Of a DNA stretch of 64,000 bases, positions 1 through 64,000 are shown in pieces. The DNA lies in the NCBI GenBank assembly GCA_037200965.1, contig JBBCGK010000001.1, positions 672,001-736,000 on the forward strand. The letters are read 5' to 3'. The stretch is from a bacterium (GTDB taxonomy: Bacteria > Patescibacteriota > Minisyncoccia > Phycocordibacterales > Phycocordibacteraceae). The position numbers and the translations under genes were made by a program. The notes under the pieces are model-generated. The model was not told where the DNA came from, made no database searches, and saw nothing but the letters and a program-made list of their open reading frames with translations. Positions within the stretch are counted from its first letter, which is position 1. The number at the start of each line of letters is the position of its first letter.

Positions 1-2
1 TT

Positions 3-89
3 GACGGCGTGGCTGACGCCCCGGCGCGCGACGCGCTCCGGAGGGCCGGCGCGAAGCTTCCCCTGAAGACCACCGTCGTGGCCCGATAA
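3..89 (+). CDS. rplP: 50S ribosomal protein L16, C-terminal fragment; the gene starts upstream of the window
   Basis: Frame 3 reads ...ALRRAGAKLPLKTTVVAR*, matching the conserved L16 C-terminus (KLPIKT motif). It lies directly upstream of rpmC, as in the S10 operon. Confidence 0.6.
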   Translation, partial: DGVADAPARDALRRAGAKLPLKTTVVAR

Positions 90-94
90 ATTTT

Positions 95-301
95 ATGGCA
101 AAGAAAACCAAACCGACATTCAAGGACACCCCGACGGCGGAGCTCACGAAGCTTCGCGGCGAGAAGCGCGAGGAACTGCGCGTGCTCCGCTTTGCCTCCG
201 CGGGATCGCGCCCGAAGGATACCAACGAGCCGAAGGCCGCGCGGAAGGTGATCGCGCGGATCGAGACCGAGCTCTCCAAGCGCCGCATCGCAGCAAAATA
301 A
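95..301 (+). CDS. rpmC: 50S ribosomal protein L29
   Basis: 68 aa, lysine/arginine-rich, ELxxLRxE-type L29 pattern; sits between rplP and rpsQ. Confidence 0.9.
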   Translation: MAKKTKPTFKDTPTAELTKLRGEKREELRVLRFASAGSRPKDTNEPKAARKVIARIETELSKRRIAAK

Positions 302-303
302 TT

Positions 304-579
304 ATGGATACTCCAAACAAAAAGCCCCAGACGTTTAGCGGTACGGTCGTGAAGACCGCCATGAAGGACACCGCGACGGTGGCGGTCAACCGCTACGTCA
401 AGCACCCGAAATACAAGAAGTTCCAGGTGAAGACGACCAAATTCCTCGTCGACGACAAGGGGAACACGGCGAAGGTCGGCGACAAGGTCACGATCGTCGC
501 GACGCGCCCGATCTCGAAGCTGAAGTCGTTCAGGATCGCAAGCATCGACCTCGCGGCCGCTTCGGGCGATACCGAATAA
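304..579 (+). CDS. rpsQ: 30S ribosomal protein S17
   Basis: 91 aa; GxVVSxKMxKTxxVxVxR-like S17 N-terminus; conserved operon position. Confidence 0.9.
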   Translation: MDTPNKKPQTFSGTVVKTAMKDTATVAVNRYVKHPKYKKFQVKTTKFLVDDKGNTAKVGDKVTIVATRPISKLKSFRIASIDLAAASGDTE

Positions 580-583
580 TCCT

Positions 584-961
584 ATGCTTCAGCCGCAGAC
601 CATCGTTACCGTCGCAGACAACTCCGGAGCCAAGGTGGCTCGCATCTTCAAGGTGCTCGGGGGCTCGAAGCGCCGCTATGCCTATATCGGCGACACGGTC
701 GTGGTCGCGATCCAGTCGGCGGAACCCCGCAAGGCGGTCAAGAAGAAGGACGTCTTCAAGGCGATCGTCGTGCGCACCAAGAAGCCGCTGCGCCGCCTCG
801 ACGGCTCGTACGTCTCCTTTGACGACAACGCGGTCGTGCTCATCGAGAAGCAGGGCAAGGAGATGGGTCCCAAGGGGAACCGCATCTTCGGCCCCGTGCC
901 GCGCGAGCTCATAGAAAAGGGCTGGGCGTCGATCGCGTCCGCCGCATCCGAAGTCGTCTAA
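584..961 (+). CDS. rplN: 50S ribosomal protein L14
   Basis: Starts MLQPQTIVTVADNSGAKVARI..., a classic L14 N-terminus; 125 aa. Confidence 0.95.
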   Translation: MLQPQTIVTVADNSGAKVARIFKVLGGSKRRYAYIGDTVVVAIQSAEPRKAVKKKDVFKAIVVRTKKPLRRLDGSYVSFDDNAVVLIEKQGKEMGPKGNRIFGPVPRELIEKGWASIASAASEVV

Positions 962-971
962 CTAGTTACAT

Positions 972-1190
972 ATGAAAATGAAGATAAAAAAGAACGACAA
1001 GGTGCAGGTGATCACGGGAAAGGACAAGGGCAAGACCGGCTCGGTCGTGCGCGTCATCCCCAGGGAAAACCGCGTCGTCGTCGAAGGCGTCGCGGTCGCC
1101 AAGCGCCACCGCAAGGGGCAGGGCGGCCAGTCCGGCCGCATCACCGAGGCTCCGCGCCCGATACACGCGTCGAACGTAAAGAAGGTCTAA
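972..1190 (+). CDS. rplX: 50S ribosomal protein L24; the true start may be the second ATG at 978
   Basis: [22 protein letters not shown] motif typical of L24. Confidence 0.9.
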
Positions 1191-1200
1191 TCCCGCTCCT

Positions 1201-1761
1201 ATGATGCTTTCCAAACAAAAACAGCAGACCTCCTTCGAAGCTCTCTCGGCTGATTTCGGCTATACGAGCCGCATGCAGGCGCCGCGCATCGAGAAGGTCG
1301 TCGTCTCCTCGGGAGTCGGCAAGAAGCGCGACAAGAAGCAGCTCGAACTCATTTCCGAGCGCCTCGCCCGCATCACGGGCCAGAAGGCGGCACCGCGCGC
1401 GGCAAAGCAGTCGATCGCGCAGTTCAAGATGCGCGCGGGCGATACGGTCGGATACCAGACGACGCTCCGCGGGGCGCGCATGTTCGATTTCCTCGACAAG
1501 CTCATTCACATTGCCTTGCCGAGAACCAGGGACTTCCGCGGCCTTCCCGCGACCGCGATCGACGACATGGGCAACCTCACGATCGGCATCCGCGAGAACA
1601 CCATCTTCCCGGAGACTTCCGACGAGGACCTCAAGGACGTGTTCGGGCTTGCCGTGACCATCGTCACGACCGCGAAGTCGAAGAAGGAGGCCGATGCGTT
1701 CTTCCGCCACCTTGGCGTGCCGCTTCGCCCGGCTGAGGAGCAGAAGAAGGGGAAGAAATAA
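1201..1761 (+). CDS. rplE: 50S ribosomal protein L5
   Basis: 186 aa; conserved L5 blocks (FRGL, IGIRE, IFPE). Confidence 0.95.
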   Translation: MMLSKQKQQTSFEALSADFGYTSRMQAPRIEKVVVSSGVGKKRDKKQLELISERLARITGQKAAPRAAKQSIAQFKMRAGDTVGYQTTLRGARMFDFLDKLIHIALPRTRDFRGLPATAIDDMGNLTIGIRENTIFPETSDEDLKDVFGLAVTIVTTAKSKKEADAFFRHLGVPLRPAEEQKKGKK

Positions 1762-1785
1762 AAAAGTTTTAAAATGCAGGGAGCC

Positions 1786-1814
1786 TTGACGGGAGTCAGG
1801 GCTCTTTGTATCAT
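1786..1814 (+). promoter_or_regulatory. sigma70-like promoter: -35 TTGACG (1786-1791), 17-nt spacer, -10 TATCAT (1809-1814)
   Basis: Near-consensus hexamers with optimal spacing, immediately after the rplE stop and ~80 nt upstream of an ORF with a strong SD. Confidence 0.5.
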
Positions 1815-1895
1815 ATATTCGGATACTTCACATTCTCGGATAGTGACGTTAACGGTATCCACGTCGAGCGTCCGATGGCATCAAGGAGATGTGTC

Positions 1896-2309
1896 ATGCG
1901 GTTTGTCTGTGATCTTGAGGATTTGTTCTGGATGAGTAATAGATACGAGCATACTGCCAGCAATGAGATCAGGCAGGCGCTTCTTGCCGGAAAGGATACG
2001 GACGGAACTCCGCGCTGGACGATTCCGGGGGCTGGAATGTTCAATCTTGCCCAAGTCCTCTGGTCGGGCCAAAACTCGGTTGGCCATGAAGAGGACTGCG
2101 CACGAGACCGTATGTTCACCAGTCTCGAGCTCATGCGTCGACTGGGCCACGCCCGTGCACGCTCGCAGGCTGTGTTTTTTCTCGTCATTCTCCGGAGGAT
2201 GGAGCGCGAGAACAGCGACTCCATCGAAATCAATATCCCGTGGACCCGTGCGAAGACGAGGTGCATGTATGTCAAACGGAAACCAAATATCGAATTCGGT
2301 CTGGTATAA
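1896..2309 (+). CDS. hypothetical protein (~137 aa), no recognisable domain
   Basis: ATG at 1896 is preceded by AAGGAGA with 6-7 nt spacing. It lies downstream of the promoter at 1786 and is followed by a GC-rich hairpin at 2317-2344. Confidence 0.45.
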   Translation: MRFVCDLEDLFWMSNRYEHTASNEIRQALLAGKDTDGTPRWTIPGAGMFNLAQVLWSGQNSVGHEEDCARDRMFTSLELMRRLGHARARSQAVFFLVILRRMERENSDSIEINIPWTRAKTRCMYVKRKPNIEFGLV

Positions 2310-2316
2310 CCGGACA

Positions 2317-2344
2317 GGGCGCGGCGGAACTTTCCGCCGCGCCC
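2317..2344 (+). terminator. GC-rich hairpin (13-bp stem GGGCGCGGCGGAA/TTCCGCCGCGCCC); possible terminator without a clear U-tract
   Basis: Perfect inverted repeat directly after the stop at 2309. Confidence 0.35.
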
Positions 2345-2483
2345 ATCGTGTGTATGGGTCACCATTCTATATCAGGTACATACGAGTGAATTTGACGTAC
2401 TAAGTTATACATACCTTTTTTACGAATTAGTCCTGCAAGTGCTAATTTCTGGCAGCAGAATTGTTCCAATATCCTAAAGGAAA

Positions 2484-2511
2484 CCCCGCAAAGCTTGGTT
2501 GCTTTGCGGGG
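2484..2511 (-). terminator. putative intrinsic terminator of the minus-strand two-gene operon (11-bp stem CCCCGCAAAGC/GCTTTGCGGGG, loop TTGGTT)
   Basis: Hairpin ~45 nt downstream (minus-strand sense) of the stop at 2557, followed on the minus strand by UUUCCUUU. Confidence 0.5.
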
Positions 2512-2556
2512 CTCGACCGGAGGTCGATTTTTCAAACAAGGCTTAGTATGTCCGGT

Positions 2557-3348
2557 TCAGGTTTTGGGGTCGATGCTCATCGCGCGCGGTATCGATTTCC
2601 GTTGCCAGTTGTCGATTTTTCGCCTATCAGAACTCCTGCCGATTATGTATAAGACGAGTGAGATGATGCATACGGCCACGCCCGGGCCGAAGGAACCGAT
2701 GTCCAAAGCCTCCCCGGCCCACACACACAGGGCAAGGTATATGAAGCCCGTAGCACCGAGCACGTAGCTGACAGCCGTTAAACCGTTGCTCTCGCTCTCT
2801 TTGCGCCGATACGAGGTTAACAGGGATTCGGCGATCGGGAGTTCGCTTCCCGGTCCTTCATCCCACGCGGCAAGAGGATATACCCGGCCATCGTGAGCTC
2901 GGCCCACGAGCAGGCTCGGCCCGCTCGTGCCGAATGCGCCGGACTCATACTTGGGATACTCGGGAAGAGACTGACTGATCCAGACCTCGATGTCGGCGAA
3001 GCAGTCCAGCCAATTTACCCATTCCAGACCTTCGAGTACTTTGCGGGGGAATTTTTGCCCGTACCATGCTCGATAGGTCGTGCTGTAGGCATAACCATGG
3101 TACGTGTTCACAGTGCGCACTTTGCGGACACACTGCCACCCTTTCTGAGCCGAGAATTTCCCGGGAAGAGAGCATCTCCACTGGCTCAGGGAATTGGGGT
3201 CGAAGGGTTCGAGAAGCGGAACATGCCTACGAATTTCTTCGATCCGGTTAAGCCGAGGCAGCGCCATGAGTGCGTTCCTCGCATCCGCGTTCAGCGTCCG
3301 TCCGTAGGCGGCGACTGCTTCGATTCTTCGGGATTGGTATTCAGCCAT
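2557..3348 (-). CDS. hypothetical protein (~263 aa) with a C-terminal pair of transmembrane helices; no recognisable domain
   Basis: Internal ATG (MAEYQ...) is preceded by AAGGAGGA and overlaps the upstream stop as TGATG, indicating translational coupling. A hydrophobic hairpin (LTAVSYVLGATGFIYLALCVWAG...GVAVCIISLVLYIIG) lies near the C-terminus. Confidence 0.6.
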   Translation of the reverse strand: MAEYQSRRIEAVAAYGRTLNADARNALMALPRLNRIEEIRRHVPLLEPFDPNSLSQWRCSLPGKFSAQKGWQCVRKVRTVNTYHGYAYSTTYRAWYGQKFPRKVLEGLEWVNWLDCFADIEVWISQSLPEYPKYESGAFGTSGPSLLVGRAHDGRVYPLAAWDEGPGSELPIAESLLTSYRRKESESNGLTAVSYVLGATGFIYLALCVWAGEALDIGSFGPGVAVCIISLVLYIIGRSSDRRKIDNWQRKSIPRAMSIDPKT

Positions 3349-3956
3349 CACACGTCCTCCTTGCTCGGAGCCGCGACGAACGCGACCCAGTTGTGCCACG
3401 AGATTTCGGTCGGGACGGAGCCCTGCGAATTCTTGAGGCTGCAGAGGGAGGAATAGAAGTAGTTGATGAGGCCGGCCGGATTGCCGTTGAGCGGTTCCGT
3501 GACGAACGCCACGAAGCTGCCGTCGGGTATGCGCGGGTCGTGCCCGAGATCGTCCGCGAGCCGCGGGCGCTCTGCGAACAATGCGTCTCGATACTCGACC
3601 GGTGCGGGAACGAGGCTGGCCTTCTGGCCGTATTCCTCGATCTGCCCGGGCCTGAGCCGACCGTTTTTGCCCGAATCGCCGAAGCGGACGAGCATGAGGG
3701 TTTTGTCCTCACCGCCGATCGCGATCCTCACCGCGCAGGCCTTGCCGCCTTTCGGCGGGTCGATCCGCGCCGTGGTCGCGATCTCGCTATAGAGCCCGGA
3801 GAGCTCTGCGAGAACACGCTCAAGCCTGCTGCTATGCGCGGGCTTGACCACCGCGGCGAGCAGCTCATTCAGGTCTGCGCCGGTTTGCCCGCGAACGAGC
3901 TCGCCGATCTGACCGAGCGCCCCGAAGAGCACCGTGGCCGTGACAGGTTTTGGCAT
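3348..3956 (-). CDS. hypothetical protein (202 aa), no recognisable domain; first gene of the coupled pair
   Basis: Start ATG is preceded by GAAAGGAAG. Its stop overlaps the start of the downstream gene by 1 nt (ATGA-type overlap). Confidence 0.6.
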   Translation of the reverse strand: MPKPVTATVLFGALGQIGELVRGQTGADLNELLAAVVKPAHSSRLERVLAELSGLYSEIATTARIDPPKGGKACAVRIAIGGEDKTLMLVRFGDSGKNGRLRPGQIEEYGQKASLVPAPVEYRDALFAERPRLADDLGHDPRIPDGSFVAFVTEPLNGNPAGLINYFYSSLCSLKNSQGSVPTEISWHNWVAFVAAPSKEDV

Positions 3957-4191
3957 GACACTTCCTTTCTATGAACCCCTCACTCCTTAGCGAAGCCCCA
4001 GGTTCAACAGCCTTACCTCCACCCGATTGTGGCGGTTTCAGCGCGCAACAGCCCACTTTAGTGAGCCCCTGAGCGCTGAAACCGCCCCTAGCCTTGTTTT
4101 CAAGGGACGTATCTATCTAAGAGTGTATACTATATATCATATCTTGTCAAGTTTTCCGTAATGGTTCAATACCTTGGATGATTCCAGGGTA

Positions 4192-4220
4192 TTGACAGAT
4201 AATACTGTATGTGCTAACGT
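4192..4220 (+). promoter_or_regulatory. sigma70-like promoter: TTGACA, 17-nt spacer, TAACGT; sits in an AT-rich divergent intergenic region
   Basis: Consensus -35 with 17-nt spacing, ~50 nt upstream of the 4273 ORF. The same AT-rich region lies upstream of the minus-strand operon starting at 3956. Confidence 0.4.
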
Positions 4221-4272
4221 TACTTAAGCGTTCGGGCCGCTCTTTTCAGCTCGGAACCAATGGAGGAACATC

Positions 4273-4668
4273 ATGAACAAGATTTATCTGGCTATCATGG
4301 CCGTCATTTCCCTCTCCGGCATCGCCCTGGCCTTCAGCCCCGAGGCGGTGTTCGAGAGCGCTTCCCGGGTTGACCCGGGCGGCACCCTGTCGTTCGCGAA
4401 CTTCTCCTTCTGGACGTGCGTCTGCATCGGGGGCGTCGTTTTCTTCTTCTCCCGTCGCGGATCACAAGGAAAAGAAATCGCGAGGATCGGCTTGCTTCTC
4501 GGAGCCGCGGCCGCGTGCCTTGCGCTCATGTCGCTCACTCACTACTTCGCGTACTGGCATCAGGGCCTCGCGACGATGCTGGGCATCATCTTCTTCGTCT
4601 CCCCGCTGCTCGGCATCGCGATCGCGCTGTCCGACCGACAGCAGACATCGGTTCCGAACGGAGGCTGA
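4273..4668 (+). CDS. small integral membrane protein (131 aa, ~4 TM)
   Basis: GGAGGAACATC-ATG ribosome-binding site; hydrophobic segments throughout. Confidence 0.55.
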   Translation: MNKIYLAIMAVISLSGIALAFSPEAVFESASRVDPGGTLSFANFSFWTCVCIGGVVFFFSRRGSQGKEIARIGLLLGAAAACLALMSLTHYFAYWHQGLATMLGIIFFVSPLLGIAIALSDRQQTSVPNGG

Positions 4669-4779
4669 AGCCTCCGGTCAAGGACTCGGTTCGCACGCAG
4701 GTACGGCCCCACGCAATTCGGCGTGGGGTCTTTTGGATATATTCGACGCCGCCGGATATATATATAGTGTCCTTCCCGT

Positions 4780-5463
4780 TCGAGATATCGGCTGGTACGA
4801 TCAAGGATCCGGCACGTCCTCGGCTTGTGCAATGTCATCAAGCCGTAGTTGCGCTTGAACCAGTCCTCAATCGCAACACCTTCCAAACCCTCGGCGCGGT
4901 GTCTTCCGGCGAAGACACTTGCGAGGCTGGTGATTGAGAAGGCAGGTCACGCGGTCAGCCTGTCGCTGGGACAGCGCTCCGAGTTCCATGTCCTCGGGAA
5001 AGAACCGGCGCAGCTGTTCTCGCATGCACCCCGCTCCCAGGGATGATGGGGACGGGCGAAGTATACCCGGGCATTGGTATCGCGCTCAATGAACTGCCAG
5101 AGCGTGAACCCGGTACCACGATCGTACGTGATGGTATGTGCAGGAAGATCAGGAAGCGCTCCTCGCGCTTCCTGGTGCACCGTGTTCGTTTCGTCGTCAG
5201 ACACGAGCCGCGCCCGCAAGGAACCCGCCTCTTTCGGTCAACACGGGCCAGAAACCTTGCACGGTCGCGTCCGACCGCGGTATGGTCTCGTCGGATATGA
5301 TGCGTCCCTCTTCGGTGATCTGTTCGGGCGGTCAGCGCGCAGAAGCGCGGACAGAAACACCCGCTCGTCGCGTGTCAAGTGATGATGCGTTGAAGGCCCG
5401 AATGATGGATACCATTCGGGCTTGAAGACAGAAGCATTGCGTTTCAAGCTCGGATTTAAGCTA
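4780..5463 (-). pseudogene. decayed IS30-family insertion sequence; the transposase is frameshifted and carries an internal deletion of roughly 300 bp
   Basis: Fragments HHHLTRDERVFLSALLR, ITYDRGTGFTLWQFIERDTNARVYFARPHHPWERG and HKPRTCRILDRTS match the N-terminal, DDE and C-terminal regions of the intact IS30 transposase at 57934-58866, in different frames. The left IR-like sequence GCTTAAATCCGAGCTTGAAACGCAA at 5437-5463 matches the IR of the intact copy. Confidence 0.6.
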
Positions 5464-5616
5464 TGATTTAGCGTTGACGCGGGTTGAACCCCGGGCAAAG
5501 CAGGCGCGGACCTCGTTCTCATCCATTTTCGCGAAGTTCGTGATTTCGGTAAAGTTGTTTAGGCCGTCTGACGAAAGATTATCCCGCTTGGCCGCTCGAC
5601 CAAGCAGGGCTCCTGT

Positions 5617-5645
5617 TTGACGCCCCGTAACCTATTTGATACAGT
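5617..5645 (+). promoter_or_regulatory. sigma70-like promoter: TTGACG, 17-nt spacer, TACAGT; immediately upstream of rpsN
   Basis: Same -35 hexamer and spacing as the promoter at 1786. It is positioned to transcribe rpsN-rpsH-rplF..., which is now separated from rplE by the insertion. Confidence 0.45.
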
Positions 5646-5674
5646 GTCCTGAAGCTCCGCGGAGCTATTTTTGT

Positions 5675-5944
5675 ATGGCTAAAACCTCCCAGCTTGCCCG
5701 GTACGCCAAGAAGGCGAAACTGGTCAAAAAGTACGCCGCCAAGCGCGCGGCTCTTAAGGCTGCCGGTGACTCTGAGGGCCTCCAGAAGCTCCCGCGGAAC
5801 TCCTCCCCGGTTCGTTTGAAGAGCCGCTGCGCCGTTTCCGGCCGCTCCCGCGGGTATCTCCGGGCGTTCGGCCTCTCCCGCATCCAGTTCCGCGAGATGG
5901 CGAGGGAAGGGAAGATTCCGGGCGTAAAGAAGGCGTCGTGGTAA
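5675..5944 (+). CDS. rpsN: 30S ribosomal protein S14 (long, non-zinc form)
   Basis: [20 protein letters not shown]...[51 protein letters not shown] is a canonical S14; the upstream in-frame extension of the ORF is rejected. Confidence 0.9.
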
Positions 5945-5948
5945 GCGT

Positions 5949-6353
5949 ATGATCACGGACCGCGTCGGAGATTTCATCGTGCGACTCAACAATGCCGGAG
6001 CGGTCCGGAAGCCGTCCGTCTCGCTTCCGTATTCGGCGCATCTCGAAGCGATCGCGAAGAAGCTCAAGGCGCTCGGGTACGTCGAAAGCGTGGACGTTAT
6101 CGCAAACGAGAAGACCCCGGCGAAGCGCACGCTCGACGTCGTACTCGCTTATGACGCGCAGGGCGTCTCGAAGATCCACGGCGTGAAGCGCGTATCGAAG
6201 CCCGGCCGCCGCCTCTATGCCGCAGGGAAGGACGCGCACAGCGTCAAAAACGGAGTCGGCGTCCGCGTGCTCTCGACCCCGAAGGGAATCCTTTCGGACC
6301 GCGAGGCGAGGAAGCAGCAGGCCGGAGGAGAAACCCTTTTCGATATCTGGTAA
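5949..6353 (+). CDS. rpsH: 30S ribosomal protein S8
   Basis: MITDRVGDFIVRLNNA... conserved S8 N-terminus; ends ...LFDIW. Confidence 0.95.
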   Translation: MITDRVGDFIVRLNNAGAVRKPSVSLPYSAHLEAIAKKLKALGYVESVDVIANEKTPAKRTLDVVLAYDAQGVSKIHGVKRVSKPGRRLYAAGKDAHSVKNGVGVRVLSTPKGILSDREARKQQAGGETLFDIW

Positions 6354-6368
6354 TTCTTTTATTTTCGT

Positions 6369-6902
6369 ATGTCACGCCTCGCAAAAAAGCCCGTCGTTCT
6401 CGCTTCCTCCACCCAGGTTTCGGTGGCTGACGGCGTGCTGTCGGTCAAAGGCCCCAAGGGAACGCTCACGCGCCCGGTCCATTCCTTCGTTTCGATCGAA
6501 GTGACTCCCGAAGGCGTGCAGGTTTCGCCAAGAAACAACAGCAAGCTCTCCAAGGCGCTCACGGGCACCTTCGTCGCGCATGTGCGCAACATGGCTGCGG
6601 GCGTCGTGACGCCGTTCAGGAAGAGCCTTATCCTTGAAGGCGTGGGCTATAAGGTCGAGCTTGCGGGGAAGGAGCTCGTGCTCTCGGTCGGCTTCTCGCA
6701 TAAGGTGAAGCTTCCGGTTCCCGAAGGCATCACGGCGACCATCGAGAAGAACACGATTCATTTCGACAGTCCCGACAAGGACGCGCTCGGCCAGTTCGCG
6801 GCAGTCGTCCGTGCCGTGAAGCCGCCGGAACCGTATCTTGGCAAGGGCTTCCGCTATTCGGACGAGAAGATCCTCCGGAAGCAGGGGAAGAAGGCAGTCT
6901 AA
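6369..6902 (+). CDS. rplF: 50S ribosomal protein L6
   Basis: MSRLAKKPVVL...; 177 aa with the L6 two-domain pattern. Confidence 0.95.
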   Translation: MSRLAKKPVVLASSTQVSVADGVLSVKGPKGTLTRPVHSFVSIEVTPEGVQVSPRNNSKLSKALTGTFVAHVRNMAAGVVTPFRKSLILEGVGYKVELAGKELVLSVGFSHKVKLPVPEGITATIEKNTIHFDSPDKDALGQFAAVVRAVKPPEPYLGKGFRYSDEKILRKQGKKAV

Positions 6903-6911
6903 TATTTTCGT

Positions 6912-7262
6912 ATGACCAAGATAGCGACAACCAAGAGGACCCAGCGCATGAGCCGCCACAAGCGGGTACGCTCGCGCGTCAAAGGCACCAAGGAGCGCCC
7001 GCGCCTCGCGGTCTTCCGCTCGAACAAGTTCGTCTCCGTGCAGCTCATCGACGACGCGGCGGGAAAGACGATCGCGCAGGCGCACGGCAGGGAATTCCCG
7101 GGCGCGCAGTCGCTCCAGGCCGCGGCTATCGGCAAGGCGATCGCGGAGCGGGCGAAGAAACTCGGCGTTTCGGCCATCGTCTTCGACCGCGGAGGATACG
7201 CGTATGCCGCGCAGGTGAAGAGCCTCGCGGACGCCGCGCGTGCAGGCGGCCTCTCCTTCTGA
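6912..7262 (+). CDS. rplR: 50S ribosomal protein L18
   Basis: 116 aa; [18 protein letters not shown] motif typical of L18. Confidence 0.9.
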
Positions 7263-7268
7263 TACGGT

Positions 7269-7892
7269 ATGGCTGACGACACCATCATGACTCCCGAGAC
7301 CGAAGTACAGGACGCGCCGGTTGAAGCGGCGCCCGAAGCCGCCGTTGAGGCGGAAGCTGCGGCTACGCCCGAGAAGACCGCGGTTCGCGGCCGCGCTCCG
7401 CGCGGGCGCGGAGGCCCCGGGGGCCAGCGCCGCTCGAACCGCCTTCCCCGCGAGCGCGGGGAGTTCGACTCGGTCAATATCGACGTGCGCCGCGTGGCGC
7501 GCGTCATGGCCGGAGGCCGCCGCTTCAACTTCAGCGTCGCGGTCGTAATCGGTGATAAGAAGGGGAGGGTCGGCGTCGGACTCGGGAAGGCCGCGGACAC
7601 CGCGCTCGCGATTGACAAGGCGACGCGCGACGCGAAGAAGCATATGTTCACCGTGCCGCGCACCGACTCGGGCTCCATCCGCCACGAGGTCCAGGCGAAG
7701 TACGCGTCCTCGACGGTGGCGGTCATCCCGTCGAAGGGCCGCGGTCTCGTCGCCGGAAGCGCGATGCGCACCGTGCTCGAGCTCGCGGGCGTCTCCGATG
7801 TCGTCACCAAGATCCTCTCGCGCACCAAGAACAAGCTCACTATCGCCCGCGCGACGGTAGCGGCTTTGAAGAAGCTCCGCACCCGCTCATAA
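7269..7892 (+). CDS. rpsE: 30S ribosomal protein S5 with an Ala/Glu-rich N-terminal extension
   Basis: GRVGVGLGKAADTALAIDKATRDAKKHMFTVP S5 core; it is followed directly by rplO with no rpmD in between. Confidence 0.9.
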   Translation: MADDTIMTPETEVQDAPVEAAPEAAVEAEAAATPEKTAVRGRAPRGRGGPGGQRRSNRLPRERGEFDSVNIDVRRVARVMAGGRRFNFSVAVVIGDKKGRVGVGLGKAADTALAIDKATRDAKKHMFTVPRTDSGSIRHEVQAKYASSTVAVIPSKGRGLVAGSAMRTVLELAGVSDVVTKILSRTKNKLTIARATVAALKKLRTRS

Positions 7893-7899
7893 CATTTCC

Positions 7900-8358
7900 A
7901 TGCAGTTCAACAACCTCAAATCGAATCACTCCCGCCCGAAAAGCACCGTCGTCGGACGCGGCGGCAAGCGCGGCAAGACTTCCGGACGCGGTGGCAAGGG
8001 CCAGACCGCGCGTGCGGGCCACAAGATACGGCCGGAGATGCGCGACATCATCAAGAAGCTCCCGAAGCGCCGCGGATACGGCAGGAACCGCAGCCGCACC
8101 GTCCGTCGCGACCGCGGCGGATACGCGCCGGTCAATCTCGCCGCGCTTGAGGCGACGTTCGCCGCGGGCGACGCCGTCACCCCTTCGATCCTCGTGAAGA
8201 AGGGTCTCGTCCGGGCCCTCTCCGGCCGCGCCCCGCTCGTGAAGATCCTCGGCACCGGGGAGCTCACCAAGGCGCTCTCCATCTCGGGATGCGAAGCGTC
8301 CGCGAGCGCCAGGAAGGCGATAGAGGCTGCGGGCGGCTCGCTCGTATCCCATGCTTAA
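7900..8358 (+). CDS. rplO: 50S ribosomal protein L15
   Basis: MQFNNLKSNHSRPKSTVVGRGGKRGKTSGRGGKGQ glycine/lysine-rich L15 N-terminus. Confidence 0.9.
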   Translation: MQFNNLKSNHSRPKSTVVGRGGKRGKTSGRGGKGQTARAGHKIRPEMRDIIKKLPKRRGYGRNRSRTVRRDRGGYAPVNLAALEATFAAGDAVTPSILVKKGLVRALSGRAPLVKILGTGELTKALSISGCEASASARKAIEAAGGSLVSHA

Positions 8359-9625
8359 CGCCTTTTATCACAAGCTCAAGCTCACCTTCAGCGACGAGGC
8401 GTTGCGCACCCGCATCTTTTTCCTCGTGGCCGCGCTCGCCGCGTTCCGCTTCCTTGCCGCGATTCCGATTCCGGGTGTCAACCACGATGCGCTCACGCAG
8501 TTTTTCGCGAACAACCAGTTCTTCGGCCTTTTGAACGTCTTCTCGGGCGGCGGGCTCTCGCATCTCTCGATCGTGATGCTCGGGGTGGGCCCCTACATCA
8601 CCGCGAGCATCATCATGCAGCTCGGGACCGCGGTCTCCCCGCGCCTCAAGGCCCTCTATTTCGAAGAGGGCGAGGCGGGCCGCGCGAAATTCATCGAGTG
8701 GAGCCGCATCATTACCATCCCGCTCGCGCTCATCCAGGGCGTCGCGTTCCTCTTCCTCCTTCAGAGCCAGGGCATCATCGAGCCGCTCTCTGCCGTGGGG
8801 CTTGTCGCGAACGTGCTTCTGGTCGCCGCGGGCTCCCTCCTTCTTATGTGGCTCGGAGAGCTCGTGACGGAATTCGGTATCGGCAACGGCGTCTCGCTCA
8901 TCATCTTCGCGGGCATCGTCTCGCGCTTCCCGTCCGAGCTTTCCCAGCTCCTCTTCACCGCGACCGCGGCGAACATCCCGGCGTATCTCGGTTTCGGGGC
9001 GCTCGCGCTCGCGGTCGTCTATGCCGTGGTCGTAGTGTCGGAGGCGGAGCGCTCGATCCCGATCGCGTACGCACGGGCGGTCCGCGGCGCGGCGCTCACG
9101 AGCGGCGCGGCGACCTATCTCCCGCTCCGTCTTCTTCAGGCGGGCGTGATCCCGATCATCTTCGCGCTCTCGCTCCTGCTTCTCCCGCAGATGGCGCTTT
9201 CGATACTCGCCGCGGCGAAGATTTCCTTCTTCGTCGGCGCGAACGCCTGGTTCGCCGCCTTCATCGCGAACCCCTGGGCTTATGGCGCCGCGTACTTCGC
9301 GCTCGTCGTCCTCTTCACGTATTTCTATACCTCGATCACCTTCGAGCCTAAACGCGTCGCGGAGAACCTTCAGAAGTCGGGAGCCTTCGTCCCCGGAGTC
9401 CGTCCCGGCCGCGAGACCGAAAACTACATCAGCGCCGTCGTCTCCCGCATCACGCTTCCGGGCGCCGTGTTCCTCGGCCTCGTCGCGGTCGTGCCGTTCA
9501 TCATCCAGGGGCTCACGGGCGTCACGGCCTTCCTCGTCGGCGGTACGGCCCTCCTCATCGCGGTGCAGGTCATTCTCGATCTCGTACGGAAGATCGACGC
9601 GCAGGCATCGCTTCGGGAGTATTAA
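8351..9625 (+). CDS. secY: preprotein translocase subunit SecY
   Basis: 424 aa, 10-TM pattern with conserved SecY blocks; canonical position after rplO. Confidence 0.95.
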   Translation: MLNAFYHKLKLTFSDEALRTRIFFLVAALAAFRFLAAIPIPGVNHDALTQFFANNQFFGLLNVFSGGGLSHLSIVMLGVGPYITASIIMQLGTAVSPRLKALYFEEGEAGRAKFIEWSRIITIPLALIQGVAFLFLLQSQGIIEPLSAVGLVANVLLVAAGSLLLMWLGELVTEFGIGNGVSLIIFAGIVSRFPSELSQLLFTATAANIPAYLGFGALALAVVYAVVVVSEAERSIPIAYARAVRGAALTSGAATYLPLRLLQAGVIPIIFALSLLLLPQMALSILAAAKISFFVGANAWFAAFIANPWAYGAAYFALVVLFTYFYTSITFEPKRVAENLQKSGAFVPGVRPGRETENYISAVVSRITLPGAVFLGLVAVVPFIIQGLTGVTAFLVGGTALLIAVQVILDLVRKIDAQASLREY

Positions 9626-9642
9626 AAACTCTACCTATCGTC

Positions 9643-9670
9643 AAACAGCCGGAGCGTGCTCCGGCTGTTT
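9643..9670 (+). terminator. putative secY terminator hairpin (13-bp perfect stem AAACAGCCGGAGC/GCTCCGGCTGTTT)
   Basis: Perfect inverted repeat 18 nt after the secY stop, ending in UUU. Confidence 0.5.
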
Positions 9671-9695
9671 GACATTGAGAGCGAATCGTTATATT
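9669..9695 (+). promoter_or_regulatory. sigma70-like promoter: TTGACA, 15-nt spacer, TATATT; overlaps the end of the secY terminator
   Basis: Consensus -35 with an AT-rich -10, ~35 nt upstream of the ORF starting at 9728. Confidence 0.4.
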
Positions 9696-9727
9696 TTTGC
9701 CGCAGATACCAAGTTTGCGAGGTTCCC

Positions 9728-10117
9728 ATGCTCTCCCTGCTCCAACTGTTCGGGTTCGGCGCAAGACCGAAAAAGCCCGTACCGTCTCCTTTGCCCCAAC
9801 ATAGCCGGGATGCGGTCTCACTTCCTCGGGTGCTCGAAGAAGCGCGTCGGTCGTGCCTGAACGATGACGGCACGATCAGTGTGAAGAAGCTCCGTTCGAT
9901 ATTTCCCGTGCTCTCGCCTTTTTATATCGTCTTCAACGAAAAAGGAAAGGCACAGGCACAAAGAGAGGGGGTAGTCTACAACCGACCGAACCTGTCGAGT
10001 GTGTTCGCAAGCCCGGATTCGGGCATGCCGGTGGTGTGCGGTTACCTGTGCGTTGTCATTGAACGCACGCCGGATTACATGCTGGTCGACCGCGAATTCA
10101 ATCTCAGGCTGAGATAA
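9728..10117 (+). CDS. hypothetical protein (~129 aa)
   Basis: ORF beginning at the internal Met (MLSLLQLFGFG...), preceded by GAGG. It lies between the promoter at 9669 and the terminator at 10151. Confidence 0.35.
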   Translation: MLSLLQLFGFGARPKKPVPSPLPQHSRDAVSLPRVLEEARRSCLNDDGTISVKKLRSIFPVLSPFYIVFNEKGKAQAQREGVVYNRPNLSSVFASPDSGMPVVCGYLCVVIERTPDYMLVDREFNLRLR

Positions 10118-10150
10118 GCGTTATCGGTTCTCAGGTATCGTTCGAAAGTC

Positions 10151-10187
10151 CGCGGGCCAGCCATTCGGCTGGCCCTTGTTTGTTTTT
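10151..10187 (+). terminator. rho-independent terminator (stem GGGCCAGCC/GGCTGGCCC, loop ATTC, then TTGTTTGTTTTT)
   Basis: Canonical GC hairpin followed by a U-tract, located between convergent genes. Confidence 0.7.
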
Positions 10188-10752
10188 ACGCACTAGCGCT
10201 TTGCCAGCCGCGAAAGGCGCCAAGCACCATAGCGACCACAGTCTCCAGATTATTGTGCGTCGTGTTGATAACCGCGTCGAACTGGGTTGTATCGTACACG
10301 TTCACTCCGTAGAGTGCGGAATAGCGCCGCGTCTCGCTTGCCGTTCTGACTTCCGTATTTTCCCTGATCTCGGCAGCTGAGGATCCTTCCTGGCTCACCC
10401 TCCCTTGATCGCGAATATGGGCATAAATTCTTTCGGCCGCGCTTTGCGGATCGACATAGAGGAACACTTTGAATGATTCGGGAATCCAGTGAAAGGCAAG
10501 CCGGGAGTCTATGACGAGCTTCTCCTTCCCGTTCATGTTTTTCAGGAGTTCGTCCACTCCGTGATCGACATCGTTGCGCTCTTCAAGCGAAAGATTCATC
10601 GCCTCGATGGAAAGGCCGCGCTCCGCGGCTATCTGGCGGAACAGGTCGCCCGAGGAGAAATGTTCGTACCCGAGTGCGGCGGCGACCGCTTTGGCCGTGG
10701 AAGATTTACCGCTACCGATAGAACCCGCGATCGTGATGATTTGAGGCTTCAC
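10186..10752 (-). CDS. cmk: cytidylate kinase
   Basis: MKPQIITIAGSIGSGKSSTAKAVAAALGYEHFSSGDLFR: P-loop plus a CMP-kinase N-terminus. Confidence 0.8.
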   Translation of the reverse strand: MKPQIITIAGSIGSGKSSTAKAVAAALGYEHFSSGDLFRQIAAERGLSIEAMNLSLEERNDVDHGVDELLKNMNGKEKLVIDSRLAFHWIPESFKVFLYVDPQSAAERIYAHIRDQGRVSQEGSSAAEIRENTEVRTASETRRYSALYGVNVYDTTQFDAVINTTHNNLETVVAMVLGAFRGWQSASA

Positions 10753-10800
10753 GTTTCCGTGATTATAGCCGCACCAAGCCTTTTTTGCTACACTCCCCGT

Positions 10801-11388
10801 ATGACAGACTCAGGCGCCCTGGGCGCGGTGCTATTCGTCGGCAGGCCTGGATCCGGCAAGGGTACGCAGGCGCACATGCTTGCCGCACGCCTTGGCTGGC
10901 CGCTTTTTTCCTCGGGCAACCACTTCAAAGACCTTATTTTGAAGGCTACGCCGCTTGGCGAGCGCATACGCGACGACTATAACCGCGGCAAGCTTTCTCC
11001 GGACTGGATCGCCGATTATTTCTTCGAGGAAGCGATTCTTTCGCTTCTCCCCGGGCAGGGGCTCGTTTCCGAGGGCTTCCCCCGGTCGCTTCCGCAGGCG
11101 GAACTCGCGGACGAAGTGCTTGCGTGGCTCGGGCGTCCCTACAAAGTCATACACCTCGCCGTATCCGAAGACTCCGCCCTTACGAGGCAGCTCGGGCGCG
11201 CGAAGACGGAACATCGTCCCGACAGCGATGCTGATGAGAAGATACGGGGCCGGTTCGACGTTTACCGCACCCATACCGAGCCGGTTCTGGATTTCTTCAG
11301 GACGCGAGGCGCGCTCATAGATATCGACGGAGAGAAGGCTCCCGAACAGATCGCATCGGATATCGCGCGCGCCCTGGAACTTTCATGA
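10801..11388 (+). CDS. adk: adenylate kinase (short, lid-less type)
   Basis: VLFVGRPGSGKGTQAHMLAARLGWPLFSSGNHFK...; canonical position before map. The upstream part of the long ORF is rejected because it overlaps cmk. Confidence 0.85.
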   Translation: MTDSGALGAVLFVGRPGSGKGTQAHMLAARLGWPLFSSGNHFKDLILKATPLGERIRDDYNRGKLSPDWIADYFFEEAILSLLPGQGLVSEGFPRSLPQAELADEVLAWLGRPYKVIHLAVSEDSALTRQLGRAKTEHRPDSDADEKIRGRFDVYRTHTEPVLDFFRTRGALIDIDGEKAPEQIASDIARALELS

Positions 11389-12161
11389 TCGTACGTACGC
11401 CGAAACAGCGGGAAGACCTGGTGGAAGGAGGCAGGCGCATAGGCGAAGTGCTTGCCAAGGTCGCGCGTGCGGTCGTGCCGGGAATAACGACCGAAGAGCT
11501 CGATGACCTGGCCGAGAAGCTCATACGCGACCTCGGTGACGAGCCGTCATTTCTCGGCTATCAGCCGGAAGGCGCCCGGCGCCCGTTTCCGGCAACGCTG
11601 TGCGTTTCGATAAACGACGAAGTGGTGCATGGCATTCCAAGTCCTTCGAGGAAACTCAAGACGGGCGATATCGTAAGCCTCGACCTCGGGCTTACTCACC
11701 ACGGCCTCATCCTCGACTCCGCGGTTACGGTACCCGTGGGGAAGGTGAAACCCGAGCTTCTCGAGCTTATCGCCGCGACGGACGCGGCCCTTGAAGCGGG
11801 TATCGCCGCCGCAAGGCCCGGCAACCGCACGGGCGATATCTCCCGTGCGATCGGCGAAGCATACAAAGGTACGGGCTTCGCGATCGTGCGCGTCCTTGGA
11901 GGACACGGGGTAGGCGAGCATGTGCATGAGGAGCCTTTCATCGCGAACTACGGCAAAGGAGGCGACGGCGTCGATATCGTGCCGGGCATGGTGCTCGCGC
12001 TCGAGCCCATCGCGACTCTGGGGAAGGCGTCCGTCGTCCTTTCTCAGGACGGCTACACCTACCGCACCAAGGACGGCTCCGCCGCCGCGCACTCCGAGCA
12101 CACTATTTTGATAGAAGAGAAGGAAACTGTTGTACTTACGAGAAGGCCGGGGGAGGTATAA
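11385..12161 (+). CDS. map: methionine aminopeptidase, type I
   Basis: 258 aa; metal-ligand blocks (VVHGIP, DIVSLDLG, HGVGEHVHEEP, LALEP). Confidence 0.9.
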   Translation: MIVRTPKQREDLVEGGRRIGEVLAKVARAVVPGITTEELDDLAEKLIRDLGDEPSFLGYQPEGARRPFPATLCVSINDEVVHGIPSPSRKLKTGDIVSLDLGLTHHGLILDSAVTVPVGKVKPELLELIAATDAALEAGIAAARPGNRTGDISRAIGEAYKGTGFAIVRVLGGHGVGEHVHEEPFIANYGKGGDGVDIVPGMVLALEPIATLGKASVVLSQDGYTYRTKDGSAAAHSEHTILIEEKETVVLTRRPGEV

Positions 12162-12169
12162 TATTTCGT

Positions 12170-12733
12170 ATGAAACGAGCCGTACTTGTACATGGGTGGG
12201 ATGGAGGACCCGACCAGGATTGGTTCCCTTGGCTTGCAGACGAACTCAAGAGCCGGGGCTACGAAATAGTCGCCCCACAACTCCCGGTGCCAGAAGAGCC
12301 CCGCAAAGAACGTTGGGTACCGGCGCTCGCGGAAGCCGTCGGTACATCTAATACAGAGACATTTTTTGTCGGGCACTCAATGGGATGCCAGACGATACTT
12401 AGATATCTCGAGACGCTCTCGGAGCGCGGTACCGTTGGCGGCGCACTGTTCGTTGCTGGTTTCCTCCACACGATAAGAAATCTAGAAAATGCTCGCGACG
12501 AGGAGATTGGGCGTTCGTGGACCGATGCCCCGCTCAATCTCACGCATGTGCGATCGCTCTTGCCGAAAAGCATCGCGCTCTTCTCCGATAACGACCAGTG
12601 GGTGACGCTTGATAACACGGCTGCTTTCGAAGAAGGACTTGGTTCGGAGATTGTCGTCGAGCATCAGCGCGGACACTTTACGGAAGAAATCGAGCCCTCG
12701 GTACTCGCCGCCGCCCTGCGTCTCCTCGCATAA
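12170..12733 (+). CDS. alpha/beta-fold serine hydrolase (YdeN/RBBP9-like)
   Basis: GHSMGC nucleophile elbow; ~190 aa with a HGWDG start typical of this small esterase family. Confidence 0.65.
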   Translation: MKRAVLVHGWDGGPDQDWFPWLADELKSRGYEIVAPQLPVPEEPRKERWVPALAEAVGTSNTETFFVGHSMGCQTILRYLETLSERGTVGGALFVAGFLHTIRNLENARDEEIGRSWTDAPLNLTHVRSLLPKSIALFSDNDQWVTLDNTAAFEEGLGSEIVVEHQRGHFTEEIEPSVLAAALRLLA

Positions 12734-12791
12734 GCACCTTCATCAATCCTTCAAGCCCATGCTGTAAAGTAGCGAGGTTACTCTCTAACTT

Positions 12792-13043
12792 TTGCACATG
12801 GCAACTATCGTGAACAATCCGGGACCCGAGCGTATCGTCGAAGTGGAGCGTCCTTCAGACTCAAGCGGCTGGGCGGTCGCCGTCATCGTGCTCGTCATTA
12901 TCCTCGCGGTCGGCGCCTTCTACTTCCTGCGGTATCGTCCCGCTCCGGCGCCGCAGCCCCAGGGCGCGAACATCAACGTCACCCTTCCGATACCGGAGGA
13001 GAACGGCGGGAATACTCCCGCGCCGGCACCCGCAAATCCGTAA
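12792..13043 (+). CDS. small membrane-anchored protein with a Pro/Ala-rich tail
   Basis: Single TM (WAVAVIVLVIILAVGAFYFL) followed by low complexity. Confidence 0.35.
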   Translation: MHMATIVNNPGPERIVEVERPSDSSGWAVAVIVLVIILAVGAFYFLRYRPAPAPQPQGANINVTLPIPEENGGNTPAPAPANP

Positions 13044-13138
13044 AGATCGCGCGCGTATCAAAGAGAAGCGCCCGCGCTAGCGCGGGCGCTTCTCTTTCGC
13101 TATACTGCCCGCATACCTTTAATTCATTCGACAGCATC

Positions 13139-13747
13139 ATGGCAACGCATCCGCAATACGAGAGAACCCTTGTAATCGTGAAGCCCGACGGGGTGCAGCG
13201 CTCCCTTGTCGGAGAGATCATCAGCCGCTATGAGCGCATGGGCCTTAAGCTGGTCGGCATCAAGATGCTCGTGCCTTCGGCGGAGCTCGCGGAGAAGCAC
13301 TATCTCGCCGATCCGAACTGGCGCATGACGGTCGGTACCAAGACCATCGCAAGCTATGAGAAGAAAGGCGAAACCCCGCCCTCGACCGATCCGCTCGTCA
13401 TCGGCGGCATTATCCTCGAGTCGGTGAAGAAATACCTCACTGCGGGCCCCGTCATCCCGATGGTGTGGGAGGGCGCGCATGCGGTCGAGGTCGTGAAGAA
13501 GATCACGGGCGGTACGGAGCCACGAACGAGCGACGTGGGCACCATCCGCGGCGACTTCATGCTCGACTCGTACCCGATGGCCGATCTCGACAAGCGCGCG
13601 ATCAGGAACCTCGCGCACATCTCCGGGAATCTCGACGACGCGAAAGTGGAGATCCCGCTCTGGTTTACGCCTGAGGAACTCGTCGAGTACAAGCACATCC
13701 AGGAGCATATCCTCTATAACGAGGATATGGGCGGGGCATTGAAATAA
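13139..13747 (+). CDS. ndk: nucleoside diphosphate kinase-like protein with a ~40-aa insertion
   Basis: ERTLVIVKPDGVQRSLVGEIISRYERMGLKLVGIKM is the NDK N-terminus. It is 202 aa versus the usual ~140, and the catalytic-His region reads NLAHISGN instead of NxxHGSD. Confidence 0.7.
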   Translation: MATHPQYERTLVIVKPDGVQRSLVGEIISRYERMGLKLVGIKMLVPSAELAEKHYLADPNWRMTVGTKTIASYEKKGETPPSTDPLVIGGIILESVKKYLTAGPVIPMVWEGAHAVEVVKKITGGTEPRTSDVGTIRGDFMLDSYPMADLDKRAIRNLAHISGNLDDAKVEIPLWFTPEELVEYKHIQEHILYNEDMGGALK

Positions 13748-13764
13748 AAAGCAAAGGATAGCGG

Positions 13765-13800
13765 AAAGCCGCGCTTCTATCTAAGAGCCGCGGCTTTTTA
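13765..13800 (+). terminator. putative intrinsic terminator (stem AAAGCCGCG/CGCGGCTTT followed by UUUUU)
   Basis: Hairpin plus U-run ~20 nt after the ndk stop. Confidence 0.5.
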
Positions 13801-13807
13801 TCCATGG

Positions 13808-14389
13808 TTATGTCTTGTCGGGGTCGTGCTTATCAATATCGTCTGTTCTCATTCCAAAGTTGTCCAGGCACAGATTACGAAAATAAATCGCACCTACACG
13901 CCTCAAGATACCCATACTGGTGCCCTTTTCGAACGCGAACTTCTTTAATTGGTTGTCAAATTCGGGCGCGAGTACAAGAAGGTCAAAAGCTTTGAAAATA
14001 TGCTTTTGAACTTCATAAGGATTTGTATTTCTTTTTTCTTCACACAGCTTCATCAATTCGTCTTTATGGGCAGCAATATATTCTTTCCACCCACTCTCGA
14101 TGAGCCATTCTTCTCCAAGGGGTTTGAGATTGACAGGCGATCCCTGCCCGAATGCCGGGGCAGGAGCGCTTGCGTTATCAGTGGATACTTGCAAATCGTG
14201 CAAGGCATCTTTCACCCATTGCATGGATGTTTCAAGCGCGGTAAACCGGCCGTTTGAATACCAGGCGATACCCAGGAGCGCTGCCATGAGGCCAAGAAAG
14301 TATTCCCAACCTATGTGAATGGTAACGCCGTCCATATAACCGGCAGTATACACTGTCCCTATATAACGTAGGAATAAAGCCTGAATCAT
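13808..14389 (-). CDS. hypothetical protein with an N-terminal TM helix; lies in an AT-richer patch
   Basis: Coherent ORF from MIQALFLRYIG...; the upstream extension to 14554 lacks support. Composition differs from neighbouring DNA. Confidence 0.45.
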   Translation of the reverse strand: MIQALFLRYIGTVYTAGYMDGVTIHIGWEYFLGLMAALLGIAWYSNGRFTALETSMQWVKDALHDLQVSTDNASAPAPAFGQGSPVNLKPLGEEWLIESGWKEYIAAHKDELMKLCEEKRNTNPYEVQKHIFKAFDLLVLAPEFDNQLKKFAFEKGTSMGILRRVGAIYFRNLCLDNFGMRTDDIDKHDPDKT

Positions 14390-14584
14390 AGAAAAGTGGA
14401 CGTAAGGTTGTCCACAACCTATTTCCTTGGTCGGGCGTATACTGAATCCGGGCCGCCTTAAAACGCAACTGTTTACACATTCGGGAGCCTGACATTCTCC
14501 CCGGCTGGCGAATCCTTTCCGGAATCCGACGCCGCGGGCAGCAAGGGCACCCACCTGGCACTACAGTTGCCTACTGGCGGTCCG

Positions 14585-14618
14585 CGAGAAAATCCCGCAG
14601 AAGTGCGGGATTTTCTCG
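14585..14618. promoter_or_regulatory. 15-bp perfect inverted repeat (CGAGAAAATCCCGCA gaag TGCGGGATTTTCTCG) in a divergent intergenic region
   Basis: Seen directly in the sequence, 16 nt upstream of the ATG at 14634. Candidate operator or 5'-UTR hairpin. Confidence 0.4.
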
Positions 14619-14633
14619 TGCTAGAGTTTCTAC

Positions 14634-16022
14634 ATGCCGTTTCGCATCACTCCCTATGGCGGAGCCGATTCCGTCACCGGTTCGAACTTTCTGATAGAAG
14701 GAAGCGGCGGCGGGAAGATTCTCGTCGACTGCGGCATCGAGCAGGGGAGGGATGTTTCGGAGGCGGATACGTACGCCCCTTTTCCGTACGATGCGTCCCA
14801 GATAGACGCGCTCGTGATAACGCACGCGCATCTCGATCACGTGGGCCGCTGCCCGAAGCTCGCAAAGGAGGGATTCAGGGGCAGGGTATATATGACGCCG
14901 CCGACGCGCGATCTGGCGGAACTTATCCTTCGCGACAGCGCCGGCATCCTCGCGCAGGAAGCGCAGATGCGGCATCTGCCCCTTCTTTATACCGACGAGG
15001 ACGTGACGCGGTTCTTCTCGCTCGTCGAAACGCTCGAATACCACACGGAGAAAGAAATCGCTCCCGGCCTTTCGGTCTGTCTCCGGAACACCGGCCATAT
15101 CCTCGGCTCCGCAAGCGTCCGGATACGGGATGCGTCGGGCTCCTCCCTCGCCCTTACGGGCGACATCGGCAACTCGCCCTCTCCCTTTCTTCCCGACGCC
15201 GAACCGATTCCGGACGCCGGCGCCCTGCTTATGGAAAGCGTGTACGGCGACCGGCTGCATCCGCACCTTGCCGATCGTGTCGCGGAGCTTCGCGATACCC
15301 TGAAGCGGGCGATAGCGCGGGGAGGAACCATTCTCATCCCTTCGTTCTCGATGGAGCGCACGCAGCTCATGCTCTACGAATTCTCGAACCTCATGGCCGC
15401 GGGAGAGATCCCGAAGATTCCCGTATTCCTCGATTCCCCGCTCGCGATCGGCGTCACCGCCGTATACGAGAAATGGGGAAGTACGTATTTCAAGCAGGAG
15501 GCGAAAGAGGAGCTCGAGCGGGAAGGCAGCATTTTCAATTTCCCGTTTCTCAAGATGACATCCTCGCGCGAGCAGTCGGAGGGAATTGCGGCCGCGCCTG
15601 ACCCGAAGATCATCATCGCGGGGGCGGGCATGAGCCACGGAGGGCGCATAGGGGCGCACGAGGCCCGCTATCTGCCGTTTCCGACGACGACCCTCATCAT
15701 GGTCGGATACCAGGCGCCGGGGACTCCCGGGCGGCTCATGCAGGAAGGCGCTCCTTCCGTGCGGCTCGGGGGCCGGGAGGTGCGCATACGGGCCAAGATA
15801 GAGACCCTGTCAGGCTGGTCGGCGCACGCGGACCGCGACGGGCTCATGAAGTTTGTCGAAGCCTGTCTTCCGGGGACGAAGACGTTTTTCGTCGCGATCG
15901 GGGAGCCTTCCGCCGAGCGTTTCCTCGCCCAGCGCATTCATGACACCTTCAGTGTTCGCACTATCGTACCGGAGACGGGGGAGGGGTGGGAGATAGGGAA
16001 AGATTCGATTCATAGGGTATAG
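14634..16022 (+). CDS. MBL-fold beta-CASP RNA-metabolising hydrolase (RNase J / CPSF-like)
   Basis: HAHLDHVG metallo-beta-lactamase motif, a beta-CASP-like C-terminal half and a late His (SAHADRDGL). Confidence 0.75.
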   Translation: MPFRITPYGGADSVTGSNFLIEGSGGGKILVDCGIEQGRDVSEADTYAPFPYDASQIDALVITHAHLDHVGRCPKLAKEGFRGRVYMTPPTRDLAELILRDSAGILAQEAQMRHLPLLYTDEDVTRFFSLVETLEYHTEKEIAPGLSVCLRNTGHILGSASVRIRDASGSSLALTGDIGNSPSPFLPDAEPIPDAGALLMESVYGDRLHPHLADRVAELRDTLKRAIARGGTILIPSFSMERTQLMLYEFSNLMAAGEIPKIPVFLDSPLAIGVTAVYEKWGSTYFKQEAKEELEREGSIFNFPFLKMTSSREQSEGIAAAPDPKIIIAGAGMSHGGRIGAHEARYLPFPTTTLIMVGYQAPGTPGRLMQEGAPSVRLGGREVRIRAKIETLSGWSAHADRDGLMKFVEACLPGTKTFFVAIGEPSAERFLAQRIHDTFSVRTIVPETGEGWEIGKDSIHRV

Positions 16023-16031
16023 TCTTGCTAT

Positions 16032-17813
16032 ATGCCCGATTCTCGCGGCGCGTCCACGCAGCTTTCTCCCGAACGCCACGCTACTCCCTTCGCGTTTTTC
16101 CTCGCGACGAATCGTCAGGAAGTGAAATGGCTTGGCTTGAGCGCGCTTTCTTATAGTTTTGCGGCGGCGGCCATGCTCGCCGCTACCTATGCGCTTGGCC
16201 AGGCGGTGGATTTGCTCCCCCCCCCCCCCCCCTCGCACGGACCAATCCGCCTACTCCTTATCGGCGCGATCCTCGGTTTTGTTTGCTATGAACTTGGGTT
16301 CCGTGTCGGGCACATAATTGAAGTCCTTGCTTCCTCGCGTATACGTGCCAGAACGAAACAGGCGCTCTTTGACCACGTGACGGGACTTTCGTACGGCTAT
16401 TTCGTGGACCGGTTTTCCGGGCAGATCGCGCATAAGATCTCGGCGACGACCGACGCGCTCGAACGGATGACATTGCGCGTCACGAATGATTTTATAGAGG
16501 AGGGCGCGTTGGTATTGATAAGCGCCGCTACACTTTCTCTCATCAGCCCCTACTTCGGGCTGTTCGTGCTTGTCTGGGGGGTGCTGTTGTGCCTTGGCAC
16601 GCTTCCGTATGCGAAGCGGATGAACGCGCGGGCGAACGAATACGCGGACGTGGAATCAAAAACCACCGGCGTCTTCGTCGACTTCTTCGGCAATATAGCG
16701 GCAGTGAAAGTGTACGGAGGTACGCGAAGCCGCACGTCCGTCCATGATCAGATCGAGGAAGAGAAGCGCTCCTTTCGGGCGCTCGGCTTTTGGGCGGTGC
16801 TGTCATACAACTATATGGGTTTGTCGGTCGTCGTTCTCGGCGCGGGGCTCATCGCCATCACTTCGTACTTGTATGCCCACACGCTTATCACCCTGGGGAG
16901 TATCCTGTTCGTGATGGCGACGGGGCTTCGCCTCTCGAACGTCTCGTGGGAACTCGGGAAAAGCGTCATAGATTTCATCCGCGAGCGCGGGGAATGCCAG
17001 CAGAATCTCGAAGACCTCATCGTTGCGCCCGTCGTGACCGATCGGGCGGTCTCTCCTCAACATGCGCATACGCAGGCACGCGTCGAATATCGGGACGTAA
17101 CGTTTTCATACAATACCGGCCGGCCGGTACTCGCCGATTTCTCGCTCTGCGTGTCCGCGGGAGAGAAAGTCGGTATCGTCGGGCGTTCGGGCGCGGGAAA
17201 AACCACGCTTGCGAATCTGCTCCTCCGGTTCTTTGACGCGAACAAAGGGGCGGTGCTGTTAAACGATGTCGATGTCCGCGACTTGTCGCAGCAGTATCTC
17301 CGCTCCCACCTTTCCTATATTTCACAGGATACGTCCTTGTTTCATGCAAGCGTACGGGACAATATCGCGTACGGGGTGCCTGACGCGCCGCAGGAAGACG
17401 TAGAAAGCGCCGCGCGGCTTGCGTATGCTGACGAATTCATACACGCGCTCCCGCAAGGGTACGACAGCGTCGTCGGCGAGCGCGGCGTAAAGCTCTCGGG
17501 CGGCCAGCGCCAGCGCATCGCTATCGCCCGCGCCATCCTTGCGGACCGTCCCCTCTTCCTTCTTGACGAGGCGACGAGCGCGCTCGACAGCGACAGCGAG
17601 TCGAAAATCCAGGTCGGTCTCGCGGCCCTTATGGAAGGGAAGACCGTCATCGCCATCGCGCACCGTCTCTCGACCCTTTCGCGCATGGACCGCATCATTT
17701 ATCTGGAAGAGGGAAGGATTATCGAAGACGGAGCGCACGAAGAACTGCTGGCGCTGAACGGAAGATACGCCGAACTTTGGCGCATGCAGGCGGGCGGGTT
17801 CCTTCCCTCATAA
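16032..17813 (+). CDS. ABC exporter, fused permease plus ATP-binding domain (MsbA/MdlB-like)
   Basis: Six-TM N-terminal half, then Walker A GRSGAGKTT, signature LSGGQRQRIAIARA and Walker B LLLDEATSALD. Confidence 0.85.
   Translation: MPDSRGASTQLSPERHATPFAFFLATNRQEVKWLGLSALSYSFAAAAMLAATYALGQAVDLLPPPPPSHGPIRLLLIGAILGFVCYELGFRVGHIIEVLASSRIRARTKQALFDHVTGLSYGYFVDRFSGQIAHKISATTDALERMTLRVTNDFIEEGALVLISAATLSLISPYFGLFVLVWGVLLCLGTLPYAKRMNARANEYADVESKTTGVFVDFFGNIAAVKVYGGTRSRTSVHDQIEEEKRSFRALGFWAVLSYNYMGLSVVVLGAGLIAITSYLYAHTLITLGSILFVMATGLRLSNVSWELGKSVIDFIRERGECQQNLEDLIVAPVVTDRAVSPQHAHTQARVEYRDVTFSYNTGRPVLADFSLCVSAGEKVGIVGRSGAGKTTLANLLLRFFDANKGAVLLNDVDVRDLSQQYLRSHLSYISQDTSLFHASVRDNIAYGVPDAPQEDVESAARLAYADEFIHALPQGYDSVVGERGVKLSGGQRQRIAIARAILADRPLFLLDEATSALDSDSESKIQVGLAALMEGKTVIAIAHRLSTLSRMDRIIYLEEGRIIEDGAHEELLALNGRYAELWRMQAGGFLPS
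16217..16232 (+). repeat. homopolymeric C16 tract inside the ABC exporter ORF (encodes PPPPP)
   Basis: Counted directly: c at 16217-16232. Confidence 0.9.
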
Positions 17814-17815
17814 GT

Positions 17816-18985
17816 TTAGAGCGCTTTCACGGGTAGCGTCCGTAGTGCAAAGAAGCTCACGCAGAGCAGCGCGAGCGCCGCAACCGCATTCACGGCAAAC
17901 ACCCCTTCGAGTCCGATGAACCGATAGGTAAGCGCGATGAAAAGGGGAGAGGCGAAGTACGCGATATCCCGCACGGTCTCGAGTATGCCGAAGAATTCGC
18001 CGCGTTCCTGCGGGGCGTGGAGGCGCGAGGTGAGGACATCCATGACGAGCCATATGCCAAGCACGCCGATGGCCGCGACGAATATCGAAATGACTTTCAT
18101 CGGGAGCGCGGTACTTAGATAAAACGCGAGAAACGATGCGACGGAGAGCAGGGACGATAGCGTAAAGACCCTCCTTTCTCCGAAGCGGTCGATGAATTTG
18201 CCAAGGACATCGGAAAAGAGGATGGAAGGAACGGAAAATGCCGCGATAATGAGCGCGGAATCCATGAAGGAGTTTTCATAGAAGCCGACGAGCGGCTGCG
18301 TGAACCAGACCGATTCCCAGAAGAACGCCACGAAGAAGGCGGTCGCGACAAGAAAGAGATTGAGCGGCAGGGATCTGCGGAACAGCCGGAGGGTGTCGCG
18401 GTAGGAGAATGGCCTTGCGTGCTCCTCCGCGCGCGTAGCGGGCTTCCTTGCCGCGCCGTAAATAAGGAAGAGGCAGAGTATCGCGACGCCCGCGACCGCA
18501 AGAAACGGCGCGTCGAGGCTCAGGTAGGCGATGAGGAATGCGACGCCGATCGGCGCAAGTCCCTCCCCGATGGCGACGATGCGGAAGAACCTTCCGAAGG
18601 CGGTGCCATGCCCGTCCTTCTCCGCATCGTCGCCTATGAGCGCGAGGAGCGGCGACCAGTTGAGCCCGTAGCTTGCCCCGAAGAGCACGGCGGCGGCGAA
18701 GAACACGAAGACATTGTTCGAGAAATAGAGCGCCACCGCCGCAAGCGCGGCAAGCACCATGGAATAGGCGATGAGCCGCTCCCGGCCTATGCGGTCCGAG
18801 AGCTTTCCGGAGGGGATGTCGAGGAGTCCCGAACAAAGCGATACCAGGGAGAAGAGGACGGCCGTGAGCCCGACGCTCACTCCCGCTTCCGAGAACTTGA
18901 CCGGGAGCAGGAACTCCATCGCCCCGAATATGACGTTGAAAAGAAAAAGGGGCGCGAGCCGGCGCATCCGTACAGTATAATCCAA
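17816..18985 (-). CDS. MFS transporter
   Basis: ~12 TM segments; MFS-like loop motifs (GKLSDRIGRER). Confidence 0.75.
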   Translation of the reverse strand: MDYTVRMRRLAPLFLFNVIFGAMEFLLPVKFSEAGVSVGLTAVLFSLVSLCSGLLDIPSGKLSDRIGRERLIAYSMVLAALAAVALYFSNNVFVFFAAAVLFGASYGLNWSPLLALIGDDAEKDGHGTAFGRFFRIVAIGEGLAPIGVAFLIAYLSLDAPFLAVAGVAILCLFLIYGAARKPATRAEEHARPFSYRDTLRLFRRSLPLNLFLVATAFFVAFFWESVWFTQPLVGFYENSFMDSALIIAAFSVPSILFSDVLGKFIDRFGERRVFTLSSLLSVASFLAFYLSTALPMKVISIFVAAIGVLGIWLVMDVLTSRLHAPQERGEFFGILETVRDIAYFASPLFIALTYRFIGLEGVFAVNAVAALALLCVSFFALRTLPVKAL

Positions 18986-19003
18986 TCATTCCCCGGCTCC
19001 TGC

Positions 19004-19846
19004 ATGTACCTCTTCCCTTTTTTGACGGCGGGCGCTCACGGCCTTGCGATAGCGTTCGACCGGCTCAATCTTACCCGTACCAAGTTCAAACCGCGCGCGC
19101 TTCTCCTGCTCACGTTCCTCGTGATGACCGTAACGGCCGCCGCGTATGTCCTCATCGCGCGTCCGCCGTTTCCCGCGCTCGGGCCCGTCGTCCTCGGGAT
19201 CGTTACCGCCATGGTCCTCCTTTCGTTCGCGCAGAACATATTCGAACTGAAAGGAATCCAGGCGATGCAGCTCCACACCCGCGAACCCGTCACCACCCTG
19301 CAGCCTCTCCTTACGGGCCTTCTCGCGTATCTTCTCTTTCCATCCGAAGGCAATATCCTTTATCTGGCCGCCATCGTCGTCGGCGTGCCGATCGTCCTCT
19401 GGTCAAACGCGAAACGGTATTCGTGGCGCAAGCTCCTCACCCCGGGGAGCGGATACGTGTTCGCCGACATATCCCTTTCGGCGGCTGTCGACAACCTCGC
19501 CAAGCTCGCGCTCCAATTCCTTTCTCCCGCGTATCTCGGGCTGTTCCGGATCGGCGGGGTATTCTTCCTTTGCTGCGCCTTCTTTCGCGGCTCGTGGAAG
19601 GAAGTTCCGCCCGGAGGCCTCTGGCTCGGACTTGTGCCGGGCATGTTTTTCGGCGTTTCCGCGCTCGCGCGGCTCTTCGCGTTCGAATACGTCGGTCTTA
19701 ATTTCACGCTGCTCATCCTGCTTCTTGAGCCCGGGCTCGTCTATCTGCTGAGCCGCGTGCTGCTCAAGGAAAAGCTCGAGTGGCGGCCGATCATCGGCAG
19801 CGGGCTCATTCTGTGCCTCATCATCGCGGTCCGGTGCCTGTCATAA
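19004..19846 (+). CDS. polytopic membrane protein (~280 aa, possibly DMT/EamA-like)
   Basis: ATG at 19004 starts a hydrophobic ~10-TM protein. The long upstream ORF extension overlaps the MFS gene on the opposite strand and is rejected. Confidence 0.5.
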   Translation: MYLFPFLTAGAHGLAIAFDRLNLTRTKFKPRALLLLTFLVMTVTAAAYVLIARPPFPALGPVVLGIVTAMVLLSFAQNIFELKGIQAMQLHTREPVTTLQPLLTGLLAYLLFPSEGNILYLAAIVVGVPIVLWSNAKRYSWRKLLTPGSGYVFADISLSAAVDNLAKLALQFLSPAYLGLFRIGGVFFLCCAFFRGSWKEVPPGGLWLGLVPGMFFGVSALARLFAFEYVGLNFTLLILLLEPGLVYLLSRVLLKEKLEWRPIIGSGLILCLIIAVRCLS

Positions 19847-19916
19847 CTACCCTGCGTTTTCATCGGCAACCTGCTATCTTCCTAAGAGGGTACACAGTTC
19901 TGTCACGGAGGGAAGC

Positions 19917-20318
19917 ATGGAAGAAAAGACTCTCGCGAAAAGATATCCGAATGGTCCATACAAGGGGATACTCTATGAGCAGAGAACCCTCACGGGCCCC
20001 CGCACGTACATTACCCGCGTCTTTCTCCTCACCGAAGGAGAATATCTGGGGGAGGGCATATACCGATTCGTCCTGCCGCTCACTTATGAGCCTTCGGCTG
20101 TCGTCGAAGGAGCGCTGACTCCCAAGGAAGCCGAGTGGCGCGTAGCGCGTCCGCTGCGGGCACTTCTCTTCGGCTATTCGATAGGGTGCTATATGCGTAA
20201 CGTCGAGTATAGGCCTCATGAGGCGATACTCGACGTGTGGATCAAGACCTATAATGCTGAGGTGATAGCTATCACTGTCGAAGGAAGGATAGTCGATAAG
20301 AGCAAGCTCACCCTATAG
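19917..20318 (+). CDS. hypothetical protein (133 aa)
   Basis: GGAGGGAAGC-ATG ribosome-binding site; no recognisable domain. Confidence 0.45.
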   Translation: MEEKTLAKRYPNGPYKGILYEQRTLTGPRTYITRVFLLTEGEYLGEGIYRFVLPLTYEPSAVVEGALTPKEAEWRVARPLRALLFGYSIGCYMRNVEYRPHEAILDVWIKTYNAEVIAITVEGRIVDKSKLTL

Positions 20319-20376
20319 TGATCGAAGAGCCCCCAATACTGCGTCGAGCCGGGATCGCTAGACGATCCCGGCTTTT

Positions 20377-21156
20377 TTGCAAAATCTGTTGGGACTAGCG
20401 GGCTGTATTCCGTCTGATAGAAGGCAGTATACTTTACGTACCATGCCGGACATCCGCGACCTCTACGCCAGGGCCGGGCACTGGCACGGGACGGGGCGGT
20501 ATAAATACGGCGATACCGACGGAGTCGTCGATATTCTGGAAGGGATCATACAAAACAAAGGACTTACCCCGCACCACGATGACTGGGACAGGAAGCGGGG
20601 AGGCATACGATCGATCTCGCTTGGTCGCGCGCGCATGTACGCGCGGCTGTATGCGGGTATGTATATGCCGCAGGGACAGCGGATCGGGAACGAATACGGA
20701 TCGAGGCTTGTATGGGGCCATTGGTTTTTCGACACCGCGTTTCTCGTCGCGCTCGCGGAATACCCGTTCGGGAAGCATATCCTCGATTACCAGCGGAAGC
20801 TAGTGAACTGGACGGGGAAGGTTTCGAAGAAAAAGCACTCCCTAAAAAGCGTTTTTCTCGAAGGCACGGACATCGCGTACAACTACCCGATACTCATCGG
20901 CATACGGCAGGGAGCGATATCGCCGTCGCCCGGTTCGCGGTTCTTCAACCTCCATGAGGACCGGAGCGAATTTCCCATTTCCATCGAAGACTTTACGCAT
21001 GTGGAGGTTCCGGAGACGCGGGTACGTGAAGTTGCCGAAACGTTCCGGGACGCCGGGTTCGAAATCCCCGTGATTCCGATCGAGGACGGGGAGACATACT
21101 GTCGGAGTTTTTCTTTTGCGAAGCTCGTTGGCGGAAAACCGCTTATACGGCCATAG
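20377..21156 (+). CDS. hypothetical protein (~259 aa; the start may instead be Met at 20443)
   Basis: Coherent ORF with no recognisable domain. Confidence 0.45.
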   Translation: MQNLLGLAGCIPSDRRQYTLRTMPDIRDLYARAGHWHGTGRYKYGDTDGVVDILEGIIQNKGLTPHHDDWDRKRGGIRSISLGRARMYARLYAGMYMPQGQRIGNEYGSRLVWGHWFFDTAFLVALAEYPFGKHILDYQRKLVNWTGKVSKKKHSLKSVFLEGTDIAYNYPILIGIRQGAISPSPGSRFFNLHEDRSEFPISIEDFTHVEVPETRVREVAETFRDAGFEIPVIPIEDGETYCRSFSFAKLVGGKPLIRP

Positions 21157-21161
21157 CTCCT

Positions 21162-21734
21162 ATGAACCCCCTCGTCATTTGGCTTCTCGCATACGCGCTT
21201 CCGGCCTTCTTGGCCGGCTGCTATATCAAATTATGTTCGCATCAAGAAGGCGGCTCTCCGAAGAATCTGACTTTCATTCATGTCGTGCTGCTGGTATCCG
21301 CGCTTGCAAGTCAATGCGCGATATACGCTCAGGGAATATCGTTCCCGACGCCGGGGATATGGTTCCTGGTGGTTTTTGCAGCGAGCGTGGCGATCGCGGG
21401 CTTTTTCATCGGCAGGCTTGGCCTTCTCTATGGTGTTTCCGCGCTCCTGCAGCAGGCATGCATGCTCTCCATCGCTTTTCTCCTTTTGCCCGCGTTTCCG
21501 GTCTGGATTGTTGTACTTCTTATCGTGCCGCTTTTCGTGTTCTGCCACCAACTGACCGGCGTGCCGTATTGGCGCACTCGAATCATACTTATCACGCTCT
21601 GGGGCAGCGTTTCCGTCCTCATCTTCGCTTTTATCCCGGATATCCTTCTTGTTTCTTCGCTCCACACGCTCTTCGGGACGATTCTCATCGCGAACGGTAT
21701 ATTGCATATACAATATGAGCGATCCCGATTTTGA
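21162..21734 (+). CDS. integral membrane protein (190 aa, ~5 TM)
   Basis: Hydrophobic throughout; GC typical of the host. Confidence 0.5.
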   Translation: MNPLVIWLLAYALPAFLAGCYIKLCSHQEGGSPKNLTFIHVVLLVSALASQCAIYAQGISFPTPGIWFLVVFAASVAIAGFFIGRLGLLYGVSALLQQACMLSIAFLLLPAFPVWIVVLLIVPLFVFCHQLTGVPYWRTRIILITLWGSVSVLIFAFIPDILLVSSLHTLFGTILIANGILHIQYERSRF

Positions 21735-22242
21735 GCGCCTTTTAGAGAAAGACAAATACCAGGTCTTCTTGTTCGCGTGTCCCGCGGGGATGCCGGCCAG
21801 CTTCGCGACGCATCCGTGGTTCGTCGTGAACCGGACAGGAACCATCTCCCGCTACGGCATCAGCTGGCGAACGGCCGCCCAGGGCGACCGCCCGCCGTTC
21901 GCGCGCCACACCTGCGGAAAATGCGTCGGACACTTGCATAAGGACGCGCTTCCGTCGGCGGTAGGGATAGAGATGTTCTTTTTCATACGGGGATGGATGT
22001 GGGAGAGCCGGCTCCTCGGAAGCGTCACCGGCGGGGAAGGGTCGCTCGCGGCGCGCATGGCCGACGTTATCGAGCGATCTTTGGAAACATATCCATATAT
22101 CGAACGCTATTCCCTGATCGGTCCGAACAGCAACACGTATCCGCAATGGGTAGTGAATCAGTTTCCCGAATCCGGCCTCCGGTTGCCCTGGAACGCGTTC
22201 GGGAAAAGATATGTGATGAGCAGAACATCCGTCAATTCTTGA
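21715..22242 (+). CDS. hypothetical protein (~175 aa)
   Basis: Starts MSDPDFERLLEKDKYQ..., overlapping the previous gene's end by ~20 nt, which is consistent with an operon. Confidence 0.4.
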   Translation: MSDPDFERLLEKDKYQVFLFACPAGMPASFATHPWFVVNRTGTISRYGISWRTAAQGDRPPFARHTCGKCVGHLHKDALPSAVGIEMFFFIRGWMWESRLLGSVTGGEGSLAARMADVIERSLETYPYIERYSLIGPNSNTYPQWVVNQFPESGLRLPWNAFGKRYVMSRTSVNS

Positions 22243-22918
22243 CTACCAGACATTGCGAGAAAGGAAGTTCGATAAATGTATCGGGCCTGGTCTCAAGAAA
22301 TTCGTCGAATGCTTTGCGTACACCCTGGCACTGTGAATAGTCATGGGAAAGGATGATTCCGCCCGGAAGCATCCTAGGATAGAAGAAACTAAGGCAGGCT
22401 TTCGTGCTTTCATATGTGTCGACATCAAGGTGCACGAATGAAAACCTATTTTCCGCGACAGGCGCTGCAGTATCGGGGAAGAACCCCGGATAGATGAAGA
22501 CTTGTGGATATGCAGCGAGACGAGCACGCACCGCAGCTTCGCTTGCCGCAAACATCCCTTTCTTAAAACGGGTGTCTAGGGCGCCGACGCTCGGAAGTCC
22601 TGCGAACGTGTCAAACAGGTGTAATGGGGTGCCCTCTTTTGCTTCGCAGATAGCTTTCGACGAGGCTCCCTGGAACACATCAACTTCCGCATATTCGCCT
22701 CCGTGCTTTCGCTGTGTTCGCGCGAGTGAATAGATCATGAAAAGTTCTTCGGGGTCAAGTAAGACTGGGCCCCGTTCCTCGCGATAAATTTCCCGAACGA
22801 GCCGCACGAGGCCCGCGTCGGCCGCCTTGTAGTAGGAGAACACTTTAAGATCGAACCAGTTCACGAGGCGCTTGGTGACCTTGCCAAAGTATATGTTTGC
22901 TATCTTGTCGGTGTTCAT
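22232..22918 (-). CDS. class I SAM-dependent O-methyltransferase, TylF/MycF (macrocin-O-MTase) family
   Basis: VDVFQGASS, LFDTFAGLP, HLDVDTYEST and GGIILSHDY blocks match the TylF family. Confidence 0.7.
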   Translation of the reverse strand: MNTDKIANIYFGKVTKRLVNWFDLKVFSYYKAADAGLVRLVREIYREERGPVLLDPEELFMIYSLARTQRKHGGEYAEVDVFQGASSKAICEAKEGTPLHLFDTFAGLPSVGALDTRFKKGMFAASEAAVRARLAAYPQVFIYPGFFPDTAAPVAENRFSFVHLDVDTYESTKACLSFFYPRMLPGGIILSHDYSQCQGVRKAFDEFLETRPDTFIELPFSQCLVVKN

Positions 22919-22957
22919 ATACGTTCAGTATAGCAATGGTCTGTTACACTGTAACCG

Positions 22958-24223
22958 ATGTTGCGCGCGGGCTCCCGGCTCTTTAGCAGGCTCTTCTGGA
23001 CGTTCTCCCCGTTCTGGCTTTTCCTCGTCCTCTTCAAGTTCGCCGGCGGACTCCACTATTCCCTCCTTTCGCCCCTTGGCGAGCGGCTCCTGCCGCTCTG
23101 GATCGTCGGATTCATCATGGGAGGAGCCTCGCTCATCCAGCTTCTTCTTGACGTGCCCGCCGGTCAGCTGCTTGACCGTTTCGGATACCGCAGACTGCTC
23201 AAAGTGACGGCGGCGACATTCCTTGTCGCCGCGCTGTGCCTTGCCTTCGAGCTCACGCTCGCGACGTACCTCATCAGCATATTCCTTTCCATCTTCGGGT
23301 GGCTGTTCTTCAGTCCCGGCATAAACGCGTATATCCTTTCTTCCGCCCCCAGGGAATTCGCGGGGAAATTCATGTCGCTCCGGGATGTGTTCGGGTCGGT
23401 CGGCATCGTGATATCGAGCGCCGCGCTCCCGTTCACCCTGCTCCTCGCCCCGTCGTATATCGGGACGGTGCTTGCGGCGGGATTCGCACTTGCGTTCCTG
23501 GCGCTTATCTTCGCGCCCAAGGACCATGCGTCGGTGCACGCGGAGCAGAAAATAGACACGCATCACTACTACATCCGCCGCCAGTTCCTCGCCTCCCTCC
23601 GGACCATACGGAAGCTCAATCCGGCAAGCTCGATGCTTCTCCTCCTCAGCCTCTCAAGCGGCATCTTCTACGGCATCATCTGGTTCGTCGTGCCGCTCAT
23701 TCTCGCGCACGAACTCCACGGTGCGATCCTCGGCGGCATCGGGCTCGGCATCTTCGATTTCTCGGTCGTCGTGCTCGGTTTCGTGCTCGGCACGCTCGCC
23801 GACCGCGCGGACCGGCGCACGCTCGTATTCTTCGGTCTCCTCGTCTTCGCGCTGTTTGGCATGCTCCTTGGACTTGGGTTCGGCATCCTGTTCATACTTT
23901 TCGGTTTCCTCGCGACCGCGGGCGAGGAGATGGCCGGAATATCGCTCTGGTCCTGGCTCCATGCGCTTGACCGGGAACACGCCAAGGACGGTGCGGTAGC
24001 GGGGGTCATAACCCTCTTTGACGATGTCGGGTGGATGATCGGGCCGGCGTGTGCCGGCGTACTCTACGGGCTCGTTGGCCCCTCGTGGGCGGTCATTATC
24101 GGCGCGCTGCCGATACTCGTTACCTGGGCCGTCTACTGGATCGGCTTCCAGAAGCATGTCCTGCCGAATATCAGCTTCCCGTTCGTCCCGGCGAAGCCGC
24201 ACCACAGGCGGCATAAGGCATAG
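22958..24223 (+). CDS. MFS transporter
   Basis: 421 aa, 12 TM; loop motifs GQLLDRFGYRR and LADRADRR. Confidence 0.8.
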   Translation: MLRAGSRLFSRLFWTFSPFWLFLVLFKFAGGLHYSLLSPLGERLLPLWIVGFIMGGASLIQLLLDVPAGQLLDRFGYRRLLKVTAATFLVAALCLAFELTLATYLISIFLSIFGWLFFSPGINAYILSSAPREFAGKFMSLRDVFGSVGIVISSAALPFTLLLAPSYIGTVLAAGFALAFLALIFAPKDHASVHAEQKIDTHHYYIRRQFLASLRTIRKLNPASSMLLLLSLSSGIFYGIIWFVVPLILAHELHGAILGGIGLGIFDFSVVVLGFVLGTLADRADRRTLVFFGLLVFALFGMLLGLGFGILFILFGFLATAGEEMAGISLWSWLHALDREHAKDGAVAGVITLFDDVGWMIGPACAGVLYGLVGPSWAVIIGALPILVTWAVYWIGFQKHVLPNISFPFVPAKPHHRRHKA

Positions 24224-24237
24224 CCGGCGCGGCCTTG

Positions 24238-25062
24238 TTAGGTTCCGGCAACGGCGCGTATCGAGCGGGAGAGATTCTCGAGAAACCTTCCGCGAGTCGT
24301 ATCTGACAGCCTGGTTACGGAAAGAAAGACACCGCCCTGATCGGTGACTTCCGTAAGGAGGAGGTCGCCCGTCTCCGTGCGGCACGCGTCGACGCGTATG
24401 ATGCCCCGCTTTTGCCTGTCCCAGTCGATAAAGACTTTAGCGAACGCGATATCGCGTTCGCTTGGATCGAATTCTTCCAGTTCCCATCGCTTCCGCGTAT
24501 CGGGCGCATACAATACGTACTGCAGCTTCCCGTCGAGATAATAGAAGGATATCTCGTACGTGAAGTCTATGAAGGGCTGGATGAGATAGTGCCTGGGAGC
24601 GAGCGCGAGCAGTTCGTCCCGCGAAAGCCTCCGCGCGTTTATGCCGCTGAAGCCGTTCTTCGGTTTTATGAAATAATCGCCGCCGTTTGGCAGCTGGCCG
24701 ATATCCCCGACGCGGTCGACGGTCGGAATCACCGGAAACCCGTTCCTGGAAAGCCAAAGCAGGTATCCCTTCCACCCGTCGGAGTCGTCCTGCTCATATT
24801 CGCGGACGTACAGGTCGTCATGTATCGGAAGCCATGGCTTCGCGCGCCACCGCCCGTACCACGGCTCCGGCTTCCCATAGTCTTTCGTGTTCCATGTATT
24901 GCGGATGATGATCGCGTCCGCCGCGTCCTCAAACGGTTCGCAGTCGCGCGGGTGCATGAGCGCTACGTCAAAGTCCCGCCGCAGGAAATCTCTTATGAGC
25001 ATGTCTTCTTCTTCCGCGCCGTTCGTAAGGTCGGTGAGGAAGAGGAGCAGGGGCTTAGCCAT
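24238..25062 (-). CDS. hypothetical protein, ATP-grasp-like
   Basis: GGDYFIKPKNGFSGINARR... resembles an ATP-grasp nucleotide-binding segment; this is a tentative call. Confidence 0.45.
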   Translation of the reverse strand: MAKPLLLFLTDLTNGAEEEDMLIRDFLRRDFDVALMHPRDCEPFEDAADAIIIRNTWNTKDYGKPEPWYGRWRAKPWLPIHDDLYVREYEQDDSDGWKGYLLWLSRNGFPVIPTVDRVGDIGQLPNGGDYFIKPKNGFSGINARRLSRDELLALAPRHYLIQPFIDFTYEISFYYLDGKLQYVLYAPDTRKRWELEEFDPSERDIAFAKVFIDWDRQKRGIIRVDACRTETGDLLLTEVTDQGGVFLSVTRLSDTTRGRFLENLSRSIRAVAGT

Positions 25063-25070
25063 GCGGTGAA

Positions 25071-26324
25071 CTATACCGCGCGCTCCGGCGGCGGGGGAGG
25101 GGCAAGCCGGAGATGGCGCAGGCTCGAACGGGCGCCCCGCCGCGTATGGAAGAAGAACACGATCGCGAGGAAGCAGGCGATGGTCGCGAGAAGAGAGGCA
25201 AGAAGCGGGAAGCCCATGAAATCAAGCGCAACGCCAAGCATCACGGGCGCGGCCAGGTCGCTTATGCCGCCGATAACGGAGAATACCGATTCGAGCCGCC
25301 CATAGTGGTCGGGAGGCGTGAGCGCGGTCGCGAGGCTCTTTTGGAGAATGGAAAGGAATTCGACCAGCGTGCCGATAAGGAGGCCGCCCGCGACCGTAAC
25401 CGCGTACGGCAGGGGAAGAGCGAGCGCGGCGAGAACGAGCGCCATGAGGCCGCACAATATTGCCGCAAGCCGCGCCTTCTCGCCGCGGTCGGCAATCTTG
25501 CCGAGAAGGTAGCCGAAGAGGGACGGGATGCCCATCACGACCGTAAAGAGAATCACGAGCGAGAGGTTTCCGGTCGTGAAATAGATATCGATCGGAATGA
25601 AGAACTCGACGAGCACCACGACCACCTCGGTAAACAGAAGGAGCATGGCAAGGAGCCGGAGATCGCTGTTCCAGGTCTTCCATTCATCGATGGCCGAGCG
25701 GTATGCGTGCCGGAGCGGAAGCTTCTTCGCCGCGTTTGCGAGCGCCGGATGGTCCTTCCTGATCCGCAGCACGAACGGAAGCGCGAGGAGCGCGGTCGGG
25801 GCGACGAGGAACAAAAGCGCCTGGATCGAGAAGTATTTTATGAGGAGGATCCCGGCGAGCGCCGCGGCGAGCCACCCGAAATTCGAAAGAGTGTCGAGGA
25901 GCCCGAACGAGGAGGCGATAGTGCTCCCCGGAGCCATGCGGCGGATATAGGTATCGATGCCGGTCGAATCGAGGCCCCAGGCGATGCCGTTGAGCCCCCG
26001 CGCGACGACGACGAACGCCACGAGCCCGGTCATGCCCGCGATGAAATAAAAAAGACCGACGAAAGGATAAATGCACAGTCCGATGATCACGAGCCATTTC
26101 GCGCTCATGCGCTCCGCGAGGAGCCCGAGCACCGGTATCGCGAGGAGAAGCGTCACTTCGTAGCTTGAGCGCACGAGCCCGGCTTCGCCGAAGCTTCCCG
26201 TGAGCTGCATGATGAGGATGGGAATGAGCGATTCGCCGAATCCCCAGCCGACATAGCGTATCGTCCGCGCGTACGCGAGCGAACGCACCCCGGCGAGGGA
26301 ATAAGAAAGACGGCGGCGGAACAT
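25071..26324 (-). CDS. MFS transporter
   Basis: 12-TM hydrophobic profile; start set at MFRRRLSYS. Confidence 0.7.
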   Translation of the reverse strand: MFRRRLSYSLAGVRSLAYARTIRYVGWGFGESLIPILIMQLTGSFGEAGLVRSSYEVTLLLAIPVLGLLAERMSAKWLVIIGLCIYPFVGLFYFIAGMTGLVAFVVVARGLNGIAWGLDSTGIDTYIRRMAPGSTIASSFGLLDTLSNFGWLAAALAGILLIKYFSIQALLFLVAPTALLALPFVLRIRKDHPALANAAKKLPLRHAYRSAIDEWKTWNSDLRLLAMLLLFTEVVVVLVEFFIPIDIYFTTGNLSLVILFTVVMGIPSLFGYLLGKIADRGEKARLAAILCGLMALVLAALALPLPYAVTVAGGLLIGTLVEFLSILQKSLATALTPPDHYGRLESVFSVIGGISDLAAPVMLGVALDFMGFPLLASLLATIACFLAIVFFFHTRRGARSSLRHLRLAPPPPPERAV

Positions 26325-26395
26325 GGGAGAAGTATAGCGTGGACAACACAAAAGCCGTCTCACAGGAGACGGCTTTTGTTGATTCCAGAACCGTA

Positions 26396-26743
26396 TTATG
26401 CGATCTTCTTCGCGATGCGCGCGAATATCTCCGGATGGTCCTTGGCGAAGGTCGAGAGGACCTTGCGGTCGAGCGCGACGCCCTGCTTCTTCAGCTTCCC
26501 GATGAACGTGCTGTACGACTTGTGGCCGTTCTCGCGGAGCGCGGCATTGAGGCGCACGATCCAGAGCTGACGGTAGTCGGTCTTCTTGTCGCGGCGGTGG
26601 TTGAACGCGTACTTGCCCGCGTGCTGGAGCGCCTCGTGCGCGAAACGCTCCTTCTTGCTCCGTGCGTGGCGGTAGCCCTTGGCGCGCTTGAGCACGTTCC
26701 GGCGCCGCTTCGCAGAGATGATTCCTCCTTTTACTCGTGGCAT
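26396..26743 (-). CDS. rplT: 50S ribosomal protein L20
   Basis: MPRVKGGIISAKRRRNVLKRAKGYRHARSKK is a canonical L20 start. Confidence 0.95.
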   Translation of the reverse strand: MPRVKGGIISAKRRRNVLKRAKGYRHARSKKERFAHEALQHAGKYAFNHRRDKKTDYRQLWIVRLNAALRENGHKSYSTFIGKLKKQGVALDRKVLSTFAKDHPEIFARIAKKIA

Positions 26744-26779
26744 ACGTAAATGATTACAATTCTAAGGTTGATAGGGGGG

Positions 26780-26965
26780 CTAGGAGCCCGGGAGAAAGCG
26801 GCGGCGGATCTTGTTGGAGACGGCAAGATTCACCACGCGGCGTTTCCCCATGGTCTTAGAGCCCGATTCCTTCGCGTTGAAATGGTTCTGGCCGGGCTTG
26901 CGGGCAAGGACCTTGCCGGTACGCGTGACGCGCAGGCGCTTCTGGTATGACTTGTTGGTTTTCAT
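26780..26965 (-). CDS. rpmI: 50S ribosomal protein L35
   Basis: 61 aa, [23 protein letters not shown]... Confidence 0.9.
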
Positions 26966-27534
26966 GGTTGTGGGTTTTCCGGTTTCTCTTTCGCGCTTTT
27001 CTCCTGCTTTCCCTGCGCTTCCTTGTCGCGCTCGATGACGCCCGCGAATCCCTTGGGACTTCTCGCGACGGGCTCCGCTATCTTGTACGCGTACGGGATG
27101 AGGAGCAGGAATTTCTCGAGGCGGGCCTTAAGAAAGGCCTCTTCCATTCCTTTATAGCGTCCCTTGAGGAAGAGCTCGGCCCGGACCCGGTGTCCTTCGG
27201 CAAGCCATTCGGCCGCCTTCTTGGCCTTGAGGCGCATGTCGTTGTCCCCGGTCCCGACCTTGATCTGGACCTCCTTGGTTTCCGACACCTTGGCCTTGGC
27301 CCGCGCTTGGCTCTCTTTCTTGCTGCGCTCGTACTCGAATTTACCATAATCCATCACTTTCGCAACGGGCGGGGTCGCGAGGGGCGATATCTCGATGAGG
27401 TCGAGCCCCGCGGCTTCGGCGGCCCGAAGCGCCTCGTCAAGCGTGATGACGCCGAGGTTCTCGCCCTGTGCGCCAATGACGCGCAGCTCGGGTGCGCGTA
27501 TCTCACGGTTGATGCGGGCTCGTTCGGTGCTCAA
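26962..27534 (-). CDS. infC: translation initiation factor IF-3
   Basis: [62 protein letters not shown]: conserved IF3 N and C domains; canonical infC-rpmI-rplT order. Confidence 0.9.
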
Positions 27535-27633
27535 AGCGGTGTTCCACCGACTCTAGCACGAACGAGGCCGTACCTGCAAGGAAATTCAGGCGGCATACCT
27601 TGTTCTTTCCGGATTATGGGTTAAGGTAATCGC

Positions 27634-28761
27634 GTGTCCGATTCCTCCGAACGCGCTGCCAGGAAACTTCTCGCCAAAGCCGATATAGAGATCGGCGGCT
27701 CGCGACCGTGGGATATCCAGGTCCATGACCCGCGCCTCTATGCGCGCGTCTTCCGGTTCGGGAGCCTTGGCCTTGGCGAAGCCTATATGGACGGCTGGTG
27801 GGACGCTCCGGCACCCGACCAGCTCATCGATAAGCTCATATCCGCGCGCCTGCAGGAGACGGTACGGTTTTCCTTCGCGGAACTCCTCGATATCGCGAAA
27901 GGGTATCTGTTCAACCTTCAGTCGCCCTCCCGGGCGCCGGAAGTGGCCGAGAAGCACTACGACCTGGGCAACGACCTGTATAAGGCGATGCTCGACCCGC
28001 GCCTCGTATACACCTCCGGATACTGGAGCGGCACTCCGGCCGCGGGGAACCTGGCCGAAGCGCAGGAAGCCAAGCTCGATCTTATCTGCCGCAAGATCGG
28101 GCTTACAGCGGGCGACCGGGTGCTCGACATCGGGTGCGGCTTCGCGGGATTCGCGAAATACGCCGCCGAGAAGTACGGCGCGCACGTCGTCGGCATCACG
28201 GTTTCCAGGGAACAGCTCGCGCTCGGCAAGGAAATCTGCGAAGGCCTTCCGGTCGAGCTCCGGTTCGAGGACTATCGGGACGTGAACGAGCCGTTCGATC
28301 ATATCGTCTCGATCGAAATGATCGAGGCGGTCGGCGCGAAGAATTTCCGCACGTATATGAAAGTCGTCGAGCGGTGCCTCAAGCCGGGCGGTTTCTTTCT
28401 TCTCCAGGCGATCGGCAATAACGAGTCCGTTATCGCGGGCGACCCGTGGATCACGAAATACATCTTCCCGAACGGCATGCTCCCGTCCGCGGCCCAGCTC
28501 ACGCAAGCGTTCGAGGGGCTTCTCATGATCGAAGACTGGCATAACTTCGGCCCCGACTACGACAAGACGCTCATGGCCTGGTTTACGAACTTCGACAAGG
28601 CCTGGCCGGCGCTTCGCGGGAAGTACGGCGACCGCTTCTATCGTATGTGGAAGTATTATCTCCTTATGTGCGCGGGCCTCTTCCGCGCGCGGCAGACGCA
28701 CGTCTGGCAGATCGTACTGTCGAAGGGAGGAGTCCCGGGCGGATACAAGTCGGTACGATAG
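27634..28761 (+). CDS. cfa: cyclopropane-fatty-acyl-phospholipid synthase family SAM methyltransferase
   Basis: VLDIGCGFAGFAKYAAEKYGAHVVGITVSREQ... with conserved CFA-synthase C-terminal blocks. Confidence 0.8.
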   Translation: MSDSSERAARKLLAKADIEIGGSRPWDIQVHDPRLYARVFRFGSLGLGEAYMDGWWDAPAPDQLIDKLISARLQETVRFSFAELLDIAKGYLFNLQSPSRAPEVAEKHYDLGNDLYKAMLDPRLVYTSGYWSGTPAAGNLAEAQEAKLDLICRKIGLTAGDRVLDIGCGFAGFAKYAAEKYGAHVVGITVSREQLALGKEICEGLPVELRFEDYRDVNEPFDHIVSIEMIEAVGAKNFRTYMKVVERCLKPGGFFLLQAIGNNESVIAGDPWITKYIFPNGMLPSAAQLTQAFEGLLMIEDWHNFGPDYDKTLMAWFTNFDKAWPALRGKYGDRFYRMWKYYLLMCAGLFRARQTHVWQIVLSKGGVPGGYKSVR

Positions 28762-28830
28762 GGATACAAGTGTGGGTATACAAAGAATGCGCGGCCATAC
28801 GCCGCGCATTCTTTAGTATCCGAGCTATTT

Positions 28831-29130
28831 CTATTGCGCTGCCTGCCCGTTCGTTACGGTCGTGGTAGCGGCCGTTTCCACGTTCACGCTGAAGTCGTGA
28901 AGGATGGCGGCGAGATCGGCGAGGTCCTGACTGCAAGCCTCCTTCTTTGCAGGCGTTCCGTCGCAGTCTTCCCTGATCTGGTCGCGCTGGGCGGCGATGT
29001 TGTGCTTGCCGCTTTCAAGCACGGTGGCGAGGTCGTTTCTGGTGCTGATCCAGAAATAAAGCGCCACTACGAGAAGCACGGCGAGAACTCCGGCGACTAT
29101 CCAGGCGGTTGTTGCGTCTTGTCGGTCCAT
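28831..29130 (-). CDS. small membrane-anchored hypothetical protein
   Basis: N-terminal TM (AWIVAGVLAVLLVVALYFWI). Confidence 0.35.
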   Translation of the reverse strand: MDRQDATTAWIVAGVLAVLLVVALYFWISTRNDLATVLESGKHNIAAQRDQIREDCDGTPAKKEACSQDLADLAAILHDFSVNVETAATTTVTNGQAAQ

Positions 29131-29252
29131 ATGAAGGATAAGGTAAGGGTTACTTGGGTCCGGTAATACTCACCAGCCTAGCATGCCGCCCGGCCGGTGA
29201 AGGGTTCATGAAGCGCTGTACAGGCGATCCGGCCGCGTGCTTAACTGGATGC

Positions 29253-29654
29253 ATGCATCTTCGTACGGGCGCGTTTCCCCTCCTTCTCCTTCGCTACACC
29301 TATGTCGCGTTCTTGTCGGTCATGAGCATCGATAAGCTGCTTCACTTCAATGTCGTCGATGCGTGGGAGCGGTTCGCCGGGCCGGTGGTGCATGCGATTC
29401 TTCCGGTAAGCACGGTCGCGATCGTCTCCATCGAGGGAGTCGTCGAGATCGCCATCATCGCCCTCCTCCTTACCAGGTGGTACCGCATCGGCGCGCTCGT
29501 TCTCTTCCTCGCCATCATCCCGGTCTGGATCGATCTCATGATTCTCGGTTTCTACGATCTCGCGCTTCACGATCTCGTCGTTTCCGCGGGCGCCATCGCG
29601 CTCGTCCTCCTTCCTCCTCCGGAGGAGAAGCCTCCGCTTGTTCAGGCGGCATAA
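29253..29654 (+). CDS. small membrane protein (possibly DoxX-like)
   Basis: 3-4 TM helices; the start codon is uncertain. Confidence 0.4.
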   Translation: MHLRTGAFPLLLLRYTYVAFLSVMSIDKLLHFNVVDAWERFAGPVVHAILPVSTVAIVSIEGVVEIAIIALLLTRWYRIGALVLFLAIIPVWIDLMILGFYDLALHDLVVSAGAIALVLLPPPEEKPPLVQAA

Positions 29655-29710
29655 GGTTCACCGTGCGTTCACGGCCGAAGACGCACCATGGGTGGCCTAT
29701 ACTTAGAGCT

Positions 29711-30964
29711 ATGCGAAGAAACTATAGTATCGCGATCGTCATCCTTGCCGTCGTCGTTATCGGCGGTTATTTCACGTACCAATACCTCAAGCAAAAGCCT
29801 CCGGCGTTCCTCATAGAACTCCTCACGAAGACCAGGCCTCCTCCGCCCCTGCCCGCGGGCGACGCCGCGCCCCTGTCGGTATCCGAAGGATTTTCCGCGA
29901 CCATCTTCTCGCGCGCGGTGCCGGGCGCCCGCGTCATGATCCGCGACCCGAAGGGAACAATGCTCGTTTCCGAGACTTCGCAGGGAAGAGTGGTCGCGCT
30001 TCCCGATCCCGATGCCGACGGAAAGGCCGATAAGGTTGTGACCATGCTTGAGCAGCTCGATCAGCCGCACGGCCTCGCGGTTGTCTGTCCGGACACGGGG
30101 AACGCGAGCGCCGACCAGGGCGCGTGCAGGCTGTATGTCGCCGAGACCGGCAGCCTGAAATCCTATGCGTACGACGCCGATACCTATACGGCAAGTGATC
30201 CGGTTTCGGTCGCGGCTTTTCCGACCGGCAGCGGCCACTTCACGCGCACCATCCTTCCGGGTGCCGACGGGAAGAGCCTCTTTGTCTCGGTCGGCTCGTC
30301 CTGCAACGTCTGCATCGAGACGAATCCGCTCCGGGCGACCATCCAGAAGCTCGATCTCGCGACGGGGAAGATGGCGGTATTCGCGAAAGGGCTCCGGAAT
30401 TCCGTCTTCATGGCCCTTAATCCGGTCTCGGGCGAGCTGTGGGCGACCGACAACGGCCGCGACGTGATCGGCGACGACATCCCGCCGGACGACGTGAACA
30501 TCGTGCGCGAAGGCGGCGACTACGGATGGCCCCTCTGCTACGGACAGAATGTCCATGACACCGACTTCGATACCAAGCAATATCTTGTCGATCCGTGCGC
30601 GGGCAAAATCCCGTCGCATATAGAGCTTCCCGCGCATTCTGCAGCGCTTGGTCTCGCGTTCGTGCCGGAAGAAGGATGGCCTGATGGCTGGGGCAACGAT
30701 CTACTTGTCGCATTCCACGGCTCCTGGAACCGCTCGATCCCCACGGGCTACAAGGTTGTCCGCATCGATCTTGATGACAAGGGTAACGAAATCGGTTCTC
30801 TGCAGGATTTCGTCACCGGCTTCCTCCCCGCGAGTTCCCACGATACCGATGATGCTATCGGAAGGCCCGTCGGACTTCTCGCCGAGCCCGGCGGCGTGGT
30901 CTATGTCTCAGACGACCGTGCGGGCGCGGTTTATCGCGTGGCGCGTACGGAAGAGGCGAGATAG
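29711..30964 (+). CDS. PQQ-dependent sugar dehydrogenase (soluble aldose/sorbosone dehydrogenase family), membrane-anchored
   Basis: N-terminal TM followed by beta-propeller blocks (PHGLAV, NGRDVIGDDIPPDDVN, GDYGWPLCYGQ). Confidence 0.7.
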   Translation: MRRNYSIAIVILAVVVIGGYFTYQYLKQKPPAFLIELLTKTRPPPPLPAGDAAPLSVSEGFSATIFSRAVPGARVMIRDPKGTMLVSETSQGRVVALPDPDADGKADKVVTMLEQLDQPHGLAVVCPDTGNASADQGACRLYVAETGSLKSYAYDADTYTASDPVSVAAFPTGSGHFTRTILPGADGKSLFVSVGSSCNVCIETNPLRATIQKLDLATGKMAVFAKGLRNSVFMALNPVSGELWATDNGRDVIGDDIPPDDVNIVREGGDYGWPLCYGQNVHDTDFDTKQYLVDPCAGKIPSHIELPAHSAALGLAFVPEEGWPDGWGNDLLVAFHGSWNRSIPTGYKVVRIDLDDKGNEIGSLQDFVTGFLPASSHDTDDAIGRPVGLLAEPGGVVYVSDDRAGAVYRVARTEEAR

Positions 30965-30974
30965 GATTTCCTTA

Positions 30975-31529
30975 GTGATCGAATATACGCTTCGGGAAAG
31001 CAATCAGGCCCGCGCCGTCCGTATTACCGTCCGCGCGGACGGCAGCGTATCCGTCACCAAGCCGGTACGGGTTTCGCTCAGATTGGCAGAAAAGTTCGTG
31101 GAAGAAAAACAGGAATGGATAGAGAAAACACGGGAACGCTTCGCGAAGAGGAGGGCAAACGGGAAGGACCGTGTGGTACTCCCGAAGCTGCGGCGGGGCA
31201 CGAGCACGCGCCGCGAAGCCGTACGAACCATCCGCACGCTTATCGGAGAGCGCCTCGCGCACTTCAACCGGGAATACGGATACAAGGTCGGCACGATATC
31301 GATACGGGATCAAAAGACGCGCTGGGGAAGCTGCTCGCTAAAAGGGAACTTAAGTTTCAACTATCGCCTCCTGTACCTTCCGCCGACCCACCGCGACTAC
31401 GTCATCGTGCACGAGCTCTGCCACATTAAAGAACACAACCACTCTAAAGCGTTTTGGCTCCTCGTCGGGCGGACGATTCCGGATGCCCGGGCAATTCGCA
31501 GGGAGTTGCGGTCGGGGTATTCGCTCTAG
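30975..31529 (+). CDS. YgjP-like metal-dependent hydrolase (DUF45/M48-like); GTG start
   Basis: HELCHIKEHNHSKAFW motif characteristic of YgjP/SprT-like proteins. Confidence 0.65.
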   Translation: MIEYTLRESNQARAVRITVRADGSVSVTKPVRVSLRLAEKFVEEKQEWIEKTRERFAKRRANGKDRVVLPKLRRGTSTRREAVRTIRTLIGERLAHFNREYGYKVGTISIRDQKTRWGSCSLKGNLSFNYRLLYLPPTHRDYVIVHELCHIKEHNHSKAFWLLVGRTIPDARAIRRELRSGYSL

Positions 31530-31533
31530 GTAC

Positions 31534-31827
31534 TTAGACGAGCTGAACCTTTTTCCCGAACGCTTCGGCGATCCGCCCGAGCGTATCGACCGTGATGCCG
31601 GTCTCGCCGCTTTCGATACGGGCGATGACCGACTGGGGCATGCCTGCTTTCTCGGCGACCGCCTTCTGGGTGAGGCGCTGGCTGCCGCGCAGGGCCGCAA
31701 TCTGTTTTGCGATGCTCAGCCGCACCGCCTCCTCGTTATAGCCGCGGCGGAAGGCCGCTTTCTTCGAGGACTTTCTAAACACGTCGTCGAACGAATAGAG
31801 TTTTATCGTTTTCGGGTTCCTTTTCAT
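31534..31827 (-). CDS. higA: XRE-family HTH antitoxin (HigA-like)
   Basis: LRGSQRLTQKAVAEKAGMPQSVIARIESGE helix-turn-helix; immediately downstream of a Gp49-like toxin gene. Confidence 0.65.
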   Translation of the reverse strand: MKRNPKTIKLYSFDDVFRKSSKKAAFRRGYNEEAVRLSIAKQIAALRGSQRLTQKAVAEKAGMPQSVIARIESGETGITVDTLGRIAEAFGKKVQLV

Positions 31828-31830
31828 ATG

Positions 31831-32139
31831 CTACGGTTTCTTTAGTTGTTTCCAGATTTTTTCCGCATACTCGATTTCCGCTTTCGGGGTCTTGTCGGTC
31901 TTCTTCCTGAATCCCCGTATGAAATAGATGCTGTTCGCGATGAGTACGTACGTAATGCGGTGATGGCCGGAGATAAGTTCGCGTACGGCCCGCCGCAACT
32001 GCTTCGTGTTCGGAATTTGTAGTTCTCCCGCGCGCATCGCGTCGATGTCCGCCGCGATAGCTCCCTGTTCTCCGGCGGCAAGCCCTTCGACATACGTTCT
32101 TGCGGCTTCGAGAAAGTACACGTCGTACCGGTCGCTCAT
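31831..32139 (-). CDS. higB: Gp49-like (DUF891) RelE/HigB-family toxin
   Basis: ITYVLIANSIYFIRGFRKKTDKTPKAEIEYAEKIWKQL resembles Gp49/HigB; a 3-nt gap separates it from the antitoxin. Confidence 0.55.
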   Translation of the reverse strand: MSDRYDVYFLEAARTYVEGLAAGEQGAIAADIDAMRAGELQIPNTKQLRRAVRELISGHHRITYVLIANSIYFIRGFRKKTDKTPKAEIEYAEKIWKQLKKP

Positions 32140-32247
32140 ACGGAACGATTATCTTATAACGGCCTTCGGCAGCCAAGACAAATATAGCAGACTTGCTATA
32201 GTCCCGTCAACCTTGGGGATAGCGGAAAAGAGGCTACCATATTCCGT

Positions 32248-33396
32248 ATGGAAGGCGTTTCATACTGGCTCGACCGGCCCTATAGCCCGCGACCCGCGCT
32301 GTCTTCGGATACCCAGGCCGATGTCGTCGTTATCGGCGGCGGCATCACGGGCGTCTCCGCCGCGTATCACGCGGTTGAGAACGGCTTCAAGACGATTCTC
32401 GTCGAGAAGGATGCAATCGCGTCGGGTTCCGCGGGGAAGAACGGCGGGATGGTGGTCGGAGAGCTGCACCTCGATCTCTGCGAGCTGGCGGATGCCTTTG
32501 GTGAGCCGGAAGCCGTCGAGCTGTGGAAAGCCGCCCGCGGCACCCGCGACTATGTCTTCTCGCTCGTGCGGAAGCACCGTATCGACTGCGACCTGGAACA
32601 ACCCGGGACCCTGTATCTCGGGATAGCTGCCGATAGCCGGAAGAAGTTAGAGCGCGAGCATGCGTACAGGACGCGAAACGGCTTCGACTGTGCGCTTGAA
32701 GAACCCGGTACGCAGTTCAAAGAAAGCGCGATCGGCGAGGTCCTGTATATCCCGGAAGAGGGGACGCTCCATCCGGTGAAGTTCGTTCGGGGACTTGCGG
32801 ATATCGCGGAAGCGCGGGGGCTTCGTATCTTTGAAGGCACGCCCGCGCTCCGTTATGACGCGCATTCCGTCGCGACGCCCCGCGGCACGATCAGCGCGGG
32901 CAAAGTGATTCTCGCCACCGAAAGCGCGCTTCCCGATCTCCGGAAGGAAGAGGGACGGATTATCCGTGAGATAGCGCTCGTGACGGAGCCGCTCTCCGAA
33001 GAGGCGACAGTCCGGATGGACGTGAAGCGCAGGGCGATGTTCTGGGGAACGGACGACGAGATAAACGGCAGGTGGATCGGAGACAGATTGTTCCTCAACG
33101 GGGATACGGCGCTCGAGCCTTCGGCGGATGATTTCGAGCGCGATAAGCGGAAGATACTCGATACGTTTCTCGGATATTTCCCGCAACTCGACAGGAGCGA
33201 GCTTCGCTTCTCGCACGAATGGAGCGGCCTGCTGCTCTATCCGGCCCACTATCACCCGCTCATCCTCGAGCATAATGGCTATTACAAAGTCTTCGGACAG
33301 AACGGCAATGGCCTCACAAACGGCATCATGACCGGAAAAATGATCGCGGACTCGTTCCTCGGGAAGGAGATTCCGGAGGTATACCGGACGCTATAA
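32248..33396 (+). CDS. FAD-dependent oxidoreductase (DAO family)
   Basis: VVVIGGGITGVSAAYHA dinucleotide-binding motif; 382 aa. Confidence 0.8.
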   Translation: MEGVSYWLDRPYSPRPALSSDTQADVVVIGGGITGVSAAYHAVENGFKTILVEKDAIASGSAGKNGGMVVGELHLDLCELADAFGEPEAVELWKAARGTRDYVFSLVRKHRIDCDLEQPGTLYLGIAADSRKKLEREHAYRTRNGFDCALEEPGTQFKESAIGEVLYIPEEGTLHPVKFVRGLADIAEARGLRIFEGTPALRYDAHSVATPRGTISAGKVILATESALPDLRKEEGRIIREIALVTEPLSEEATVRMDVKRRAMFWGTDDEINGRWIGDRLFLNGDTALEPSADDFERDKRKILDTFLGYFPQLDRSELRFSHEWSGLLLYPAHYHPLILEHNGYYKVFGQNGNGLTNGIMTGKMIADSFLGKEIPEVYRTL

Positions 33397-33430
33397 ACGG
33401 GAGACTTATTGCCAGGGTATACTTTCAGCC

Positions 33431-34648
33431 ATGGCTAGCCGGAAAACCAAAGTATTCATTTCCATGCCCTTCACTGGCAAGACGTTTGAGAATTTAAGCA
33501 GGGAGCGCGAGGATTTGCATGCGCTTGCGGCAACCTATGATTTGGAACTTCCGGAGCAGTTCATCGGGTATCAATTCGCAGAAGACTTTAAGACCAAGGA
33601 CTACGATCCGTCATTTGTTCTCGCCAAAGATAAAAAGTACATAAAAGAATCCGATATTGTTGTAGCCGATTTCTCGTCTCCTTCTATCGGCACCGATTGC
33701 GAAACTACTATCGCAAAGGAACTCTATGACAAAAAGATTATCGGCATCGTTCCGGACGTGAATAAGCGGAAGCACGCATGGCTACGCTTTTATTGCGACG
33801 ACTTCGTATCTTCGGTCGAGGAGGCGTTCGAGCTCATACGGGCGAAATACGCGAACCATAATCATCCGGAGCATGTCGACAAGCGCCAGTACGACTCTAT
33901 TGCCGTCGAGTACCAGCTTGTCGAAGCCACGCCTATCCAGAAGTACGTGTACGACCCGAACGCGCGGGAGCTTCTCGGGGAATACGGCACCGGCAAGAAA
34001 GTCGCCGTGTTCCATTGCGCGAGCGGGCATCGGGCGCGTATAGCCAAAGAAGCGGGCGCGAAGGAGGTTATCGGGATCGATACTTCCTTTAGGCAGATAA
34101 GTCTCGCTCGTGAGATAGAGCTTTCTAAGCCGCAGGGCATTGAATATCGGGTCCTGAATGCTTATTCGAAGGATTTCCCCGATGAATTTCCAAAGGAATA
34201 TAATGGAAGTCTTGACGTCGTACTCGGGTTTTTCCTCATAGATCACGCGCAGACGGAAACAGAGCTCCAAAAGCTTGCGGAAAACGTTTACTCGAGCCTT
34301 GCGCCCGGAGGAGTGTTTATAGCCATGCTCGACGACTCGGAGGCGCGTACCCCGACTGACCCGAAGTACGGTGTCGCGATAGAGCCTTTAGAAGGGAAGG
34401 GGGATGCGAGCCAGCGCCGCATAGTCATCTATCAGAACATGAAGGACGGCGAGGATCGGGCCGTACTCCATTTCTTCAATTTCGAATGGACACGAGCCAC
34501 GGTACAGAGGGTATTTTCCGAAGCCGGGTTCGCTGCCGAATTCAAGGACCCGTTCGTGGCACCGGAAGGGAAAGAGCGTCTGGGGGAGGACTTCTGGAGG
34601 AAATACGAGGAAGATCCGGACAACGTGCTGTTTATCTGCAGGAAATAA
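33431..34648 (+). CDS. fusion protein: nucleoside 2-deoxyribosyltransferase-like N-domain plus a class I SAM methyltransferase C-domain
   Basis: N-terminus KVFISMPFTGK...DIVVADFSSPSIGTDCETTIAKELYDKKIIGIV has the NDT-like Rossmannoid pattern. C-terminus KVAVFHCASGHRARIAKEAGAKEVIGIDTS...LDVVLGFFLIDHA...LAPGGVFIAM matches MTase motifs I-IV. AT-richer than the host. Confidence 0.55.
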   Translation: MASRKTKVFISMPFTGKTFENLSREREDLHALAATYDLELPEQFIGYQFAEDFKTKDYDPSFVLAKDKKYIKESDIVVADFSSPSIGTDCETTIAKELYDKKIIGIVPDVNKRKHAWLRFYCDDFVSSVEEAFELIRAKYANHNHPEHVDKRQYDSIAVEYQLVEATPIQKYVYDPNARELLGEYGTGKKVAVFHCASGHRARIAKEAGAKEVIGIDTSFRQISLAREIELSKPQGIEYRVLNAYSKDFPDEFPKEYNGSLDVVLGFFLIDHAQTETELQKLAENVYSSLAPGGVFIAMLDDSEARTPTDPKYGVAIEPLEGKGDASQRRIVIYQNMKDGEDRAVLHFFNFEWTRATVQRVFSEAGFAAEFKDPFVAPEGKERLGEDFWRKYEEDPDNVLFICRK

Positions 34649-34684
34649 TTTCTTCGAGCAGGATTTGAAGTTCTTAAGACAGAT

Positions 34685-35191
34685 TTACTTCAAAATAAAT
34701 TCCTCCCGCAACAGCGCATAGCCGACAGCATCGACGTATTCTCCCGTCTCGCGGTTTTCCCATTCCTTCTTGTGTCGCGCTTCCTGTCGGAAGCCGAGGG
34801 ACTCGAATACTTTTCGCATAGCGGCGTTATCCTCCCTGGTCGTCGCGTATATCCTGCGGATTTTATCGTAGCGGCCGAAGATGTAGGCAATGCCTTCTTT
34901 AAGCAGCTTCGTTCCGACTCCTTTCCCGCGCGCGTCTTTGTCTACGCAGAGAGTAAACGAAGGCGCGTCGCTGCCGGAGTTCTTTATGTTATCGAAATGG
35001 ATGAATCCGAGCAGCTTGCTTTCGTCGTAGCATACGAGCGTCTGAGCCGTCTCGCTTGAGAAATAATTCTCATCCCGGATTGCAAGGCCCCGTTCGTCGA
35101 TTATCGGATCCAGAAAATACTCCCAGCGATTCGAAGTCAGGAGATGATGAATGGCAGGAAGATCTCCGGGTCTGAAAAGATGTATTTCCAT
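34685..35191 (-). CDS. GNAT family N-acetyltransferase
   Basis: CVDKDARGKGVGTKLL acetyl-CoA-binding motif. Confidence 0.8.
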   Translation of the reverse strand: MEIHLFRPGDLPAIHHLLTSNRWEYFLDPIIDERGLAIRDENYFSSETAQTLVCYDESKLLGFIHFDNIKNSGSDAPSFTLCVDKDARGKGVGTKLLKEGIAYIFGRYDKIRRIYATTREDNAAMRKVFESLGFRQEARHKKEWENRETGEYVDAVGYALLREEFILK

Positions 35192-35364
35192 GGAATAAAT
35201 AGTACCACTTCCCGCTTCTAGAAAGCGCTACGCTTTTCTCCCTCGACGATCATTACACTTCTTGTCCATCGTGGACTCTTGGTGGGGAAGGCGTGAATAA
35301 AAACCAATCCCCCTCCTTAAGTGAGAGAGCTTTTCCTAATCTAAAGGCGAGATATACTAGACGC

Positions 35365-35820
35365 ATGACAACGCAACAGTATTCAATCCGCATCAACGCG
35401 CCGAAGGAAAAGGTTTGGAACACAATGCTCGGTCAGGACACGTATCGGGAATGGACGAGCGCCTTTAACGAAGGCGGACGTTTTGAGGGCAGCTGGGACC
35501 AGGGTTCCAAGATTCTTTTCCTTGGACCGGATCCTCTGACCGGAAAGGAGGGGGGTATGGTTTCCCGCATCAGGGAGAACAGACCGTATGAGTTCATCTC
35601 TATCGAGCACCTCGGTATTATGAAAGACGGTGTCGAAGATACGACGAGCGAAGAGGCAAAAAAGTGGGCTCCTGCATACGAAAACTATACTTTCACCGAA
35701 AAGGACGGTGTCACCGAAGTGTCCGTAGATATCGACATCGCTGAGGAGTTTGCCGATATGTTTAAAGAGGCGTGGCCGAAGGGTCTTGCAAAGCTTAAAG
35801 AAATCTCCGAAAAGCCCTAG
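35365..35820 (+). CDS. SRPBCC-fold protein (AHSA1/activator of Hsp90 ATPase-like)
   Basis: ~150 aa; pattern typical of the SRPBCC ligand-binding fold. The start is set at the internal MTTQQYS. Confidence 0.5.
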   Translation: MTTQQYSIRINAPKEKVWNTMLGQDTYREWTSAFNEGGRFEGSWDQGSKILFLGPDPLTGKEGGMVSRIRENRPYEFISIEHLGIMKDGVEDTTSEEAKKWAPAYENYTFTEKDGVTEVSVDIDIAEEFADMFKEAWPKGLAKLKEISEKP

Positions 35821-35838
35821 GTATGTATCTCTAAAAGA

Positions 35839-35864
35839 AAACAGCCCGCTTAGGTGGGCTGTTT
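35839..35864 (+). terminator. intrinsic terminator (AAACAGCCC gcttaggt GGGCTGTTT, then TCT)
   Basis: 9-bp stem followed by a U-run, 20 nt after the stop. Confidence 0.55.
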
Positions 35865-35868
35865 TCTA

Positions 35869-36022
35869 TCTAGCGGGATTGGTTATCCCAGGGTTAGAAC
35901 CTCGCTGATGCAAAGAAACTTCTATATTTCCTAAGTGGTAGGCATAATGAGTACACAAAAGCCAATACGTGCCTACAGGGTACCCAGAATTAGGTCGAGA
36001 GGTTAAAACCTCCTCCTACAGA
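35869..36022. repeat. copy 1 of a ~150-bp repeated structured element
   Basis: Shares with copy 2 (38788-38985) the blocks CTAGCGGG, AGAACCTCGCTGAT, ATATTTCCT, a ~50-nt block AATGAGyAyACAAAAGCCAATACGTGCyTAyAGGGTrCCCArAAyTAGG, and GGTTArAACCTCC. It also contains the internal hairpin GTAGGCA...TGCCTAC. Confidence 0.8.
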
Positions 36023-37309
36023 TTAGGATGCAATTACCTTGTAGATTCGGTTATCAGCCACTGTGTCCGTGTTCTCTAGGTCAACCATTTCAAATACATA
36101 GCCATACTCCTTGAGTGAGTCTTCGAGCAGTGCCAGCGCGTCTTTGTCCTTATTTGAGAAACCGATATAGACCACGCCGTTTGGCGCAAGATATTCCTTT
36201 GTATTCTTAAGAAACTTAACCAGTACGCTATCTTCGTTACTCTGCGTCTTGAATGCATGGGCAAGGCTTGTATCCGTCTTCTTAACCTTCTCATTATGGA
36301 AGGGCGGATTGAAGAAGATGATATCGAAGTGATTTTTATAGATTGAAGGTATTTTTTCGAATAGATTGCTCTCGAAAGCCACCCCCTTATCTTTTTGAGG
36401 AGAATTCTCAAGGTTGTATTTAGCGTTCTGAACGGCAGTTGAATTGATATCGCTCATCACCACTTCTTTTGCGCCTACATCAAGCGCCACGAGGCCCATC
36501 GCTCCATGACCACATGCAATATCGAGAACTTTCTTATCCTTCGATACTCCACGAACAAGCTTCGCGAACAGTTTTGAGGAACGGAATCGATTAGAAGGAT
36601 AGACGCCAGGGAAGACGGTCATTACGAGCTTCTCGAACAGGATTTTATAGTTGCTCGTGTTTTTGAGTACATGCTTATAGATCTCATTCGAGGTGAGAGC
36701 CGGATAGTATATCGGCGGGTAATAGTTTTTCTTTACAAGAGCGTCGAGGTACTTCAGCACGATGGAAGCCGCTTCCTCGCCATCCTTTGCATAGAAGAGG
36801 GGAGTGGAATCAGGATGCATCAAGCCTTCTGCGGCGAATGAGTCTATAAGCGCCTTGTATCGAGTGAAGTAATCACCCACAAGAACAATAGGCTTATTGA
36901 TTTCTCCAAGAATATTCAATATATGGATCTCTAGAATTTCGTGGAATGTACCTACTGCTCCCGGTAGCGCGATGAATGCATCCCCAAGCTCGATAAGTCT
37001 GCGCTGGCGCTCGTAGTGATCCGCATATCCTTCATAATCGGAGAAATAGGGACTTGGCTTAGAATCGCGATTTCCAAGGGCAACGCCAAACAGGTTGCCG
37101 CCTGCTTCCACCGTAGCCTTTGCTACCACGTCCATGAGGCCAGAAGGGCGTCCGCCGTTATTAATGCCGTATCCAGCCTCGCTTATAAGCCGAGCCACGG
37201 CCTTGGCGTCATGAAGATAAGACTCGTTCGTAGTTTCCATGCCGCTGGAGAATATGGTCACGCGAGGCGTATATCCCGCCTCGGTTTTCTTGCTCGGCAT
37301 ATTTGTCAT
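36023..37309 (-). CDS. fusion protein: LOG-family (TIGR00730, lysine-decarboxylase-like) nucleotide-binding N-domain plus an NPPF-motif small-domain SAM methyltransferase (RsmC/HemK-like) C-domain
   Basis: N-terminus TIFSSG...GINNGGRPSGLMDVVAKATVEAGGNLFGVAL...ALPGAVGTFHEILE gives the LOG signature. C-terminus VLDIACGHGAMGL...DIIFFNPPFH carries MTase motifs I and IV (NPPF). AT-rich. Confidence 0.6.
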   Translation of the reverse strand: MTNMPSKKTEAGYTPRVTIFSSGMETTNESYLHDAKAVARLISEAGYGINNGGRPSGLMDVVAKATVEAGGNLFGVALGNRDSKPSPYFSDYEGYADHYERQRRLIELGDAFIALPGAVGTFHEILEIHILNILGEINKPIVLVGDYFTRYKALIDSFAAEGLMHPDSTPLFYAKDGEEAASIVLKYLDALVKKNYYPPIYYPALTSNEIYKHVLKNTSNYKILFEKLVMTVFPGVYPSNRFRSSKLFAKLVRGVSKDKKVLDIACGHGAMGLVALDVGAKEVVMSDINSTAVQNAKYNLENSPQKDKGVAFESNLFEKIPSIYKNHFDIIFFNPPFHNEKVKKTDTSLAHAFKTQSNEDSVLVKFLKNTKEYLAPNGVVYIGFSNKDKDALALLEDSLKEYGYVFEMVDLENTDTVADNRIYKVIAS

Positions 37310-37397
37310 ATGCGAGAAGTATTGTATAAATGCTATTCACTGTCAAGTGATGTCAGACAGTACTTGACAACAAGTCAGGCAGGAATATACTGACCAT

Positions 37398-38159
37398 ATG
37401 GAACTCAACAAATCCCTTGAAGCTTTGGGCTTCTCATCAAAGGAGATTCAGGTTTATTTGGCGGTGATAAAGCTCGGTAAGACTACTCCAGCCGAAGTGG
37501 CGAAGATTACGAAAATCGGCCGCCCCACGGTCTATAATCTTGTTAAGAGTCTTATATCGAAGGGTGTGATAGCGGAGGATAAGGCCGATGCTGTGCTGCA
37601 CATCGTCGCACTGCCTCCCGAAGGCCTCCGAGCTACTATCGAACGGTCCAAGGTCGAGCTTTCAAAGAAAGAAGAACTTGTTGATGCGGCTATCGAAGAG
37701 CTTGGACTCATCCACTCAGGCGAGACCTATCCGGTGCCGCGCCTCCGTTTCGTGGAGGAGAACGAGCTACACGATTACCTTTTTCAGAATGCGGTTAAGT
37801 GGAATGAAAGCGTCCTCTCTAAGGACGGAATCTGGTACGGCTTCCAAGACCATAGTTTCGTAGAGAATTATGGAGATTGGATTGATTGGACGGTAAAGAA
37901 ACTCAAGGGAACGAAGTACAAGGTTCAACTATTCAGCAACGCTTCGAAAATTGAGGAACAGTTAGAAGGGAAGATCCCAGAGCGCTCAATCAAGTTCCTA
38001 AAGAGCTCTCGCTTTACGGCAACTACCTGGGTGGTAGGGGATTACCTCGTGATGATCTCAACCTCGAAGGCCCCGTTCTATTTGGTGGAGATTCACGATG
38101 CTCTTATGGCAGAGAATATGCGCGAAGTGTTTAAGAATATGTGGGAGATAAATAAATAA
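37398..38159 (+). CDS. TrmB-family transcriptional regulator
   Basis: The N-terminus ALGFSSKEIQVYLAVIKLGKTTPAEVAKITKIGRPTVYNLVKSLISKGV is a typical TrmB winged helix. Confidence 0.65.
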   Translation: MELNKSLEALGFSSKEIQVYLAVIKLGKTTPAEVAKITKIGRPTVYNLVKSLISKGVIAEDKADAVLHIVALPPEGLRATIERSKVELSKKEELVDAAIEELGLIHSGETYPVPRLRFVEENELHDYLFQNAVKWNESVLSKDGIWYGFQDHSFVENYGDWIDWTVKKLKGTKYKVQLFSNASKIEEQLEGKIPERSIKFLKSSRFTATTWVVGDYLVMISTSKAPFYLVEIHDALMAENMREVFKNMWEINK

Positions 38160-38164
38160 GAATT

Positions 38165-38725
38165 ATGGATCGATACCTTGATCAGTGGGCGCGAATTAAC
38201 CGCTGGCATAGAAAAGTCAATACTTTTTATGAAGGAGAGAGAAGTGTTCTTGAGGATAATGAAAGATTGGATATGGTCCGAACTTTTTTCATAGAATGCT
38301 TTCATTTAAAGGATTGGATCAAAGCTGACTTTCCGAATCTTTCAGTAGCTACCGAAAGAATATTTGATCGAGTAGAAGGCGAGGAATGTTTCAAAATTTG
38401 TGCAGACCTAGCGAATGCATCGAAACACGTGGATCTTAATAAGGCAGTCAGAAAAGATAAAGAAACTAAAATCGGTACTCAAGGAATTACAATCATGGTT
38501 GATCCTATTAAATGGGATTCAGACCCGAAGGATTATTTGCCGCCCGTGTGTAAATACCGATGGGACATCATAGCGTCAAGGAAGAAGTTTGATGTAAAAG
38601 AGCTAGCCGATGAGTGTATTGAGAGTTGGAAGAAGTTTATGCGCAAGAATGGACTATCTATAGAGATTGTTGCTCGATTGTCCATTCCAATAGATGGAAC
38701 ATCTTTTGATGCCAAAGCGTCTTAG
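38165..38725 (+). CDS. hypothetical protein (186 aa), AT-rich
   Basis: Starts 5 nt after the TrmB stop; no recognisable domain. Confidence 0.45.
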   Translation: MDRYLDQWARINRWHRKVNTFYEGERSVLEDNERLDMVRTFFIECFHLKDWIKADFPNLSVATERIFDRVEGEECFKICADLANASKHVDLNKAVRKDKETKIGTQGITIMVDPIKWDSDPKDYLPPVCKYRWDIIASRKKFDVKELADECIESWKKFMRKNGLSIEIVARLSIPIDGTSFDAKAS

Positions 38726-38787
38726 TACCGAAAGTAACAGTGATACTCCAGTCGTTTAAGAGATTACGGGAGAGGTGGAGGAAAGTT

Positions 38788-38985
38788 CCTAGCGGGTGCT
38801 TTTATGAAACTAGGTGGAATTGGATATCCGAGATAAGAACCTCGCTGATACTAAACAGCTCCTCATATTTCCTTCGTGTAGTGGATGACTGGGTATCAAA
38901 ATGAGCATACAAAAGCCAATACGTGCTTATAGGGTGCCCAAAACTAGGCGGAGGGGTTAGAACCTCCCATATTTTGGTAGTATTA
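38788..38985. repeat. copy 2 of the ~150-bp repeated element
   Basis: See copy 1; ~80 percent identity over the conserved blocks. Confidence 0.8.
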
Positions 38986-38990
38986 TCTAC

Positions 38991-39497
38991 ATGAAGATCG
39001 AATGGCTCGGAAAACGAATAGCAGTGGTTGGAGTAAGCGCATCAGGAAAATCAACTTTTGCGCGCAGACTTGCTACTAAGACTGGTCTGCCCCTGACGCA
39101 CATTGATGCCGTGATGTGGAAGCCGGGATGGGATTATATTGGCGATGAAGAAACAGTCCGCCAGCTCAAAGAAATCAGCAAGCAGGATGAATGGATCATC
39201 GAAGGATTCATCGATAAGAATGCTCTCGAAGCAGTTCTGACTCGTGCCGAATCAATAATCTATCTCGACTATCCGCGATACATACCTGCGTGGAGATACA
39301 TAAAACGATGGTTTAAGCATCGAAAGAATCCGCGCCCAGAATTGGAGGGCAGTCCAGAGAAATTCAGCTTTGAATTTCTGAAGCGGGTATGGGATAAGAA
39401 GGAAGTCTATCGGCTAAACGAATTTATTAAGAAAATGCCTGATACAAGCAAGATTCTGAGGCTCAAGTTGCCGAAGGAAGCAAATACTTTTCTATGA
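38991..39497 (+). CDS. P-loop NTPase/kinase (AAA_33 / topology-modulation-like)
   Basis: IAVVGVSASGKSTFARRLA Walker A; ~170 aa small kinase fold. Confidence 0.55.
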   Translation: MKIEWLGKRIAVVGVSASGKSTFARRLATKTGLPLTHIDAVMWKPGWDYIGDEETVRQLKEISKQDEWIIEGFIDKNALEAVLTRAESIIYLDYPRYIPAWRYIKRWFKHRKNPRPELEGSPEKFSFEFLKRVWDKKEVYRLNEFIKKMPDTSKILRLKLPKEANTFL

Positions 39498-39509
39498 GAG
39501 TAGTTACAT

Positions 39510-40028
39510 ATGGCTAGACTTATTATTCTCAATGGACCTCCTGGTGTAGGCAAATCTACGATTGCTGCACGTCTGCATAAGGATATTTCAAATTCGATAC
39601 TTCTGGATATAGATGAGATTCGTCGCTCCATTCCAAATTATAAAGAGCAACGTAAGGAAAGTCTGATTCTGGCGTATCAGGAGGCAATGCGGACCATAGA
39701 AGACTGTTTAGCTAAAGATCAGACCGTTATTATAGATAAGGTTGTTTCGGACTCAGATACACTCGATTCTTTTGTTGAGGCAGGGAATAAACAGGGTGTC
39801 GTAATAAATGAGATTCTCCTATTTGCAGACAAGGAATCAGTACAGAAGCGAGCAGACGAGCGTGGTTACAAACCAGGAAGTTTACTTACCCGTGAGCGAG
39901 TAGGAGACATGTGGGATCAAGTGAGTGTACTCAGAAGAAGTAGGAATAACGCTGTTGTTATGGATACGACTCATTTAAATCTTGAAGAAGTGTACAAAAA
40001 TGTAAGAGGAATAATCGGGCAAGTATAA
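39510..40028 (+). CDS. P-loop NTPase/kinase (AAA_33 / zeta-toxin-like fold)
   Basis: IILNGPPGVGKSTIAARL Walker A; ~170 aa. Confidence 0.55.
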   Translation: MARLIILNGPPGVGKSTIAARLHKDISNSILLDIDEIRRSIPNYKEQRKESLILAYQEAMRTIEDCLAKDQTVIIDKVVSDSDTLDSFVEAGNKQGVVINEILLFADKESVQKRADERGYKPGSLLTRERVGDMWDQVSVLRRSRNNAVVMDTTHLNLEEVYKNVRGIIGQV

Positions 40029-40154
40029 CCCGCCGGTAGGGGTGGAAGAGAAGTCCGGAATTTCTGAGAAGTTTCTGCAGAAAGTTAGAACCCCCAATCT
40101 GTTAAGACGCGCCAACACGAATGGTTACTTAACTCGGCCTTTCGTGAAATGATG

Positions 40155-40566
40155 TGGAGGTGGGGAGGTTGAACTCCCGTCCGACCTGCGCTTGAGAGCG
40201 AGTCTACGGCGCGTAGTTCCGATTAGGGTTTAAGAGAGGATGCGAGGAAACGGAACGAAACCATTCCCCTCCGATCCCGTTATCTAAGCCGCGGGCCGGG
40301 AGAGCCGCGAACCGATCGCACAGAAGATTCCGCCCGCTGGCCCGGCTGTGCGCACCCGGGACCAGGGACGTCGCTTAGGCGAGGTGAGCCGAAGCTCGAA
40401 CCTTATGCGTAAGCGAACGCGAAGTTCCCTGCGGTAAAGTAAGGAGACTTCACGCCTACAACAGTTTTGTTTGCAGGTAGAGTTTCCCGCCAGATTAAAG
40501 TGATGGGCGGGAGTGCACTGCGCCGCACGTCTCTCAAGGTACAGGCCGTCAAAGCCGGTCACCCCC
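40155..40566 (-). ncRNA. ssrA: tmRNA (ssrA)
   Basis: The minus strand begins GGGGGUGACCGGCUUUGACGG, matching the tmRNA 5' consensus GGGGxUGAxxxGGxUUCGACGG. It ends GGACGGGAGUUCAACCUCCCCACCUCCA, matching E. coli ...GGACGCGGGUUCAACUCCCGCCAGCUCCA. The acceptor stem GGGGGUG/CACCUCC pairs. An internal ORF GCA AAC AAA ... GCA UAA encodes the tag ANKTVVGVKSPYFTAGNFAFAYA. It lies directly downstream of smpB. Confidence 0.7.
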
Positions 40567-40604
40567 GGGGAAGGAGAGACTCGAGTGTCTCGCGCTCTCC
40601 GGGA

Positions 40605-41048
40605 TTACCGATTCTTCAGTATACGTTCGGCGTCGCGTTTCGCGTCCTTTTTCTTGAGATCCTCCCGTTTGTCCTTCTTCCCCTTGCCGCGGACGATCGC
40701 AACGCGCGCCTTGATATACCGCTTACTACTATACACCGAAAGTGGCACTACTGTCAATCCCTTCTTCGATTCGGCATCGGCCAGTTGCGCTAGTTCGGGC
40801 TTCGTCATAAGAAGACGGCGGTTGCGTTCCGGATCGTAGCTCTCCGGAGTGTTCTTGGCCTGATAGGGAGGGATGGTTGCGCCGACCAGATAGGCTTCTC
40901 CGCCGCGGACGAGCACCCGCGCTCCTTCGAGGCTCCCGAGCTTCCCGCGAAGCGCCTTCGCCTCGCCGCCCGAGAGCTCGAGGCCCGCATCGAATGTCTC
41001 AATGATCTCGTATTTGAGGCCCGCTTTTTTGTTTTCGATAAGATTCAT
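40605..41048 (-). CDS. smpB: SsrA-binding protein SmpB
   Basis: 147 aa; KYEIIETFDAGLELSGGEAKALR...GKGKKDKRED; canonical SmpB. Confidence 0.9.
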   Translation of the reverse strand: MNLIENKKAGLKYEIIETFDAGLELSGGEAKALRGKLGSLEGARVLVRGGEAYLVGATIPPYQAKNTPESYDPERNRRLLMTKPELAQLADAESKKGLTVVPLSVYSSKRYIKARVAIVRGKGKKDKREDLKKKDAKRDAERILKNR

Positions 41049-41878
41049 GTCGTGAGAAGGTCGAGAATCTCTTCGCGCCTTGCCATGACGTCATCGTAGC
41101 CCATGTAGAACGCTTCGGCGACCTTATGCGGATCGCGCGTCGTAAGGCCGACGGGAAGCGGCCGCGAGGGCGAGAGGTGAAGTCCCCGCACGCTGTTCGG
41201 GAGAACGGGGGTGTCGATGCGGTCCGTGTAATCGAGAAGCACGCCTTCAAGCGGCTCGCGCTGCCAGTACGCGTAGAGCCGGAAGAGCAGCTTCGCCCAC
41301 CGTTTCTTCGGCGTGAGATTGGTGATGAGCAGAATGCGCGTCGCGCCTTCCGCAACAGCCTTCTCAATGAGGGCCTGGGTGCCAAGCCCGATGCCGCCGT
41401 CCATATATAGATGGCTCCCGAGAGCTATGTGCCGGTGATAAAACAGCGGAATCGCCATCGCGGCGCGGAGCACCTCGTGGGGATCGAGCCAAGTATCGTT
41501 TCCGATAAAGCGCGTCGCCCCGCTTGCCTCGTCGGTCACGGGGACGAAATAACGCGACGGCGAGCGCGCGAGGCGGTCCGTATCGAGCGGAATGTACTGC
41601 TTGATAACCGTGTCGACCAGATAGTCGACATTGAACCTCGGGAAAGGGAAGTAGCGGATAAAGTTAGGGGAAGGAATGAATTTTATCCATGCCCGCTCGC
41701 CCTCATCGTACTGGCCGGAGAGATAGTACATGAGGGATCCCGTGCTTCCCGAGGAAGCGAGCGCTATGTCTGGCGCGCCAAGTCCGAGTTCTTTCCCGAG
41801 TGCGGTCAGTGCGCCCGCGGCATACGCGCACTTCATGCCTCCGCCGGAGGCGATAACCGCGGTTTTCTCCTCGCGCAT
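41045..41878 (-). CDS. patatin-like phospholipase
   Basis: Oxyanion hole GGGMKCAYAAG and GxSxG nucleophile (ASSGSTG); overlaps the smpB start by 4 nt. Confidence 0.75.
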   Translation of the reverse strand: MREEKTAVIASGGGMKCAYAAGALTALGKELGLGAPDIALASSGSTGSLMYYLSGQYDEGERAWIKFIPSPNFIRYFPFPRFNVDYLVDTVIKQYIPLDTDRLARSPSRYFVPVTDEASGATRFIGNDTWLDPHEVLRAAMAIPLFYHRHIALGSHLYMDGGIGLGTQALIEKAVAEGATRILLITNLTPKKRWAKLLFRLYAYWQREPLEGVLLDYTDRIDTPVLPNSVRGLHLSPSRPLPVGLTTRDPHKVAEAFYMGYDDVMARREEILDLLTT

Positions 41879-41918
41879 CCTTTCGAGATTAGCAGATTTT
41901 CGGTATACTGACAGTCTT

Positions 41919-43868
41919 ATGCCGCTTCCGTTTCAAACGCCGGGCAGGAATAAGAAAAACAGGAAACAGAAAACGCCCGTGAAGCGCTCGTATTTCGGCC
42001 TGCCTCCCACCTCCTTCACCGGCAATCTCGTCACGACCGTTCTCATCTTCCTGCTTCTCACGAGTGCGTACTCGCTCTTCGTGGGCCTGAGTTCGAGTCC
42101 CGAGAGCGTATCGCTCTCGCAGGTCGCGAAAGACGTCGAAGCGGGTTCTATAACCGCGATCAAGGTCGCAGGCGACAGCCTGAAGCTCACGTATACCGAC
42201 GAAAGCGAGAAAGTCTCGACCAAGGACCCCGCCGCGGGCCTTCCGGAGACGCTCGCGACCTACGGCGTAACGCCCGAGCAGCTGCGGAGCGTTGCTATTA
42301 CCGTCACGGGACAAAGCGGCTGGCGCTTCTGGCTCCTCACGCTCCTGCCGCTTCTCCTCCCGGTCATCTTCCTCGGGTTCCTGTTCTGGTTCCTTTCACG
42401 GCAGGTGAAAGGCGCGGGCATGCAGGCCTTCACGTTCGGGCAGAGCAAGGCGCGCATGACGGACCCGGCCGACATGAGCCAGCGCGTCACGTTCGCGGAT
42501 GTCGCCGGGGCGAAGGAAGCGAAGGAGGAGCTTATGGAAATCGTGGACTTCCTTAAGAATCCGAAGAAGTTCCTCGACATCGGCGCGAGAATTCCTAAGG
42601 GCATTCTTCTCATGGGCGCGCCGGGTACCGGGAAGACTCTCCTCGCCCGTGCCGTCGCGGGCGAGGCGGGCGTACCGTTCTTCTCGATTTCCGGCTCCGA
42701 GTTCGTCGAGATGTTCGTCGGCGTGGGCGCGTCCCGCGTGCGCGACCTTTTCCAGATGGCGAAGCGCGCGGCGCCCGCGATCATTTTCGTCGACGAGATC
42801 GACGCGGTCGGGCGCGTCCGCGGCACCGGAGTCGGAGGCGGAAATGACGAGCGTGAGCAGACCCTGAACCAGATTCTCGTCGAGATGGACGGTTTTGAGC
42901 CGACGGAAAAGGTGATCGTTATGGCGGCAAGCAACCGCCCCGACGTGCTTGATCCCGCGCTTCTTCGCCCGGGCCGTTTCGACCGACGCGTCACCATCGA
43001 TCTTCCGGACCGCAAGGATCGCGAAGAGATACTTAAGATCCACGCACGCAAGAAGCCGTTCGGTCCTGACGTAACCCTTCCGGTCATCGCCGAGCGCACG
43101 CCGGGCTTCTCCGGCGCCGAGCTCTACAGCCTCATGAACGAGGCGGCCATCCTCGCGGCCCGCGAGAACCGTACCGAAATCACCCAGTACGACCTCATCC
43201 GCTCGATCGAGAAGGTGATGCTCGGTCCCGAGCGCAAGTCCCATATTTTGAGTAACAAAGAAAAGAAGCTTACGGCATACCATGAGGCCGGGCACGCGCT
43301 TGTCTCATCGGTCCTCGAGCACGCCGACCCGGTGCACAAGATTTCCATCATCAGCCGCGGGCGGGCGGCGGGCTATACGCTCAAGCTTCCGTTCGAGGAC
43401 AAGAAGATGTACTCGAAGAAGGCGTTCCTCGACGATATCGCCGCGACCCTTGGCGGCTACGTGGCGGAAGAGATGATCTATGACGACGTGACCACGGGAC
43501 CCTCGAACGATCTCCAGGTTATCACCGCGCTTGCGCGCGACATGGTGTCCCGCTACGGCATGTCCGATTCCATCGGGCCCGTCGCATTCGCGTCCGACCG
43601 CGACATGCAGGGAGACCGGTATTCGCAGGAAATCGCCGCGAAGATAGACGGCGAAGTGTCGCGCATCATCGAGGAAGGGAAAGAGCGCGCGAAGAAAGTA
43701 CTCACCGAACACCGGAAGGCGCTCGACGCCATAACGGATCGCCTGGTCGAAGTCGAGACTATCGAGCGCGAGGAGTTCGAGAAAATACTTATCGCGAGCG
43801 GCATCACGCCGAAGAAGAAGGACGAGGAAGGGGTCGTCATCGCTCCAGTCGCGCCGCGCGTGGACTAG
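41919..43868 (+). CDS. ftsH: ATP-dependent zinc metalloprotease FtsH
   Basis: Walker [12 protein letters not shown] region, HEAGHA zinc motif; N-terminal TM helices. Confidence 0.95.
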
Positions 43869-43920
43869 TGTTTTCATAGGAAAAGGAGAAGTTCCGGGCG
43901 CGCATGCGCGCTGGGCGCAA

Positions 43921-44376
43921 GTGCGCGTGCGTGCGGCGAAGGATATCGGCACGCTGAGCGCTCGGGACATGTTCATCGCGGGGCTGTTCCTGTATTGGGG
44001 AGAAGGCACGAAGACCTCGCCCACCGAGACATCCGTCTCGAACAATGACCCTGCCATGATTCGTTTCTTCATGGAGTGGCTTATCTTAGAAGGAGTGCCA
44101 AAGAACCGTCTGCGCGTCCATCTGCACTTCTATTCGGACATGGACATCAGAAAGGAATTACGCTACTGGTCAAAGCAGCTCGATCTGCCGTTGAGTGCGT
44201 TTCGCAACGCCTTACATCAAGGAAGCGAAACGCAGCGCTCTCTCATACCCGCAACGCTTCACACACGGCACCTGCAACCTCCTCTATCACAATCGCGACG
44301 TATCCGAATACGTCCACCAATCGCTCGATCACCTCCGGTTGAGGTTTGCCGATACCAAAGAGGTATGATTGCATAG
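43921..44376 (+). CDS. hypothetical protein (weak call)
   Basis: ORF lying between ftsH and the tRNA; no RBS and no recognisable domain. Confidence 0.25.
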   Translation: MRVRAAKDIGTLSARDMFIAGLFLYWGEGTKTSPTETSVSNNDPAMIRFFMEWLILEGVPKNRLRVHLHFYSDMDIRKELRYWSKQLDLPLSAFRNALHQGSETQRSLIPATLHTRHLQPPLSQSRRIRIRPPIARSPPVEVCRYQRGMIA

Positions 44377-44383
44377 TCATATA

Positions 44384-44455
44384 CCACCCATAGCTCAATG
44401 GTAGAGCGATCGACTTATATTCGATTGGCTCCAGGTTCGAGTCCTGGTGGGTGGA
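44384..44455 (+). tRNA. tRNA-Ile with anticodon UAU (reads AUA)
   Basis: Manually folded: acceptor CCACCCA/TGGGTGG, D-arm GCTC-AATGGTA-GAGC, anticodon stem ATCGA/TCGAT with loop CTTATAT (U33, anticodon TAT, A37), T-arm CCAGG-TTCGAGT-CCTGG, discriminator A. 72 nt. Confidence 0.6.
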
Positions 44456-45280
44456 CTACCGAGGGAATATATCAACGAGTTCGCCCGAACTATAAAAGTC
44501 CGCGGCAAGACCGCCGAAGCTATACGAAACACCGAGAATATCGATGGCCGCGCCGCCTACCTGCGGATTCGCGTTCGGGGTCGAATGCGCGAAGCCGATG
44601 TTGTAAAGCGTCGAGACGACCGCGGGGTTTCCTTCGATAGGGAAGCCCGCCTTCCTCCACTGCGCTTCCACCTCCTTTATATAGAGTCCCGCATAGAGAT
44701 AGCTCCAATAGTGGTCGTGCTGGTCGGTCATGCGCGCGAAGCGTTCGCTTTCTACGTCGGTCGTCCGGAAGTCGAGCGCGTGCCCGAACTCAGGCCCCGG
44801 ATAGTACGGCGAGGCCGGATCCTTCAGATTATTCTCCACTTGGATCGCCGTGTCTTCTTTCATCCCCATCACGCCCCAGGAAAACTGTGTCTGAGAACCC
44901 AGGATCTTGAGCGGATAGAAGAATTGCTTATAAAACTCCCGTTCCGTGAAGAAAAGCCGCAGCTGTTCGGCGACCAAATTCGCGGCGATGAGCCGCGCGG
45001 GAACGCCCGAGTCGGCAGCCGCCCGGTCGAGCGCCGCGGTATCTTTCCGAAGCGCCGCCTCGAGCACCTGCCATTCTTCGGTCTTCTGCCAGGGCGTGCC
45101 ACGCGGATCGCTAGGCGCGAAGTCGGTCGATGTCGCGGAACCGATGAACGCTTCGCGCTGGAGGTCGACGATGCCGCTCGTGTTGGTGAGTCCGAACCGG
45201 ACCGCGAAGTATCCGACGACGAGGAAGAAGCCGATCGCGGCGAATATATAAATGACGATCGAGACGACTTTCTTAAGCAT
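44456..45280 (-). CDS. hypothetical membrane-anchored protein (274 aa)
   Basis: N-terminal TM (VVSIVIYIFAAIGFFLVVGYFAV) followed by a large soluble domain. Confidence 0.5.
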   Translation of the reverse strand: MLKKVVSIVIYIFAAIGFFLVVGYFAVRFGLTNTSGIVDLQREAFIGSATSTDFAPSDPRGTPWQKTEEWQVLEAALRKDTAALDRAAADSGVPARLIAANLVAEQLRLFFTEREFYKQFFYPLKILGSQTQFSWGVMGMKEDTAIQVENNLKDPASPYYPGPEFGHALDFRTTDVESERFARMTDQHDHYWSYLYAGLYIKEVEAQWRKAGFPIEGNPAVVSTLYNIGFAHSTPNANPQVGGAAIDILGVSYSFGGLAADFYSSGELVDIFPR

Positions 45281-45392
45281 GTACGTGCAGCCTACCGTCC
45301 CCGTTCCGTTGTGTAAATGAAGGGGCGCTTGACAGGAGAGACGGGATGGTATGAGATACGGGCAGATGATTGTTTAAAGGAGGGAATTCGCC

Positions 45393-45785
45393 ATGAACGA
45401 ACACTCGAATCTCTGTGTGTTCTTGGATTGCGTCGAAACGGTCCTCAGGGTTCCGTGTTCGCTTGGACGCCGTTTCACTATCGGCGAAACGGAAACGGGA
45501 TTGAGCGCCAGGCAGGATGTCGAACAGACGACGGGATACCGCGAAGGATGCAGCGTAGCTCTCGTCGGCATCCGGGAGAGGCTGAGCTTTCGCCGGTGGC
45601 CATACCTCACGTGCTTCGTGACGTTCGCCTTGTGGAGCGAAGGCACGTGCTACGCGCTGATCAGCCTCGCTCCGGACGAGGTTTCAAGCAAGGACGGACA
45701 TTCGTATACGCACGCGATCGGCGTATTCCCGCCAGAACGCGGAAACGCCGAACTGTATCTCCTGGTTTCCACGCCCACGTCGTAA
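45393..45785 (+). CDS. hypothetical protein (130 aa)
   Basis: AAGGAGGGAATTCGCC-ATG strong SD; no recognisable domain. Confidence 0.45.
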   Translation: MNEHSNLCVFLDCVETVLRVPCSLGRRFTIGETETGLSARQDVEQTTGYREGCSVALVGIRERLSFRRWPYLTCFVTFALWSEGTCYALISLAPDEVSSKDGHSYTHAIGVFPPERGNAELYLLVSTPTS

Positions 45786-45827
45786 AAGTCCCCGCTCGCG
45801 AACAGGCGCGACGCGGGGCTTGGTATT

Positions 45828-47993
45828 TCATTCCCGATGCACGTCTTCGCCTGCCTGCCTCGCAAGCGCCGCGAGAAGGGGATAGCGCCTGAGTTCGGGA
45901 TCTTTTTGTACCAGGAGCGCCGCTTCCTTTTTCGCGGCTTCGACCAATTTTATATTCTTAAGCGCTTCCATGGCGATGTCGGAGACGCCCCACTGTCTCC
46001 CGCCGATAAGTTCCCCGGCGCCGCGAAGCGCAAGATCGTACTCGGCGAGCTCGAAGCCGTTTTTTGCCGTCACGAGCGCCTTGAGGCGGTCGCGGGTCGC
46101 GGGGCCATAGCGCTCGGGAAGCGCGAAGCAATAGGCCTGATGCGTCGAACGGATCACGCGGCCGCGAAGCTGATGGAGCTGGGCAAGCCCGAAGCGCTCC
46201 GCGCCCTCGATGAGTATCACGGTCGCGTTCGGTACGTTCACGCCCACTTCGACCACGCTCGTCGCGACGAGGATGCCGGTCTCACCCCGCTCGAAGCTCC
46301 CCATCACCGTCTCTTTTTCCTTCGGCGTCATCTTGCTGTGGAGGACGCCGATACTCGCCTCGGGAAACACTTCCTTCTTGAGCCGCTCGGCTTCCGCCTT
46401 GACCGACTTGGCCTGGAGCGCCATTTCTTTTGCCGGATCGGGCTCGTGTATGCGCGGGCATATTACGTACGCTTGGCGGCCTGCCGCGAGTTCCTTTCGT
46501 ACGCGCTCGTATGCCTGCTCGCGCTTCTCGGGCCCGAGCACTTCGGTCGCGACGGGCTTTCTTCCAAGCGGCATCTGGTCAAGAAGCGAAAGGTCGAGGT
46601 CGCCGTATATGGTGAGGGCCAAAGTGCGAGGGATCGGGGTCGCGGTCATCGAAAGGAGATGTGGGGAGAGCCCGTCCTTGCGGGCCAGTCTTTGCCGGTG
46701 CACTTTCCCGAAGCGGTGCTGCTCGTCGATGATCGCGTACGCGAGCGTACTGAACTCAAGGGACTTCTGTATGATCGCGTGCGTGCCGATTACGATCGGT
46801 ATCTCGCCGTTCGCGACCCATTTGCGGAACTGCGCGCGCGAAATCGGCGTCGATTCTTCCTTGCGGATCTTCGAGGGAAACTTGCGGCACTCGCTTCCCG
46901 TCAGAAGCCCGATCGCGATCGGATGGTCTTTAAAGTATGAGATGAACGTGGAGAAATGCTGCTTCGCGAGGATTTCCGTGGGGCACATGTACGCGATCTG
47001 GAGCGTGCCCGCTTTTCTTCCCGGCGGGCGCGACGTCGCGACAAGATACGCGGTCGCCGCGGCGACCGCAGTCTTGCCGCTTCCGACGTCCCCTTCAAGA
47101 AGACGCATCATCGGATGCGGCTTCTCAAAGTCCGAAACGATGGTCTCGATGGCGGCAAGCTGCGCTTTGGTCGGGGGGAAGGGGAAGGAAGATACGAAGC
47201 CCGCGAGTTTTCCGCGGTCGACCGTGACCGGAAGCGCTTTCTCCCTTGAAGCCTCCGCCCTTCGCTTATACATCGCGAGCTGAAGCGCGAAGACTTCCTC
47301 GAAGGCGAAGCGCTTCCGCGCCGCTTCCGCGTTCGCGCGCGTCTTTGGCGCGTGCATCCATACGAGCGCCGTCCCGAGCGTCGGCAGGTTGTATCGCCTG
47401 AGCATCTCCCGCGGCAAGGGGTCTTCGATCGTCTCGTGTATGCCGGTTTCGAATACGCGCTTGAGGGAATGGAAGAACCAGAGCGAAGACACTCCCTTGC
47501 TCTCGGGATAGACGGGATAGAGCTGTTCGCCTTCGGGAAGTGCGCCGTTTGAGAACAGCGTGTCGTGTATTTCATCCGGACTTACGGGCGACCGGTCGAT
47601 GTCCGGATTCGCCACGTACGGCTTCTCATTGGTGCCCGCCGTGCGGCCCGTGACTTTCACGACCATGCCGTCGTGAAGCGTTTTCGCGATATAGGGCTGG
47701 GAAAACCACATGAGCTTGATGCGCCCCGACGCGTCCTCAAGCCACGCCTCCGCGATCGGCCTGCGGCTTTTCCATGTTTTCCGCACGTCGGGCTTCCGGA
47801 TCGTGCCATAGAGCGTAACGTCGGTCCCCGGAGCGACCGCGGTTACGGTGCCGGTCGGGCCCGCGGCTTCATAGCGCTGGGGGAAATGATAGAGCAGGTC
47901 GCGCACCGTGCGGATGCCGAGCTTCCCGAGCGCCTTCTTCTGGTCGGGCTTGAGGCGCGTGAAGTGCTTTTCTAGGGGGTCCTCCGGTGTCAT
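45828..47993 (-). CDS. recG: ATP-dependent DNA helicase RecG
   Basis: 721 aa; wedge domain, then helicase motifs (GDVGSGKT, DEQHRFG, the TATPIPRT arginine-finger region). Confidence 0.9.
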   Translation of the reverse strand: MTPEDPLEKHFTRLKPDQKKALGKLGIRTVRDLLYHFPQRYEAAGPTGTVTAVAPGTDVTLYGTIRKPDVRKTWKSRRPIAEAWLEDASGRIKLMWFSQPYIAKTLHDGMVVKVTGRTAGTNEKPYVANPDIDRSPVSPDEIHDTLFSNGALPEGEQLYPVYPESKGVSSLWFFHSLKRVFETGIHETIEDPLPREMLRRYNLPTLGTALVWMHAPKTRANAEAARKRFAFEEVFALQLAMYKRRAEASREKALPVTVDRGKLAGFVSSFPFPPTKAQLAAIETIVSDFEKPHPMMRLLEGDVGSGKTAVAAATAYLVATSRPPGRKAGTLQIAYMCPTEILAKQHFSTFISYFKDHPIAIGLLTGSECRKFPSKIRKEESTPISRAQFRKWVANGEIPIVIGTHAIIQKSLEFSTLAYAIIDEQHRFGKVHRQRLARKDGLSPHLLSMTATPIPRTLALTIYGDLDLSLLDQMPLGRKPVATEVLGPEKREQAYERVRKELAAGRQAYVICPRIHEPDPAKEMALQAKSVKAEAERLKKEVFPEASIGVLHSKMTPKEKETVMGSFERGETGILVATSVVEVGVNVPNATVILIEGAERFGLAQLHQLRGRVIRSTHQAYCFALPERYGPATRDRLKALVTAKNGFELAEYDLALRGAGELIGGRQWGVSDIAMEALKNIKLVEAAKKEAALLVQKDPELRRYPLLAALARQAGEDVHRE

Positions 47994-48045
47994 GCGTTTC
48001 CCAAGTATAGGTTATACTGCGCGCATTACACACTCATCCATTCCC

Positions 48046-48876
48046 ATGCCTTATTTTCTACGCCCCGTCCTTCTCGCGCTTGCGCTGGGGTTCATGCTGG
48101 CCCCATCGCTTACGCTTGCGGCGGCAAAACCCGCGGTATCGCTCACCGCGCCCCTCAAAGGCGCAAGCTATAGCCGTACCGAGAAGATGCCTGTTAGCTG
48201 GAGCGTTTCGAACGTTTCGCACGATGTCGTCGTCGTGGGTGAGGTGAAGCTCGTAAAGCAGGACAGGTCGGCGCCGTCGGCCGGGCTTGTCGGCGGCGGC
48301 ACGTTCATGCATGTCGTCCATCCTTCGGATACCGGAGGAACGCACGTCTGGGATTGGGGAGCGAACGACAGCATTCCCGGGAAGTATTCGGTGACGCTCC
48401 GCCTCTACGAATGCGCGGCGAAAGGATGCGACTATTTCCCGACGGGGAAAGCGGTATCGAAAAAGACGAAGACCGTTTCCTTCACGGTACTGAATACAGG
48501 CACGGGCGCGCCAGCCGCGTCCGCGACGCATGTCACGATCCTCTCGCCAAACGGCAACGAGCGGTATCAGGCAGGCTCGGGCAAAAAACTCACCATCCGC
48601 TGGACCGCGGACGGTGTTTTGAAAGGGAGCACTGTTTGTACCGAGCTCATCCAGCAGAGCACCCAGCGGTATTTCTCGTTTCCCGGCGATGATTCCTGCA
48701 AGCGCGTAAAGGACGGGAAAGGCTCGGTCGGCGGTCCGCTCATCCGCACTTCCGGCTACGATCTTTCCCCGGGAAAGTACTGGGCAAGCGTCAGGATCCT
48801 CGCCCCGAAGACGAGCGACGGCAAGGATTCGGCGACGCTCGCTTCGGATACGAGCGACGATACGTTTTCGCTCTAG
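48046..48876 (+). CDS. secreted hypothetical protein
   Basis: Signal peptide MPYFLRPVLLALALGFMLAPSLTLAAA; the upstream ORF extension is rejected. Confidence 0.5.
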   Translation: MPYFLRPVLLALALGFMLAPSLTLAAAKPAVSLTAPLKGASYSRTEKMPVSWSVSNVSHDVVVVGEVKLVKQDRSAPSAGLVGGGTFMHVVHPSDTGGTHVWDWGANDSIPGKYSVTLRLYECAAKGCDYFPTGKAVSKKTKTVSFTVLNTGTGAPAASATHVTILSPNGNERYQAGSGKKLTIRWTADGVLKGSTVCTELIQQSTQRYFSFPGDDSCKRVKDGKGSVGGPLIRTSGYDLSPGKYWASVRILAPKTSDGKDSATLASDTSDDTFSL

Positions 48877-48961
48877 CGGGCCGTTCCCCACACCCTCTCT
48901 TGATTTAGGCCCCAAGCGTCGTATTATCAAGGCGTATTACCCGCTTATCCCATTCCATTCC

Positions 48962-49795
48962 ATGCCATCCCTCAAGAAACTCGCGCTCGGAGGCCTCGTG
49001 GCCGCGGTGCTCATCGTGCCTGTCAGCGTTTCCGCGCAATCCGCAAGCGATCTGCAGGCGCAGATAGCGTCGCTCCTTTCGCAGGTGCAGACGCTTCAGG
49101 CGCAGCTCTCCGCCATGCGTGGCGCGGCATCGAGCACGCCCGCATTCCCCGGCAGGCCGTTTCCTCCGTACTGCATTATGCTCAAGAACAGTCTTCGGCT
49201 CGGTGATACCGACGGGACGGCGGGAGGCGAAGTCTCGAAACTTCAACAGGCGCTCGCGGCTTCGGGCTTCTTTTCCGGAACGGTGACAGGGAGGTTTGAT
49301 ACTCTGACTGAGGGCGCGGTGCAGAGATTCCAAGCACAAAACGGCGTCGTCTCTTCAGGATCCGCCATGACGACCGGATACGGCGCGGTCGGTCCCGCGA
49401 CCCGCGCACGGCTCGCCGATTGGTGCAACCGTGTCGAACCGAAGCCGGAGCCGACGGCGACGAGCACTCCTCGCGCGACCAGTACGCCGCGCGTCCCCGC
49501 CATGCCCCAGCGTCCCGCATCGACAACCGAACCGAGTCGTCCGAGACCGGGTTCGAATCCCGTCGTATGCACCCAGGAGGTGAAGCTCTGCCCTGACGGA
49601 AGATATGTCTCGCGCACCGGCCCGAACTGCGAGTTTCGGGAATGCGAGGGATCGGCCGCCTCTTCGACAAGACCGAAGCTTAATCCCCGAAACGATACGT
49701 CCTCGGCAAATACCCTCAGCGCCGCCGCCATCGCTGCGGTACAAGCCGAAGTCGATGCGCTTGCCGCACAGGTCAAAGCATTCCTTGGCCGATAA
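48962..49795 (+). CDS. secreted protein with a peptidoglycan-binding (PG_binding_1-like) domain and a Pro/Thr-rich linker
   Basis: Signal peptide, then GDTDGTAGGEVSKLQQALAASGFFSGTVTGRFDTLTEGAVQRFQAQNGV. Confidence 0.5.
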   Translation: MPSLKKLALGGLVAAVLIVPVSVSAQSASDLQAQIASLLSQVQTLQAQLSAMRGAASSTPAFPGRPFPPYCIMLKNSLRLGDTDGTAGGEVSKLQQALAASGFFSGTVTGRFDTLTEGAVQRFQAQNGVVSSGSAMTTGYGAVGPATRARLADWCNRVEPKPEPTATSTPRATSTPRVPAMPQRPASTTEPSRPRPGSNPVVCTQEVKLCPDGRYVSRTGPNCEFRECEGSAASSTRPKLNPRNDTSSANTLSAAAIAAVQAEVDALAAQVKAFLGR

Positions 49796-49843
49796 CAGAG
49801 AGAGAGCGCGAACGCGCGGCCCGGGAGGGCGGCGCGGTTTGCC

Positions 49844-51001
49844 GTGCGGTATACTGGCCGTCTGATGAAATCGAAAAGCGAAAAGATATTGAAGGCGTAC
49901 GCGAAGCAGGGTGCCCGGATAGAAACGAGGGGGAAAGTGCGCATGAGCGCGAAACAGGATTTCTCACTCTGGTATACGCCGGGAGTCGGCGCGGCTTCAA
50001 TGCATCTTGCCCGAAAGCCTTCCGACGCCCGGAAAATGAGCGTGAAGAAGAACTCGGTCGCGGTCATCTCGGACGGCTCGGCCGTGCTCGGGCTCGGCAA
50101 CATCGGCCCCTATGGCGCGCTTCCGGTGATGGAAGGGAAGGCGCTCATATTCAGGGAGCTCGGCGGCGTCGACGCCTGGCCGATCGTCCTTGATACGCAG
50201 GATCCGGACGAGATCGTGCGCACCGTGCTTAGGGTCGCGCCGGGCTTCGGCGGCATCAATCTCGAGGATATCGCGGCGCCCCAGTGCTTCGATATCGAGA
50301 AGCGGCTGGTCGAAGCGCTCGATATCCCGGTCATGCACGACGACCAGCACGGGACCGCGATCGTCGTGCTTGCGGGCCTCATAAACGCGGCGAAGGTCGT
50401 AAAGAAGGATTTTAAGAAGTTACAGGTTGTTATAAGCGGGGCAGGGGCAGCCGGGACCGGGGTAGCGAGACTGCTTCTTCTGGCGGGGATTCGCGATGTC
50501 ATCGTACTCGACCGCGCGGGAACGATCTACGCCGGACGCGGGGGCCTTACGCCGCACAAGGCGGAGCTCGCCGCGCTTACGAATCCGCGAAAGATCTCGG
50601 GCGATCTTGCCGCCGCGCTTTCCGGCGCGGATGCCTTCATCGGCGTATCGGGGAAGGGGGCGCTTCGTGCGGAGCATGTCCGGAGCATGGCGCCCAAAGC
50701 GATCGTCTTCGCGCTTGCGAATCCCGACCCCGAGATCATGCCGGAGGAGGCCAGGGCGGCCGGAGCCGCGGTCGTCGCGACGGGCCGCTCCGATTTCGAG
50801 AACCAGATAAACAACGCGCTTGTTTTCCCCGGGATTTTCCGGGGCGCGCTTGATAAAGGCGTGCGCAGGATCACCGACGCGACGAAGCTTCGTGCCGCGA
50901 AAGCGCTTGCGGCGCTCGTGCCGCGCCCGACCGCTTCCCGCATCATTCCCGATATTCTTGATAAGCGGGTGATGAAGGCAGTCGCCGGGGCGGTTCGTTA
51001 G
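49844..51001 (+). CDS. maeB: NAD(P)-dependent malic enzyme (short bacterial form)
   Basis: Blocks SLWYTPGV, VISDGSAVLGLGNIG and VISGAGAAG, plus the malic-enzyme C-terminus. Confidence 0.85.
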   Translation: MRYTGRLMKSKSEKILKAYAKQGARIETRGKVRMSAKQDFSLWYTPGVGAASMHLARKPSDARKMSVKKNSVAVISDGSAVLGLGNIGPYGALPVMEGKALIFRELGGVDAWPIVLDTQDPDEIVRTVLRVAPGFGGINLEDIAAPQCFDIEKRLVEALDIPVMHDDQHGTAIVVLAGLINAAKVVKKDFKKLQVVISGAGAAGTGVARLLLLAGIRDVIVLDRAGTIYAGRGGLTPHKAELAALTNPRKISGDLAAALSGADAFIGVSGKGALRAEHVRSMAPKAIVFALANPDPEIMPEEARAAGAAVVATGRSDFENQINNALVFPGIFRGALDKGVRRITDATKLRAAKALAALVPRPTASRIIPDILDKRVMKAVAGAVR

Positions 51002-51738
51002 CCGGTTTTTTCTATAAGGGCGGTAAACGCGCAGTGGTCGCTCAGGCCGCATATCCTTTCCACGTCAGAAACACGGTATGCGTCGGTACTGAAGATACAG
51101 TCAACCATCAGCTCGAGGGGCCCTGCGCGGTGCAGGGTGCCGTCTATGCTCGTTGTGTATTGTTGCGGGATGTTGTCGGTGAAATGGGCGGCGATTCCCG
51201 CGAATATTTCCCCGCCGCGCGGCGCATTCAGATCGCCGCAGAGCACCATGTCCCCGGCGCGCTGAAGGGAGCTCAGAAGCACCGGAAGGTCCCGGCGCTG
51301 GAATTCGTCCGGTCGCCCGTCCGGGCTCCAGGTAAAGTGGGTCGTGCCGATGCGAAACGAAATGTCGTTCTTCTCGATGTCGCAGTAGGAAAGCGCGTAG
51401 CTTTGGGTCTCGTATTTCCTTTGCGCATTTGCGATATCGAACACGCTTTTCGGTACCTCTTTGCATCCTCCGTAGTGCACGACCGTCCGGTTTCGCACGG
51501 GATATTTCGAGAAAATGCCGTTGCCTTCGATATCCGGCCTGCCATCCGTTACTCGGCGCGTTGTCGGAACGAAAAAACACGGTCCCTCGCAGATCTCTTC
51601 CAAGAACGGAACGTTCGATTCGAGAAGTTCCTGAATACAGAGCACGTCGAACGGGTGGCTTGCGAGAAACGGTTTAACGAGATCGAGATGCTTGTCGAGC
51701 TCGATGTTAAGTTGCAGCAGCGCCAACGCTTGTCTCAT
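50998..51738 (-). CDS. endonuclease/exonuclease/phosphatase (EEP) family protein
   Basis: DVLCIQE ... GDLNA ... SDHCAF are the EEP catalytic blocks. Confidence 0.7.
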   Translation of the reverse strand: MRQALALLQLNIELDKHLDLVKPFLASHPFDVLCIQELLESNVPFLEEICEGPCFFVPTTRRVTDGRPDIEGNGIFSKYPVRNRTVVHYGGCKEVPKSVFDIANAQRKYETQSYALSYCDIEKNDISFRIGTTHFTWSPDGRPDEFQRRDLPVLLSSLQRAGDMVLCGDLNAPRGGEIFAGIAAHFTDNIPQQYTTSIDGTLHRAGPLELMVDCIFSTDAYRVSDVERICGLSDHCAFTALIEKTG

Positions 51739-51785
51739 GGCTTGTTGCTACGATAGTACTTCGCCAGGCTGCGGACACGCAACCG

Positions 51786-52157
51786 TCAGTTTCCATCGAC
51801 CCTATTCTCTGTGCTCGGCCACAGCGCGATCGCGAGCGCCGCGGCGGCAATGGAGAGATCGCGGAAGAGCACTTCGAACTGGTTGAGGTTGAATGCAACG
51901 ATCGCAAGCAGCATGAGCGCCGCGAGAATCGCGGGGTACCGCACTTTCCAGCCGGAGATAAGCCAGAGGGCGATAACGACTTCGGCCGCGCCGAAGGCGT
52001 GAAGCAGCAGGGTCGTGTCGACCGGAAGGGCCTGGACGAACTGCGGAAAATAGCCGATCCATGAGAACGGATCGCCTATGGCCGCGAACGGCGGATACAG
52101 GAAGGAGAACGCGACGCCGAGGCGCAGTATGAGGTGTGCTGCCCGCTCGCGATCCAT
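51786..52157 (-). CDS. DoxX family membrane protein
   Basis: 123 aa, 4 TM; DoxX-like LLRLGVAFSFLYP start. Confidence 0.65.
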   Translation of the reverse strand: MDRERAAHLILRLGVAFSFLYPPFAAIGDPFSWIGYFPQFVQALPVDTTLLLHAFGAAEVVIALWLISGWKVRYPAILAALMLLAIVAFNLNQFEVLFRDLSIAAAALAIALWPSTENRVDGN

Positions 52158-52163
52158 GCCGTT

Positions 52164-52733
52164 CTATTGCGCCTGCACTTGTACCTGGACTGTGGTCGCG
52201 GATACCGCCGGGACGACGGTGACCGAGCCGGTATCGTTCGCGCCCGTGTGGTTGTGGTATCCCCAGGTGCCGGTCTTGCCGAAGGTGAAGCTCCAGCTTC
52301 CTCCCTTGCCGATCGCGGTGCATTCGTCGAATACCGAGCTTGAGGACGGCGCGTTGTTCACACAATGGCTCGTGCGGCTCGTATTGTCATAGTCGGTATG
52401 CGACGGGTGCTCGTCGGAGCCGATCCACATCGTGTGGGAGCTGTTGTTGACCCAGGTGACTTTCGTCCCGGCGCCCACCGTCACGGTCTTCGGGGAGAAG
52501 CCGCTGTCGGTATAGGTGACGGTGACCGGCGTGGTCGGGGCGGTGACGTTCGTCGTGGTCGTCGAGGTGGTGGTCGTGACGGTCGTCGGCTGTCCTTGTT
52601 CCCCGCTCGTGTCCTGTACCGTTTCCTGAGCTGGCGCGGGAGCCTGTGTGCTCTTCGGAGCGAAGAGGTACCATGCGCCGCCGATGATAATAATCGCCGC
52701 GATAACGAGTCCTAGGGTCTGGTTGGTGGTCAT
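52164..52733 (-). CDS. membrane-anchored protein with a Thr-rich linker and a cupredoxin-like C-terminal domain (tentative)
   Basis: N-terminal TM, poly-T linker, then beta-rich FSPKTVTVGAGTKVTWVNNSSHTMW...GYHNHTG. Confidence 0.4.
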   Translation of the reverse strand: MTTNQTLGLVIAAIIIIGGAWYLFAPKSTQAPAPAQETVQDTSGEQGQPTTVTTTTSTTTTNVTAPTTPVTVTYTDSGFSPKTVTVGAGTKVTWVNNSSHTMWIGSDEHPSHTDYDNTSRTSHCVNNAPSSSSVFDECTAIGKGGSWSFTFGKTGTWGYHNHTGANDTGSVTVVPAVSATTVQVQVQAQ

Positions 52734-52767
52734 GAGATAGCTGGATAACTGCTTATAAATCCTCCCC

Positions 52768-53205
52768 TCAGTCTACTACACCCTGTCCCCGAAGCACCCG
52801 CACGATCGACATACGCATGCCGAGAAACCGGCCGAAGAGCGCGCCCGCAAGAAGGGCGAGGGTGAACGCTCCGAGCGCGGGCCCGTGAATGAAATGGCCG
52901 AAGATCCAGTTGCGAGAGAGCTCGGCCGCGATATAGAGCGCGATGCCGATGCCGCCCACGACATCGAGTTCCGATACGACGCGCTCCCTGGTCTCGTGCC
53001 AGCGGATCGTGAGAAGGCGGCCGAGGAGAACGCCGATGCCGGTTCCAAGCAGAAGGCCGAGCCCCGCAAGGGGAAGGCCGATATCGCCCTGCCATACGTC
53101 CTTGCCGATGAACGCGAGGATGATAAGGGAGATGAGAAGGAACAATCCGAGACGGATCCTGAGCCCCCGATCCACGAGCGCTCCGCTTAGCTTATGTTCC
53201 GCCAT
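52768..53205 (-). CDS. integral membrane protein, hypothetical
   Basis: 145 aa, 4 TM. Confidence 0.45.
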   Translation of the reverse strand: MAEHKLSGALVDRGLRIRLGLFLLISLIILAFIGKDVWQGDIGLPLAGLGLLLGTGIGVLLGRLLTIRWHETRERVVSELDVVGGIGIALYIAAELSRNWIFGHFIHGPALGAFTLALLAGALFGRFLGMRMSIVRVLRGQGVVD

Positions 53206-53217
53206 CGCACCAGCATA

Positions 53218-53925
53218 CTACGCTGTCTTCCTGAAGGTTTGGTGAGGCCCTCCGTCCTCCACGCGGTATTCGTTCACCGCCTCGTGCGCAAGCCGCGTCG
53301 GTTCCGGGAGGCGGTGCTTTCGGACGCAGTTCCGTACGAGGTCGAGCGATTCCTCGAGCGTGATGAGGTGGCCGGGGGAGATGAACATCGGCTTCACCGC
53401 CCGCTTGGTGCGAAGCGCCGCGCCGATGATCTCGGCCGGGTCAGTCCGGTCGTGAAGGTATGAGACCGAGCCTGCTTCGGTGCCGGGCTCCTCATATACG
53501 CCCGTGAGGACGCTTTTGGCGCAGCCGACCGTGGGGAGGTTGAGCGCAAGGCCGAGGTGTGTCGCGATGCCGAGCCTTCTTGGGTGCGCGATGCCGACGC
53601 CGTCAACGAGTATCACGTCGGGCTTCGTATCCAGTTTCTCCCATGCCTTAAGGAGCATCGGAATCTCACGGAAGGAAAGAAGGCCCGGAATATAGGGGAA
53701 GGGAATCGTGTCCTTCACTACGCTGTGCGCGACCAGCCTTAGGCTCGGGTATTCGAGCACCACAAACCCGGCAAAGCCTTCCTTGGCGAAGCGGTTCATC
53801 GATACGTCGCAGCCGCCGATGAGCTTCACTTCTTTCGTTAAGGGTATAAGCCGCACTTCCTCGCGGAGCTTCTTCTGGAGCGTTATCGCGTCCTTGGGAG
53901 AGAGATTCCAGTCGTGGGCGATCAT
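53218..53925 (-). CDS. nfi: endonuclease V
   Basis: Blocks FAGFVVLEY...GGCDVS...LVDGVGIAHPRRLGIATHLGL typical of Nfi. Confidence 0.8.
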   Translation of the reverse strand: MIAHDWNLSPKDAITLQKKLREEVRLIPLTKEVKLIGGCDVSMNRFAKEGFAGFVVLEYPSLRLVAHSVVKDTIPFPYIPGLLSFREIPMLLKAWEKLDTKPDVILVDGVGIAHPRRLGIATHLGLALNLPTVGCAKSVLTGVYEEPGTEAGSVSYLHDRTDPAEIIGAALRTKRAVKPMFISPGHLITLEESLDLVRNCVRKHRLPEPTRLAHEAVNEYRVEDGGPHQTFRKTA

Positions 53926-54011
53926 GAGGACACTATAGGCCGGGCAGATGGTATTTCAATGAGGGCGCTGTCTTCTGCCTTATAGGGGAATATGCTAAGG
54001 TTCTCCTCAAA

Positions 54012-54101
54012 GGAGACGTGGCTGAGTGGTCGAAAGTACCTCACTGCTAACGAGGCAGGGATTAACGTCCCTCGAGGGTTCGAATCCCTCCGTCTCCGCC
54101 A
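54012..54101 (+). tRNA. tRNA-Ser(GCU), class II with a long variable arm and an encoded CCA
   Basis: GGAGACG acceptor, GCTGAGTGGTCGAAAGT D-arm, anticodon loop CTGCTAA, long variable arm, GGGTTCGAATCCC T-arm, CGTCTCC-G-CCA. Confidence 0.85.
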
Positions 54102-54155
54102 GATGTCCAAATTCGAACCCAAGCAGAATAAGGGTATTTGGACTAAGATAATGAC

Positions 54156-55250
54156 ATGGCAACCAAAACGGCAAATTCAGGTCTTCATCAGGCCAAAACT
54201 GCCAAAAAGGACGAGTTTTATACCCAACTCGTTGATATTGAAAAAGAGCTGAAACACTACAAGGACCAATTTCGTGGCAAGGTGATTTTTCTGAATTGTG
54301 ACGATCCGTACGAAAGCAACTTCTTCAAGTATTTCGCTGGTAATTTCAATGCTCTCGGATTAAAGCAGCTTATTGCCACGAGCTACAAGCGATCGCCTAT
54401 TGCCAACACCCAATTAGGACTCTTTACCGATGGTGAGGTAGTGTCCGCAACTAAAGGCCGCCCAAAAGTGACTGCCAACAAATTCGTTATTAACGAAGTT
54501 GATGACATAAATGGTGACGGTTCTTTTGACTTGCGTGATATTGCGGAGCAGCTTAAAGCTAATAAAAATAACGAATGGACTCCATTAGACGGCGAAGGAG
54601 ATTTTCGGAGTCCGGAGAGCGTAGAACTGCTCAAGCAAGCTGATATTGTGGTGACAAACCCGCCCTTCTCGCTTTTCGGCGAGTATATTGATCAACTTGT
54701 TCAATACCAGAAAAAGTTTCTGATATTAGGAAATCAGAACGCTATTAAATATAAAAATGTCTTCAAGCTTATAAAGGAGAATAGGATGTGGCTAGGCTAT
54801 GACAATGGAGGAACGAAATGGTTCCAGGTGCCGGATGACTATGATATACAAACCGAATCAAGAATCAAAATAGAAAACGGTGTGAAATATTTTAGTATGG
54901 GCAGCATTGTGTGGTTTACAAATCTTGACACAACGAAGCGTCACATAGATTTCACAATGTACAAAAAATACAAACCCGAAGCATATTCAAAGTACGATAA
55001 TTACGACGCGATCGAGGTTTCTAGGGTGGTAGAAATACCAATGGACTATGGCGGCGAAATGGGAGTTCCGATTACCTTTTTAGATAAATATAATCCTGAC
55101 CAATTTGAGATTATTGATCTGCTAAACCGATACACCTTGTTTGACTCTCAGCAAACGAACGAAGATGTCAGACGAAGGCACTCCCACACTTGTAATATCA
55201 ATGGCAAGGCCGTATTTTCTCGAATTTTAATAAAGAACAAGCAAATTTGA
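54156..55250 (+). CDS. N6-adenine DNA methyltransferase of the EcoRI-methylase family
   Basis: N-terminal KKDEFYTQLVDIEKELKHYKDQFRGKVIFLNCDDPYESNFFKYFA is typical of the EcoRI_methylase family; catalytic IVVTNPPFS motif. AT-rich. Confidence 0.65.
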   Translation: MATKTANSGLHQAKTAKKDEFYTQLVDIEKELKHYKDQFRGKVIFLNCDDPYESNFFKYFAGNFNALGLKQLIATSYKRSPIANTQLGLFTDGEVVSATKGRPKVTANKFVINEVDDINGDGSFDLRDIAEQLKANKNNEWTPLDGEGDFRSPESVELLKQADIVVTNPPFSLFGEYIDQLVQYQKKFLILGNQNAIKYKNVFKLIKENRMWLGYDNGGTKWFQVPDDYDIQTESRIKIENGVKYFSMGSIVWFTNLDTTKRHIDFTMYKKYKPEAYSKYDNYDAIEVSRVVEIPMDYGGEMGVPITFLDKYNPDQFEIIDLLNRYTLFDSQQTNEDVRRRHSHTCNINGKAVFSRILIKNKQI

Positions 55251-56362
55251 AAATAATTATGAAAATCGAGCTAAATAAGGTTTCGGTCCGTGAAGTGGTG
55301 GCAGAATATAAAGACAGCGCTGAGGAGGGTGTTGTGGCCTATGACGGTAAGCTCGATGTGCGCCCAAAGTATCAGCGAGAATTCGTATATAAAGACAAAC
55401 AACGCGATGCCGTTATTGATACTGTCAGAAAAGGGTTTCCACTTAACGTGATGTATTGGGTAAAGACCGACGAAGGAAATTTTGAAGTATTGGACGGGCA
55501 GCAGAGAACAATCAGTCTCGGTCAGTATGTAAACGGTGACTTCTCTGTTGATTTCAACGGTCGTCTGGCTATGTTCCACAACCTTACCAAAGAAGAGCAG
55601 GAGCAGATTCTGAACTATGAACTGATGATTTATTTCTGCGAAGGAAACGATAAGGAAAAGCTCGATTGGTTCAAGATCATCAATATTGGCGGTGAGCGTC
55701 TAACCGATCAGGAGTTACGCAATGCTGTCTATACCGGTCCGTGGCTTTCTGATGCCAAGCTCAAATTCAGTAAATCAAACTGTGCGGCATACCTCCTCGC
55801 AAACGATGGCGGTGCGCTGCTCAAGGGCTCTCCAATTCGGCAAGAATACTTGGAAACTGCGATCTCATGGATAAATAACGGGGATGTGGCGGGCTACATG
55901 GCAAAACACCAGCACGATGAGAATGCGGAAGAATTATGGAAGTACTTCCAAAGTGTTATTGAGTGGGTACGCAGGACCTTCCCAAACTACCGCAAAGAAA
56001 TGGCGAGCGTAAATTGGGGGGAACTATATAACGAATACAAAGACAAAAAACTCGACGACACAAAACTAGAAGAGGAAATCGCACGATTGATGCAAGACGA
56101 AGATGTAACGAAGAAATCCGGTATTTACCCTTATGTCCTTACGGGCGAGGAACATCACCTTTCAATCCGTGCGTTTAACGACAATATGAAGCGGGAGGCG
56201 TATGAGCGCCAGAAAGGTATCTGTGTGAAATGCGGGAAGAAGTTTGAGATCGAGGAAATGGAAGCCGACCACATTACACCGTGGCACCAGGGAGGAAAAA
56301 CAAAAGCCGAAAATTGCCAGATGCTATGTAAAGACGATAACCGGAGAAAATCTGGAAAATGA
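55247..56362 (+). CDS. DUF262 (ParB/Srx-like, DGQQR motif) N-domain fused to a C-terminal HNH endonuclease
   Basis: VLDGQQRTISL is the DUF262 hallmark. C-terminal CVKCGKKFEIEEMEADHITPWHQGGKTKAENCQMLCKDDNRRK is an HNH/zinc-finger nuclease motif. Its start overlaps the MTase stop (ATGA). Confidence 0.7.
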   Translation: MKIIMKIELNKVSVREVVAEYKDSAEEGVVAYDGKLDVRPKYQREFVYKDKQRDAVIDTVRKGFPLNVMYWVKTDEGNFEVLDGQQRTISLGQYVNGDFSVDFNGRLAMFHNLTKEEQEQILNYELMIYFCEGNDKEKLDWFKIINIGGERLTDQELRNAVYTGPWLSDAKLKFSKSNCAAYLLANDGGALLKGSPIRQEYLETAISWINNGDVAGYMAKHQHDENAEELWKYFQSVIEWVRRTFPNYRKEMASVNWGELYNEYKDKKLDDTKLEEEIARLMQDEDVTKKSGIYPYVLTGEEHHLSIRAFNDNMKREAYERQKGICVKCGKKFEIEEMEADHITPWHQGGKTKAENCQMLCKDDNRRKSGK

Positions 56363-56997
56363 TAATGAAACAAGGAGATCTCCATATCTGGGTAAGAAAA
56401 TTACTCCAACAGCTTCGTACCCAAACCGATTCAAAAGAAGATTTATATACAAATATTCTTCTCTGGGCACACGATAAGCAAGAGTCTGGATTCTCATGGG
56501 AGGAAATGAGATCAAAGTTCTCACTGAATGCAGAACAAGAACATTGGGTTAGGAATATTTTCCTAACTACTTCAGATGGAGATAGGAAATTCTTTGAACA
56601 TTTACGGAACGATGATTCCGTATCACCGAATATTTATTACTACGCTTTAAATGAAAAAGGGATCACAGCGGCAATAAACTACAAGGGCTTGCGACATGCT
56701 GAAAAGAGCAGCACCCAAGCGTTATGGGTCGCAAGTATATCTATTTTTCTGGCAGCTATCGGTTTGTTTTTTACAGTTAAACAAACGAATTTGGCCGAGA
56801 CCCAAAGTATCTCGGAAAGGATAAATCAAGCAAGGAGTATACAATCAGCGCTTGAATTCTGTCAGCAGAATCCTGATTCTCAAGATTCTGGTCTCTATGA
56901 GATCTCGACTGGTAAATCTGCTTCATGTCCTCAAGTAGTGCGTAACTATTCCTCTACCTCCTCACTGTTGGATAGAATCAAAAGTCTGTTTAAGTAA
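56359..56997 (+). CDS. hypothetical protein with one central TM helix; third gene of the operon
   Basis: Its start overlaps the previous stop (ATGA), and the AT-rich composition matches the two upstream genes. Confidence 0.4.
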   Translation: MIMKQGDLHIWVRKLLQQLRTQTDSKEDLYTNILLWAHDKQESGFSWEEMRSKFSLNAEQEHWVRNIFLTTSDGDRKFFEHLRNDDSVSPNIYYYALNEKGITAAINYKGLRHAEKSSTQALWVASISIFLAAIGLFFTVKQTNLAETQSISERINQARSIQSALEFCQQNPDSQDSGLYEISTGKSASCPQVVRNYSSTSSLLDRIKSLFK

Positions 56998-57260
56998 CTG
57001 GAGAATTCGGATTTATTCTATTGAATAATCGATCGCACTCTTTCTTTTAGACGATTTAGGCTGTGGCACCTCAAACCACTCCGGATGAGCTTTATATATA
57101 GCCCTCAATTCCTGTATACTTTTATCAAGTTTCCCGAAGGTAAGCCGTGTTTTTGGTTCGAATTTCGGGACACCGCCTCCGCATCTAACAGCTAGCACCA
57201 GGAACCTCGGGTCTAGCTGGTGTCTAAAAACATCCGGTACTTTCTCTTACTTGTTCAATA

Positions 57261-57296
57261 TAAAAAGGACGGGCCGGAACTGTAGAAGTTCCGGCC
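57261..57296 (-). terminator. intrinsic terminator on the minus strand (GGGCCGGAAC tgtagaa GTTCCGGCCC; the A-run on plus gives a U-run on minus)
   Basis: 10-bp perfect stem with a flanking A5. Confidence 0.45.
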
Positions 57297-57883
57297 CATG
57301 TACTGTGTTCCCGTATTGAGTTTTGTATATTGCTTGATCAGGTGGTCCTACCTGTTGCAGGCGTGAGGAGAGACTTACTCTCCTCACGTTTATAACCTGC
57401 AGGACTTATAGGTCGTCCATACACCATGCGCACATCGACACATGGCTCAACGCTTCAGTCAGGCGTCCGACGGAAGGGGCATGAAACTCATAGGGAGTCA
57501 TATGCACGTCCTTCCATTGAAGTTTCGACGCTATTCCAAAACATTGGTAGCCGTCGCTTTCGCGGTCTGGGTCTTCGAGGTTCTGAACTTCAGAATCCCA
57601 ACTCTGGAAGCCGAGAGCTCCCGCGTCTTTATCTCTAAGATTGTCATCGACAACCTTAAAAATGCCCGCGGATAATTCTTCCACGAGTAGCCACGACCTT
57701 TGTGACAACCGTACGCCCGCAAGGGCGTTTATACGGCCTCCGAGAGAGGACGCATGGTCGGCATGGACGTATATCCGGTGCCGACGGACAAATAGCAATC
57801 TGAACAACTGCTCAACTCCTCTGTTAGATTTTCAGGGAACACAGCGCCTAAAGTGTAACAGTGTACATAACATATGTCAATAC

Positions 57884-58876
57884 CCGGGCTTGAATCCGCT
57901 CCTGAAACGCAACACCTGACGTAGGCTCGGTGGATGAGCCATCACCACCTTTCGCGCGGCGAGCGGGTCGCGCTTGCTGCGTTTCTCCGGACAGGAAAGA
58001 GCCGGGCCGAATGCGCCCGTCTTCTTGGCGTCCACCGCTCGACCATCTCGCGGGAACTGCGGCGCGGCGGTACCGAATACAAGGCGGTCGCCGCAGACAA
58101 GGAAGCCGCACGGCTGCGGAGAGAATCAAAACAACGAGCGCGGAAGATCGAGAACGACCATTCACTCGAACGAGAAATCGTTCGACTCCTGAAGAAGGGA
58201 CACTCTCCCGAACAGGTATCAGAAGAGGTGCGGTTCGTCTCGGACGACGCCATATACGATTGGATTGAACGTTCCCGAAAAGATCTCGCGGTACTCCTGC
58301 CCCAGCGCGGCAAGGTGCGCCGCCGGTACGGGAAGAATACGGGCGCGGTCCAAGGATGGACGAAATCCGTACGCAGTATCGCAGAGCGACCGAAGGCGGC
58401 GAACGACCGCTCCCGCATCGGCGACTGGGAAGGAGATACGGTCGCCGGACGGGATCGCGCCCGTCTGCTCGTGCATGTCGACCGGAAGAGCCGGTTCATC
58501 CTGGCCACGATCACGGCAAACGGGACTGCCGATACGATCCATGCCGCTGCGGGAGCCTCGTTCAAGGGACTTCCCGTTCGAACCATCACGTATGACCGCG
58601 GCAGCGAGTTCGCTCTCTGGCGCATGATTGAGCGCGATACCGGCGCAACCGTGTACTTCGCGAACGCGCATCATCCGTGGGAACGGGGCACGAGCGAGAA
58701 CTCGAACGGCCTCCTGCGGCGGTTCTTTCCGAAAGGAACGCCGATCGGCGAGAAGCTCCAGCGGGACGTTGACCGGGCCGTGCGGCTCATCAATCATCGG
58801 CCGAGGAAATGTCTCGGCTGGAAGACGCCCTGCCGCGTGTTTGGCCGCTGTTGCGTTTCAGGCTAGGATTCAAGCC
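57884..58876 (+). mobile_element. intact IS30-family insertion sequence (~990 bp) with ~30-bp imperfect terminal inverted repeats
   Basis: Left IR GGGCTTGAATCCGCTCCTGAAACGCAACAC at 57886-57915; right IR (reverse complement TGGCTTGAATCCTAGCCTGAAACGCAACAG) at 58845-58874. A single transposase ORF lies between them, and its stop falls inside the right IR. Confidence 0.75.
57934..58866 (+). CDS. IS30-family DDE transposase
   Basis: 310 aa; N-terminal HTH (LGVHRSTISRELRRG) and DDE region (GDWEGDTV ... TITYDRGSEF ... HPWERGTSENSNGLLRRFFPKGT). Confidence 0.85.
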   Translation: MSHHHLSRGERVALAAFLRTGKSRAECARLLGVHRSTISRELRRGGTEYKAVAADKEAARLRRESKQRARKIENDHSLEREIVRLLKKGHSPEQVSEEVRFVSDDAIYDWIERSRKDLAVLLPQRGKVRRRYGKNTGAVQGWTKSVRSIAERPKAANDRSRIGDWEGDTVAGRDRARLLVHVDRKSRFILATITANGTADTIHAAAGASFKGLPVRTITYDRGSEFALWRMIERDTGATVYFANAHHPWERGTSENSNGLLRRFFPKGTPIGEKLQRDVDRAVRLINHRPRKCLGWKTPCRVFGRCCVSG

Positions 58877-58943
58877 ACCCTGTCGTGCGTTTGAGCTTCC
58901 AGTCCCATCTCTCCTAGAGAGACCGGGACGAGGAAGCCTCGCT

Positions 58944-59597
58944 TCAACGAACAGGTACGGAGTTTGGAACCGTAATGGAAGGAAGCCCGTGCGCGGCGAG
59001 CCGGGCATTTTCGAGTTCGAGGAGTTTCGCTCCAAAAGCTGTCGATCGCGCTGAAAGGATAACGTGATAACGGCGACCGCCGTTACGGAGGTCGGCTTTG
59101 GCGCCTTGCCCGGTTCCTATGTACGCATCGAATATTTTATGGGCAATTTTCTCCTGCTCGGGGACAGGAAGCGCGGCTATACGCGCAAGGGATTCGGACG
59201 GCAATACGCCGTTATGCTTTGGTGACTCAAACTCGAGAACGATGGCATGTTCGACTACCGCAAGCTCACCGAGCTTTGCGAGTTCCTGAGAGAAAAGGGT
59301 ATGTTCAACGGCTTTTTGGAAAGCCGCGCCATTGGCACGACTGAAGAAACCTCCCGAGACCGGATAGAATTTATGCGCAAGCAGGAACTGCGCGTCTGTG
59401 TCCAAATCGGCAATTCGATCCGCAAGCTTTTGTATCTCGGACTCAGATACGATTGCGTGACTATGCAGCATCTCAAGCAATCCTGGCACGACATCTAATC
59501 CCTCACCAAAGGAGGGGCGATGGGGAGTCTTTTCAGAAGCCGTAACCGCGCCATGACGACCTGCTCCGGCAGGGAAAATTTCTTCAGGATGTCTCAT
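58944..59597 (-). CDS. hypothetical protein (weak call)
   Basis: 217-aa ORF between the IS30 copy and a solo IS30 IR; no recognisable domain. Confidence 0.3.
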   Translation of the reverse strand: MRHPEEIFPAGAGRHGAVTASEKTPHRPSFGEGLDVVPGLLEMLHSHAIVSESEIQKLADRIADLDTDAQFLLAHKFYPVSGGFFSRANGAAFQKAVEHTLFSQELAKLGELAVVEHAIVLEFESPKHNGVLPSESLARIAALPVPEQEKIAHKIFDAYIGTGQGAKADLRNGGRRYHVILSARSTAFGAKLLELENARLAAHGLPSITVPNSVPVR

Positions 59598-59890
59598 GAA
59601 GTCATGATATCACCATCTTGAATGAAGACCAATGCCAGGCCGGAGGAGTTGCGTAATCCTCCTTGAACTATTAATTCGGGGAGGATGCATTATGCAACAC
59701 AGGGCAAGAGCACGCAACTACGAATCTTGAATTAGACCCCGAAGTGCACCACTGACCCCAAATGACCTCCTCCCCGGGCTCCGCTTCGCTGCGCCCGGGG
59801 TTTCCTTTTGCGGCGCTTGCGCGTGACCGCTCCGCATTCATCCCCGCGCTTGCGGGGATGAGGGATATGCGCGGGGTTTCCTGCGAACAC

Positions 59891-59924
59891 AAAAAAGCAC
59901 ATACCCGGCCGGGTATGTGCTTTT
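59891..59924. terminator. bidirectional intrinsic terminator (AAAAAA GCACATACCCGG/CCGGGTATGTGC TTTT)
   Basis: 12-bp perfect palindromic stem flanked by an A-run and a T-run. Confidence 0.7.
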
Positions 59925-59942
59925 CAAGAAGTCAGTTGTTGC

Positions 59943-59972
59943 GTTTCAGGCTCGAATTTAAGGGGAATAGTC
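59943..59972. repeat. solo IS30 terminal-inverted-repeat-like sequence (GTTGTTGCGTTTCAGGCTCGAATTTAAGG)
   Basis: Closely matches the right IR of the intact IS30 copy (GCTGTTGCGTTTCAGGCTAGGATTCAAGCC); no transposase adjacent. Confidence 0.45.
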
Positions 59973-60091
59973 GTCTGTCCGCCATCGTTTCGCCCAATCC
60001 CGAATTCGAGAGTAAATAATCGGTACTTAAGGAGGTTTTCACCGTCCAACTCAAAGTCCCACCCCCTCCTCAAACACGCTAGAATGCTCCC

Positions 60092-61021
60092 ATGCTCAAT
60101 AACGCCTTCATTCTCATCGTCGCCCTCTATCTGCTCGGGAAGGGCTCGACCATGGCGACCGCGTACGCCGGAAGGCTTGCGGAGAGCTTCCGTCTCTCGA
60201 GGTACACCGTCGGCTTCCTCGTTGTCGCCGTCATCTCGATACTTCCGGAGACGTTCGTTTCCATAAACGCGGCCATAAGCGGGATACCGTCGTTCGGCCT
60301 CGGCGTCCTGTTCGGCTCGAATATCGCCGACCTCACGCTCATCTTCGCGATCCTCATCTTTTGCGCGGGGAGAAGCCTTAAGGTCGAGAGCAAGATCCTG
60401 AAAAACCAGGCCGCATATCCGTTTCTCCTGCTGTTTCCGCTCATCCTCGGCCTTGACGGATATTTCTCGCGGCTCGAGGGAGCCGCCCTCATCGTCGCCG
60501 GTGCGGCGTTCTATTACCTCGTCTTGCGGGAAGGAATGGACAAGGCCGCGCCGGCGGCTAGCGATACCGGCCGCTACGCGAGTCTCGGGATGCTGCTTCT
60601 TGGCATGGCGGTGCTGCTTATCGGCGCGCACTTCGCCGTCACGTCGGCCGCGGCCCTTGCCGGCGGCCTGGGAATAAGCCCGATACTTGTCGGCATGCTT
60701 ATCGTGGGCCTCGGGACGACCATGCCCGAACTGTTCTTCTCGTTGCGCGCGGTCAGGAAGAAGGACGACCCGCTCGCGATCGGCGATCTGCTCGGGACGG
60801 TGCTCGCCGACGCCACGATCGTGGTCGGCATTCTCGCGCTTGCAAGCCCGTTCGCGTTCCCGCAGAAGATCATCTATATAACCGGCGCGTTCATGGTGGC
60901 CGCGGCATTCACGCTGTTCTATTTCATGCGCTCGGGGCGCTCTCTTACCCGGCGGGAAGCGTGCGTCCTTGTGGCTTTTTGGGTAACGTTCGTCGCGGTC
61001 GAGTTCTTCGCGAATACGTAG
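60092..61021 (+). CDS. CaCA-family cation/Ca2+ antiporter (YrbG-like)
   Basis: 309 aa, two internal repeats each with alpha-repeat motifs (GSNIADLTLIFAI, GTTMPELFFSL). Confidence 0.75.
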   Translation: MLNNAFILIVALYLLGKGSTMATAYAGRLAESFRLSRYTVGFLVVAVISILPETFVSINAAISGIPSFGLGVLFGSNIADLTLIFAILIFCAGRSLKVESKILKNQAAYPFLLLFPLILGLDGYFSRLEGAALIVAGAAFYYLVLREGMDKAAPAASDTGRYASLGMLLLGMAVLLIGAHFAVTSAAALAGGLGISPILVGMLIVGLGTTMPELFFSLRAVRKKDDPLAIGDLLGTVLADATIVVGILALASPFAFPQKIIYITGAFMVAAAFTLFYFMRSGRSLTRREACVLVAFWVTFVAVEFFANT

Positions 61022-61206
61022 GCCTGCTGGCACCAGGCGCGAAAATCGTTCCGGCGGCGCGTCATCTACTCCTTGGCTCGTACCTGTCCTAGCGGGGTAC
61101 GTGGCGTAAGCCGCGCGCGTAAAAACCAGGGGTATTTCCACGCTTTTTAAGCGTGGTACTCTGGTCACAATCCGGGCCGCACCGCATGAGCGTGGCCACT
61201 TAATTT

Positions 61207-62991
61207 ATGAGCAACGCTCCACGTCAAAAGAAAGAAGAATCACCGTCGACCGTCACGGTGTTCCGCTTCGTGGCCGGCTATTGGAAGCGGCAGCCGAAGA
61301 AGCTGGCGCTCATCCTGTTCCTCTTCGTTACCGCGACCTTTCTCGAAGCGAAGCTCCCCGACGCGCTTTCGTCGTTCCTCGAATCGATCCGCGTCTACGA
61401 CCACGACCCCGCTCCGATACTGTGGTACTTGGGACTGTTCCTCGGCACCTATTTTTCGTACGTCATCCTCCGGAACGTGGCGTCCTTCGTCTATAACTCG
61501 TTTGAGACGCGCATCTTCACCGAACTCGTCAACGACATATTCGTGCACGTGCAGTACTTATCGGAGCGCTTCTTCGTGAACACGTTCGCCGGAAGCATTA
61601 TCACGAAGGTCAAGCGCGGGAGGGATCGGATCGAGACGTTCGAGGATCAACTCATACTCCGCCTCCTTCCGACCGCGGTCATCCTCACGAGCAGCGCCGT
61701 CCTTTTGTATTTCCGGTTTCCGACCCTTGCCATCGCGCTCGCCGCGTATCTGGTTATCGTGATCGTCGTAAGCGTGGTGATGGTCTTGCGGTTCGCGGGG
61801 CCAGCCCAGGGGCTCTATGCGAGCACGGAAGACGTATTCGGCGCTCATCTGGCGGACAGTATTGCCAGCATCGCGACGACGAAGGCGTACGCCCAGGAAC
61901 GGAAGGAGATCGGCAGGTTTTTTTCCGTCACGGAACTGTTGCGCGCGAGAAACCTGAGCGCCTACTACCGCGGGAACGCCACCGGCTTCCTTCAGCAGGC
62001 CATGCTCGGAGGAATGCTCGCGCTCCTTCTTGGGGGAGGCACGTGGTATTTCCTCCATGGCCAGGCAAGTATCGAAGACATGGCCTATCTTGCGTTCGCC
62101 TATAACATCATGCAGTCATACGTGCGGGAGGTCGGCGAGAATATCAAAAACCTCCTCACGTCGTCGTACGACCTGCACGCGGTCGTCGAACTCATGCAGG
62201 AAGTCCCGCATGTGCGGGATGCCCCGAACGCTCCCGCGCTTAACGTAGCCGGCGGCGCGATAGCGTGGAACGACGTCAGCTTTACCTATCCCGGGAAAAA
62301 GACTCCTATCTTCGAGCATTTTTCCCTTTCGATACGGGCTGGCGAGCGCGTCGCGCTTGTGGGGCACTCCGGAAGCGGCAAGACGACCTTCGTGCGGCTC
62401 CTCCAGCGCCTCTATGACGTGCAGGGCGGCGATATTCACATAGACGGACAGAATCTCAAGGAGATCGCGCAAAGCTCGCTTCGTAACGCGATCGCGCTTG
62501 TTCCCCAGGATCCCGTCCTCTTCCACCGGAGCCTCAAGGATAATATCGCGTACGCGACCCCGAACGCGACGCTCGACGACGTCAGGAGTGCCGCTACAAA
62601 AGCCCATATCGACGAGTTCATCATGCAGCTCCCCGAGCAGTACGAGACCCTGGTCGGCGAACGGGGCATCAAGTTATCGGGCGGAGAGCGTCAGCGCGTC
62701 GCTATCGCGCGCGCCATTCTCTCTGACCGGCCCATACTCATACTCGACGAGGCTACGAGCTCCCTGGACTCCGCGAGCGAACGGGCCATACAGGACGCGC
62801 TGCAGGCGCTCACCCACGGGCGCACGTCCATCATGGTGGCCCACCGCCTCTCGACCATCCAAGACGCCGATCGGATACTCGTCTTTGACGGCGGGCGCAT
62901 AATCGAGGAGGGAACCCATGCCGAGCTCGTCAAAAGGGAAAACGGAGCATACGCGCAGTTCTTCAAGCTCCAGTCGGGAGGATATGTTTGA
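61207..62991 (+). CDS. ABC exporter, fused permease plus ATP-binding domain
   Basis: Six-TM half, then Walker A GHSGSGKTT, LSGGERQRVAIARA and ILILDEATSSLD. Confidence 0.85.
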   Translation: MSNAPRQKKEESPSTVTVFRFVAGYWKRQPKKLALILFLFVTATFLEAKLPDALSSFLESIRVYDHDPAPILWYLGLFLGTYFSYVILRNVASFVYNSFETRIFTELVNDIFVHVQYLSERFFVNTFAGSIITKVKRGRDRIETFEDQLILRLLPTAVILTSSAVLLYFRFPTLAIALAAYLVIVIVVSVVMVLRFAGPAQGLYASTEDVFGAHLADSIASIATTKAYAQERKEIGRFFSVTELLRARNLSAYYRGNATGFLQQAMLGGMLALLLGGGTWYFLHGQASIEDMAYLAFAYNIMQSYVREVGENIKNLLTSSYDLHAVVELMQEVPHVRDAPNAPALNVAGGAIAWNDVSFTYPGKKTPIFEHFSLSIRAGERVALVGHSGSGKTTFVRLLQRLYDVQGGDIHIDGQNLKEIAQSSLRNAIALVPQDPVLFHRSLKDNIAYATPNATLDDVRSAATKAHIDEFIMQLPEQYETLVGERGIKLSGGERQRVAIARAILSDRPILILDEATSSLDSASERAIQDALQALTHGRTSIMVAHRLSTIQDADRILVFDGGRIIEEGTHAELVKRENGAYAQFFKLQSGGYV

Positions 62992-63142
62992 GTGCGCGTA
63001 ATAGCGCCTGTCTCAATCAGTAGAGCTTTAACGCTCGGTATATCGTCGATTTAATCTGCGCTGCTTCAAAACAGGTCTCAATAAGCTCCGACGCAGTCAA
63101 GCAGCGGAACCGCCCGAGAGCGTGCCGTGCTAGAGTTTCCGG

Positions 63143-63880
63143 ATGTTTTCGACCGAACACCTTCTCGTTTACGGAGTGCTGGGCGTTACTACGTTCGTCA
63201 ATATCGTGGTGCCCATATCGGGCTCCGCGGTCGTAACTCCTCTTCTCGCGCTTTTCACCGACCCGCATCAGGCTATCGGGATTGCTTCGGCATTTTTCGT
63301 CATAAACGGCGTCGTCCGCGCGTTTATCTTCCGCGCCAGTATTCAATGGTCGGAGGTTCGCGTCCTGCTTCTTCCGTCGGTCATCGCCGCTGCCATCGGT
63401 GCGCTTGCGCTCGTCGCCGTTCCCGAAGCGTGGTTGTTGGTTATCATTTTCTTTTTCTCGCTATACTTTCTCCTTAAGAAGCTGCGGATCAGTCCCAAGC
63501 GCGGAAAGCCGTCCCCGATCCTAAATCATTCCGTTGGAGCGTTTTCGGGTTTCCTGCAAGGAACAGGGCTGGCGGGCAGCGACCTGCGCAATCAATACTT
63601 GTATGCGCAGAATCTGAACATCGCCGAAGTCCATGGCACGACATCGCTTGTCGGCGCAGCGAATTTCTTTGTAGCAACCGCTATCCGGTTGTATACGGGC
63701 CAGCTCACGTTGCCGACAATCGAGCCGCTCGTATATCTGCTTCCCATCGTTATTCTGGCGATATGGCTTGGAAAGCGCGCGCTCTACCACATCCCCCCAA
63801 AAGTCTCAGATCGTATTGTGCTTGGCATCATGGTCATCGTCGTACTTTCCCTCGGGTATGAAATCCTGACAAGATTCTAG
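63143..63880 (+). CDS. TSUP (TauE/SafE) family membrane transporter
   Basis: 245 aa, ~7-8 TM with an internal repeat and glycine-rich helices. Confidence 0.7.
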   Translation: MFSTEHLLVYGVLGVTTFVNIVVPISGSAVVTPLLALFTDPHQAIGIASAFFVINGVVRAFIFRASIQWSEVRVLLLPSVIAAAIGALALVAVPEAWLLVIIFFFSLYFLLKKLRISPKRGKPSPILNHSVGAFSGFLQGTGLAGSDLRNQYLYAQNLNIAEVHGTTSLVGAANFFVATAIRLYTGQLTLPTIEPLVYLLPIVILAIWLGKRALYHIPPKVSDRIVLGIMVIVVLSLGYEILTRF

Positions 63881-64000
63881 CGATCAATATATTTATACAA
63901 TTCGTGTTCCCCTAAGCGTCCCAGTCCCGTGGTACCGTAAGCATATGAAAGCCCGCGAACAGGGAGAACACTTCTTCTATACATTGCTCGGGCTCGTGGC

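What the first reader, a model, noticed from the sequence alone, without database searches (positions are those of the whole stretch)
44384..44455. tRNA with anticodon UAU (tRNA-Ile2 type), rare in bacteria
A manual fold gives a canonical cloverleaf with anticodon loop CUUAUAU. Most bacteria read AUA with a lysidine-modified CAU tRNA made by TilS. A genomically encoded UAU anticodon is known only from a few lineages (some Mollicutes and scattered others), and it implies a different AUA-decoding strategy. It fits the atypical-lineage signals elsewhere in the window.
Basis: partly seen in the sequence, partly recalled or inferred. Interest (0 to 1): 0.6.

Follow-up and report, generated by a model that had tools for sequence, protein, structure and literature searches.

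The report
Isoleucine tRNA with UAU anticodon (CPR)
This is a genuine gene for an isoleucine tRNA that reads the AUA codon directly through a UAU anticodon; textbooks call this design rare in bacteria, but here it belongs to a conserved family found across many uncultured Candidate Phyla Radiation bacteria, usually sitting just after the ftsH gene.

Summary
ARAGORN and Rfam both call a tRNA at 44384-44455(+), with anticodon UAU and loop CUUAUAU.

The window comes from a Candidate Phyla Radiation (Patescibacteria) genome, probably Paceibacteria/Kaiserbacteria-like.

The tRNA is not a one-off. More than 120 species genomes, almost all labelled CPR, carry the same tRNA type. In 35 of 36 relatives chosen through FtsH alone, a tRNA(UAU) lies within 5 kb downstream of ftsH. 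Stems covary strongly, and A73, A37 and C32 are invariant.

AUA is an ordinary codon here, at 12.5 per 1000 codons. It is more frequent than AUU in a 59% GC genome. It aligns with Ile/Val/Leu in orthologues, not Met.

No tilS was found in the window, in 0.9 Mb of tRNA-bearing loci, or in 0.74 Mb of ftsH loci. At least one CPR bacterium, the saccharibacterium Southlakia, keeps tilS directly upstream of ftsH and has no tRNA annotated at the UAU gene's usual site. CPR therefore holds both strategies. Absence of tilS from this whole genome could not be tested.

A LAGLIDADG-like gene family sits immediately upstream of this tRNA in many relatives. The window holds a decayed copy.

Verdict: a real new member of a known kind. 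The lineage-wide pattern looks under-reported.

The parts
44384..44455 (+). tRNA-Ile(UAU) gene. Acceptor stem C1-G72...A7-U66, 7-nt D loop, anticodon loop CUUAUAU, 5-nt variable loop, discriminator A73, no encoded CCA.
   Evidence: ARAGORN; Rfam 73.1 bits; sequence; covariation in relatives.
44416..44418 (+). Anticodon T-A-T (U34 A35 U36), flanked by C32 and U33 on the 5' side and A37 and U38 on the 3' side.
   Evidence: Sequence. The loop is CUUAUAC in 47 and CUUAUAU in 6 of 53 unique tRNAs from FtsH-selected relatives.
41730..43868 (+). ftsH (AAA + peptidase M41), same strand as the tRNA, ending 516 nt upstream of it. The true start is probably downstream of 41730, because the ORF overlaps the divergent patatin gene and relatives' FtsH proteins are ~650-660 aa.
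   Evidence: Pfam. ftsH lies directly upstream on the same strand in 61 of the pattern-selected loci. tRNA(UAU) lies within 5 kb 3' of ftsH in 35/36 FtsH-selected loci.
43843..44347 (+). Decayed copy (pseudogene) of a ~224-aa CPR gene family: an N-terminal HTH plus a LAGLIDADG-like domain carrying the motif LYWGEGxK. The window copy lacks residues 1-47 and has a frameshift near 44201.
44456..45280 (-). Conserved hypothetical gene (274 aa), convergent with the tRNA. Its stop codon abuts the tRNA 3' end.
   Evidence: ORF list. It is a called gene in same-species contig L001. A 277-aa gene occupies the same position in L213. No Pfam or PHROG match.
45828..47993 (-). recG helicase, the conserved downstream neighbour.
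   Evidence: Pfam. Downstream on the opposite strand in 31 loci.
40605..41048 (-). smpB, a conserved upstream neighbour of ftsH. The tmRNA gene lies next to it at 40152-40566(-), and a patatin-like gene at 41045-41878(-).
   Evidence: Pfam; Rfam/ARAGORN. smpB is upstream in 25 loci and 7 upstream ORFs match the SmpB Pfam family.

Best explanation
This is a functional chromosomal gene for the minor isoleucine tRNA of a CPR/Patescibacteria bacterium. The anticodon UAU is encoded in the genome, so the tRNA pairs directly with AUA.

Shown:
- It is a bona fide tRNA.
- It belongs to a family conserved, with compensatory stem changes, across many CPR lineages.
- It occupies a conserved site 3' of ftsH.
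- AUA is a frequently used codon in this genome.
- AUA occupies Ile-type alignment columns.

Inferred:
- It is transcribed from the ftsH side. It is on the same strand, and no sigma-70-like promoter was found in the 700 nt upstream.
- It is trimmed and receives CCA post-transcriptionally, since no CCA is encoded.
- It carries t6A at A37.
- It is charged by an IleRS that tolerates U34 and a pyrimidine at position 38.

My best guess, at about 60%, is that it is the only AUA decoder in this genome, so that it replaces the TilS/lysidine + tRNA-Ile2(CAU) system. That would match Mycoplasma mobile, Bifidobacterium and Neorickettsia.

How AUG misreading by U34 is avoided is unknown. It could be a ribosome property with unmodified U34, as in M. 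mobile. It could be an unidentified U34 modification. The invariant C32 with a pyrimidine at 38 may also weaken the loop.
For: - tRNA calls.
- Family: 113 unique sequences from 118 loci. Every unconstrained stem pair is at least 93% paired and carries 3 or more standard pair types. A73 is present in 113/113 although the search pattern did not force it.
- Independent FtsH-selected sample: 55 of 80 loci carry tRNA(UAU), and 35 of 36 where at least 5 kb downstream is available. All loops are CUUAUAY. Covariation is 99.5% paired, with 17 of 21 pairs compensatory.
- E. coli-type IleRS elements present in the sequence: A73, A37, U12-A23, C4-G69, C29-G41 (the element list is from my own knowledge of Nureki et al. 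1994).
- Codon usage: AUA is 12.5 per 1000 codons in 35 supported genes. A/(A+T) at the third position is 0.61 for Ile, against 0.53 for Val and 0.54 for Ala, so AUA is not avoided. In 139 ftsH genes, AUA runs from 8 to 21 per 1000 across all GC3 classes.
- Meaning of AUA: columns holding AUA contain I 0.43, V 0.20, L 0.13, M 0.03, like AUU and AUC and unlike AUG (M 0.48).
- TilS: no hit by tblastn, by the SGGxDS motif or by a 3-sequence HMM in the window, its flanks, the 0.9 Mb of tRNA-bearing loci, or the 0.74 Mb of ftsH loci. No PF01171 appears among the 25 families shown (of 53 matched) for 76 ORFs upstream of ftsH.
- Contrast case: Southlakia (Saccharibacteria) has tilS immediately upstream of ftsH, MviN downstream of it, three tRNA-Met genes and one tRNA-Ile.
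Against: - Absence of tilS and of a third CAU tRNA from the whole ~0.96 Mb genome was not testable. Only 64 kb plus about 10 kb of flanks could be read.
- tilS exists in at least one CPR lineage, so loss is not a CPR-wide given.
- Some bacteria (Lactobacillus casei/plantarum, Cyanothece, Ferrimonas) carry both tilS and a tRNA-Ile(TAT) gene (PMC3575796).
- Expression, aminoacylation and the state of U34 are untested.
- U38 departs from the A38 element of E. coli tRNA-Ile.
- The IleRS of this organism was not found.
Confidence: 0.8

Rival explanations
1. Redundant decoder. The genome also encodes TilS and a tRNA-Ile2(CAU) elsewhere, and the UAU tRNA only supplements lysidine-based AUA reading. 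This is what has been proposed for Lactobacillus casei/plantarum.
For: Co-occurrence is documented in other bacteria (PMC3575796). A CPR bacterium has tilS. Only about 7% of this genome was visible.
Against: No tilS at the ftsH locus, where Southlakia and, from my own knowledge, many other bacteria keep it. This held in the 47 tRNA-bearing loci that include sequence upstream of ftsH and in the 80 FtsH-selected loci. Southlakia, which has tilS, has MviN rather than a tRNA after ftsH, which suggests the two are alternatives.
Confidence: 0.3
2. Mobile or foreign tRNA. The gene was brought in by a phage, an island or a homing element, and is dispensable or decaying.
For: A LAGLIDADG-like selfish-looking gene is tightly coupled to the 5' side of this tRNA in many relatives. 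The window holds low-GC islands next to the tmRNA gene and next to tRNA-Ser.
Against: The local GC content (0.57) is like the genome's. The synteny smpB-ftsH-tRNA-recG is conserved across distant CPR lineages. The cloverleaf is perfect and covaries. Phage records match at no more than 81% identity, and those matches are annotated tRNA-Arg. AUA is heavily used in essential genes.
Confidence: 0.04
3. Not an isoleucine tRNA. AUA is reassigned, for example to Met, or the tRNA is charged by another synthetase.
For: None directly. U38 and C1-G72 are unusual for a bacterial tRNA-Ile.
Against: AUA columns in FtsH and RecG alignments have the same residue profile as AUU and AUC, with Met at only 3%. 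A73, A37, U12-A23 and C4-G69 are all present.
Confidence: 0.02

Closest known systems
Mycoplasma mobile tRNA-Ile2(UAU) system (Taniguchi et al. 2013, PMC3575796)
   Same: A genomically encoded UAU anticodon reads AUA. No tilS was found near the gene. The genome is small and reduced.
   Different: M. mobile is AT-rich, whereas this genome is 59% GC yet uses AUA at 12.5 per 1000 codons. In M. mobile the unmodified U34, the Arg865 of IleRS and ribosome-level rejection of AUG were all shown experimentally; none of these is known here. In Mollicutes the trait is confined to a few species, whereas here it spans many CPR lineages and has a fixed genomic site.
Bifidobacterium / Neorickettsia tRNA-Ile(UAU) with eukaryote-type IleRS (PMC3575796)
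   Same: tRNA-Ile(TAT) is present in bacteria that lack tilS. The one CPR IleRS for which I saw domain data (Southlakia SEML1_0180) lists no C-terminal zinc-finger domain, which may point to the non-IleRS1 type.
   Different: The IleRS type of this organism is unknown. The Southlakia IleRS belongs to a tilS-bearing CPR bacterium.
Canonical bacterial tRNA-Ile2(CAU) + TilS (lysidine), with the related ava2C and archaeal agmatidine systems
   Same: Same task: a dedicated minor tRNA for AUA.
   Different: The anticodon is UAU, not CAU, so C34 modification is not needed. No tilS lies upstream of ftsH here. Southlakia and, from my own knowledge, many other bacteria keep tilS next to ftsH.
Lactobacillus casei/plantarum, Cyanothece, Ferrimonas: tRNA-Ile(TAT) coexisting with tilS (PMC3575796)
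   Same: A bacterial tRNA-Ile(TAT) gene. The possibility of redundancy is not excluded here.
   Different: Those are sporadic single species. No conserved locus and no lineage-wide family has been described for them.
Eukaryotic cytosolic tRNA-Ile(UAU) (pseudouridine at 34 and 36)
   Same: A UAU anticodon dedicated to AUA.
   Different: The eukaryotic genes carry an intron that directs pseudouridylation (my own knowledge). There is no intron here.

Membership tests
tRNA (Rfam RF00005) | Cloverleaf with conserved U8, A14, G18G19, the T-loop UUCGA, and covarying stems | tested here: met
   73.1 bits against a gathering score of 29. ARAGORN call. 99.5% of cells paired and 17/21 pairs compensatory in 30 relatives.
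Bacterial tRNA-Ile(UAU), the direct AUA decoder | Anticodon U34 A35 U36 encoded in the gene | tested here: met
   44416-44418 = TAT.
Bacterial tRNA-Ile(UAU), the direct AUA decoder | Isoleucine identity elements: A73, A37 (t6A site), U12-A23, C4-G69, C29-G41, A38 (E. coli set, from my own knowledge) | tested here: inconclusive
   A73, A37, U12-A23, C4-G69 and C29-G41 are present. Position 38 is U here, and C or U in all 53 unique tRNAs of the FtsH-selected sample, not A. Charging itself was not tested.
Bacterial tRNA-Ile(UAU), the direct AUA decoder | AUA codons are used and mean isoleucine | tested here: met
   12.5 per 1000 codons with no avoidance. The residue profile of AUA columns equals that of AUU and AUC.
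TilS-independent AUA decoding (M. mobile type) | The genome lacks tilS and tRNA-Ile2(CAU) | not testable with these tools
   None in the window, its flanks, or 1.6 Mb of related loci.
TilS-independent AUA decoding (M. mobile type) | IleRS adapted to U34 (a basic residue at the E. coli W905 position, or the eukaryote-type enzyme) | not testable with these tools
   No IleRS in the window or in any fetched locus.
TilS-independent AUA decoding (M. mobile type) | Unmodified U34, with discrimination against AUG on the ribosome | not testable with these tools
   Needs tRNA mass spectrometry and A-site binding assays.
Canonical tRNA-Ile2(CAU)/TilS system | CAU anticodon converted to lysidine by TilS | tested here: not met
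   The anticodon is TAT. No TilS was detected nearby.
Phage- or island-borne tRNA | Flanked by integrase or phage genes, deviant composition, close phage homologues | tested here: not met
   The neighbours are ftsH and recG. GC is 0.57. The best phage match is 81% identical and annotated tRNA-Arg.
LAGLIDADG homing endonuclease (for the upstream ORF family, not the tRNA) | An alpha-beta-beta-alpha-beta-beta-alpha fold, with an acidic residue at the end of the LAGLIDADG helix | tested here: inconclusive

The most novel reading that the evidence does not exclude
In a large part of the Candidate Phyla Radiation (Parcubacteria/Paceibacteria, ABY1 and Microgenomates-type lineages), the TilS/lysidine system has been replaced by a genomically encoded tRNA-Ile(UAU). 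The gene is fixed at the 3' side of ftsH, the same locus where tilS sits in Southlakia and, from my own knowledge, in many other bacteria. If so, direct UAU decoding of AUA would be common rather than exceptional among bacterial species, and TilS would not be near-universal. A LAGLIDADG-like gene that abuts the tRNA's 5' end may have helped spread or maintain the tRNA gene.
Probability: 0.4. Interest if true: 0.7.

Novelty: new member of a known kind. Interest (0 to 1): 0.5.

Why it matters
Reading AUA as Ile without misreading AUG is a classic decoding problem. The standard answer for bacteria is lysidine made by the 'essential, highly conserved' TilS, which has even been proposed as a drug target. 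Recent papers still call tRNA-Ile(UAU) a rare exception.

The data here show that this tRNA type is the rule in a very species-rich, uncultured part of the bacterial tree. It has a conserved genomic address next to ftsH, and AUA is used freely even at high GC.

If whole-genome surveys confirm that these genomes lack tilS, three things follow. The stated distribution of TilS needs revising. CPR bacteria become a natural system for asking how a U34 anticodon avoids AUG. The tilS-ftsH and ftsH-tRNA(UAU) arrangements would mark an evolutionary switch between the two solutions.

Tried and rejected
- **Profile search for TilS.** I searched the 5.8-billion-protein collection with a TilS profile, hoping to find CPR TilS. 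The 120 listed hits were all enterobacterial or Aquificae relatives of the query sequences, so the search said nothing about CPR.
- **IleRS.** E. coli IleRS gave no tblastn hit in any fetched locus, so the IleRS type stayed unknown.
- **Source contig.** The look-up of encoding contigs never returned the 960-kb source contig. It returned only short same-species contigs, so walking along the genome was impossible. One look-up failed outright because of a wrong start codon.
- **Literature.** Searches combining lysidine, tilS or AUA with CPR, Patescibacteria, Parcubacteria or Saccharibacteria found nothing relevant.
- **Phage origin.** Rejected.
- **Reassignment of AUA.** Rejected.
- **Classifying the ten CAU tRNAs.** I tried to sort the CAU tRNAs in the loci into initiator, elongator and Ile2 types. 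Only two sequence types were evident (CGCGGGG... and GGCAGGG...), and 8-kb fragments cannot show a complete tRNA set.
- **NCBI organism labels.** Some labels look unreliable and were not used for lineage claims. For example, L082 is labelled 'uncultured Candidatus Saccharibacteria', yet its FtsH is 77% identical to the window's. L038 is labelled Pseudomonadales, yet it carries the CPR-type ORF and tRNA.

Full report
**Observation**

ARAGORN finds three RNA genes in the window: a tmRNA (40154-40566, -), tRNA-Ser(GCU) (54012-54101, +) and tRNA-Ile with anticodon TAT at 44384-44456 (+). Rfam's tRNA model matches 44384-44455 end to end at 73.1 bits (gathering score 29, E=4e-14) with no non-canonical pair. 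Read directly, the gene is CCACCCA-UA-GCUC-AAUGGUA-GAGC-G-AUCGA-CUUAUAU-UCGAU-UGGCU-CCAGG-UUCGAGU-CCUGG-UGGGUGG-A. The anticodon occupies 44416-44418. A37 and A73 are present and no CCA is encoded.

**Where the window comes from**

Three window proteins occur with identical sequence in an NCBI MAG named only 'bacterium', on a 960,259-bp contig, and also in MAG GCA_015655515.1. The window opens with the ribosomal protein operon. There S5 (7269-7892) is followed directly by L15 (7900-8358) with no L30 gene. [quoted passage not shown] The FtsH and RecG proteins flanking the tRNA are 72-82% identical to those of MAGs labelled Paceibacterota, Kaiserbacteria and Patescibacteria group. GC content is about 59%.

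**The tRNA belongs to a large family**

I scanned one genome per GTDB species for this tRNA's D arm, CTTATA and T arm, leaving all other stems free. The labels are almost all CPR. They include Kaiser-, Adler-, Nomura-, Taylor-, Uhr-, Vogel-, Lloyd-, Terry-, Niyogi-, Campbell-, Jorgensen-, Doudna-, Davies-, Levy- and Beckwithbacteria, Paceibacterota and many 'Saccharibacteria'.

The 113 unique sequences pair at 93-100% in every unconstrained stem position, with three or more standard pair types each. A73 is present in 113 of 113, although the pattern did not demand it.

A second sample was chosen only by similarity to the window's FtsH: 80 metagenome loci at 64-85% identity. It is independent of the tRNA pattern. 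A tRNA(UAU) is present in 55 of the 80, and in 35 of the 36 loci that hold at least 5 kb downstream of ftsH. It is always on the 3' side of ftsH, on the same strand in about two thirds of them and opposite in the rest. These tRNAs have several D-loop variants, so the first scan under-sampled the family. Their loops are CUUAUAC (47) or CUUAUAU (6). On 30 of them the cloverleaf is 99.5% paired, 17 of 21 pairs show compensatory changes, and no shuffle out of 500 does as well.

**Conserved address**

In the pattern-selected loci, ftsH lies directly upstream on the same strand in 61 cases, often less than 100 nt away. recG lies downstream on the opposite strand in 31, and smpB upstream in 25. The window shows the same order: tmRNA, smpB, patatin-like gene, ftsH, tRNA, a conserved hypothetical gene, recG.

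**Codon evidence**

In 35 window genes backed by Pfam hits or orthologues (10,845 codons), AUA occurs 12.5 times per 1000. AUU occurs 7.9 and AUC 39.6 times per 1000. The share of A among A+T third positions is 0.61 for Ile, no lower than for Val (0.53) or Ala (0.54). AUA is therefore not avoided, although third-position GC in individual window genes is mostly 0.6-0.88. For comparison, a 2025 paper gives 0.6 per 1000 for Burkholderia cenocepacia and 4.9 for E. coli, and classes anything above 10 as high (PMC12514573). In 139 ftsH genes next to a tRNA(UAU), AUA runs from 21 per 1000 at low GC3 to 8 per 1000 at GC3 above 0.75.

In alignments of FtsH and RecG orthologues, columns where one sequence has AUA hold I 0.43, V 0.20, L 0.13 and M 0.03 in the other sequences. 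That is the same profile as for AUU and AUC, and unlike AUG, where M is 0.48. AUA therefore means isoleucine.

**The TilS question**

None of three detection methods finds TilS. The methods were tblastn with E. coli TilS, the PP-loop motif SGGxDS, and an HMM built from the E. coli, Geobacillus and Aquifex catalytic domains. The sequence searched comprised the window, its flanking contigs, the 0.9 Mb of tRNA-bearing loci and the 0.74 Mb of ftsH loci. I also ran Pfam on 76 ORFs taken from loci that include the region upstream of ftsH. The 25 families shown, of 53 matched, include SmpB, metallo-beta-lactamase-fold proteins, GyrA and S1. PF01171 is not among them.

This matters because tilS commonly sits just upstream of ftsH in other bacteria. 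A gene table in the supplement of Wang et al. (bioRxiv 10.1101/2023.05.02.539146) shows that arrangement in a cultured CPR bacterium, the saccharibacterium Southlakia epibionticum. SEML1_0730 is TilS (PF01171, E=7e-45) and lies immediately upstream of SEML1_0729, FtsH. MviN, not a tRNA, follows ftsH. The table lists three tRNA-Met genes and a single tRNA-Ile.

CPR bacteria therefore hold both solutions, and at this locus they look like alternatives. Whether the window's own genome lacks tilS elsewhere could not be tested. I rate that at roughly 60%.

**Mechanism**

The shown and inferred steps are separated under the best explanation. The tRNA most likely shares a transcript with ftsH or with the remnant ORF. 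It is on the same strand, no sigma-70-like promoter was found in 43700-44384, and only a weak hairpin sits at the ftsH stop codon. The IleRS must accept U34 and a pyrimidine at position 38.

Southlakia has MnmA, TsaD and a TsaC-type enzyme but neither MnmE nor MnmG. If that holds for CPR in general, xm5U-type modification of U34 is unlikely. Unmodified U34 (the M. mobile solution) or an unknown modification would remain. The invariant C32 with C or U at 38 is a family signature that might tune loop strength. That last point is speculation.

**A coupled gene**

Between ftsH and the tRNA, the window carries a broken copy (43843-44347; N-terminus missing, one frameshift) of a ~224-aa family. The family has 1956 clusters in the protein collection. 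All named members are 'hypothetical protein' from CPR MAGs.

Copies of the gene end 0-80 nt before the tRNA-Ile(UAU) gene, or overlap it by 21 nt. They are on the same strand in 27 of 29 tblastn hits, a count that includes the decayed copies in the window and in L001. In 6 of 6 loci fetched through the protein itself, the tRNA starts 10-15 nt after the stop codon. Two of those six are loci where the pair lies 2.7 kb from ftsH. A distant paralogue precedes a tRNA(CAU) in a Beckwithbacteria genome.

**Comparison with the literature**

Bacterial tRNA-Ile(UAU) is an established kind. M. mobile has been characterised biochemically. Nine tilS-less species and a few species with both systems were listed in 2013 (PMC3575796), and 19 species in 2014 (PMC4013482). 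[quoted passage not shown] No paper in the searchable library combines lysidine, tilS or AUA with CPR names.

The gene itself is a new member of a known kind. Any tRNA scanner will have annotated it in public MAGs. What seems under-reported is its lineage-wide conservation, its fixed place beside ftsH, the free use of AUA at high GC, and the coupled LAGLIDADG-like gene.

**Verdict**

Interest is moderate at 0.5. It would rise to about 0.7 if genome-wide surveys show that tilS and tRNA(UAU) are mutually exclusive across CPR.

Noticed in passing
window 43843-44347 (+); intact copies e.g. L070:1860-2549(-), L210:4001-4681(+): A ~224-aa CPR gene family (N-terminal HTH plus a LAGLIDADG-like domain with the motif LYWGEGxK) whose stop codon lies 0-80 nt upstream of tRNA-Ile(UAU), on the same strand. 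The family has 1956 protein clusters, all unannotated. The window copy is a truncated, frameshifted pseudogene.
   Followed up: yes
window 7269-8358 (+): Ribosomal protein S5 is followed directly by L15 with a 7-nt gap and no L30 gene. This is a CPR hallmark.
   Followed up: partly
window ~1800-4700: The ribosomal protein operon is interrupted between L5 (1201-1761) and S14 (~5675-5944) by about four ORFs without Pfam matches, two of them on the opposite strand.
   Followed up: no
window 54012-58866: A low-GC (0.43-0.46) island starts right after tRNA-Ser(GCU). It holds an EcoRI-like methylase, a GmrSD/HNH nuclease and an rve-family integrase (57934-58866), so it is probably an integrated element at the tRNA.
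   Followed up: no
window 34000-40566: A low-GC (0.42-0.50) stretch lies next to the tmRNA gene. It holds zeta-toxin/AAA-like, TrmB-like and LOG-methyltransferase fusion genes. ARAGORN's tmRNA tag (GPAGGIFCAIGSRLSRPAA) is unusual, and the Rfam alignment shows large insertions.
   Followed up: no
window 41730-41878; L001:3294-5243: The ftsH ORF as listed overlaps the divergent patatin-like gene by ~150 nt, so its real start is probably further downstream. In the same-species MAG GCA_015655515.1, ftsH is split into two called genes, through either a frameshift or an assembly error.
   Followed up: no
L038, L082 and other loci: Several MAGs are labelled Gammaproteobacteria, Pseudomonadales or Saccharibacteria in NCBI but carry the CPR-type tRNA(UAU). 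L038 also has the CPR-specific ORF, and L082's FtsH is 77% identical to the window's. These organism labels look unreliable.
   Followed up: no
Southlakia epibionticum ML1 gene table (supplement of bioRxiv 10.1101/2023.05.02.539146): This cultured CPR bacterium has tilS directly upstream of ftsH and a tRNA-Met about 1 kb from tilS. It has MnmA but not MnmE or MnmG. Its 978-aa IleRS has no zinc-finger domain listed.
   Followed up: partly

What the first reader, a model, noticed from the sequence alone, without database searches (positions are those of the whole stretch)
54012..57300. AT-rich island beside tRNA-Ser carrying an overlapping operon: EcoRI-family N6-A methyltransferase, DUF262(ParB-like)+HNH nuclease, small TM protein
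Immediately after tRNA-Ser the composition drops sharply. Three genes with ATGA start/stop overlaps encode an N6-adenine MTase (EcoRI-methylase family, NPPF motif), a protein joining a DGQQR DUF262 domain to an HNH nuclease, and a small single-TM protein. DUF262 is best known from modification-dependent type IV enzymes (GmrSD family, SspE, BrxU), which normally lack a cognate methylase. A DUF262-HNH nuclease hard-wired to its own MTase suggests an unusual R-M-like or modification-sensing defense architecture. The third gene could be an accessory or effector component. The island is bounded on the right by an intact IS30.
Basis: partly seen in the sequence, partly recalled or inferred. Interest (0 to 1): 0.75.

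Follow-up and report, generated by a model that had tools for sequence, protein, structure and literature searches.

The report
Known-type restriction-modification cassette beside tRNA-Ser
An AT-rich, horizontally acquired cassette in a candidate-phyla-radiation bacterium encodes a widespread, already catalogued restriction-modification pair (EcoRI-type methylase plus DUF262-HNH nuclease); the more unusual part is its third gene, a membrane-anchored DNA-binding protein that follows many different restriction systems in these bacteria.

The parts
54012..54101 (+). tRNA-Ser(GCT), the left boundary of the AT-rich cassette. It is the host type: 100% identical to the tRNA of relative L042. It is inverted relative to nfi compared with six related genomes.
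54102..57400 (.). Low-GC segment (0.39-0.47 against about 0.60 for the host), so horizontally acquired. No integrase and no att-type repeat were found.
54156..55250 (+). M.EcoRI-family N6-adenine DNA methyltransferase, 364 aa. NPPF catalytic motif at 54657-54668. About 46% identical to genuine M.EcoRI.
55259..56362 (+). DUF262 (GmrSD_N, ParB/Srx-like) + HNH endonuclease, 367 aa, the presumed restriction subunit. An alternative TTG start lies at 55247. YQREF at 55370-55384, DGQQR at 55493-55507, HNH core (CVKC...DH...N...N..K) at 56222-56350.
56359..56997 (+). ORF3, 212 aa (210 aa if it starts at ATG 56365). N-terminal winged-helix domain, then a long helix holding one TM segment (about residues 121-141, window 56719-56781), then a C-terminal helix. 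Found only in Patescibacteria. Not part of the R-M family.
57269..57299 (-). Intrinsic-terminator-like hairpin (13-bp stem followed by a T run) on the minus strand. It closes the convergent 133-aa ORF and marks the right end of the AT-rich segment.
57406..57807 (-). 133-aa ORF of intermediate GC (0.52) with no family match. Status uncertain; it lies between the cassette and the IS.
57887..58876 (+). IS30-family insertion sequence with 28-nt terminal inverted repeats (57887-57914 and 58849-58876). The 310-aa transposase (57934-58866) has HTH_38 and rve domains.

Best explanation
The segment is a horizontally acquired cassette carrying a two-gene, type II-like restriction-modification module. 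The M.EcoRI-family methylase puts N6-methyl groups on adenines in a short recognition sequence on the host's own DNA. The DUF262-HNH protein is the matching endonuclease that cuts DNA lacking that mark. Its C-terminal HNH (beta-beta-alpha-metal) domain does the cutting. Its N-terminal ParB/sulfiredoxin-like DUF262 domain, with conserved YQR and DGQQR motifs, probably binds a nucleotide or DNA and gates the nuclease, as it does in GmrSD-type enzymes.

Shown here: the domain identities; conservation of the catalytic and signature residues across 38-84% identity; the near-obligate MTase-then-nuclease gene pair on plasmids, in a phage and in defence neighbourhoods; the full-length match to type II R-M profiles; the foreign base composition.

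Inferred: that methylation protects against the nuclease; that the site may resemble an AATT-core palindrome (only because the MTase is ~46% identical to M.EcoRI); and any NTP requirement.

The third gene encodes a membrane-anchored winged-helix protein. It is not needed by this R-M family. It came in with the cassette and belongs to a CPR-specific gene family that recurrently sits just downstream of unrelated R-M cassettes. Its role is unknown (a regulator, or a marker of a mobile islet).
For: - Profile matches: Pfam EcoRI_methylase E=3.8e-137; GmrSD_N E=2e-18; HNH E=2.4e-13. PADLOC MTase_II E=1.8e-122 and REase_II E=1.3e-146, covering 1-372 of 372.
- Pairing: the MTase lies directly upstream of the nuclease homologue in 12 of 13 other loci: L001, L002, L003, L022, L048 (frameshifted), L049, L050, L052, L053, L055, L086 (phage) and L087.
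- Conserved residues in alignment A3: P36, Y38-Q-R40, D79-G-Q-Q-R83, C322, D337-H338, N352, N361, K364.
- Genuine EcoRI system on pU90-3: its MTase is ~46% identical over the full length, but its nuclease is unrelated.
- Defence neighbours: Shedu and Abi, OLD+UvrD, Gabija-like, KAP NTPase. An HTH_3 controller-like gene lies upstream in L087-L089.
- Family size: 519 clusters at 50% identity with E<=1e-30.
- A single ORF, P0227, combines EcoRI_methylase, GmrSD_N and HNH.
- Foreign GC. Six related Paceibacterota genomes have no R-M at the tRNA-Ser/nfi site.
Against: - No experiment, methylome or REBASE entry could be consulted. No characterised prototype was found in the literature held.
- The PADLOC model may have been built from putative REBASE entries.
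- The nuclease is often more conserved than the methylase (63% vs 47% in L001; 84% vs 69% in L022). That is unusual for type II systems.
- One plasmid has an intact nuclease beside a frameshifted MTase (L048) and one has a solitary nuclease (L051). So the nuclease may not always be lethal without its partner.
- The conserved DGQQR motif suggests NTP dependence, which is not part of the type II definition.
- The nuclease model is only moderately confident (pLDDT 69; residues 141-226 below 50). Fold matches to ParB/Srx/BrxU and HNH proteins are weak, none at E<=1e-3.
- Palindrome depletion in the 59 kb of host sequence says nothing about the site.
Confidence: 0.8

Rival explanations
1. It is a three-component system in which ORF3 is a required accessory or effector of the DUF262-HNH/MTase pair.
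For: ORF3's start overlaps, or lies 3 nt after, the nuclease stop. ORF3 shares the cassette's low GC. ORF3 homologues sit within -13 to +60 nt of the last gene of other R-M cassettes.
Against: ORF3 is absent from all 13 other loci that carry the nuclease homologue. These include close CPR relatives at 81-84% identity, where an OLD-type or KAP NTPase gene follows instead. The ORF3 family has only 54 members, all Patescibacteria, against more than 8000 hits for the nuclease. ORF3 also occurs with no R-M nearby.
Confidence: 0.07
2. The nuclease is a modification-dependent (type IV, GmrSD/BrxU/SspE-like) enzyme, and the adjacent methylase does not protect against it. The MTase could be an orphan or regulatory methylase, or it could mark DNA for a different purpose.
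For: DUF262 is otherwise known from type IV enzymes (PMC12707154). There are weak PADLOC and fold hits to such proteins (mREase_IV E=0.0046; BrxU 7p9k). A solitary nuclease and a frameshifted MTase exist.
Against: The MTase and nuclease are adjacent and co-oriented, in the same order, in 12 of 13 other loci across phyla and in a phage. The C-terminal nuclease is a canonical PF01844 HNH, not DUF1524. The best PADLOC match by about 120 orders of magnitude is a type II REase model. A type IV enzyme tied to an active m6A methylase would endanger the host unless it ignored that mark.
Confidence: 0.06
3. The pair is mainly a selfish mobile or addiction module. The HNH nuclease would act like a homing or post-segregational-killing nuclease and give little phage defence.
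For: The pair sits on small plasmids, as a phage moron and in foreign islets. HNH subfamilies in REBASE include likely homing enzymes (PMC2441816). The nuclease is unusually well conserved.
Against: This is not exclusive with R-M function, since type II systems are classic addiction modules. Its neighbours are defence genes. No intein, intron or homing-site context was seen.
Confidence: 0.07

Closest known systems
EcoRI restriction-modification system (R.EcoRI / M.EcoRI; pU90-3 used here as the example)
   Same: The methylase belongs to the same Pfam family (PF13651) and is ~46% identical to M.EcoRI over its whole length, with the NPPF motif. Both are two-gene type II modules carried on mobile DNA.
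   Different: The nuclease is unrelated: DUF262+HNH here, against the R.EcoRI protein there. The gene order is reversed: M then R here, R then M in EcoRI. Whether the recognition site is GAATTC is unknown.
GmrSD / BrxU / SspE family (DUF262 + DUF1524 type IV or modification-sensing nucleases)
   Same: All have an N-terminal DUF262 (GmrSD_N) domain with the DGQQR-type signature, fused to a C-terminal His-metal-finger nuclease (PMC12707154).
   Different: The C-terminal domain here is a canonical PF01844 HNH, not DUF1524. The protein is shorter (367 aa against 580 aa for the BrxU chain 7p9k_A). It is nearly always paired with its own methylase, which those enzymes lack. Only a weak fold match to BrxU was found.
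HNH-type type II restriction enzymes (subfamilies such as KpnI, NlaIII, SphI, Hpy99I and PacI in Orlowski & Bujnicki 2008)
   Same: They have an HNH catalytic domain and a neighbouring methylase (PMC2441816).
   Different: The terms DUF262, ParB and COG1479 do not occur anywhere in the main text of that 2008 classification, which lists 14 HNH subfamilies. The N-terminal two thirds of this protein are specific to its own family.
Controller (C-protein) regulated type II R-M systems
   Same: In CPR relatives L087-L089 a 65-aa HTH_3 gene directly precedes the same MTase/nuclease pair, as C genes do.
   Different: The window copy has no such gene: only 54 nt separate the tRNA from the MTase start. 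ORF3 is a winged-helix, membrane-anchored protein placed downstream, unlike any known C protein.

Membership tests
Type II restriction-modification system | Separate, adjacent genes for a DNA methyltransferase and an endonuclease | tested here: met
   54156-55250 and 55259-56362 are co-directional with an 8-nt gap. The same pair is present in 12 of 13 other loci.
Type II restriction-modification system | Methyltransferase with intact catalytic motifs of a known DNA MTase family | tested here: met
   PF13651 full length, E=3.8e-137; NPPF at residues 168-171; ~46% identity to M.EcoRI.
Type II restriction-modification system | Endonuclease with an intact catalytic motif that matches a catalogued type II REase family | tested here: met
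   HNH residues D337-H338, N352 and N361 are invariant. PADLOC REase_II PDLC03418, E=1.3e-146, covers the whole profile. The REBASE prototype could not be named.
Type II restriction-modification system | Sequence-specific cleavage that is blocked by the cognate methylation, with no NTP requirement | not testable with these tools
   No biochemical or methylome data are available. The conserved DGQQR/YQR motifs raise the possibility of NTP dependence. Palindrome depletion was uninformative.
GmrSD / BrxU / SspE (type IV, DUF262+DUF1524) | N-terminal DUF262 domain with the DGQ(Q/H)R signature | tested here: met
   GmrSD_N E=2e-18; DGQQR at residues 79-83, invariant in A3.
GmrSD / BrxU / SspE (type IV, DUF262+DUF1524) | C-terminal DUF1524 nuclease domain | tested here: not met
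   The Pfam scan reports PF01844 HNH and PF14279 HNH_5 only. There is no DUF1524 hit at E<=0.01.
GmrSD / BrxU / SspE (type IV, DUF262+DUF1524) | Stand-alone enzyme with no cognate methyltransferase, acting on modified DNA | tested here: not met
   A methylase is encoded directly upstream here and in 12 of 13 other loci. Dependence on modification itself cannot be tested with these tools.
EcoRI R-M system proper | R.EcoRI-type endonuclease partner with R-then-M gene order | tested here: not met
   On pU90-3 'type-2 restriction enzyme EcoRI' precedes the MTase. Here the partner is a DUF262-HNH protein that follows the MTase.
tRNA-targeting integrative genomic island | Integrase gene and a direct repeat of the tRNA 3' end at the far boundary | tested here: not met
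   There is no integrase among the ORFs between 54.1 and 57.9 kb. The best match to the tRNA 3' end downstream of ORF3 is 9 nt, p~0.14, and matches are also non-significant in seven other loci.
IS30 family insertion sequence (right-hand neighbour) | HTH + DDE (rve) transposase flanked by terminal inverted repeats | tested here: met
   HTH_38 E=4e-11 and rve E=4e-9. The 28-nt inverted repeats are 89% complementary.

The most novel reading that the evidence does not exclude
ORF3 may define an undescribed, Patescibacteria-specific, membrane-anchored winged-helix protein that travels with R-M cassettes and is probably co-transcribed behind them. It lies directly downstream of eight different nuclease families: DUF262-HNH, Tsp45I, HincII, MutH-like, EcoO109I, MvaI/BcnI, DUF6996/6997 and a type III-like Mod/Res pair. 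It usually follows a tRNA gene and is always AT-rich whatever the host GC. It would then be either a generic R-M accessory or regulator of a new kind, or the hallmark gene of a family of small integrase-less R-M-carrying islets. Separately, the DUF262-HNH enzyme could be an NTP-gated restriction enzyme, a mechanistic hybrid between type II and GmrSD-type enzymes.
Probability: 0.35. Interest if true: 0.65.

Novelty: new member of a known kind. Interest (0 to 1): 0.35.

Why it matters
For the R-M pair itself, little changes. It is one more copy of a widespread, already catalogued module, and the exact proteins are already in public MAG annotations.

Two things are worth knowing.

First, this large family of restriction enzymes uses a DUF262 (ParB-like) domain. 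That domain is otherwise associated with modification-dependent enzymes, and no paper in the library searched describes the family's mechanism. A simple biochemical study could show whether these are NTP-gated type II enzymes.

Second, CPR bacteria rely heavily on R-M systems, and little is known about how those systems move between such small genomes (this background is my own knowledge, not checked here). A conserved, AT-rich, membrane-anchored DNA-binding gene that accompanies many unrelated R-M cassettes next to tRNA genes could be a handle on that question.

Tried and rejected
1. Naming the REBASE prototype. Seven full-text searches and eight papers were read. No paper describes an EcoRI-family MTase paired with a DUF262-HNH nuclease. 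The putative HNH subfamily LcaA2P in Orlowski & Bujnicki 2008 is a homing-endonuclease relative, not this family.
2. Inferring the recognition site from palindrome depletion in 59 kb of host sequence. GAATTC: 18 observed vs 23.3 expected. CAATTG: 0 vs 1.5. AATT: 98 vs 92.9. No signal and too little sequence.
3. Looking for att-type direct repeats of the tRNA 3' end downstream of ORF3. A 9-nt GGTTCGAAT match at 57155-57163 looked suggestive, but it is not significant (p~0.14), nor are matches in seven other loci.
4. I first read contigs L017 and L019 as R-M-free siblings of L016. The alignment showed that they simply begin inside the MTase gene, so I withdrew that reading. In the same way, L057 and L058 are the same locus as L056.
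5. The structure of the nuclease. The alignment allowed was shallow (65-100% identity). The model has pLDDT 69 with residues 141-226 unresolved. Foldseek found no hit at E<=1e-3, only weak ParB/Srx/BrxU and HNH matches. It adds nothing independent of Pfam.
6. The AFDB fold library was not available.
7. The sigma-70 promoter scan gives no plus-strand promoter upstream of the MTase. This is uninformative for a CPR organism.
8. ORF3 has no relative in viral contigs and no hit in Pfam, PHROGs, NCBIfam or PADLOC.
Full report
OBSERVATION. ARAGORN and Rfam place tRNA-Ser(GCT) at 54012-54101 on the + strand. In 400-nt windows GC falls from 0.60-0.65 to 0.385-0.47 between about 54100 and 57400, then recovers. 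Three co-directional ORFs fill the trough: 54156-55250 (364 aa), 55259-56362 (367 aa; a TTG at 55247 would add 4 residues) and 56359-56997 (212 aa). Their GC is 0.405, 0.456 and 0.393, against 0.61 for the neighbouring nfi gene and 0.60 for 40-53 kb.

Two details in the finding need correcting. First, the MTase stop (TGA 55248-55250) is followed 8 nt later by the ATG at 55259, which the 367-aa homologues use. So only the second junction is an ATGA overlap, and even there a second ATG at 56365 is the start used in the NCBI MAG annotation. Second, the IS30-like element spans 57887-58876, with 28-nt inverted repeats and a 310-aa HTH_38+rve transposase. It begins 890 bp after ORF3 ends. A strong minus-strand terminator (57299-57269) and a 133-aa minus-strand ORF of intermediate GC lie in between.

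WHAT THE GENES ARE. Gene 1 matches Pfam EcoRI_methylase over the whole profile (E=3.8e-137) and carries NPPF at residues 168-171. Gene 2 matches GmrSD_N/DUF262 (residues 38-162, E=2e-18) and HNH (326-369, E=2.4e-13). Its only solved-structure sequence relatives are HNH domains (4h9d, E=2e-5).

The decisive result is PADLOC-DB. The profile 'REase_II, Type II restriction enzyme' (PDLC03418) aligns to residues 5-371 over positions 1-372 of 372 with E=1.3e-146. 'MTase_II' (PDLC03297) matches gene 1 with E=1.8e-122. The next-best nuclease hits (NsnA 1e-27, PD-T4-2_A 2e-12, mREase_IV 5e-3) cover only one domain. PADLOC cites REBASE for R-M systems. Comparable R-M profile sets were built by clustering REBASE 'gold standard' proteins (PMC4176335). 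I could not establish which REBASE enzyme underlies PDLC03418, nor whether it has been characterised biochemically.

HOW GENERAL THE PAIR IS. The nuclease search stopped at its 8000-candidate limit at E<=1e-20. The 100% match comes from an NCBI MAG contig of 960 kb, and the nearest relatives (78-90% identity) are from Paceibacterota, Uhrbacteria, Ryanbacteria, Gracilibacteria and Peribacteria. An exhaustive search of 1.84 billion 50%-identity representatives found 519 clusters at E<=1e-30 and 2035 at E<=1e-10. A tblastn search of PLSDB found 43 plasmids with a full-length homologue.

I inspected 13 further loci:
- Bacillota: Macrococcoides (L001), E. dispar (L051), E. faecium (L055).
- Pseudomonadota: Aeromonas (L002), Thiomicrorhabdus (L049), Moraxella (L052).
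- Actinomycetota: Ruania (L003), Dietzia (L050), Rhodococcus (L053).
- Bacteroidota: Chryseobacterium (L048).
- Flavobacterium phage laban6-1 (L086).
- Two CPR genomes (L022, L087).

In 12 of them an EcoRI-family MTase lies immediately upstream in the same orientation. It is frameshifted in L048 and unannotated but intact in L049. Only the 8.6-kb optrA plasmid L051 lacks it.

Across 38-84% identity the nuclease keeps P36, Y38-Q-R40, D79-G-Q-Q-R83, C322, D337-H338, N352, N361 and K364, so both domains are under selection. Its neighbours are often defence genes: Shedu and Abi in Dietzia, an OLD-type ATPase with a UvrD helicase (Gabija-like) in L022, and a KAP NTPase in L087. L087 also has a 65-aa HTH_3 controller-like gene directly upstream of the MTase. 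One representative, P0227, is a single 688-aa ORF with EcoRI_methylase, GmrSD_N and HNH. That is either a natural fusion or a read-through artefact in a genome that reads UGA as a sense codon.

The genuine EcoRI system on E. coli plasmid pU90-3 has 'type-2 restriction enzyme EcoRI' followed by an MTase ~46% identical to ours over its full length. So this is an M.EcoRI homologue that has exchanged nuclease partner and gene order.

MECHANISM. The best-supported reading (confidence 0.8) is a classical protect-and-cut module. The MTase methylates adenine in a short site. The HNH domain of the partner cleaves unmethylated sites. The DUF262 domain, a ParB/sulfiredoxin-like fold that binds nucleotides in GmrSD-type enzymes (PMC12707154), probably gates or positions the nuclease. 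Only the domain identities, residue conservation and gene linkage are shown. Protection, specificity and NTP dependence are inferred.

Several points call for caution. The nuclease is frequently more conserved than the MTase (63% vs 47% in L001; 84% vs 69% in L022). There is one solitary nuclease and one with a frameshifted MTase. The AlphaFold model is moderate (pLDDT 69; residues 141-226 below 50), and Foldseek gave only weak hits to ParB/Noc/Srx/BrxU and to Gme-HNH/McrA/Cas9-HNH, none at E<=1e-3.

THE ISLAND AND ITS HOST. The flanking nfi gene has 64-75% identical relatives in Paceibacterota/Parcubacteria MAGs. Gene order to the left of the tRNA (window 42-53.9 kb) is conserved with six of them and stops at the tRNA. 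Those genomes have comF, then tRNA-Ser(GCT), then 0.1-2.5 kb of native-GC variable genes (a surface protein in L042; HIT and pilin-like genes in L043), then nfi. None has an R-M there.

The window's tRNA is 100% identical to that of L042, so it is the host's own. But it is inverted relative to nfi, tRNA-Ile(TAT) at 44384 is also in the opposite orientation to the relatives, and comF is missing from the window. A rearrangement has therefore occurred, perhaps involving the IS30 element. I found no integrase and no significant repeat of the tRNA 3' end. The same tRNA-Ser(GCT)-then-MTase arrangement occurs in the unrelated CPR locus L022.

ORF3 is absent from every other locus that carries the DUF262-HNH pair, so it is not a component of this R-M family. 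But among 22 distinct ORF3 loci with enough upstream sequence, nine have an R-M system directly upstream:
- this window;
- Tsp45I + N6_N4 MTase (L016; probably also L065, where only the MTase end is on the contig);
- HTH + HincII + N6_Mtase (L056/L063/L064, after tRNA-Leu);
- N6_N4 + MutH-like (L059, after tRNA-Ser(GGA));
- N6_N4 + EcoO109I (L060);
- T5orf172 + N6_N4 + DUF6996/6997 (L062);
- N6_N4 + MvaI/BcnI (L082);
- N6_N4 Mod + ResIII helicase (L077/L078).

A tenth locus (L070/L071, after tRNA-Ser(TGA)) keeps a 35-residue MTase remnant. In the clade at least 65% identical to ORF3, all eight loci are of this kind. The gap from the last cassette gene to the ORF3 start is -13 to +60 nt.

ORF3 homologues have 0.32-0.41 GC whether the surrounding genes are at 0.42 or 0.63. 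Where the host is GC-rich, ORF3 matches the cassette and not the backbone. The remaining loci mostly show a tRNA (Gln, Ser or Trp), then a short unknown ORF, then ORF3. One has a tyrosine integrase two genes upstream.

As a rough control, seven MTase queries gave no hit in 405 kb of nfi-anchored Paceibacterota sequence, against hits in 9 of 22 ORF3 loci (152 kb). The queries came from the ORF3 loci themselves, so this only shows that those MTase families are rare elsewhere. ORF3 has no relative in viral contigs.

I cannot tell whether ORF3 is a generic R-M accessory or regulator, the hallmark gene of small integrase-less islets, or the flank of an insertion hotspot. Its constant AT-richness, and its arrival here together with the cassette, argue against a purely resident flank gene.

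VERDICT. Novelty: a new member of a known kind. Interest is modest (0.35). It rests on two things: no paper in the searched library describes how DUF262-HNH restriction enzymes work, and ORF3 shows an unexplained association with diverse R-M cassettes.

Noticed in passing
window 56359-56997; loci L016, L056/L063/L064, L059, L060, L062, L065, L070/L071, L077/L078, L082: ORF3 homologues are Patescibacteria-only proteins with a winged-helix domain and a TM helix. They lie directly downstream of eight different R-M nuclease families, often after a tRNA gene. They are AT-rich (0.32-0.41 GC) whatever the host GC. R-M is present in 9 of 22 distinct loci, plus one remnant. In the clade at least 65% identical to ORF3, all eight loci are of this kind.
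   Followed up: yes
window 54012-54101 and 44384-44456, compared with L027, L028, L038, L042, L043, L044: tRNA-Ser(GCT) is inverted relative to nfi compared with six related genomes. tRNA-Ile(TAT) is inverted compared with the three relatives whose loci reach it (L027, L038, L042). The protein-coding gene order is conserved. comF, which precedes tRNA-Ser in the relatives inspected (L038, L042, L043), is not in the window. The gene at 44462-45298 has moved from beside nfi to beside tRNA-Ile.
   Followed up: partly
window 59931-59962: A third copy of the IS30 terminal inverted repeat (84-88% match to the ends at 57887-57920 and 58849-58874) lies about 1.06 kb to the right of the element. It could be a solo end or the remnant of a second copy, and may be linked to local rearrangement.
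   Followed up: no
window 57882-57885 and 58877-58880: The tetranucleotide ACCC occurs just outside both ends of the IS30-like element (1 nt from the left repeat, directly after the right repeat). It may be a target-site duplication.
   Followed up: no
P0227 (688 aa) and P0354 (515 aa), representatives: These are single ORFs combining EcoRI_methylase with GmrSD_N (and HNH in P0227). They are either natural MTase-nuclease fusions or read-through of a TGA stop in CPR genomes that use genetic code 25.
   Followed up: partly
L048 (Chryseobacterium plasmid) 1559-2501; L051 (Enterococcus dispar plasmid) 2501-3607: In L048 an intact nuclease homologue sits beside an MTase split over three reading frames. 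In L051 a solitary nuclease has its upstream region occupied by optrA. Either these nucleases are inactive, the host is protected in trans, or the nuclease is not lethal on its own.
   Followed up: partly
L001, L002, L022 against window 54156-56362: The nuclease is more conserved than its methylase in several pairs (63% vs 47%, 60% vs 45%, 84% vs 69%). This is the reverse of the usual pattern in type II systems.
   Followed up: partly
L016 1-30 and about 345-372: The contig starts with a tRNA 3' end. A degenerate second copy of that 3' end follows a 77-aa GIY-YIG gene, just before the Tsp45I-type R-M. It looks like nested insertions at one tRNA.
   Followed up: no
L022 7108-9847; L087 3680-3877 and 6115-9222; L050 3703-5031: The same R-M pair is followed by OLD-type ATPase and UvrD genes (Gabija-like), by a 1035-aa KAP NTPase, or by a Shedu nuclease in other genomes. 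In L087 an HTH_3 controller-like gene precedes it.
   Followed up: partly
window 40154-40566: The tmRNA gene has an unusual predicted tag peptide (GPAGGIFCAIGSRLSRPAA).
   Followed up: no
L083 3659-4564 and L085 3665-4561: A tyrosine-recombinase (Phage_integrase) gene lies two genes upstream of a distant ORF3 homologue, together with SNase and DUF488 genes. This is the only ORF3 locus seen with a recognisable recombinase.
   Followed up: no
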